33,788 nucleotides of DNA from an uncultured Chloroflexia bacterium (GTDB lineage Bacteria; Chloroflexota; UBA6077; JACCZL01). A model generated the notes under the pieces. It was given only the letters and a program-made list of their open reading frames with translations, was not told the origin of the DNA and searched no databases. The position numbers and the translations under genes were made by a program. This document shows positions 1-33,788 of this stretch, piece by piece. The stretch lies in NCBI GenBank assembly GCA_963765765.1, contig CAVXYC010000008.1, forward strand, positions 1-33,788. Reading direction: 5' to 3'. The first letter of the stretch is position 1. The number at the start of each line of letters is the position of its first letter.

Positions 1-781
1 CAGCCTGCCCCGCTTCATTTCTCGAAACGGTGGCTGCGAGGTGATTAGACTGACCGAGGAAATCCATGACGAATCGAGTCCCGGGATGGTCATACACCTC
101 ATTCGGCGGACCCTGCTGCTCGATAAGGCCGCGGCTCATGACAACCATATTGTCCGAGAGCACCATGGCCTCGGCCTGATCATGCGTCACGAAGATCGAC
201 GTCACGCCGACACGGGTCTGTATTGCCTTGATCTCAAAGCGCATCTCCTCACGCAGCTTGGCATCGAGATTCGAGAGCGGCTCATCCAGTAGCAGCACAT
301 CTGGATCGAACACTAGCGCCCTCGCCAGAGCCACACGCTGCGCCTGACCGCCTGAGAGCAGTGGCGCCGGACGGTTCTCCATACCGCTCATACCCACGGT
401 CTCCAGCATCGACATCACGCGCTCACGGATGCTCCCCCTCGGAAACCCCTTCATGCGTAGCGGGTAGGAGACATTCTCGAAGACGGACATATGGGGCCAC
501 AGCGCGTAGCTTTGGAACACCATACCCATGCCGCGCTTCTCTGGCGCGAGAAAGACTCCCTTTTCCGCTGAGCTGACGAGCTTGTCACCCACCCAGATCT
601 CGCCGCCATCGGGACGTTCCAGTCCGGCGATCATGCGCAGGGTCGTAGTCTTGCCACAGCCGCTGGGACCAAGCAGCGTCATGAGATCGCCCGCGTTGAC
701 CTCGAAGCTGATGCTGTCCACGGCTTTGAACGAGCCGTAGTACTTGGTGATGTTAGCCGCGCGAATAGATTTCATGGCCAT
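1..781 (-). CDS. ABC transporter ATP-binding protein (PotA/FbpC-like), 3' end runs off the window
   Basis: Manual translation of the minus strand: MAMKSIRAANITKYYGSFKAVD...[11 protein letters not shown] (Walker A)...[15 protein letters not shown] (signature)...[11 protein letters not shown] (Walker B)...FVTHDQ. A GGAGG-preceded ATG at 819 joins this frame if one C is added to the CCCC run near 800. Confidence 0.92.
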   Translation of the reverse strand, partial: MAMKSIRAANITKYYGSFKAVDSISFEVNAGDLMTLLGPSGCGKTTTLRMIAGLERPDGGEIWVGDKLVSSAEKGVFLAPEKRGMGMVFQSYALWPHMSVFENVSYPLRMKGFPRGSIRERVMSMLETVGMSGMENRPAPLLSGGQAQRVALARALVFDPDVLLLDEPLSNLDAKLREEMRFEIKAIQTRVGVTSIFVTHDQAEAMVLSDNMVVMSRGLIEQQGPPNEVYDHPGTRFVMDFLGQSNHLAATVSRNEAGQA

Positions 782-864
782 AGTCGGATCAGGTTGCGGG
801 GCTCGCTCGACGAGCTCATGACACCTCCATTGGTGTACCGCGGTGCAGTATAGACCAGGGAATA

Positions 865-938
865 GACGAGAGGTCGGAGGTTAGAGGCCAGGGAGTATCT
901 CCAATTACTGCTGACTATCCTGGCCTCTAACTCTCGTC
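865..938. repeat. Intergenic inverted repeat built from 7-nt periodic units
   Basis: GTTAGAGGCCAGG (880-892) pairs with CCTGGCCTCTAAC (919-931). Outer GACGAGA (865-871) pairs with TCTCGTC (932-938). Confidence 0.65.
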
Positions 939-2669
939 CTAAAGCGTGGCCGCCACTCCGGTTCGTCTGCGAATCAGGAACGCGCCCGCCAGCGCTACGA
1001 GACTGAGGCCCATCATCAGCAAGCCTGCTACAAGTGCGCGCTCAGGTGCCTGCCCGTTCCAGCCTTCCCACAAGATCACCGAGAGCACGCGGCTGTTTGG
1101 CGTGTAGAAGAAGACGACCAGAACGAGATTTCGGATTGCCGCCAGGAACAGCAGGATGAACGACGTCAGGAGCGCCGGCGCAAGCAACGGTATCAGCACT
1201 CTGGTCACGGTGGTGAACCATCCGGCGCCGCTCGTTCTGGCGGCTTCTTCCAGCTCATGCGATACCTGGTACATCGAGCCATTCACGATTCGGGAGCCGA
1301 GCGGTAGGAAGCTCACGACCAGCAGAATTCCCATCATGCCCAGCGTTCCGCTGATTGGGCGGAACGCTGGTAGTCCGATGTAGGCCCACGCGAAAGCGAT
1401 GGCGAGCACGACGCCGGGGGCTACGCGAGGCGCCCAGGTGATGAACTCCAGTAGCGGTCGTCCCTTGAACTTGGTGCGAACCAGCACGTAGCCAGCGAGT
1501 GCGCATACTAGGGTTCCGATTCCGCCCACCATGATTCCTAGAAGGACCGTGTTCGTCACAGCGGAGAGTAACCGCGGATCTCCAAGCGAGACGGTCCAGT
1601 GGTTGGTCGTGAATCCCGACGCCGTCCAGACCCCCCAGGCTTTCATAAAGCTGCCCACAATGAGCATAGAGAGCGGCAACACGGCGGCGACGAAGAAGTA
1701 CAGCACTACGATACCGAACGTCACCCAGCGCCATCGTCCCAGGGCCGTGGGCTGTTGCGAGTAACCTCGTCCAGAGATGGTGACGAAGGACTTCCCGTGT
1801 AGAAGCATCATCTGAACGGCGATCAGAATACCAACCATGAGCAGGAAGAATGAGCCCAACGCCGTGGCACTGGGAAGGTCCTGGGGATATTCCTGGGAGT
1901 ACGTGTAAATACGCGTGCTGAGTACGTAGACCTTGGCTGGAACGCCAAGGATGACCTCGGTCTCGAATGATTCGAGAACGAAGATGAACGCCAGGAAGAC
2001 GGCGCCCAGCACGGTCGGCATGGCAACCGGAATCGTGACGTAGCGGAGAGCCTGGAGCCGCGAGGCGCCGCTCATACGCGCTGACTCCTCAAGACTGGCA
2101 TCCATGGATCGAAATGCCGGCACGGCCAGAAGAAAGATAAAGGCCGCCAGGCTCATGCACGATACCCAGATGATTCCAGCGTGCGAGTACACGTTGAACA
2201 GCGGCTCACTGATGATTCCAAGCTGCTGCAGGCCAACGTTCAATACGCCGCTCTTGCCGCCGATCAGTGTCCAGGCCACGATCATCGGCAACGGCGGGGC
2301 GAAGAACTTAATCCAGACCAGCGCTTCCAGTACTCCTCGCCCAGGCGTATCCGTTCGGGTGACAACCCAGGCGAGAAAGAGGCCGATCACGGTAGCGATT
2401 GAAACGCGAACTACTGCGAGCCATACCGTCGTCCAGATCAGCTCATAGGTACTGGGAGTGGAGAAGACCTTCTGGTAGGCCGAAAAGGTGAATGCTCCGG
2501 ACTCGGTTCGAAAACTTGAGACGAACAGCATGGCGACCGGGTAGAGGACGAGAAAGCCCAGGATAGCTGTCAGCAGTGTGGCCGGCCACCACTGACGCAC
2601 CGTTTCCAGCCAGTTTCCCCAGGCGGCGGCTCGCGTGGATTTCGCGGGAGACGAGACGACTACTGACAC
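939..2669 (-). CDS. ABC transporter permease, fused two-domain FbpB/ThiP-like
   Basis: 576 aa with about 12 hydrophobic segments and two EAA loops (LEESARMSGA; LEEAARTSGA). Confidence 0.93.
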   Translation of the reverse strand: MSVVVSSPAKSTRAAAWGNWLETVRQWWPATLLTAILGFLVLYPVAMLFVSSFRTESGAFTFSAYQKVFSTPSTYELIWTTVWLAVVRVSIATVIGLFLAWVVTRTDTPGRGVLEALVWIKFFAPPLPMIVAWTLIGGKSGVLNVGLQQLGIISEPLFNVYSHAGIIWVSCMSLAAFIFLLAVPAFRSMDASLEESARMSGASRLQALRYVTIPVAMPTVLGAVFLAFIFVLESFETEVILGVPAKVYVLSTRIYTYSQEYPQDLPSATALGSFFLLMVGILIAVQMMLLHGKSFVTISGRGYSQQPTALGRWRWVTFGIVVLYFFVAAVLPLSMLIVGSFMKAWGVWTASGFTTNHWTVSLGDPRLLSAVTNTVLLGIMVGGIGTLVCALAGYVLVRTKFKGRPLLEFITWAPRVAPGVVLAIAFAWAYIGLPAFRPISGTLGMMGILLVVSFLPLGSRIVNGSMYQVSHELEEAARTSGAGWFTTVTRVLIPLLAPALLTSFILLFLAAIRNLVLVVFFYTPNSRVLSVILWEGWNGQAPERALVAGLLMMGLSLVALAGAFLIRRRTGVAATL

Positions 2670-2707
2670 AGGTCAGCCTCCTGGGCAATTGGAAGCGATG
2701 AACCCGC

Positions 2708-2813
2708 TCGAGTGATGGGTAATGAGTGATGAGTCATGGGTAGTCGCCCGGAGGCCCGGTCAGGCATCGGGGCGGACGATCGGGACACACATCACTCATT
2801 ACCGATCACTCGA
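2708..2813. repeat. 24-bp inverted repeat of heptamer-like units between the binding-protein and permease genes
   Basis: TCGAGTGATGGGTAATGAGTGATG (2708-2731) vs CATCACTCATTACCGATCACTCGA (2790-2813), one mismatch. Confidence 0.75.
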
Positions 2814-2817
2814 ACGG

Positions 2818-4098
2818 CTAGTCTGTGAGAACGGTCGGCTTGTCCTGTACGCCGCCGTTCTTGGATTCCCAATCCTTGATGAAATTGTCGTAGGCGGCTT
2901 TAAAGTCGGCCAGGGACGCGCCTTCGGTGAGAAGTCGCATGACACCGGCTGCCTCAACTTCGCCTGCCAGCGCGGCCTGTGATGCGGACAGGGCGTAACT
3001 GGGCCCCCGATTTCCGTTGTTCAACACCGCGGATTTGAGTCCATCGGGGACGCCCGACGGCACGTCTTTGCGAATCGTCTTTGCCTGGTTGACCTGCGCA
3101 ATGACCTCCATACCCTGCTTGCTCATCACCCAGTTCGCAAACACCATGGCGGCGTTCATGTTTGGTGTGTCCTTGATGATCCCCATGCCGCTGATCAAGC
3201 TCACGCTTGGTGTGTCGGGGAAGAGAATCAGCTTCACCGGAGCGCCCGCGCTGATGGCCGGAAGCAGTCCCGTAGCGCTGGTGCTCATGCCTGCTTCGCC
3301 GCGTCCTACGGCTGATGAGGCATCTGGTGGGTTGGGGAAGAGCTGAGGCTTCTGTTGGTTGTAGATACTCCAGAGATTGTCCAGCGTGAGACCTTTGCCA
3401 ACATAGCCGTGGCGCGCCCAGATTGTCCCGATGTCCTGTGTCGTCTTCGGATCGACCCAGCTTATTTTGCCGACGTACCTAGGATCGGTCGAATACTCAG
3501 CCCAGTTTTTCGGAAGGTCGGACTCGGGGATGACTTTGGTATTGACCGCGATATGCGACTCGTAGTCCGAAAAACGAGTAGCCAGGTAAAAGCCGTCGGG
3601 ACTCATGTACCAGGGATCCACGGACCAGGTACTGGCCGGCTCTTTGAAGACTGGGAGCGGCTTGTCCCTGAGCTTCACGAAGTATTGTTCGCGCTCGATG
3701 TTGGATGGCCAGGGCTGAGAACCCTCATAAATGTCCGCCGTCGGCCGCCCGGCCTTGATCTCCTCCTTGATACGCGAGAACATCGGGCTTCCAGCGCCGG
3801 CGACGAACTCAACGGTGAGGCCGGTGTCTTTCTTGATGGCTTCGGCGATTTGCGTGCCCTCGGGACCGGAGAGAAGCCGACCATAAATAGTGATCTTCTC
3901 GTTCTTGGCCGCATCCACGATCTTCTGCCACTCGGCATCGGAGCTAGCAGCGGGCGCGGCCGCTTTCTGCGCTGGTTCCGCGGCCTTCTCCGCGGGCTTG
4001 GCGGGCGCGGCGGTCGGCGCTGGCGCCGCCGGCGCGGCACATGCCGCGACCAGGAGCGCTAGCGCTCCGATGATTCCAAATCTGCTGGGCTGTCTCAA
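2818..4098 (-). CDS. ABC transporter substrate-binding lipoprotein (AfuA/FbpA-like family)
   Basis: Lipobox LLVAAC followed by a Pro/Ala/Lys-rich linker, then typical segments (PTADIY, IAVNT, NAAMVFANWVMSKQG). Start placed at TTG 4098, just after GGAGG. Confidence 0.88.
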   Translation of the reverse strand: MRQPSRFGIIGALALLVAACAAPAAPAPTAAPAKPAEKAAEPAQKAAAPAASSDAEWQKIVDAAKNEKITIYGRLLSGPEGTQIAEAIKKDTGLTVEFVAGAGSPMFSRIKEEIKAGRPTADIYEGSQPWPSNIEREQYFVKLRDKPLPVFKEPASTWSVDPWYMSPDGFYLATRFSDYESHIAVNTKVIPESDLPKNWAEYSTDPRYVGKISWVDPKTTQDIGTIWARHGYVGKGLTLDNLWSIYNQQKPQLFPNPPDASSAVGRGEAGMSTSATGLLPAISAGAPVKLILFPDTPSVSLISGMGIIKDTPNMNAAMVFANWVMSKQGMEVIAQVNQAKTIRKDVPSGVPDGLKSAVLNNGNRGPSYALSASQAALAGEVEAAGVMRLLTEGASLADFKAAYDNFIKDWESKNGGVQDKPTVLTD

Positions 4099-4200
4099 GA
4101 CGCGCCTCCTCGACCTTAAGAGAGTCTGAATCGGGAGCTCATGTCCGCCACCATCCATGTGCCGGCTCGCGTAAGCCGCCGCATGATTTCTGACGAACCC

Positions 4201-4938
4201 CTAATCAAATTCGGGCACCAATGTCTTTCCGTCGTCGGCCAATTTCAGGCATAAGCCCGTTTGATCCATGCCCACCTGGGCCGCTAGAACAAAGCGATTA
4301 CCGGCGAACTCCGGACCGGGCATGCGCTGTCGCGCTTCATCCGGAGCATCCTCGGTCGCGATCGCTGCGCCTGGTGAGATCACCACCACGCAGACGTCGT
4401 ACTCCTGCTCTTCCTGCGCTACCACCTTGGTGAAATAGCGCACAGCTTCCTTTGCAACCACGTACGAGCCCGAGCCGATGCGCCCACCGCCGCCGTAGAG
4501 ATTCACGATGTGACCCGAGCGTCGAGCCTCCATGAAGGGCACCGCGTGCTTGGTGCACAGAAACGTGCCGCCCAGCGCCGTATCGATGACGCGATCGAAA
4601 AAGCTCCGCTCCATGTCGCGGAATCGTGGCCAGTGCTGATTGCCCCAGTTGAGATGCGGCACGATAGCGGCGTTGTTCACCAGGACGTCGATGGCGCCAC
4701 GCTCACCGTTGACCCGCTCCATGAGTGCCTTGACCTGTCTCTCATCGCGGACATCGGTATGGACGGCCAGGACGTCACCGCCGAACTCGCTCAGCTCCTC
4801 GCGGGTGGACTCCAGACGGTCGTCTTCGATGTCGGCAATAGTGACCCGTGCTCCGGCCTCAACGAACGTGCGAGCGATCCACCGGCCGATGCCTTTAGCG
4901 CCGCCAGTGACAATCACACTCTGGCCATTAACACTCAT
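4201..4938 (-). CDS. SDR family NAD(P)-dependent oxidoreductase
   Basis: TGGAKGIG, NNAA and YVVAK (YxxxK) motifs. Overlaps the upstream gene by 4 nt. Confidence 0.9.
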   Translation of the reverse strand: MSVNGQSVIVTGGAKGIGRWIARTFVEAGARVTIADIEDDRLESTREELSEFGGDVLAVHTDVRDERQVKALMERVNGERGAIDVLVNNAAIVPHLNWGNQHWPRFRDMERSFFDRVIDTALGGTFLCTKHAVPFMEARRSGHIVNLYGGGGRIGSGSYVVAKEAVRYFTKVVAQEEQEYDVCVVVISPGAAIATEDAPDEARQRMPGPEFAGNRFVLAAQVGMDQTGLCLKLADDGKTLVPEFD

Positions 4939-6077
4939 CCTGAGACCTCCGCCGGCGCGCCCGCCACGGCGAGCTCGCGTTCACTGTCGCTATCTCGCGT
5001 CCACGCGCGCATCGCTTCGCGCGGGATGCGGAGACGGACCTCATCACCCTCCGCGAGCCGGGCGGCCGCGGGCCCTTCGGCCATGATGGAGACGCTACCG
5101 ACGGTCAGCAGGTACTCCACTCGATGCCCCAGATATGTCACCGCTTGCACGGTGGCGCGCCAGTCCGTTTCCTCATGCTGAGCACTTGTTGGCAGGACCG
5201 AGACGTCCTCGGGACGGATGCACAGCGTGACGCGTTGCTCTCCCACAAGACCATCGCTGGGCAACGCGGTCACCGTTAAGTCCGCGCCATCGCAAACGAT
5301 CTGCGCCACGCCATTCACCGAGCGAGCCACACCCTGTAAGTAGTTGACGCGGCCGACGAAGTCCATGACGAAGCGAGTGGCGGGCCGTTCGTAGATATCG
5401 TCGGGACCACCGATCTGCTCGATACAGCCGTGATTCATCACCACGATGCGATCTGAGAGCACCATCGCCTCGGCCTGATCGTGGGTGACGAAAATCGTCG
5501 TAATTTTCAGGCGACGCTGAAGGAGTCGAAGCTCCAGGCGCATCTGCTCGCGCAGCTTGGCGTCGAGATTGGAAAGCGGCTCATCCAGGAGCAGTACGCT
5601 GGGGTTATGGACGAGCGCGCGCGCCAGCGCAACGCGTTGCTGCTGTCCGCCGGAAAGCTGCGTGGCCCCGCGTGACTCGAGTCCGTCCAGCCCGACAAGT
5701 CGTAGCGCCTCGCGAACCCGCTCTTTGAGCTCGGCTCCGGGAACGCGGCGTAGTTTGAGCGGAAAGCCGACGTTTTGTTCTACCGTCATGTGCGGCCATA
5801 CGGCGTAGCTCTGGAAGACCATGCCCATGCCGCGCTTTTCAGGCGGCGTGAACAGCCGATCTGCGCCGGAGCTCATGACGCGTCCGCCCAGCGATATGGT
5901 GCCGTCATCAGGACGCTCGAGGCCGGCGATGAGGCGAAGCGTGGTGCTTTTCCCACAACCGCTTGGCCCGAGCAGCGTCAGGAATTCGCCTTCCTCGACG
6001 TCAAGGTTCAGGTGATCAACGGCCGTCATCTGGCCGAACCGTTTGACGATGTTAGTGAGCGTGAGGTTCTCTGCCAC
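4935..6077 (-). CDS. ABC transporter ATP-binding protein with C-terminal TOBE-like domain
   Basis: [35 protein letters not shown] and FVTHDQ motifs. Confidence 0.95.
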   Translation of the reverse strand: MAENLTLTNIVKRFGQMTAVDHLNLDVEEGEFLTLLGPSGCGKSTTLRLIAGLERPDDGTISLGGRVMSSGADRLFTPPEKRGMGMVFQSYAVWPHMTVEQNVGFPLKLRRVPGAELKERVREALRLVGLDGLESRGATQLSGGQQQRVALARALVHNPSVLLLDEPLSNLDAKLREQMRLELRLLQRRLKITTIFVTHDQAEAMVLSDRIVVMNHGCIEQIGGPDDIYERPATRFVMDFVGRVNYLQGVARSVNGVAQIVCDGADLTVTALPSDGLVGEQRVTLCIRPEDVSVLPTSAQHEETDWRATVQAVTYLGHRVEYLLTVGSVSIMAEGPAAARLAEGDEVRLRIPREAMRAWTRDSDSERELAVAGAPAEVSG

Positions 6078-6108
6078 GCTTATCTCCGCTCCTTCGCGGT
6101 GATGAGAC

Positions 6109-7172
6109 TCATAGTCCGTAGAGCGCGCGCGCGTTGTCGTCCAGGAATTTACGCGCGGATTCGTGGCTCAGGCCGGCCACCTCGGACAGGTTCTGAAGGG
6201 CGTACACCTCGGTCGACGTGTCCGCGTGGCCATAATCAGTGCCAATGACCAGGTTTTCGTCGCCGACGTAGCTCATGATGTAGTCAAGATCGTCGTTCGT
6301 CTGACAGGTCACCCAGATACGGTTATCGCGCAGGATGTTCTCCTTCATCTGAATGTCGCGTCGCTCGAACCGACGCGAGAGATCCTTGATGACGTACGGA
6401 ATCCACTGCGCGCTGAGCTCGATGAAGCCCCAGCGGAGATTGGGAAACTGGTCGGGCAGTCGGCTTTCGCACACCACCTGGAATGCCCCGACTCCGATGA
6501 GCTTGAAGCGCGGAAATCCGTAGGAGTTAGGGAAAATCGACATAATGTCCGAGCTGCCATTGCCGGTATGCACGCAGATCGGCATATTTAGGTCGCTTGC
6601 TTCCTGCATACATCCGGTGGAAGTACGGATCGATGATCAGGCGGTTTTCTGTCTCGACGCCGCGCATGATCACCGCGCATGCGCCGTTGTCACGGGCCTT
6701 GTGAAGCTCTTCTATCGCCACGTCCATACTGAGCAGCGGTAGGACGGCGGCCCAGCGGAGACGGTTGTCGCTCTGGGACCAGATATCGGCCAGACAGCGA
6801 TTGTAGCTCTTGCACAGCGCTCGCTCTATGGCTGGATTGTCCGTCACAGGGTTGATGAAGATCGTTGGGAAGAGGATCTGCACATCGGTGCCGAGCTCAT
6901 CCATGTGTCGGATGCGAGCCGAGACATCGGTCAGATACTTCGACTCATCGGGCGTTGAGACCTTATCGGTGTGGGGGCCAACTCGCGCCTGCGTCAGGCC
7001 CGGGCCGCCCCGCCGGAAATATTCCACCATCGATGAGCCAGTACTCTTTGGGCTCACCGTTTGCGTCGGTCTCCGCCACTCGCACCGGCCGATACTGCCG
7101 ATCCGCGGGATCCAGATAACCCCACGTCTCGTCACATTCGACGATATGCGCATCCGAGTCGATCACCGTCAT
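6109..7172 (-). CDS. Amidohydrolase_2 family protein (decarboxylase/hydratase-like), two frameshifts (near 7000 and 6610)
   Basis: N-terminal MTVIDSDAHIVE, middle RIRHMDELGTDVQILFPT...CKSYNR, and C-terminal CVHTG...IGTDYGH lie in three consecutive frames. Confidence 0.85.
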
Positions 7173-7216
7173 GCTGGCCGCTCCGGTCGAAGGCGTCGTC
7201 GCCCTGAAGTACGAGC

Positions 7217-7244
7217 ATGCTAGATCGCGTCCCGGGGCTGTCAA
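7217..7244 (-). promoter_or_regulatory. Putative sigma70 promoter of the amidohydrolase/ABC operon
   Basis: TTGACA-16 nt-TAGCAT on the minus strand, about 45 nt upstream of the ATG. Confidence 0.5.
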
Positions 7245-7260
7245 GCGATTGGGGCGCCTC

Positions 7261-8768
7261 GGGTGTAACCAAAAGTTGTTGAAGAGCGGGTGGTGAGACC
7301 GGAGCGGATGCGCTAGGCTGCGAACGCGGATTCTCATGCCGAGGCGGCCGGGGCAGTGAGACGCCCCGGCCGCGAGGAAGGTCGCATGGACGCGGAGAAC
7401 CTTCCCGAGACGATTGTCGCACCGCTCGCCGCCTGTGCCCACCGCTTGGCGGCTTGGGCGCGCGCCCACCGCGATGCCTCTCTGACGGATCTCGAGCGCC
7501 AGGTCCAGACCGAGCTGCGCACCGTGGCCCCGACGCTGGTCGCCGGGATGATCGCGGCTACCCAGCGCAGTCTGGATCCCGGGCTCCAGCGCGACCGGTC
7601 CCGCTGTCCGGAGTGCGGCACGACCGCGCCCACGCACAGCTGGCGTTCCCGCCAGGTGGTCACGGTCTGCGGCCCGGTCCGCTGGTCGCGCCCGTGGGCG
7701 CACTGCCCGACCTGCCGCCACGGCTGGAGCCCGACCGACCGCACGCTGGGCCTCGCGCCGCACCAGCGCCTGAGCGGCCCGCTGCGCGCCTGGCTGGTCC
7801 GGCTGGGGGGCGCCACGGCGTTTGCCGAGGCCGCCGACCTGCTCGAGGACCTGACCGGCCTGGCCGTGAGTCCCGAGACGGTGCGCACCCAGACCGAGGC
7901 CGCCGGGGCCGCGCTCGATCAGGCTCAGCAGGCCGACCGCGCCACCGTCGAACGGACGCGGGCCCCGGCCGGGACGGTGGACGCCGCCCCGCACCAGCTG
8001 GTCGCTGAAACCGATGGCGTGCTGGTGCGCTTCAACGATGGCTGGCACGAAGTCAAACTCGGCGTGGTCGGCGGCTGGGATCCGGCTGCGCCCCGGAACG
8101 GCAGCGCTTGGAGGCCCCGAGTTACGTGGCGGCCCGCGAGCCGGTGGGGCCGTTCGCCGGGCGCTGGGGCGCCGAAGTGGCGCGGCGGGGCGGCCTGGAC
8201 ATCCTCGGCGTCGATGGCCCGGTCACCGGGCCCGGGCTGGCGAGGTTGCGGGCGGTTGTCGTGCTCGGCGACGGCGCGCGCTGGATCTGGACGGCGGCTG
8301 CGGAGCAGTTCGGCGAGCGTCTGGAGATTGTCGATTGGTACCACGCCAGCGAGCATGTCTGGACCGTGGCCCGGGCGGTCTTCGGCGCGGGCACCGCCGC
8401 GGCCGAGGACTGGGTCGCGGTGAGCCTCGGCGGGCTGTGGAGCGCCGGGGCTGCAGCGGTGCTGGCGCGCCTGCGGGAGCTCGTGCCGCCGACGGACGAG
8501 GCGCGCCGGGTGGTGGCCACGGAGCGCGGGTACTTCCAGAGCAATCGCCAGCGGATGCGGTATCCGGAGTTTCGAGCTCAGGGGCTGCCCATCGGGTCGG
8601 GCGCGGTGGAATCGGCCGCCAAACACCTCGTCCAGCAGCGGATGAAACGCCCCGGCTGCCGCTGGTCGGCCGCCGGAGGCCAATCGCTGGCCGTGCTCCG
8701 GGCCCACCACGCCACGCTCCATGCCCGGGCCGCCTAGGCCCCCAAACCCACAACTCTTGGTTACACCC
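7261..8768 (+). mobile_element. Insertion sequence, ISKra4/ISLre2-like (prokaryotic Mutator-type DDE)
   Basis: Terminal IRs GGGTGTAACCAAAAGTTGT (7261-7279) and ACAACTCTTGGTTACACCC (8750-8768), 18/19 match, enclose a transposase. GC is clearly higher than in the flanks. Confidence 0.88.
7386..8737 (+). CDS. ISKra4-like transposase, frameshift near 8095
   Basis: CPECG...CPTC zinc finger, ETDG, GDGARWIW, DWYHASEH and IGSGAVESAAK...RMK motifs. Confidence 0.87.
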
Positions 8769-8777
8769 CTTTGGCTG

Positions 8778-9298
8778 GGGTGTGCCCAGAACTTGTGCAA
8801 CGGTCACATGGCAAATGTAACAAGCAGACTACCGGAAGGTGGCGCGGATCAGGTACGGTGCGCGCCATCCTGAGTGTGATCCGCCAGGGCGTGGCCACAC
8901 CCCGGCGGATCTGAAAGGGCCCTCGAATGGAGTCGCCGAGCCTTCCCGACGCCATTGGCGCACCCGTCGATGCCTTCGTGCGCGATCGTCTCACCTGGGC
9001 CGTCAGCCACCGTGATGCGTATCTCGCCACCTTGGAGCCGGCCGGGTGTGACGGCCTCCACGGGCGATGGCGTGCGGTCGGGCGTGGCTCGGCTGCGGCG
9101 GGTGCTGGGGGATGGGGCGCGCTGGATCTGGACCGCTGCGGCCGTGCAGTTCGGCGAGCGCATTGAGATCGTCGACTGGTACCACGCCGCAGAGCATGTC
9201 TGGACCGTCGTCCGGGCGGTCTCTCGGGAAGACAGCCCGGCGGGGAGCGTCTGGGCGGAAGCAGCGTAGCCAAAATGTCACAAGTTCTGGGCGCACCC
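8778..9298 (+). mobile_element. Internally deleted non-autonomous ISKra4-like element (521 bp)
   Basis: IRs GGGTGTGCCCAGAACTTGTG (8778-8797) and CACAAGTTCTGGGCGCACCC (9279-9298), 19/20 match. The interior holds transposase scraps (MESPSLPDAI; LGDGARWIW...DWYHAAEHVW). Confidence 0.82.
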
Positions 9299-9363
9299 AG
9301 AACAATGGAATCGAAATTGCCAGTTATCTATTTCAAAGAGGGTAGAATGCGACGAGGCTCGAT

Positions 9364-9783
9364 TTGACCGAACGCTTGACCATTACGCGTCGCGCAACAT
9401 TTGCCGCTGCGCATCGCTTGTATCGCTCCGAATGGTCGGACGACCAAAACTCCGAAATCTTCGGTCCCTGCGCCAACCCGGGTGGTCATGGCCACAATTA
9501 CGTGCTGGAAGTAACTATTGGCGGACTTCTGGATGCCGATACCGGGATGATCGCGGACCTCAAATGGCTCAAGCAGGTAATGGAGCGGCACGTCATCGAT
9601 CTGGTCGATCATCGAAATTTGAATACGGACGTCGAGTTTCTCCGGGGACTTAATCCAACGGCCGAAAACCTGGCTTGCGCCTTCTGGCGCCGCCTCGTGG
9701 GAGCCGTGGCAGAGAAGGCTCAGCTCGTCCGAGTTGTGGTGATCGAGACCGAAAACAATCGTGCCAGCGTTGAGGAAATATGA
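9364..9783 (+). CDS. 6-pyruvoyl-tetrahydropterin synthase family protein (PTPS-II, biopterin-type motif)
   Basis: [18 protein letters not shown] (C-x5-HGH), [13 protein letters not shown] and ETENN motifs. Confidence 0.93.
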
Positions 9784-10430
9784 CGGTTGACAAGAGCAGG
9801 AAGCTGACTGGAAGCAATGGAGATGGATCTCGCGCGATTTCGCAATCGCTCGTCGAGGTAGGTAGGCTGGATGAGCGTCAGGAAGCACTCCAGCAATTGA
9901 CCCGCATGATGCTTCAGACTCTGGGAGAGGATCCCGAGCGGGATGGACTTCTTGACACGCCTCGACGTGTGCAGGAGAGCCTGCAGTTCCTCACGAATGG
10001 ATACGATGTAGATCCCGCCGATGTGGTAGGAGAGGCGCTCTTCAACGACAGTTACGATGAGATGGTGCTCGTTCGCGATATCGAGCTTTACAGCTTGTGC
10101 GAGCATCACATGCTGCCATTCTTCGGCAAGGCGCACATCGCCTACCTGCCCCGCGGAAGAGTCGTTGGACTGAGCAAGCTCGCTAGACTAGTGGACGTGT
10201 TTGCGCGCCGCCTGCAAGTCCAGGAGCGTCTCACGCGCCAAATTGCAGAGTCCATACAGGCTCTCCTTGACCCCGCTGGCGTGGGCGTGGTGATTCAGGC
10301 GAGCCATCTGTGCATGATGATGCGCGGAGTTCAGAAGCAAAACAGCAGCACGGTCACAAGCTGCCTACTGGGTGATTTTCGCGACGATCAACGCACCCGT
10401 ACGGAGTTCCTGGAGCTCGTCCGCAGCTAG
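9780..10430 (+). CDS. folE: GTP cyclohydrolase I
   Basis: [42 protein letters not shown] and HLCMMMRG motifs. ATGA overlap with the PTPS gene. Confidence 0.97.
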
Positions 10431-10443
10431 GGCTCCTGCGGGC

Positions 10444-11157
10444 TCAGGCGTTCGAGAGAATCTCGATGTTGGCGCCGGTCATTGGCCGAGATGCGTCGCT
10501 GGCTACAAAGACGATCGTTCGAGCGATGTCTTCAGGCGCCGCCAGCGCTCGCAGGCCGTGCCCGGCTTCGCGCAGCATCGCGGTCTCGACAGCGCCGGGG
10601 CTGACGGCATTCACGCGGATGTTGAATGGCTTGCCCTCCACGGCCAGAATGTCCGAGAGCGCGATGATGCCAGCCTTGGAGACGTTGTAAGCCGCAAGTC
10701 CCGGGAATTTCTCTGGCCCTCTGACCCCGCTAAGCGAGCCCAGATTGACGATGCTTCCGCCAGGAGGATCTTGTTGGCTCATCTGGTGGAAAGTCGCTCT
10801 CGAACAGAGATAGGCGCCACGGAGATTGACTGCCATAACGCGGTCCCACAGATCGGGCTCGAGATCCTGAATGGTTGCTCGGCCGAGCATCGCGGCGTTG
10901 TTGATCAGTATGTCTATCCGACCATGTTCGGCGACAGTCGAGCCGACCAGGCGTTGGACGAAGTCCGGGTCACTCACGTCTCCAACAATGCCCGTGAGTG
11001 AGGGGTGCTCGGCGGTGGCGAAACCTACTTCGGATTCGGTTCGCGCGCAGATGGACACGTATGCCCCAGCTTCCGCAAGCTGAATGGCTGTTGCCCGTCC
11101 AATTCCACGTCCGCCTCCGGTAACCATGGCTACTTTTCCGATGAGATCAGCCGTCAT
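10444..11157 (-). CDS. SDR family oxidoreductase (candidate sepiapterin/pterin reductase)
   Basis: TGGGRGIG, NNAA, NLGS and YNVSK motifs. CARTE after beta-2 suggests NADP(H). Specific function is inferred from context only. Confidence 0.88.
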   Translation of the reverse strand: MTADLIGKVAMVTGGGRGIGRATAIQLAEAGAYVSICARTESEVGFATAEHPSLTGIVGDVSDPDFVQRLVGSTVAEHGRIDILINNAAMLGRATIQDLEPDLWDRVMAVNLRGAYLCSRATFHQMSQQDPPGGSIVNLGSLSGVRGPEKFPGLAAYNVSKAGIIALSDILAVEGKPFNIRVNAVSPGAVETAMLREAGHGLRALAAPEDIARTIVFVASDASRPMTGANIEILSNA

Positions 11158-12269
11158 CTCTCCCTCTCTCTGATGGCATCGTAGAGGGAGCAGTAGCTGT
11201 CCACCATACGCCGCATACTGAAGTGCTCCTCGATTCGTTGTCGGCTGTTGCGTCGCTGGATGCGATCGAGCATCCGCACACGCAGCTGAAACTCGGCTCG
11301 ATCATCCGGCGTTACCAGCCAACCGGTTTCACCGTCTTGCACGACTTCGACCAGACCGCCTCGACGATAGGCAACAACTGGCGTACCGGTTGCCTGCGCC
11401 TCAATACCCACCAGCCCGAACGGCTCGTCCCAGGTGGACGGCATCAACACTCCACGGGCGTGTGACATCAGCTCCAGTAAGTCAGAGCGCGATTGCGGGC
11501 CAATGTAGCTTGCTCCAGTGTGCCTTCCGATGACTCTACTAATCTCCTTGTCAATCCTCACGCGCGGGGCGATGGCACGATCGAAATACTCGCGGTCATA
11601 TATCTCGCCGGCCAGGATGAGCGGCTGGTCCAGGGCCTCGGCGACATCGATGGCCTGATCCGGCCCTTTTTCTGGCGTGATGCGACCGGCAAACAACAGA
11701 TACCGACCCGGCGCTTCTTGAAATGGCACCCTTTCCAGATCCAGCCCAGGATAGATGGATTGACGAACCTGGATTCCCCTCTCACGCCACTGCTTTGCGC
11801 TGGCCTGCGAAACGGCCACATACGTAGCCGACGCCTGGACCGCGTGAGCCGCCTCGGTCACATCATCGTCAAGTGGAGGTAGGTGCAGTGTGTGGACTAC
11901 CGGTATTGGTAGATTGCTGAGCTGCAAGAAGCTTGGAGCATCGAACGCATGTCCGTGTGCAACGTCGATGCGGGAGGCGTTCGCCTCGAGCCAGATCCGA
12001 ATTCTGTGGAAAGCAGCAACTTGCTCCACCGTGTCGGTGCGCGGCTTAGGATGGCTGAAGTCAGCGGGCTTGAGCAGATCGGCGTCGATACCGAGTTCAG
12101 GAATCTCCGCCCCCCGCACCAAAGATCCATCGGCAGCAAGGACGGTTACCTGATGTCCGGCGGACAGGAGTCCGTGTGCCAGGTCAGCGACCACTGCCTG
12201 CGCACCGCCGAGAGGCGTGCGTTCATCGTGGATCACTGAAACAAGAGGGGCGACGAGAGCGAGGTGCAT
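11154..12269 (-). CDS. GT4 family glycosyltransferase (candidate pteridine glycosyltransferase)
   Basis: GG...LAHGLLSAGHQVTV, VHTLH, GRITPEKG and EPFGLVGIEAQATGTPVV (Ex7E) motifs. ATGA overlap with the SDR gene. Confidence 0.9.
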   Translation of the reverse strand: MHLALVAPLVSVIHDERTPLGGAQAVVADLAHGLLSAGHQVTVLAADGSLVRGAEIPELGIDADLLKPADFSHPKPRTDTVEQVAAFHRIRIWLEANASRIDVAHGHAFDAPSFLQLSNLPIPVVHTLHLPPLDDDVTEAAHAVQASATYVAVSQASAKQWRERGIQVRQSIYPGLDLERVPFQEAPGRYLLFAGRITPEKGPDQAIDVAEALDQPLILAGEIYDREYFDRAIAPRVRIDKEISRVIGRHTGASYIGPQSRSDLLELMSHARGVLMPSTWDEPFGLVGIEAQATGTPVVAYRRGGLVEVVQDGETGWLVTPDDRAEFQLRVRMLDRIQRRNSRQRIEEHFSMRRMVDSYCSLYDAIRERER

Positions 12270-12345
12270 GGGCCCGAGTCAGCGATTATCGCAGACTTCT
12301 GCTAGGCTTCGTTTCAGGAGCTACGTATCCAACGAAGGAGCCAAT

Positions 12346-12690
12346 ATGAGTGTCGATCTTGCCAGCAAAGTCTGCATTCCGTGCATGGGTGGCGTACCGC
12401 CGATGACCCGCGAGGAGATCGCTCCGCTTCTAGCTCAGGTGCCTGGCTGGGAAGTTCTGGACGATACGAAGCTCTATCGGTCCTTCACTTTCCCCGATTG
12501 GGTAGCTGCGCAAGCGTTCGTCGTTTCTGCCGGCGAGATCGCCGAGGAAGCCGGGCATCACCCAGACCTACTGCTACGTTGGGGCGAGGTTCGCGCGGAG
12601 ATTTATACCCACAAGATCAAGGGACTTGCCGAAGCGGATTTCATCCTAGCAGCCAAGTTAAGTCGGCTGTACGAGCAGCAGTCAAGTTAG
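12346..12690 (+). CDS. phhB: Pterin-4-alpha-carbinolamine dehydratase
   Basis: AEEAGHHPD, YTHKIKGLAEADFILAAK and N-terminal CIPC motifs. GAAGGAG RBS before ATG 12346. Confidence 0.93.
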   Translation: MSVDLASKVCIPCMGGVPPMTREEIAPLLAQVPGWEVLDDTKLYRSFTFPDWVAAQAFVVSAGEIAEEAGHHPDLLLRWGEVRAEIYTHKIKGLAEADFILAAKLSRLYEQQSS

Positions 12691-12810
12691 CGCTCAACAC
12701 AGGTAGTCAGCGCTCTAGCGCTTTTTAGTGGCATTTCGTTAATGATCTCGGTAGCAGCCTCAGCCAAATCATTGCCTGGCGCTCGTCGAAAGGGCCTAAA
12801 TCTCAGAGAA

Positions 12811-12849
12811 CAAACAGAGCCTCGGCCACACTGGCCAAGGCTCTGTTTG
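12811..12849 (-). terminator. Hairpin downstream of hsp20
   Basis: CAAACAGAGCCT...AGGCTCTGTTTG stem with inner GGCCA/TGGCC. Confidence 0.6.
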
Positions 12850-12874
12850 CTTAATTTCCGGATCGCTTTGGAGA

Positions 12875-13318
12875 CTAGCTCTCTGAGGTGATCTTGATCG
12901 CTCGCGGCTGGGAGTGCGCGGCCTTGGGCACATGTACCTTGAGCACACCGTCTCGATACGTCGCCTCGGCCTTCTCCGTATCGATTGCGGCGCCGAGCCG
13001 GAACGTTCGCCCCAACTTGGAGCTCTGCCACTCCTGGTGAACACTTCGGCTGCCTTCGGGGGCCGCTGAGCTCATTTCGCCCGAGACGGAGAGTACTCCA
13101 TTCTCGGCCGTGATCTGAATGCTCTCGGTGTCAAGGCCAGGGACGAGCAGCCACACGTGGTAACCGTCCGCATCCTCCCAGACGTTCGCCTGTCCCATCG
13201 GGCGATTGTATGTGCCTGTGGGGCTGTAAGTTGATGGGGTAAAGCTCTGTGCGAAGAGTCGATCCATCGCGTCGCGGAGCGACACCATCGGTCGATCCAT
13301 TGTCATGCTCTGTGGCAT
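12875..13318 (-). CDS. Hsp20/alpha-crystallin family small heat shock protein
   Basis: SLRDAMDRLF N-terminus, VPGL...GVLSVSGE, AEATYRDGVLKVHVPK and C-terminal I-x-I (RAIKI). Confidence 0.93.
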   Translation of the reverse strand: MPQSMTMDRPMVSLRDAMDRLFAQSFTPSTYSPTGTYNRPMGQANVWEDADGYHVWLLVPGLDTESIQITAENGVLSVSGEMSSAAPEGSRSVHQEWQSSKLGRTFRLGAAIDTEKAEATYRDGVLKVHVPKAAHSQPRAIKITSES

Positions 13319-13386
13319 TGTCACTATTCCTTCCGCCCTTACGGCTTGCGGGATCACTTCCCGCACTTCGTACCTTCATTCTCGAT

Positions 13387-13423
13387 TTCTAACGTTAGAA
13401 GGACATCAGAAAAACGTTAGGAC
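13387..13423. promoter_or_regulatory. Candidate regulator binding site: three 11-bp direct repeats plus a 14-bp palindrome
   Basis: AACGTTAGAAG / GACATCAGAAA / AACGTTAGGAC (13391-13423), and TTCTAACGTTAGAA (13387-13400). Confidence 0.5.
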
Positions 13424-13532
13424 TCGATCTGACGGACGTAGAGACTTTGTTAACGACGGTTGTTGCTCTGGAATGTCTCTTGCAACTGAGGCGTTAAGAG
13501 ATTGCCTACCCGCGACGGCCGGGAGTTAACCT

Positions 13533-14442
13533 ATGAGTTCCAAATCAGAACAGTCCGTTTACGTGGGTACCGCTGGTTGGTCTTATCCGCGCGGCGCGGG
13601 AGCCTGGGACGGCGTCTTCTATCCGCGCGGAATTGCGGATCGGGAGAAGCTCTCCTTCTATGCCCAGTACCTGGATGCAGTTGAGGTGAATTCGACGTTT
13701 TATCGACCTGTTGGCCCAGACACCACGCGAGCGTGGAGCGAACGGACCCCAGGAACTTTCCGGTTCAACGTAAAGCTCAATCAAAAGTTCACGCATCCGA
13801 AGATGTTCGAGGCCGCCACTGGCGAGGCGAAAGCCACAGACGAGACCGATGTGGCCGCTTTCAAGCGTGAGTCTCGAGCCGATCGCCTCAGCGGAAAAGC
13901 TCGGAGCGCTACTCGCGCAGTTCCCGGCCAGTTTTAAGTGCGAGCCGGCCAATCTGGAATATCTCGAGTCACTTATCCAGGAGTTTCGGGAATATCCGAT
14001 GAGCGTCGAGCTTCGTCACAGAGGCTGGACCGAGAGCCCGGAGACCGCCGAGCTTTTCAGAGAGTACGACGTCTCGTGGACGATGATCGATGAGCCGAAG
14101 TTCAAAACGTCGATCCGCCATGTGCCTCTGACCAGTCGACTCGGCTACTTCCGATTCCATGGTCGCAATTTCAAAGACTGGTGGCATGGAGATCGTGAGT
14201 CTCGCTACGACTATCTCTATTCGCCCTCAGAACAGGCACATCTTCAAGAAGATGTGCGGCAAGTCGCTGAGAAAGCTGACCTTACATTCGTAGTCTACAA
14301 CAATCACTTCGGTGGCAAAGCTATCGTGAACGCGATTGAGACCAAGCAGGCTTTGGGAGGCAGGATTCAGGCAGAGCTTCCGACTCCTCTCCTAGAGTTG
14401 AAGGAGCGATCCGTGGAGAAAGCCGAGAGCCGGGCACGCTGA
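13533..14442 (+). CDS. DUF72 (UPF0759/YecE) family protein, frameshift near 13870
   Basis: YVGTAGWSY, VEVNSTFY, LAQFPASF, VELRH, YFRFHGRN, RYDYLYS and YNNH motifs spread across two frames. Confidence 0.9.
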
Positions 14443-14501
14443 GGTAACAGGCTGAGCAGTCGGGGCGCACGTCTGAGCACGAGCTCTCCGTAAGCTGGGG
14501 T

Positions 14502-16868
14502 TCAATCAGTTTCTCGACCCAGCGCGTCGATCTCTGCTCGCAATTCGGTCCACTTCCAGCTAGGGCTCAACCGGGCGGCGGTTCTGAACTCCTGACGGGC
14601 ATTTCCGCGGTCACCCAGCTCCCGATAGGCACGGCCTAGATCGCGATGAAATCGCCAGTCGCCCATCTGGTATCTGGCGGCGCGCATGGCGGGATCCAGC
14701 GCCTCTCCCCAGGAGCCGCGCTCAATTTGGATCTGGGCCGTGCCCCACCACGCGTCGGCCGTGCGATCGTCAAGCCGAATGGCCTCGTCATAGTGCCGCT
14801 GAGCTTCTGCAGTGTTGCCGAGAGCTCGATACACATGTCCAACCTCGGCTATGCGCTGAGCCTGACCAGGGTCCAGCGCGTCGGCCTGCGCATAAAGGCT
14901 CAGGGCCGTCTCGGCATCGCCGTTGAGTAGGGCAATCCGGGCAGCAGCATCCTTCAACGCCGGTCGCGTGGGGGCAAGGGTGGACGCTTGCACGGCGAGC
15001 TCCAACGCATGGTCACGGGCGCCAGGGGCCGCGTTTCCGCGAGCGTCCATGAGCTCGTCCAACGCTCTAGCATGAAGGGCGAAGACGAATGGATTCACTG
15101 GAGCGGGCTCCAGCTCGCCGCTCGAGCTCTCGTCAGTGAGTCGCTCCAGCGTTGCGACGGCCTCCTCGAGGAGCTGCTCCACACCGGGTTCGCTGTCGAG
15201 AACTTCAGGCCGCGAGCTTTGATCTCGCGGCGCCGATTCTGCGCGTTGAAGGAGCAGCTCACCGAGCTCCGCGGCATAGTGCATTTGAGCTGGATACAGG
15301 AACGTTGCCTCTCGCTCCCGATTGATCGCCTCTCGCAGCTCCTCATTCGCGGCGTAAGCAATCGCTCGCTGGTGGGCGTGATCGGCTTGGAGGTGAAGCG
15401 CGAGTGATGGTAGGGCTAACAGCAATATACCGGTCAGGACACCCGCGAATATCGCTAGGGCGGAGTTCCATGACGGCGCCGTGTTTTCTCTCCTGGTGGA
15501 TCCGGGGACGATACACCCATCACCGCTCCAAGGAGTATTGATATTAGCGTGAGCGACGTGACTGATGGGAAGCTGACGCTCGATTCAGCCAGAAAGGCGA
15601 TGATCGCACCAGCCGCACCGGCCATGAGCATCGTGGCCCCGGGGCCCAAACTCGCTGGACTCTTGATCGCCTGGCGAATCCCTAGGATGAGCATCGCGGT
15701 CACCGCGAAAAACCCCGCTAATCCCGTTGTAAGTGTCGTATCCGCGATCGACAGATGAACCCGATCGAATCGCGTCGTCTCCAGACGAGCCTGAAGGGAT
15801 GGCTCCAGCCACGGCTCCAGTAGACTGGCTTGTTGGTCAGGTCCCACCCCCAGGGTCAGATCCAAGGGGTGCGATTGCGCAGCATCGGACAAGCGCACGC
15901 TGCGCGGTGCGCCACAGATCCAGTCGTTCTGTCAGGGACGTGTCCGAGTGCGGTAGCGTGACTTGATCTATCTCTGAGCTGGCGCCTCGGAGCACACTGA
16001 GCACCAGTACGCCGATACCCACGATGAGGATCGCGGCCATCGCGCTGGCTGCTTCGCGCTTCCCCAGCCGACGGCCCCTGCGTGCCTCAATGATCAGATA
16101 CGTGACCAGCAGGCCCAGCACGCAGCCAACAAGCGCCGCTCGCACCGACGTGAGCAGTAGGACACTTAGCTCGAGCACCAGCATGGCTGCTGCCATGACG
16201 GCCAGAAATCGGCCCTGAAGTCGCGCGTGGCCTTCCTGTTCCAGCGACTGTGCCAGAATCATCGCCATCGTGAGGGCAGCTACGATGGCGATGTAGCCAC
16301 CGAGTGCCGTTGATGCGCCGAGCGTGCTGGTCACGCCGAGGGGCCGGCCGATCCAGCCAATCCAATCGAGGCCTGCGCGTTGGATGAGCCCGTAAAACAG
16401 CACTGGCAAACATCCGAAAACCATCGCCCAGACCAGACGCTGGAGCTGACTCGATGACCGCAGATACATCCAGGGACCGGCAGCCACACCCACAAGTGCG
16501 ATGACGAGTACAAGGCCCGACTGCCGCTCATATGAGCCCCATACCCCTTCGGCTAAATTCGCTGAGCGAAATGCGGCGACGGCGACGATCAGAACCCATG
16601 CGAGTGCCAGCGCGGCAATTCCTCCGCGAACGACCCAACCCCTCAGGAACGCCAGGCCCACCGTCACCAGCGCCAGTGAGATGACCCCGAAAAATGACAG
16701 AAGCAGTAGCTTTGGGAGCTCGAACGCCTGATTGGCGCGCACATCGAACGTGCTAGGGATCAAGACCACCGGCGCAAGCCAGGTGAGCTCAGCAAGACGT
16801 CCCTGCCAGGGAGGAGCTAGAGCTGAATTCGAGGATGAGCTCAAAGCGATCGGTGGCTCACTCACCAC
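14502..16868 (-). CDS. O-antigen ligase (Wzy_C)-like polytopic membrane protein with C-terminal TPR repeats, frameshifts near 15890 and 15480
   Basis: FELPKL, WGSYERQSG, STLG, LTSVRAA, ERLDLW, LGVGPD and FDRVH motifs, followed by TPR-like helices (AQRHYDEAIRLD; FHRDLGRAYRELGD). Three ORFs join into one protein. Confidence 0.75.
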
Positions 16869-17071
16869 AGCCGGGAATCGGCCGTACCGTTGGCCCTACG
16901 ACATCGAACCCCACCGGGCCGGTGCGCGTGTAGGCCGTGTCATCACAGACCCAGACCGCGGCTTCTCTCCCCAAATTCGGCCACTCACAAAAACCACCCC
17001 AAGGACCAGCAGCGCGATCATCCCTCCGATGACGAGATGCACAAGAAGCTTCTGACCTACAAGGAATCCAT
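16858..17071 (-). CDS. Possible small single-TM protein (needs indel correction)
   Basis: Hydrophobic stretch LLVHLVIGGMIALLVLGVVFVSG in one frame. A Cys-pair tail (WVCDDTAY...PIPGCGE*) in the next frame has its stop overlapping the ligase start. Confidence 0.3.
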
Positions 17072-17212
17072 GGGCGTGCTACCACGGTTCAGATGAAGGT
17101 ATCTGCGTTGACGTTGCGGGCCCCTTCACTTGCAAGATGTGGTGATTCTGCAGGCGGCATATCGCCGGGCACGACCCACGAGATGTCAAAATGCCGGTCT
17201 GATCGGTAAAAC

Positions 17213-17246
17213 GAGATCGGAACCTGGAAAGCTCCAAGTTCCGATC
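17213..17246 (-). terminator. Hairpin downstream of the aldolase gene
   Basis: AGATCGGAAC-CTGGA...TCCA-AGTTCCGATCT inverted repeat. Confidence 0.5.
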
Positions 17247-17277
17247 TGTGCAACAGTGAATTGCAGTGGCTGCCCGA

Positions 17278-18048
17278 TTAGAGGTCCTTAGTAACCAGCT
17301 TGGTGTAGTACTGCCACACGCCGCCCACGCGAGGCGGGCTGTTGGGGTCAAGGAGCTCGGCAAATTGTGGTAGCTCATGGAGCTTAGCCCGCTCAGTCAT
17401 CTCGGCGATGCGATCGTCCTCAATGTAGGGATGGTCTGCGCCCATCGCGGCAAAGGCGTAGTAATTGAACCGCGCCTGCTCTTCGATCTGCAGCATCATC
17501 ATGACTGAGTCCTCCGGCGACTTGCCGGTGGTAGCGGCGCCATGACCGCGGAATAGCATGGCCGGTGACTTGCCCAGTAGGGTGGCTATCTCCATGCCCT
17601 CGGCATCGCTCTGGATCGTTTTCACGTGATCGTAGACCGGCAGCTCGTTCTTCACGAACTGAATGCCCTCCTGGCACATCGGGCGCAGCCGCTGGCGCAG
17701 GGTGGTCATGAGCACGACAAAGCGCGGATGTACGTGCGTCACTGAGAGCACATCCGGCCGAAGCTTATAGATGCACGAGTGCATCTTCACTTCGAAGCAC
17801 TGTGTGGTGCCGGGGGGGCCATCGACCTTGAAGCCCTCGCGGTCGCAGACGATCATGTCCTCCGGGCGCATCTCCGAGAGCGCGTCCAGCGCGTAGCCGC
17901 GTCCTTTGACCACGAATTTGTCCGGGTCTGAGGGGACCCGCATGCTGGTGTGACCGAGCGAGGCGAGTACGCCACTCGCGAGGCCCATCGCAGCCAGAAT
18001 TCTGTTAGCTACTGCTACCTCGTACTTGATATCATCGATTTCTGCCAT
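17278..18048 (-). CDS. Class II aldolase/adducin family protein (possible decarboxylase)
   Basis: GHTSMR, EVKMH, THVHP and RGHG metal-binding motifs. Confidence 0.9.
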
Positions 18049-18153
18049 TCCCCGTTAATCCTCCCCTTTGAAGTTACCCGCAGAGACGGCGGCATTATAC
18101 GGCAGAAGCGTGGCGTGGGCGGCGTTGCTCGGCATCTGAGAAGGACGGACTTC

Positions 18154-19347
18154 ATGCTTCGTATCGACGATTTGCACGTCTACTATCAGGGAGATCGTGG
18201 TCTGGTGCATGCGGTTCGGGGCGTCAGCTTCGAGGTTGCGCAGGGCGACTTCTTCACGTTACTTGGTCCGTCAGGATGCGGCAAGACGACCACGCTTCGG
18301 AGCGTAGCCGGGCTCGAGACACCGACTTCAGGTCGCATCACTATTGGCGACACGGTTGTGTTCGATAGCGACGGTGGCATCGACGTAAAGACGCCCAAGC
18401 GAGAGATCGCCATGGTGTTCCAGAGCTACGCAATCTGGCCGCACATGTCTGTGTTTGAAAACGTGGCATTCAGCCTTCGCCACGGTCGAAAAAAAACACC
18501 CAGCTCTGAGATCAAGCCCAAGGTTATGAATGCGCTCAGCCTTGTGCAGCTGCAGGACTACGCTGATCGGCCGGCCCCACAGCTCAGCGGCGGCCAGCAG
18601 CAGCGTGTTGCTCTTGCTCGCGCGGTTGCCTGCGAGCCGCAGCTCCTACTCCTGGATGAGCCGCTCAGTAACCTGGATGCTCGCCTTCGCGAGGAGATGC
18701 GGAACGAGCTTCGGGACTCGTCACGCGGCTCAATATGACCGCGCTTTACGTAACACACGATCAGGTCGAAGCGCTCTCGATGTCTGATCGGCTGATCGTC
18801 ATGTCGGATGGAGCGATTATCCAGGAGGGTACGCCAGCCGACGTGTATCTGAATCCGAACAGTGAGTTCTCTGCGAACTTCCTGGGACGAGCAAACGTTG
18901 TTCGCGGAACAGTGAAAGAGCTGAGCTCAGATCGACAGGGCACCGTAGTGACCGCTGGGGGAACGCTCAACTGTATGATCCCATCAGTGGGCGGCTGATA
19001 ACCTGGACGTGTTGATCGCATTCCGCCCAGAGGCCGTGACCATCGCTCGCCAGCAGATGGAAGGCATTAACGCGCTTCGAGGCGATGTGGTGAGCGTCAC
19101 GTTCGTCGGCGATGCCGTGGAGTACGTCATTAACGTGGGCGGCATGGAGGTTCGCGTCAAAGGCGAGCCATTTGACGCCGCCACGGTTGGTGAGACTATT
19201 TGGCTCCGGGTGCCACCAACCCGATGCCTTGTGATCGCCGACGGCGCGAACGTTCCCGGTCGCCGCCTAAAGTCCGTTGGTAGTGCGGAGCCATATTCCG
19301 CACTACCAGTTCTCCCTAAGCGACAGTTGACCGAATTTGCTCAATAA
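18154..19347 (+). CDS. ABC transporter ATP-binding protein, frameshifts near 18720 and 18990
   Basis: [27 protein letters not shown], then YVTHDQ and a TOBE-like tail in subsequent frames. Confidence 0.88.
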
Positions 19348-19468
19348 ACTTGAGCATGCCATCGACAGATTCATCGATGATTGAGCCGCCGGTCGGACTG
19401 AGGATGATTTCTGTTGCTTGACGCTGAATTGCGTGCGAGGCGGAAACAAAAACCCAGTGAGCAAAAGA

Positions 19469-19498
19469 AAAGCGGCGGGGCATCTGCCCCGCCGCTTT
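19469..19498. terminator. Intrinsic terminator between convergent genes
   Basis: AAAGCGGCGGGGCA-TC-TGCCCCGCCGCTTT with a T-rich tail on the minus strand. Confidence 0.8.
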
Positions 19499-19519
19499 GT
19501 ATCGCTCGACGAACCGGAA

Positions 19520-20872
19520 CTACGACTGACCAACCAGCTTTCGTCTCTCCTCAGCATCCGCGCCGCCTTCGACGCCGCGCTGGTTGAGGATCGGGCTGTA
19601 TTTGCTAGCCATACCTTGACGCTGGAAGCCCATCTGACCCATGCCCGTGCCGCCAACGTCGGCTGCGTTGCGCTCCTTAGCGAGATGCGCCGGGAACTCA
19701 GTCACCATGCCGTGGTAGACGTTCTCCTCAGGGTTTCGCCAGGTATTCATCGGGTCCTTGCCTTCCTCGACGAGCTTGATATTCTCCTCGAGCATCTGGC
19801 GGAACTGGATGATGCCGACGTCGGAATGGCCTAAATGCTCCGACTCGCGATCGGAGATTTCACCCTGTGTGATCCACGCGGCAACGTCCTGAGCGGAGTT
19901 GCTGTCAAGAATCTCCCAGCGCGGCTGACCCTCCTCGTTGAGCTCGATGACCGGCGGCGAGAAGAACGGGATGTCTTCGAAGCGCTGCTCCGGTTCATTC
20001 GCGTCCTTGTCGTGCGTCATGAACCACCAGTGGGCGGTGTGCGTGTCATCGATCGGCACGCGAATCTGCACTGCCGGCCCGGTCATCACCCACTTGGAGC
20101 GATCGAACCCGTCGCCGCCCTGGCGCAGGAAGTACGGGAAGATGATCGGGTGACCCTCAGACCAGGACGTGTCGGCCTCGGACCCGCCCTTCATGACGCG
20201 GCGCTTGTAAATGCCGTAGTCGAACCTGGTGAACCCAATCTTTTCATGGCGCCGGATCTTTCGATCGGACCCGGGCTCGCCACGCATCTCGAGGATGAAG
20301 TTCGACCAGTATCCGTGCAGCCACTCCAGATGCACTGGATCCAGCGAGTTCTCCTGGGCCTGCAGCCAGTTGCACGGGAGCACGGACATGCCGATATCGC
20401 GAACAACATTGTCGATCGCCAGGAAGTCCCAATTGGGGATCAGTGGTGCGGGCTGTGGCCCCATGTACGTGAAGATGAGCCCAGCCTTCACCTCAACCGG
20501 ATATGCCTTGACCTTGACTCGGTCCTTGTAGCCGGAGTCGGGATCGACGGTCTCTTCGTAGGGCTGCTCGATGCACTGGCCGGTTTCGTCCATAACCCAG
20601 CCGTGATACGGGCATCGAAGTCCGGATTCCTCGGGGATCCCGTAAATCATGCCCATGCGGCGGTGCGGGCAGAGCGGATCGATGAGGCCGAACGTCCCGG
20701 AACGATCCTTGTACAGAACTAGATCCTCGCCAAGGAGGCGGATCTTCATCGTGTACTTGTCATTCATCTGCGACACGGCGGCCACAGGATGCCAGTAGCG
20801 GCGCATAAGCTCGCCGCATGGAGTTCCTGGGCCAACCTTTGAAACTCGCTCATTTTGTTCGACGCTGAGCAT
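19520..20872 (-). CDS. Rieske non-heme iron oxygenase subunit (phthalate 4,5-dioxygenase/LigXa-like), paralog 1
   Basis: VGPGTPCGELMRRYW, CPH...CPYH Rieske motif, ENSLDPVHLEWLH and QD iron ligands. Start set at ATG 20872 after GGAGG, matching the paralog. Confidence 0.93.
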   Translation of the reverse strand: MLSVEQNERVSKVGPGTPCGELMRRYWHPVAAVSQMNDKYTMKIRLLGEDLVLYKDRSGTFGLIDPLCPHRRMGMIYGIPEESGLRCPYHGWVMDETGQCIEQPYEETVDPDSGYKDRVKVKAYPVEVKAGLIFTYMGPQPAPLIPNWDFLAIDNVVRDIGMSVLPCNWLQAQENSLDPVHLEWLHGYWSNFILEMRGEPGSDRKIRRHEKIGFTRFDYGIYKRRVMKGGSEADTSWSEGHPIIFPYFLRQGGDGFDRSKWVMTGPAVQIRVPIDDTHTAHWWFMTHDKDANEPEQRFEDIPFFSPPVIELNEEGQPRWEILDSNSAQDVAAWITQGEISDRESEHLGHSDVGIIQFRQMLEENIKLVEEGKDPMNTWRNPEENVYHGMVTEFPAHLAKERNAADVGGTGMGQMGFQRQGMASKYSPILNQRGVEGGADAEERRKLVGQS

Positions 20873-20956
20873 CGAGCCCTCCCACACCAGGGTGCCGCGG
20901 TTACCCGCGATCATCTCCAATTGTGCCATTCGCACACGATAATGTCGAGGGGCAGC

Positions 20957-22478
20957 GGGTGCGCCTCAAACTTGTGACAGGGTGGCTGGACGGGAGCGGA
21001 GTGATGGGTGATGGGAGGTGTCGTGGCTGAGCGGTAATGCGCGACACTCCGGAGAGATGGGAATGGCCTTCCGGGAAGCGCCCACGCTCGGAAGGGCGCT
21101 GAAAGGACCGCCGACGATGGACAGGTCAGCCTTCCCGCTATTGTTGCACCATCGATACCTTCGTGCGCGACCTCATTGCTTGGGCCACCCAGCATCGCGA
21201 TGCCGATCTCGCTATGATCGAAACGGTGGTGCGCGACATCTGCGCGCGCTGGCACCGCAGCTCGTCGGCGGGATGATCAGCGTCACCCGACGCGACCTGA
21301 TCCGGCCAGCAACGCGATCGGCCCGGTGCGCGGAGTGCGGCGCGCTTGGGCGCGTGCGCGGCTGGCGGCGACGGCAGTTGCAGACCACCTGTGGACCGAT
21401 CCAGTGGGAGCGGCCTGGGCTCAGTGCTGGGCCTGCCCGGCAGTGCTGGAGTCCGACCGATCGCACGCTCGGCGTGCCGCCGCAGCAACGCAGCAGCACC
21501 AGCCTCCAGGCATGGCTGGTGTCCTGGGCACGCTGCTGCCCTTCGCCACGGCCGGTGCGCAGCTCGCCACGTTGACCGGCGTGCGGGTGAGTGCCGAGAC
21601 GCTGCGCCGCCTCACCGAAGCCGCCGGCCAGGCGCTCGACGCCCAGCTCCAGGAGGACGCCGCCACGGTGGACCGGACCAAGGGCCGCGTCGGCCCAGTC
21701 GATCCGGCTCCGGACCAGCTGGTGGCGGAGACCGATGGCGTGCTGGTGCGCTATCGAGACGGGTGGCATGAGGTGAAACTGGCGGTGGTGGGCGGGTGGA
21801 ACGCGGACCTGCCGCGCGAGCAGCAGCGCCTGCGTGCGCCGAGCTACGTAGCGGCGCGCGCCGGACGGGATGCATGGGGTCGGCGCTGGGGCGCGGAGGT
21901 GGCGCGCCGCGGCGGGTTGGAGGAAGTCAGCTACGCGGGCAGTGGCGTGAGCCCGGGCATCGCCACGCTGCGGCGGGTGCTGGTGCTGGGGGACGGGGCG
22001 CGCTGGATCTGGACCGCCGCGGCGGAGCACTTCGGGGAGCGGATGAGATCGTTGACTGGTACCACGCCAGTGAGCACCTCTGGACGGTGGCGCGGGCGGT
22101 CTACGGCGAGGGGACGACGGCGGCGACGGCCTGGGCGGAGGCGAGTCTCACGGTGCTGTACGAGCAGGGCGCCGCGCGGTTCCTGGAGCGCCTGCACGAT
22201 CTGACGCCCGCGACGGAGGCGGCCCGGGCGACGGTGGCCACCGAGCGCGGGTACTTCCAGACCAATCGGGCACGGATGGCCTACCCGGCGTTTCGGCCAC
22301 CGGCTATCCGATCGGCTCGGGCGCGGTGGAATCGAGCGCGAAGCATGTCATCCAGCAGCGGATGAAGCGTGCCGGCTGCCGCTGGTCCGAGCGCGGCGGG
22401 CAGGCGCTGGCCGTCTTGTGTGCCCACCATGCCACCGCCACCGCCACATAACCAAATACTCAAGTTTGGGTGAACCGC
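20957..22478 (+). mobile_element. Degenerate ISKra4-like insertion sequence
   Basis: Left end GGGTGCGCCTCAAACTTGTG and right end CTCAAGTTTGGGTGAACCGC form an imperfect IR around a transposase homologous to 7386-8737. Confidence 0.75.
21117..22451 (+). pseudogene. ISKra4-like transposase with several frameshifts
   Basis: CAECG, ETDGVLVRYRDGWHEVK, GDGARWIW, DWYHASEH and ...ESSAK...RMK motifs spread over multiple frames. Confidence 0.82.
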
Positions 22479-22486
22479 GTGGCAGC

Positions 22487-22517
22487 AACAGGCCGTGGCT
22501 TCGTGCCACGGCCTGTT
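22487..22517 (-). terminator. Hairpin downstream of Rieske paralog 2
   Basis: AACAGGCCGTGGC-TTCGT-GCCACGGCCTGTT, perfect 13-bp stem. Confidence 0.7.
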
Positions 22518-22538
22518 AGAGGTAATCGAGAACTGAAG

Positions 22539-23864
22539 CTAGACGGTGCTAGCCTCCGCTTCCTGGAGCTTGATCTCAATGGATTCCATAGGTTTCACGC
22601 TGCCGCGCCGATCCAGGATCGGGCTGTACTTGGTCGCGGCGCCCTGGCGTGCCAGCGTATCCGCGTATCGCGGCCCGTGACTCGTCTCGGTGCGCATCCA
22701 CAGATACTGGTTCTTCTCCGGATCGCGGAAGGTGTTCATCGGGTCCTTGCCTTCTTCGACGAGCTTGATGTTCTCCTCGAGCATCTGGCGGAACTGGATG
22801 ATGCCAATGTCGGAGTGACCGAGGTGCTCACCGGAGCGATCCGAGATCCTACCCTGGGTGATCCAGGCCGCGGGGTCCTGCGCAGAGTTGCTGTCCAATA
22901 GCTCCCAACGCGGTTGGTCATTCTCGTCGAGCTGCGGTACAGGAACCGAATAGAACGGAATGTCTTCCGGTCGCTGGACCTCCTCACCTTCTACCATTGG
23001 GTAGCTGGCCACGTACCAGTGCGCCGTGTTGTAGTCATCGATCGGAGTGCGGATCTGGAACGCCGGGCCCATTAGGCCGAAGGCATCCGGGGCGCCATCA
23101 CCTGAGCCGCCCTGACGGAGCATGTTGGGGAAGACGATGGGATGTCCGTCTTTCCAGGCGGTGTCCTCCTTGCTTCCGCCCTCAACGACGCGGCGCTTGT
23201 ACATGCCGTACTCAAAAGCGTCGAAGCCGATCTCCGTATGCTTCTTGGCACGGAGCGGAGGACGATCCTCGCCCAGCATTTCAACGATAAAGTTGGTCCA
23301 GACTGAGTGCAGCCACTCAAGATGGACAGGATCCAGCGAGTTCTCCTGGCACTGGAGCCAGTTGCAATCAAGATGGGCGTAGCCAATGTCACGTACGACG
23401 CCATCCTTCGTGAAGACGTCCCAGCGGGGCAGAAGCGGAGCCGGCGAAGGCCCCATGTAGGTGAAAAGCAGTCCCGCCATCTCCTGGATCGGGTAGGCCT
23501 TGACCTTGATCTTGTCCTTGTAGCCGGCGTCAAGATCTACGGTCTCTTCATATGGCTGCTCGATGCACTGGCCGGTCTCGTCCATGATCCAGCCGTGGTA
23601 AGGACAACGCAGGCCAGACTCTTCTGGAATGCCGTAGATCATTCCCATGCGCCGATGCGGGCACAGCGGATCGATGAGGCCGTATGTACCAGAGCGATCT
23701 TTGTAAAGGACGAGGTCCTCGCCCAAGATGCGGATCTTCATCGTGTATTTGTCGTTCATCTGCGAAGCAGCGGCCACCGGATGCCAGTAACGGCGCATAA
23801 GCTCGCCGCACGGCGTTCCAGGACCTACTCGCGCGAGACGATCATTCTGCTCAACACTCAGCAT
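22539..23864 (-). CDS. Rieske non-heme iron oxygenase subunit, paralog 2
   Basis: Same Rieske and mononuclear iron motifs as paralog 1. AAGGAG RBS. Confidence 0.94.
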   Translation of the reverse strand: MLSVEQNDRLARVGPGTPCGELMRRYWHPVAAASQMNDKYTMKIRILGEDLVLYKDRSGTYGLIDPLCPHRRMGMIYGIPEESGLRCPYHGWIMDETGQCIEQPYEETVDLDAGYKDKIKVKAYPIQEMAGLLFTYMGPSPAPLLPRWDVFTKDGVVRDIGYAHLDCNWLQCQENSLDPVHLEWLHSVWTNFIVEMLGEDRPPLRAKKHTEIGFDAFEYGMYKRRVVEGGSKEDTAWKDGHPIVFPNMLRQGGSGDGAPDAFGLMGPAFQIRTPIDDYNTAHWYVASYPMVEGEEVQRPEDIPFYSVPVPQLDENDQPRWELLDSNSAQDPAAWITQGRISDRSGEHLGHSDIGIIQFRQMLEENIKLVEEGKDPMNTFRDPEKNQYLWMRTETSHGPRYADTLARQGAATKYSPILDRRGSVKPMESIEIKLQEAEASTV

Positions 23865-23887
23865 GTCTGGCTCCTTACGTTGTCTAA

Positions 23888-23916
23888 TAGATAACGATCG
23901 CGGGAGGCATTGTCAA
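23888..23916 (-). promoter_or_regulatory. Putative sigma70 promoter of Rieske paralog 2
   Basis: TTGACA-17 nt-TATCTA on the minus strand. Confidence 0.45.
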
Positions 23917-23969
23917 CTCTGCAGCCGCAAGTGGACATAAGAGTCCACGCCCCGGCAAGCGCCAGTCCC

Positions 23970-26900
23970 TTAGGTCCTCTGTGTTCCTTCGGACAGGCTG
24001 ATGGCCTCCTTCATGACCTCGGAGCTCCGCAGGCTATCGCGCAACCTCTCGTCGGTGATCTTGCTCACGGTTCCCTGGAGTAGGCCCAGAGCTTTCTCCG
24101 CCTCCTGTTGTGATGCGTCAGCCTGGCCAAGGTCGGCGAACACTCGCGACAGGCCGAGATGGAGCCGCCAGCGCGCAGGCTGGGCGTGCCAGGCTGTCGC
24201 TTGCTCTAGCCCTGCGCTGAGAACCTGGACGCCCTCGTCCGATCGTCCCAGTCGCGACAGCGCTAGCCCTGCAACGTAAGCGATGTCCAGCCCCCACACT
24301 TCCATGCCCCGGGCGTTGCTCATCACGTGATTCGCCAGGTCATACGCTTGTTGAAACTGGCCGCGTTGGAGTGCCAAACGGGCCATCTCGATGCTCGCGG
24401 CGAACGTGCCCATGTCGAATCCCGACCCGAGCTCGAGTGCCCGCCCAAGGAATGATGATCCTTCCTCCCGCTCCGAGGACTGGCAGAGCGTTCCACCGAG
24501 CTCGGAATAGCCCAGGGCAATCCAGATCGTTGCCTGTAGTGATGTCGCGACGCGGACAAGCTCGCGATGGTGAATAACTGCGTCGTCGAGCAGCTCGCAT
24601 GCCCGGTAAACACGCCCGAGCTGCCAGTGTCCCATGCACTGCCACTCGAGGTGCGAGATCCGCTGCGCTATCGCGAGTCCTTCACGACCATGGTCCAGGG
24701 CTAGCTGGAACTCGCCAAACGGCTCGGCAGCCTCGGCAATGCAGCTATGGGCGAACGAAATCCCGCTGACGGAACCCATCTCCGTCCAGGTGCTCAGGGC
24801 GTACTGCACCCATTCCAGGCCGGGCAGCATAATCGCCCATAATTGACACGCTGATTCCATGCAGGGCCGCGCACGACGCCTCAGTCCAGCGATCGCCGGT
24901 CGCGCGTAGACGAACCATGGCCTCGTGGCTGTATTCCACGGCCGCATGCGTGTGGCCGAAGACAAAGCTGGCCATGCCAAGAAGATCGAGCGTCTGGGCT
25001 TCGCCATCGTCGTCATTGAGTGAGCGGAAGATCGCGAGTGCCGCTTCGAGCTGGTCGCGGGTGCTGGCTTCACGATTCAGGTTCAGCAAAACGGTGGCAA
25101 CTCGCACGTGAGCCTGAGCCAGCTCGCGCGGAGTGTTGGCGCGGCTGGCGATCTGAACGGCCGTTTGGGCCAGTCGCAAGCCCTCTTCATAGTCACGGTG
25201 TCCCGACCAAAGCATGGCCAGAGATCCCACGATCTGTGCTTCCGCAACTGCGTCGTTCAGCTCCGCGGCGAGCGCTCGTGCGGCCTCGAGATCTGTCTGC
25301 GCCGCCTCGAAATCCCCGAGGTCCTTTGTCACCTCAGCGCGTTGTCGCAGCACCCGCATGCGCAGCTCCGCGGGGCGAGTCACCCGCTCCAGAAGATCGA
25401 TGGCCGCGCTGAGATGAGTAAGCGCCTCGCGATTGGCGAATGCCGAGCGAGCGACTTCGGCAGCCGCCAGAGTGTGCTCGAGCGCTTGATCCCATTCCTC
25501 AGCTCGTTCGTAATGAAAAGCCAGGATCGGCCGAAGTGTCTCCAGTCGGTCAACATACAACTCCGTGAGCGCCTCTGCCACAAGATTGTGCAGCTCTCGG
25601 CGGCGACGCAGTAGCAACGTGCTGTAGGTGGCCTCCTGAACAAGGATGTGCTTGAAGCCGTACTCACGCTCTGGGATAGTGGCCAGCTCGCGAACCAGGT
25701 CGGCACGCTGTGCCTGGACCAGGTGTTCGTCAAGCGCGGCATCCTCTGCTATGCGGCTCAATACGCGATGGCCGAATTGACGACCAATGACCGATGCCGT
25801 TTGAAGTGCCACGCGCGCTTCCCCCAGCCGATCCAGGCGGGCGATTATCAGGCCCTGGAGTGTGTCGGGAATCTCCAGATGCTTGAGATCCACGGCTCCG
25901 TCTTCCCCGGACGAGCCGACCACTCCGCGTTCCTGGAGGGTGCGAATCAACTCTTCGAGCCATAGAGGTGTACCCGCTGCTCGGTCCAGCAGTGAGTGGA
26001 CAGAATCCGGAAGCTGGGTGGCGCCGAGAAGTCCCGAGGCTAGCTCCCTGGCAGCGTCACTCGTCAGCGGCTGCAGGTTGATCTCGGTGTATCGATGCGG
26101 CAGGTAACGCGCCGCGTGCTCACGTAGCTGCCAGATAGGCGCATCGCGCTCCGGCCGAAACATAAGACACAACATTATTGGCACTCGTTCGGTGACGATA
26201 AGCAAGTCGGTAAGAAGCTGCACCGAGCTTGGATCCGCCCAGTGGAGATCATCAATCTCTACCACTGCGGGACGATTGCCCATCGCCTCCTCCAGCAGCC
26301 TCTGGACGACTGCCAGGCCCACCTGGGCAGCCTCGGCTGCGCTGATCTCGGCGTCGGTGGGCTCCGTTGCCGCGCTGGCGAGGCCTAGCACTCGCGCGAC
26401 CAACGGTCGTTTGTCCCCGAATCCCAGGGCGTCACTCCTGCTCAGTATCTCCTCGTCCGGATTCGCCTGAGGCACTTCCATTTGAGCGCACAGCTGCGCC
26501 AGAACAGAGCGGGTTACGGAATGACTCGAAGTATCCAGATGAGCCAGAGCGGCGGCTCGCCACCATGTGAGGTCGCCCGAGGCTGCCCGCGCTTCGGAGA
26601 CCAGTCGGGACTTGCCGAGCCCGGGGTCGCCGATGATGGCCAGGACCTGGCCACGCCCACGACGCAAATCGGTCAATCGATTCAGGAACGTCTCCATCTC
26701 GTCCGTTCGTCCCACGAAAGGACTGGAGTGGCCAAGCTCGGAGCTCACGGGGGCGGAGTCATTCTGAACTATCCACCCAGGTATAGGCTCGGCTTTGCCC
26801 TTCAAAAACAGCGGCTCAACTGGCGTGAGCGACATCGTCCGTCGAACGTGTCGCTTTGCGTTGGGCCCGATTATCACCGTGCCTGGCTCCGTGGCACTCT

Positions 26901-27543
26901 GCAGGCGGGCGGCAACGTTTACGGCGTCGCCGATGGCCGTGTATTCGCGGACGCCATTGACGTCCCGCAGTCCCGTTACCACCTCGCCGGACTCGATGCC
27001 GATTCGCAGCGCCAGGCGAAAGCCTCGGCGCGGCTCGATCTCGGCATTGAAGCGCTCCAGCGCGCGCTGCATGGCCAGTGCCGCGCGGGTGGCGCGCAAT
27101 GGATCGTCCTCGTGCGCCATGGGAGCCCCAAACAGGACCATGACCGCGTCGCCGATGAATTTGTCGACAACTCCGCCCAGCGAGGTTGACTCAGTCACCA
27201 ATCGTCGAAAGCACTCGGTCGTCAAATCCCGAACATCTTCGGCATCCAGCCGTTCGGAGAGCGACGTGAATCCGACGATGTCGGCAAAGAGAATGGTGAC
27301 CGGACGCCGTTCTTCGGAAAGGAGATAGTTCCCGTCGGGCTCGATCTCCTGACGAGCAGGTGATCGGATTGCAGAGTCGGAAGGGGTGGTTGACGTGAGT
27401 GAGGCGCCGCACTCGCCGCAGAATCGGTCTCCCGGGTCGTTGACGGTACCGCACCGCTGACAGACTTGAGACAACGACGCGCCACATGCGCGACAGAACT
27501 TGCGCGTGGCAGCATTCTCAGATCCACAAGCTGGGCAATTCAT
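23970..27543 (-). CDS. Double zinc ribbon + class III adenylate/guanylate cyclase + AAA ATPase + TPR protein, frameshift near 24820
   Basis: Four CxxC pairs; FADIVGFT, DKFIGDAVM and GDAVNVAARL cyclase motifs; GDPGLGKS and IDDLHWAD ATPase motifs; helical repeats continuing in a second frame. Confidence 0.9.
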
Positions 27544-27702
27544 GTGCGTCACTCAGCATGCCAGTGTAGCAGGCATCTCCTTGTCTTTAGCCCAACTGAC
27601 TCACGTTAGTTCCATGATTTTTGACTGGCCATTCCGAATTGGCATGGAAGCTGCGCGTTCCGCGTTATTCATCCGCGATAGGAGCCATCAGGAGGAATGG
27701 AT

Positions 27703-29014
27703 ATGATGACCCCCGTTCCGTATTCACGGCCCCCTCGTGCGCGGCTTTCTCTGCGAGTAGCCCCTTGGCGAGCGATTGTTACAGTTGCAATTGCGCTCGT
27801 GCTTGCCTTGGGGGCCGTGCCTCGGCCAGCCAGTGCAGCTCCGTCGTCTCAGGCCGTCATGAGTCCTTCCGGCTTGCGCGATACGCTGAACTTCCTGGGT
27901 CAGGAGCACGTCTACCTGACCAGTGCCGCGCTGGAGCATCTGCTCCACGGCGATACCGTGGCCTACGACGCATCGCTGACGCGGCTGCGTGACAACTCCG
28001 GTCGACTCAGTGAAATCATCGGGTCGATCTACGGTTCGGATGCGGAGTCGACATTCCGTCAGCTCTGGCAGGCTCACTACGACGGCTTCCTGGACTACGC
28101 TCTGGGGGCTTCCAAGAAGGATGAATCCATAAGGGTTGCGGCGAAGGCCGCTCTGGACGCTAATCGCAACGATATCGGCGCCTTCTTCGCATCGCAAAAT
28201 CCGTATCTCAGGTCCGCTGATGTGTCGGCAACTCTCAGAGAGAACGTCAACGAGATGACCGGCGCGATCGATGCGATGGCTGACCAGAATTGGGGCCAGG
28301 CGTTCTCGCTTACTCATCTGGCCGCTCATCAGTCTGCCGAGATCGTCGACCCTATTGCCGACGCCATTGCCCAGCAGTTCCCTGAGAACATGGATGGTGG
28401 TGTGACGGGACCCGCGTCCGAGATGAGCGCAGCGTTCACGCGTCTCATGCAGGAGCATGTGTTCCTCGCTTCGAGGACGACAACTGCTCTTGCGCTCGAC
28501 AATATGCCGAAGGCGATGGCGAGCATTTCCTCGGCCGAGTCCAACACTCGTGAGCTCGGTGCGCTCATCGGCAAGACGTACAGCGAAGAGGTCGGCCAGC
28601 AGTTCGTTTCGCTCTGGAATCAGCACCTGAACGCCTACGCCGACTACACTCGCGCTGAGCTCAATGGCGATACGGACTCGATGGAATCGGCCCGGCAATT
28701 CCTGGGCGGCTGGGTGACTAATACGAGCAATCTGCTCACCTCAGCGAATCCATTCTTTAGTCATTCATCCGTTGCTGGTCTGCTGAGCGACCACGTGGCG
28801 ATGACCTTGAGCGGCATCGATGCCCAAGTTGCTCGCGATTGGCCGGCCGCGTACGCAGGTCTTCAGATGGGCTCGCACCAATCGATTGATCTGGCCAACG
28901 TGATAGACCGGCGGAATCGTCGACGCTTTCGGCGAGCAGTCTGGCGCGCAGATTCTGCCTCCCGCGACTTCCCCGCAGGCGCAGCCCGCACCCGTCCAGC
29001 TTCCGCGACGGTAA
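27703..29014 (+). CDS. Secreted protein with two tandem His-containing helical repeats, probable frameshift near 28905
   Basis: Signal peptide ending PASA. Two repeats of about 170 aa (QEHV...LWxxH...DY...NP). Removing one base gives a C-terminus ...TGGIVDAFGEQ...PAPVQLPRR* that fits the repeat. The uncorrected ORF ends at 29031. Confidence 0.72.
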
Positions 29015-29030
29015 TCTCCAGTACTCGCTA

Positions 29031-29070
29031 ATGCAAAAGGATCAGCCCACTCGGGGTGATCCTTTTGCAT
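29031..29070. terminator. Bidirectional terminator-like hairpin
   Basis: ATGCAAAAGGATCA...TGATCCTTTTGCAT between convergent genes. Confidence 0.75.
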
Positions 29071-29098
29071 CCCCTGGACCGCCGCAGTCCAAGGGCGG

Positions 29099-30259
29099 CT
29101 AGTACGATCTCGGCATACCCAGTACGTGTTGACCGATGTAGGCCAGCACGAGGTTGTTGCTGATTGGCGCCACGATAAACAGGCGGGCCTCGCGGAATTT
29201 GCGCTCGATGTCGTATTCGTGCGCCAGGCCGTAGCCGCCATGGGCCGTCATGCAGGCGTTGGCGGCTTCCCAGGCAGCTTCCGAGGCGAGCAGCTTGGCC
29301 ATATTGGCGTCGGCGCCGCACTTCTTGCCGCTATCAAAAAGCTCAGCAGCACGGAAACGTACCAGGTCTGCAGCCTCGACGTGTGCATAGGCCAGTGAAA
29401 TCGGAAACTGCACGCCCTGGTTCGCTCCAATGGGGCGCCCGAAGACCTCGCGCTTGGACACGTATTGAGATGATCGATCGATGAACCATCGACCATCGCC
29501 TACCGACTCGCCGGCGATGAGAATGCGCTCCGCATTCCAACCATCAATGATGTAGCGAAAGCCCATGCCCTCTTCGCCGATGAGGTTCTCCGCCGGGACT
29601 TCCAGATCAGTGATAAAGAGCTCATTGGTCTCGTGATTGATCATCATGTCCAGCGGACGAACCTCAATCGCATTGCCGGCCTCGCGGAGGTCCACTACAA
29701 ACACGGAAAGGCCTCGGGTTTTGTCCGTGAGTTCATCGTACGGCGTGGTTCGCGCCAGCAGGAGCATCAGATCGGAATGTTGTACCCGCGAGATAAAGAC
29801 TTTCTGACCGTTGATCAGGTATGTATCGCCGTGACGCACCGCCGTCGTCTGGATCCTTGTGGACTCAGATCCGGCGTTCGGTTCCGTCACGCCAAACGCT
29901 TGCATGCGGACTTCCCCTGCCGCGATGCCTGGTAGCCAGCGTTGCTTTTGTTCGGTAGAACCGTGCTTGAGTAGCGCGCCCATAATGTACATTTGCGCGT
30001 GACAGGCCGCGGAGTTGCCACCGGCCCGATTGATCGTCTCCAGGATGATCGACGCCTCGGTGATACCTAGCCCAGCTCCACCGTATTCCTCAGGGATGAG
30101 CGCTGCGAGCCAGCCCGCTTCGGTCAGTGACCGAACGAACGCATCCGGATAAGCCTGGTTCTTGTCCACTTCGCGCCAGTAGGCGTCCGGGTAATCGCGG
30201 CAGATTTCACGAACGGCGCCGCGAATGGCCTCCTGTTCAGCACTGAGCTCAATGGGCAT
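29099..30259 (-). CDS. Acyl-CoA dehydrogenase family protein
   Basis: IPEEYGGAG, FGVTEPNAGS, NGQKVFIS, REVFGRPIG and HGGYG motifs. Confidence 0.95.
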   Translation of the reverse strand: MPIELSAEQEAIRGAVREICRDYPDAYWREVDKNQAYPDAFVRSLTEAGWLAALIPEEYGGAGLGITEASIILETINRAGGNSAACHAQMYIMGALLKHGSTEQKQRWLPGIAAGEVRMQAFGVTEPNAGSESTRIQTTAVRHGDTYLINGQKVFISRVQHSDLMLLLARTTPYDELTDKTRGLSVFVVDLREAGNAIEVRPLDMMINHETNELFITDLEVPAENLIGEEGMGFRYIIDGWNAERILIAGESVGDGRWFIDRSSQYVSKREVFGRPIGANQGVQFPISLAYAHVEAADLVRFRAAELFDSGKKCGADANMAKLLASEAAWEAANACMTAHGGYGLAHEYDIERKFREARLFIVAPISNNLVLAYIGQHVLGMPRSY

Positions 30260-30280
30260 GGCGGAAGCCTCCGATGCTAT

Positions 30281-31583
30281 TTAGTCGCGTCCGCGCGGCG
30301 GTGCCGGTCGATGCGAAGCGAGCGCAGCGGCGGCGCCAATTGCCGCCAGCACGGCGAAGACGAGCGCGACTGATGAATAGCTGTTCGTCAAATCGTATCC
30401 TAGTCCGCCAATGACTGGACCGCTCGCGCTTGCGCCAATGACGAACGGGCGAGAAAGTCCTCGAATCCCGCCGACTGAGCGTCTCCCAAAGTAGTCGGCC
30501 CAGACCAGCGCATCGAGCGCCCTCCTTGCCACCATTGGCAACTCCGTACACGAGAGAGAACATGAGTGCAGGAACGTCCCAGTGAATGTGGGGCACGACG
30601 AGTGCTGACAGGGACATCAAGCCAAATGAAAAGGCGAGCGCTCTATTGGAGGGCACGCGCTCGGCCAGCCGCCCCCAGCCAATGCTGCCGATTGCCCAGG
30701 TCAGTCCGTAGAAACTAACGGCAAGCGCTGCTACGGAGGCCGAGACCCCATTCGATTCGAGCAGTGCTGCCTGGTGGATGGTAAGTCCAGAGATCGACGC
30801 CTGTCCTAGCGCATTGGCGATGACTAGCAGCCAGAACGCTCTGGAATGCGCCGCTTGATTCACGGTCCATGCCGGATCCTTTGACGCGCTGACCTCCGTC
30901 GCGCGAAATTGCCGCGCAGGGTCACCGTCAGGCAGAAGTCCCATGTCCTCCGGCTTGCGTCGCAGGAAAATGGCCGCTGAAACTGCCAGAAGTAGCCCAG
31001 TGCCTCCGCCAAGAATGAGCCAGGCTGATCGCCAACCGGTTGTGGTGATGATGGACTGTGCGACCGGGACAAGGAGCACAACGCCAACGGCATTACCGGC
31101 CATGGCGATGCCCAACGCGCGGCCGCGTTGCCGAACGAACCAGTTGGACACCGACGTACTGACGGCAACGTTTAGCGCACCCATGTCTATGGCACGGGCC
31201 AGTCCAAAGGCGATGAGAAAGGGAATCGGCTCGGTCACCGTGGACACGACGCTCAATGATGCGCCAATTCCCAGACCGCAGAGTGTGAGCACTAATCGCG
31301 CACCAAATCGGTCAGCCAAGGAACCGAAGAACGGGGCCACGAGCGCTCCCGTCAGCGTGCCCACGCTCAAACCAGCAGCGAGTAGCGTACGTGGCCACTC
31401 GAGGTCGCGCGCCATGGGCTGGAGAAAGATTGAGAAGCCAGCGCCACCTGTAAATGTGGCGGCAAACATGGCCGTGACGCCTACGGAAACAACAACCCAG
31501 CCGTAGAAGAGCATGGGTGCTCGAGGCTCGGCGGATGGGAAGCTCACGACGGGATTGTTGGAGACGGGTTCGTCAACTGTCAA
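30281..31583 (-). CDS. MFS transporter (OFA/MCT-like), frameshift near 30520
   Basis: FYGWVVV, GSLADRFGAR, WFVRQRGRALG and GWRSAW motifs. The last helices (ADYFGRRS...GLGYDLT) are in a second frame. Confidence 0.9.
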
Positions 31584-31615
31584 CCGTATACTTGCCAGAC
31601 GGAAGGATCGGAATT

Positions 31616-32591
31616 GTGAGTGGATCGCAGGTCCACGCCGTGGTCGGAATTGACTTGGGCGGCACGAAGATTGCCGCCGCGGTCGTCACCGCCGATGGCG
31701 CGCTGCATGAGCGCGAGCTCGTGCCCACCGAAGCAGACGGAGGACGAGATCACGTCATTGCCCGGCTGGTAGATGTCGTGATCTCGCTTAAGGGACGCAC
31801 CTCGTACACCGTGGAAGCGATTGGCATTGGTGCTCCTGCGCCTCTAAGCCCATCTCAGGGCATCATCTGGGAAGCTCCCAATATGCCGGGGTGGGAGCGA
31901 GCGCCCATCAAGGCGCTCCTGCAAGCTCAGCTCGGGCTGCCTGTTGCGCTCGAGAACGATGCACGCGCCGCCGCGTTGGCTGAGGCTCGCGTAGGCGCTG
32001 GGCGGGGTGCGTCCAGCATGCTTTATGTCACCGTTGGGACGGGCATAGGCGGCGGGTTGCTTCAAAACGGCCGGCTGCTCCGGGGGGCCTCTGAGACCGC
32101 GGGCGAGGTGGGACATATAGTGATGAACCCGGATGGCCCTCTTTGTGGCTGTGGCAACTACGGCTGCCTCGAGCAGTACGCCGCGGGCCCGGCGATTGAG
32201 AGGCGCGCGGCTGAGCTGCTGCGCGACGGTGCCGCAAGTCAGCTCCGCGGAATTCCCGCGGAACCGCCTCACGGGGGAGCGGGTGGCTGAGGCCGCCAGA
32301 GACGGTGACCCCGTGGGACTACGAGCCTTTCAGGAAGCTGGAACCTGGCTTGGTGCGGGGATTGCATCAATGGTCAACGTATTCAATCCTGAAGTCGTTG
32401 TCGTTGGTGGAGGGGTTTCCCAGACTGGTGAGCTACTGATGAGCTCAGTACGCAGCAGTGTGCGACACCACAGTCTGAGTCGGCCCTTTGACATTCTGAG
32501 TATCAAGCTGGCAATGCTTGGGACCGACGCGGGCATCCTGGGTGCTGGCATGGCGGCGTTGGATACCCTGGTTGTGGAGGCCGGGCCGTAA
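31616..32591 (+). CDS. ROK family sugar kinase (glucokinase-like), frameshift near 32275
   Basis: GIDLGGT, ENDA, GTGIGGG, GEVGH and CGCGNYGCLE motifs. NPEVVVVGGG...DAGILGA follows in the next frame. Confidence 0.92.
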
Positions 32592-32722
32592 GGCCCAGGC
32601 CACAATTCGAAGCAGTCACGGCGGACTCTAGACGCTACGCTTGCGCCGTTCACTGTAATAGAATATGCGCGTGAGAGGGGGGCGCCTCCCTTGTTAGGCG
32701 ATTGGTCGCAGGAGGATGGACA

Positions 32723-33013
32723 ATGACTTACGTAATCGCTGAGCCGTGTGTCGATGTAAAGAACAAGTCTTGCGTCGACGTGTGCCCAGTGTCTTGTATC
32801 TACATTGAGGACGAGGCTGCCGACCGCACGCTCTTCATCAATCCAGATGAGTGCATCGAGTGCGGCGCATGCGAGCCAGAATGTCCGGTGAGTGCCATCT
32901 TCCACGATAGCGCCATCCCGGCTGAGTGGGCCGAGTACACGGATCTCAACCGCGAGTGGTTCGAAGACAAAGAGAAAGTCCGGGCTCGCATCAACGAGAT
33001 GAAGCCCGCGTAG
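32723..33013 (+). CDS. 7Fe-type ferredoxin (FdxA-like)
   Basis: MTYVIAEPC-x7-C-x3-CP and CIECGACEPECP motifs. AGGAGG RBS. Confidence 0.94.
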   Translation: MTYVIAEPCVDVKNKSCVDVCPVSCIYIEDEAADRTLFINPDECIECGACEPECPVSAIFHDSAIPAEWAEYTDLNREWFEDKEKVRARINEMKPA

Positions 33014-33034
33014 CTTTCATCATTCTAGTAATCT

Positions 33035-33070
33035 AAAAGATGGACGGCGCCACGGCGCCGTCCTTCTTTT
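33035..33070. terminator. Bidirectional intrinsic terminator
   Basis: AAAAGA-T-GGACGGCGCC-AC-GGCGCCGTCC-T-TCTTTT. Confidence 0.8.
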
Positions 33071-33093
33071 GTTGTGCTGGCGTGAAGCGCCGA

Positions 33094-33676
33094 CTAGTTG
33101 GGAAGGTCGAGCGGGGTGGCCTGCTTATCCTGCTTCTCCGCTGTGAGCACGATGTACGCCAGGCTCTCCACCACGGCGTCTCGCAGCCTGCGCAGGTAAT
33201 CCAGTTGTGATCCTCGCGGTTCGGCGCCTACTGTCCAGGTCGCGATACCCACGAGCAACGCGATGCCACAGTCATCAGCGTACCCCGCTGACCTGAAGGT
33301 CTGGACGGATCCCCAGCACCCCAGGCGCGGGTTCAAGTCTCCATCGGGGCGTCGCTGCGGCGCGTAATAATCGACCACCGTTTCAGTGATACGGGTCGTG
33401 AGGTAGGACCACGCGTGCGAGCAATGCGGCTCTCGTAGGCCCAGGTCGGCGCAAGTGACGAGCGTATCGTCCATTAGCGCCCACACATGAACGAGCTCCG
33501 TATCAGGCTCCAAGGGGACACGTTGGTTGATGGGACCGACGCGAACCGTAAATGTGCGACCGCCGATCCGTACGCGCTGCGAAACGGCGAATTGCGGAGA
33601 ATACGGCAGCGGATACCTGCCGGCCCTCCGTGGCGGGGCGGTATGCGTGAAGTGACTCTGAGTCAGAGAACGACAT
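33094..33676 (-). CDS. Hypothetical protein (probably longer than the called ORF 33094-33513)
   Basis: The frame stays open about 50 codons upstream of TTG 33513, and an ATG at 33676 joins it with one indel. It ends at the shared terminator. No motif recognised. Confidence 0.55.
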
Positions 33677-33788
33677 AGTGAAAGTGTACTTAGGGATTAA
33701 TTGAGCCGAGGAAGTAGAGGCGCAACGTCAAGCTAGTAATCGCGCTCGCCGCTGCGAATATTTGCGATTGGCGTTACGATATGGTCCA

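Follow-up and report, generated by a model that had tools for sequence, protein, structure and literature searches.

Five intact genes at positions 9364-12690 of the window (the whole stretch of 33,788 nucleotides analysed here, from an uncultured Chloroflexia bacterium) probably encode a complete set of enzymes for turning GTP into a glycosylated tetrahydropterin of the biopterin type, together with one recycling enzyme. The open reading frames, read at their coordinates, encode a PTPS of the PTPS-II type (9364..9783, forward strand, 139 aa, TTG start with GAGG 6 nt upstream), a GTP cyclohydrolase I of the FolE type (9780..10430, forward strand, 216 aa), a classical SDR (10444..11157, reverse strand, 237 aa), a GT4 (GT-B) glycosyltransferase of the BGluT / glucosylsucrose-synthase subgroup (11154..12269, reverse strand, 371 aa), and a pterin-4a-carbinolamine dehydratase, or PCD (12346..12690, forward strand, 114 aa). 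The start of FolE overlaps the stop of PTPS by 4 nt (9780-9783), and the stop of GT4 overlaps the start of the SDR, likewise by 4 nt (11154-11157), making two translationally coupled pairs that converge, with PCD divergent from GT4. The stop codons of FolE (10428-10430) and the SDR (10444-10446) are 13 nt apart, and no terminator-like site was found in this gap (10431-10443); the 76 nt between GT4 and PCD (12270-12345) contain no sigma-70-like site and give no Rfam match.

This arrangement of five contiguous genes, including the overlaps and the 13-nt convergent gap, was already described in a first-pass annotation of the window, and is confirmed from the sequence. Its divergent PCD holds with the start at ATG 12346. 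With GTG 12217 as its start, the longest PCD frame would share sequence with the GT4 gene; we favour ATG 12346, and with it the 76-nt divergent spacing, because the NCBIfam PCD profiles align only from residue 44 of the longest frame and a GGAG lies 6 nt before the ATG. All five genes are considered intact because their Pfam matches span nearly the whole profiles, which is notable since several other genes of the window are split by frameshifts.

In the proposed pathway, FolE would convert GTP to 7,8-dihydroneopterin triphosphate, and PTPS-II would turn the latter into 6-pyruvoyl-tetrahydropterin. The SDR, probably NADPH-dependent, would then reduce both side-chain carbonyls to give a tetrahydrobiopterin, filling the place of sepiapterin reductase without being its orthologue. 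The GT4 enzyme would glycosylate a side-chain hydroxyl with a nucleotide sugar as donor, much as BGluT does in Synechococcus. Use of the tetrahydropterin by an oxygenase, or its reaction with oxygen species, would give rise to the 4a-hydroxy form, which PCD would dehydrate to the quinonoid dihydro form, ready for re-reduction.

FolE matches PF01227 with E 2.5e-77 and passes two NCBIfam equivalog models, TIGR00063 (267.8 bits, cut-off 181.6) and NF006825 (275.3 bits, cut-off 174). Its best match in PDB is the GTP cyclohydrolase 1 entry 37xd (238 bits), the rat, human and Thermus enzymes score about 234-236 bits, and E. coli FolE scores 127; in the alignment to GTP cyclohydrolase 1, the zinc-site blocks CEHH and HLCMMMRG are conserved. 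PTPS matches PF01242 with E 1.1e-32 (113 bits, cut-off 22.4). Its best solved relatives are human 3I2B (1.8e-29), 2G64 and rat 1B66, with human, worm and rat PTPS spanning 1.8e-29 to 8.7e-28, as against about 1e-5 to 2e-5 for QueD structures. In the alignments with the animal structures, the window protein retains the AAHRL, HGH, DHRNL and ETENN blocks, which presumably serve zinc binding and catalysis. The window protein carries C-ANPGG-HGH, that is, the CxxxxxHGH signature reported for PTPS-II in COG0720, in which CxxxHGH is ascribed to QueD and ExxHGH to PTPS-III (PMC5041015, PMC5445326). The earlier assignment to PTPS is upheld, and motif and closeness to characterised PTPS together support PTPS-II.

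Most bacterial COG0720 proteins are reported to be QueD or PTPS-III and not true PTPS (PMC5041015), and the window protein does match the QueD equivalog TIGR03367 with E 3.6e-18. On these grounds PTPS and FolE might be thought to serve queuosine or folate, the COG0720 protein being QueD or a FolB-replacing PTPS-III, with the SDR, GT4 and PCD as unrelated neighbours. However, the match amounts to 65.7 bits and stays under the QueD cut-off of 89.25; the solved relatives (about 1e-28 to 1e-29 for animal PTPS, about 1e-5 for QueD) and the Cx5HGH motif, which is neither of the two alternatives (PMC5041015), likewise speak against it; and our scan of open reading frames found no queC, queE, queF, folK or folP in the window. 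We regard this explanation as very improbable. The score against the joint PTPS/QueD family model TIGR00039 is 78.3 bits, short of its cut-off of 125.5.

We surveyed 80 genome loci, each encoding a relative of the GT at 29-47% identity. PTPS is found near the GT in 55 loci, the SDR in 56, and both in 53, always within 1.3 kb (median distance to the GT: PTPS 778 nt, SDR 223 nt; maximum 1271 nt). The loci concerned come from Chloroflexota (Ktedonobacteria, Chloroflexia), Actinomycetota (Solirubrobacterales, Streptosporangiaceae, Acidimicrobiales) and Dormibacterota. Two loci without the SDR, L035 and L055, are on contigs that stop just past the GT. Both partners are missing from 22 loci, six of which (L015, L057, L065, L066, L071 and L078) cannot be judged, being shorter than 5 kb or having the GT at a contig edge. 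In 12 Chloroflexota loci, including that of the cultured Ktedonobacter sp. SOSP1-85 (L011), the SDR, a Cx5HGH PTPS and the GT form an operon without further partners. The actinobacterial version combines a Cx3HGH PTPS with a SAM methyltransferase and a ferredoxin-reductase-like flavoprotein.

The GT4 and SDR had been proposed to belong with folE/PTPS, and the joint occurrence of GT, PTPS and the SDR subfamily across three phyla agrees with this. FolE is near the GT in 10 of the 80 loci (in L059 and L070 it adjoins PTPS, the two genes being ordered as they are in the window), and PCD in none. PCD is found next to the GT in two closer Chloroflexota MAGs, where SDR, GT and PCD have consecutive accessions: HEX3245398/399/400 on a 7854-nt contig (81, 66 and 87% identity to the window proteins) and MFN0070530/531/532 on a 29933-nt contig (77, 60 and 86%). 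Further homologues pair up on contigs of equal size, GT with PCD down to 1651 nt and GT with SDR at 1984-2483 nt. FolE and PCD are lineage-specific additions to a GT-PTPS-SDR core, and the core recurs in many other non-photosynthetic bacteria. All close homologues that carry an organism name are from Chloroflexota, the host phylum that the first-pass annotation had thought probable.

The SDR matches PF00106 with E 3e-49 and has the classical machinery, with TGGGRGIG, NNAA, S141/S143 and Y157-x3-K161 invariant or nearly so in an alignment of 16 sequences. The best 60 of 251 solved-structure matches to the sequence, and the best 60 of 607 to the 16-sequence profile, include neither a sepiapterin reductase nor a dihydropteridine reductase, and no NCBIfam model reaches its cut-off. 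Judged by sequence, the protein is not an orthologue of the known sepiapterin reductases of animals or Chlorobium tepidum. The SDRs linked to GTs form one subfamily, with the signature SLSGx4EKFxGx3YxxSK common to 53 of the 56 and absent from the other SDR of the window (4201-4938). They score a median of 139 bits to the SDR of the locus and 61.6 bits to the other one, and the former wins in 56 of 56 loci. Of the earlier proposal that this protein is a sepiapterin reductase, the classical SDR and its coupling to PTPS stand, and membership in the known family does not; its genomic context suggests a 6-pyruvoyl-tetrahydropterin / sepiapterin reductase analogue.

Dihydropteridine reductase and the pteridine reductases are also SDRs, and PruA and PTR1 are described as such (PMC13259868). 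The SDR of the locus could thus be a recycling dihydropteridine/pteridine reductase that works with PCD on a reduced pterin made here, while reduction of 6-pyruvoyl-tetrahydropterin falls to a gene product from outside the locus, or the GT uses another 6-substituted pterin. The three-gene run of SDR, GT and PCD in the two closer MAGs fits such a role, as does the fact that the best 60 solved matches include no known sepiapterin reductase; but they include no dihydropteridine reductase either. Moreover, the subfamily accompanies PTPS and GT without PCD in the 53 loci that have all three core genes, and the PTPS product would be left with no onward step in the locus if no reductase were there. 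We find a recycling SDR unlikely, and prefer the biosynthetic reductase.

The GT4 enzyme matches PF00534 (E 1.5e-23) and PF13439 (E 2.7e-16). Compared as a single sequence with PDB, it is closest to the glucosylsucrose synthase TeGSS (7FG9/8X3Q, E 4e-38, residues 2-366, 134.5 bits), followed by BGluT (5ZE7/5ZER, E 1.4e-29, residues 21-355, 106.5 bits) and 9V0L (2.7e-24). A family profile gives the same order, with TeGSS at 209 bits, BGluT at 169.5, 9V0L at 167.5 and the next structure at 88, placing the enzyme, on sequence grounds, within a tight GT4 subgroup that includes the BH4 glucosyltransferases. Its homology to a characterised BH4 glucosyltransferase is full-length, with the donor-site residues intact, and E282, E290, R196, K201 and G21-G22 are invariant in 25 GT homologues. 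The earlier GT4 assignment is thereby borne out and narrowed; yet its nearest characterised relative is TeGSS and not a pteridine glycosyltransferase, so the acceptor is not fixed by sequence alone. Automated (JGI) annotation gives 11 of the 120 GT homologues listed a name of the "UDP-glucose:tetrahydrobiopterin glucosyltransferase" type; some homologues are thus already annotated as BH4 glucosyltransferases, and the enzymology of pterin glycosides is itself known.

With TeGSS ahead of BGluT by sequence and by profile, the GT4 could be no pterin enzyme at all and, like TeGSS, take a sugar or some other small molecule, such as a compatible solute, as its acceptor; the pterin genes next to it would then be uninformative. 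In a quick tree, the window enzyme falls in a clade of five rows (SH-aLRT 98) with L001, L002, L003 and L006, in which neither PTPS nor the SDR is encoded within 8 kb of the GT; these four nearest GTs, in species-representative genomes, and 13 more distant ones (Saccharimonadota, Planctomycetota and others), also without PTPS and SDR, favour this option. In L001, FolE and a RibD_C reductase adjoin the GT. Against it stand the linkage to PTPS and SDR in 53 of 80 loci from three phyla, and the 4-nt overlap of GT4 with the SDR, matched in related loci by overlap or abutment with PTPS or SDR. In T. elongatus the gene for GSS adjoins that for sucrose-phosphate synthase (PMC9909042), unlike in the window, where neither this enzyme nor another sugar-metabolism partner lies beside the GT. 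A non-pterin acceptor seems to us quite improbable, and a pteridine glycosyltransferase remains our preferred assignment for the GT4.

PCD matches PF01329 with E 3.2e-27 (94.9 bits, cut-off 26). Its best PDB match is 2EBB (1.1e-11), and the HHP and TH blocks are conserved in comparison with 2EBB and 1USO. The sequence fits E-x3-HHP-x5-W-x9-H-x8-D, which is presumably the catalytic His-His-Pro ... His ... Asp pattern of PCD/DCoH (COG2154). It scores below the cut-offs of the NCBIfam equivalogs NF002019 (96.3 against 137 bits) and NF002017 (77 against 80). Among the 31 other open reading frames of the window that were scanned, none was recognised as an aromatic amino-acid hydroxylase or as a different enzyme known to depend on pterin.

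Experimental work has established such pteridine glycosyltransferases in cyanobacteria and in Chlorobium tepidum (PMC5683033, PMC4133829, PMC3546692). The BH4-glucoside pathway of Synechococcus sp. PCC 7942 is reported to comprise FolE, a PTPS-II with CxxxxxHGH as in the window, sepiapterin reductase activity and BGluT (PMC3546692, PMC5041015), in the same order of reactions as proposed here, and the two GTs are homologous over nearly their full length. The window differs in that its host belongs to a soil-type lineage of Chloroflexota and not to cyanobacteria, and its GT is in a separate clade with a higher score to TeGSS; all steps and PCD lie in one locus, a statement that concerns the window alone. 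CtPGT of Chlorobium tepidum, a GT-B enzyme using a UDP-sugar and tetrahydrobiopterin, forms L-threo-biopterin N-acetylglucosaminide (PMC5683033), and is a non-cyanobacterial precedent for the putative product of the window; its chain is not recognisable among the solved-structure matches of the window GT, and donor, stereochemistry and linkage may differ. TeGSS (tll1591, Thermosynechococcus elongatus) has the retaining GT4 fold and E-x7-E region in common with the window GT; it is a UDP-glucose:sucrose glucosyltransferase encoded beside sucrose-phosphate synthase (PMC9909042), unlike the window GT and its relatives in 53 of 80 loci, which adjoin PTPS and an SDR. In the animal BH4 system (GCH1, PTPS, sepiapterin reductase, PCD/DCoH, dihydropteridine reductase), the first two enzymes are nearer to window FolE and PTPS than are E. 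coli FolE and QueD, and the HHP and H active-site blocks of PCD are shared. In contrast to animals, the window lacks an orthologue of sepiapterin reductase, a dihydropteridine reductase that can be recognised as such and any pterin-dependent hydroxylase, and would add a glycosylation step.

A broader interpretation can be offered, tentatively and at less than even chances. The window may be one case of a family of pterin-glycoside loci, widespread and so far undescribed, in Terrabacteria that are not phototrophic (Chloroflexota, Actinomycetota, Dormibacterota). Such loci would combine a GT of the BGluT/GSS subgroup with PTPS and with a new SDR subfamily serving as non-orthologous sepiapterin reductase. 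The fixation of PCD beside the GT in the lineage of the window would mean that the glycoside works as a redox cofactor with a 4a-hydroxy stage, serving an oxygenase or scavenging oxygen species, and is not a pigment; the actinobacterial version may yield a chemically different, methylated pterin.

Biopterin is called rare in bacteria and archaea by a 2026 review (PMC13259868). If the locus works as we infer, biopterin-type glycosides would occur well outside phototrophs, in common soil lineages that include the cultured Ktedonobacter, and would therefore argue against a purely photosynthesis- or light-related role. Tractable organisms would become available for testing, the missing bacterial reductase step would gain a candidate gene, and PCD, a recycling enzyme, would be genetically tied to a glycosylated pterin.

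Five ORFs at 9364-12690, assigned by their Pfam and NCBIfam matches, make up the pterin cluster, and all five match near-whole profiles. On the forward strand, 6-pyruvoyl-tetrahydropterin synthase (PTPS; 9364-9783, 139 aa; PF01242, E 1.1e-32) is followed by GTP cyclohydrolase I (FolE; 9780-10430, 216 aa; TIGR00063, 267.8 bits vs a cut-off of 181.6). The reverse strand carries a GT4 glycosyltransferase (GT; 11154-12269, 371 aa; PF00534 and PF13439) and a classical short-chain dehydrogenase/reductase (SDR; 10444-11157, 237 aa; PF00106, E 3e-49), and pterin-4a-carbinolamine dehydratase (PCD; 114 aa; PF01329, E 3.2e-27) is again on the forward strand. The first-pass annotation placed the genes correctly, with 4-nt overlaps of PTPS with FolE and of GT with SDR and with convergent stops 13 nt apart; the sole amendment concerns the start of PCD. 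The alignment to NCBIfam PCD profiles begins only at residue 44 of the longest PCD ORF, and GGAG is found 6 nt upstream of the ATG at 12346; PCD is thus placed at 12346-12690, divergent from GT and separated from it by 76 nt, with no overlap. A promoter scan returned no sigma-70-like sites; terminator-like sites number three, vs 2.2 expected from shuffling, i.e., there is no excess, and one of them (12709-12722) is just 3' of PCD. No regulatory RNA was matched in Rfam at E up to 1 between 8800 and 13500.

The simplest reading of these genes is a route from GTP to a pterin glycoside. FolE would convert GTP to dihydroneopterin triphosphate, PTPS, as a type II enzyme, would make 6-pyruvoyl-tetrahydropterin from it, SDR would reduce the latter to a tetrahydrobiopterin (BH4), GT would attach a sugar to this product, and PCD would handle the 4a-hydroxy form arising during cofactor use. 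The chemistry is of an already-known kind; the pathway logic is published, as is the existence of pteridine glycosyltransferases in cyanobacteria and Chlorobium tepidum (PMC3546692, PMC5683033, PMC4133829). Families, motifs, gene order and conservation are observed; we infer what the cluster does, which stereoisomer and which sugar are involved, and all substrates. No known pterin-dependent enzyme is encoded in the window.

PTPS and FolE might instead serve queuosine or folate synthesis. PTPS belongs to a family, COG0720, in which the signature CxxxxxHGH (Cx5HGH) marks PTPS-II, CxxxHGH (Cx3HGH) marks QueD, and ExxHGH marks PTPS-III (PMC5041015, PMC5445326). The motif and scores of the window PTPS contradict this alternative: it has C-ANPGG-HGH, the solved structures that it matches best are PTPS from human, C. 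elegans and rat, at E values of 1.8e-29 to 8.7e-28, QueD structures are matched at E near 2e-5, and the QueD equivalog cut-off is missed (65.7 vs 89.25 bits). FolE scores about 234 bits or more to animal and Thermus enzymes vs 127 bits to E. coli FolE, with its CEHH block and the C-containing block conserved. PCD retains the HHP and downstream His blocks and fits the PCD catalytic motif.

By sequence, the cluster SDR is generic. Its 60 best matches among solved structures, whether searched with the sequence or with a profile, include neither a sepiapterin reductase nor a dihydropteridine reductase, and its scores stay below the cut-off of every NCBIfam model. The key protein of the cluster is GT. 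Its top match among solved structures is TeGSS (7FG9/8X3Q, E 4e-38), identified as a glucosylsucrose synthase in PMC9909042, followed by UDP-glucose:BH4 glucosyltransferases (BGluT, 5ZE7/5ZER, 1.4e-29; 9V0L, 2.7e-24). A GT profile built from 25 homologues gives 209 bits to TeGSS, 169.5 to 5ZE7/5ZER and 167.5 to 9V0L; the next structure scores 88 bits, and this drop places GT in a narrow GT4 subgroup that holds both activities. Sequence by itself cannot decide the acceptor. "BH4 glucosyltransferase" is already the JGI name of 11 of the 120 GT homologues among the matches listed. GT may instead act on a sugar, as TeGSS does.

We scanned one genome per species with a GT alignment, and found at least 599 stretches, from which 80 loci among the matches listed were taken, with GT relatives at 29-47% identity; closer genome loci may lie beyond those listed. 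Tblastn searches of these loci with the window proteins (E <= 1e-5) detected PTPS in 55 loci and SDR in 56, the two occurring together in 53, with FolE in 10 and PCD in none; PTPS is at most 1108 nt from GT, and SDR at most 1271 nt. All ORFs of the 80 loci, clustered without bias, show the same picture: the commonest real families beside GT are PTPS (54 loci) and a single SDR family (54 loci), and a class I SAM methyltransferase (41 loci) and a ferredoxin-reductase-like flavoprotein (32 loci) come next. The carriers belong to Chloroflexota (Ktedonobacteria and Chloroflexia), Actinomycetota and Dormibacterota. Co-conservation of GT and SDR with FolE/PTPS had been proposed at the outset as the observation on which the idea would stand or fall; for PTPS it is borne out in 53 of the 80 loci, and this conserved linkage contradicts the reading of GT as sugar-acting.

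The linked SDRs belong to a single subfamily. The pattern SLSGx4EKFxGx3YxxSK is common to the window SDR and 53 of the 56 GT-linked SDRs and is missing from the other SDR of the window (4201-4938). The cluster SDR outscores this other SDR in all 56 loci, with the linked SDRs giving a median of 139 bits to the former vs 61.6 to the latter.

Twenty-two of the 80 loci have neither PTPS nor SDR. In 13 of them GT belongs to a distant clade (Saccharimonadota, Planctomycetota and others), and several of the 22 are shorter than 5 kb or have GT at the contig edge. Four partnerless loci (L001, L002, L003 and L006) are the nearest to the window GT in a quick tree (SH-aLRT 98), which counts against a simple picture. 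L001 (7983-10583), in a Limnocylindria MAG, has the nearest GT among the genome loci listed (47% identity). FolE and an ORF with a RibD_C reductase domain come directly after this GT, and neither PTPS nor SDR is close by; a different pterin route may feed the same kind of GT there.

The linked loci come in two versions, told apart by the PTPS signature. Of the 54 PTPS genes linked to GT, 14 carry Cx5HGH and the other 40 Cx3HGH. Twelve of the former are without the methyltransferase, and all 12 belong to SDR-PTPS-GT operons of Chloroflexota; the methyltransferase accompanies 37 of the latter. These 37 loci (e.g., L038:6528-11118, L019 and L048) constitute the Actinomycetota/Dormibacterota version, with a Cx3HGH PTPS, the methyltransferase, GT, an SDR of the same subfamily as in the window, and often the ferredoxin-NAD reductase-like flavoprotein as well. 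By the published motif rule, the Cx3HGH spacing would make these proteins QueD; yet they are 42-56% identical to the window PTPS, fall below the QueD cut-off, and in a quick PTPS tree are nested within the Cx5HGH forms, the spacing having changed two or more times. The window cluster is of the Cx5HGH form without the methyltransferase, and the window has no homologue of either the methyltransferase or the flavoprotein. Its gene order, GT then SDR and PTPS then FolE, is the same as at L059 and L070, and its PTPS groups with those of L059, L068 and L070 in the quick tree (support 89, with a long-branch warning). Upstream of the SDR-PTPS-GT operon of Ktedonobacteria, e.g., at L010:2978-5867, genes for a DUF4388 protein and for an aldehyde dehydrogenase recur, in 9 and 8 loci, respectively.

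PCD is a conserved neighbor in the window's own lineage, unlike in the wider family. Protein searches found closer homologues of GT (60-69% identity), SDR (70-81%) and PCD (86-96%), and those of GT and SDR that carry an organism name are all from Chloroflexota, in agreement with the origin suggested for the window in the first-pass annotation. SDR, GT and PCD have consecutive accessions on single contigs in two Chloroflexota MAGs (HEX3245398, HEX3245399 and HEX3245400 on 7854 nt; MFN0070530, MFN0070531 and MFN0070532 on 29933 nt). Contigs of equal size, which are suggestive of a shared contig and no proof of it, are seen for GT and PCD (1651 nt), for SDR and PCD (4358 nt), and for GT and SDR (1984, 2111, 2158, 2483, 5263, 16490 and 23080 nt). 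A variant of the main reading has SDR as a recycling reductase paired with PCD, and such trios might be taken that way; against it, 53 loci have SDR with PTPS and no PCD. Reduction of the PTPS product remains the predicted function of SDR.

The five pterin genes are intact, unlike several of their neighbors. DUF72 (13533-14442) is represented by two overlapping ORFs, an ABC ATPase (17950-19347) is parted from its own TOBE domain, and an amidohydrolase (6109-7153) is frame-split next to an IS element. Such splits could mark pseudogenes or result from indel errors in the assembly. An ISKra4-family transposase element occurs in three diverged copies (6963-9279 and 21326-22435; 61-85% identity over repeated segments) at about 71% GC vs about 59% in the window. 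The copy at 7356-8737 is split over two frames, a fragment at 8955-9279 stops some 85 nt before PTPS begins, and the third copy is located between two paralogous LigXa-like (Rieske/LigXa-C-like) oxygenase genes (19520-20935 and 22539-23864, 69% identical). A related Rieske gene is directly upstream of GT at L006; with homologues in only 2 of the 80 loci, the link to pterin genes was dismissed as coincidence. Farther along, 24745-27552 encodes a 935-aa signaling protein in which zinc ribbons and TPR repeats are combined with adenylate/guanylate cyclase and AAA ATPase domains.

Earlier studies of COG0720 neighborhoods put the BH4 pathway in about 50 bacterial genomes (PMC5041015) and reported no neighbors of PTPS-II other than FolE and Nudix (PMC5445326). 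Our literature search, conducted mostly outside subscription journals and judged largely by title or abstract, yielded among the papers listed none on the present cluster, nor any on pterin glycosides from Chloroflexota, Actinomycetota or Dormibacterota. As a lead, the family of loci at large is of greater interest than the single cluster. The cultured Ktedonobacter sp. SOSP1-85 (NZ_BNJI01000001.1) has an operon of SDR, Cx5HGH PTPS and GT (L011:6856-9131), and would be a practical organism in which to seek the predicted pterin glycoside.
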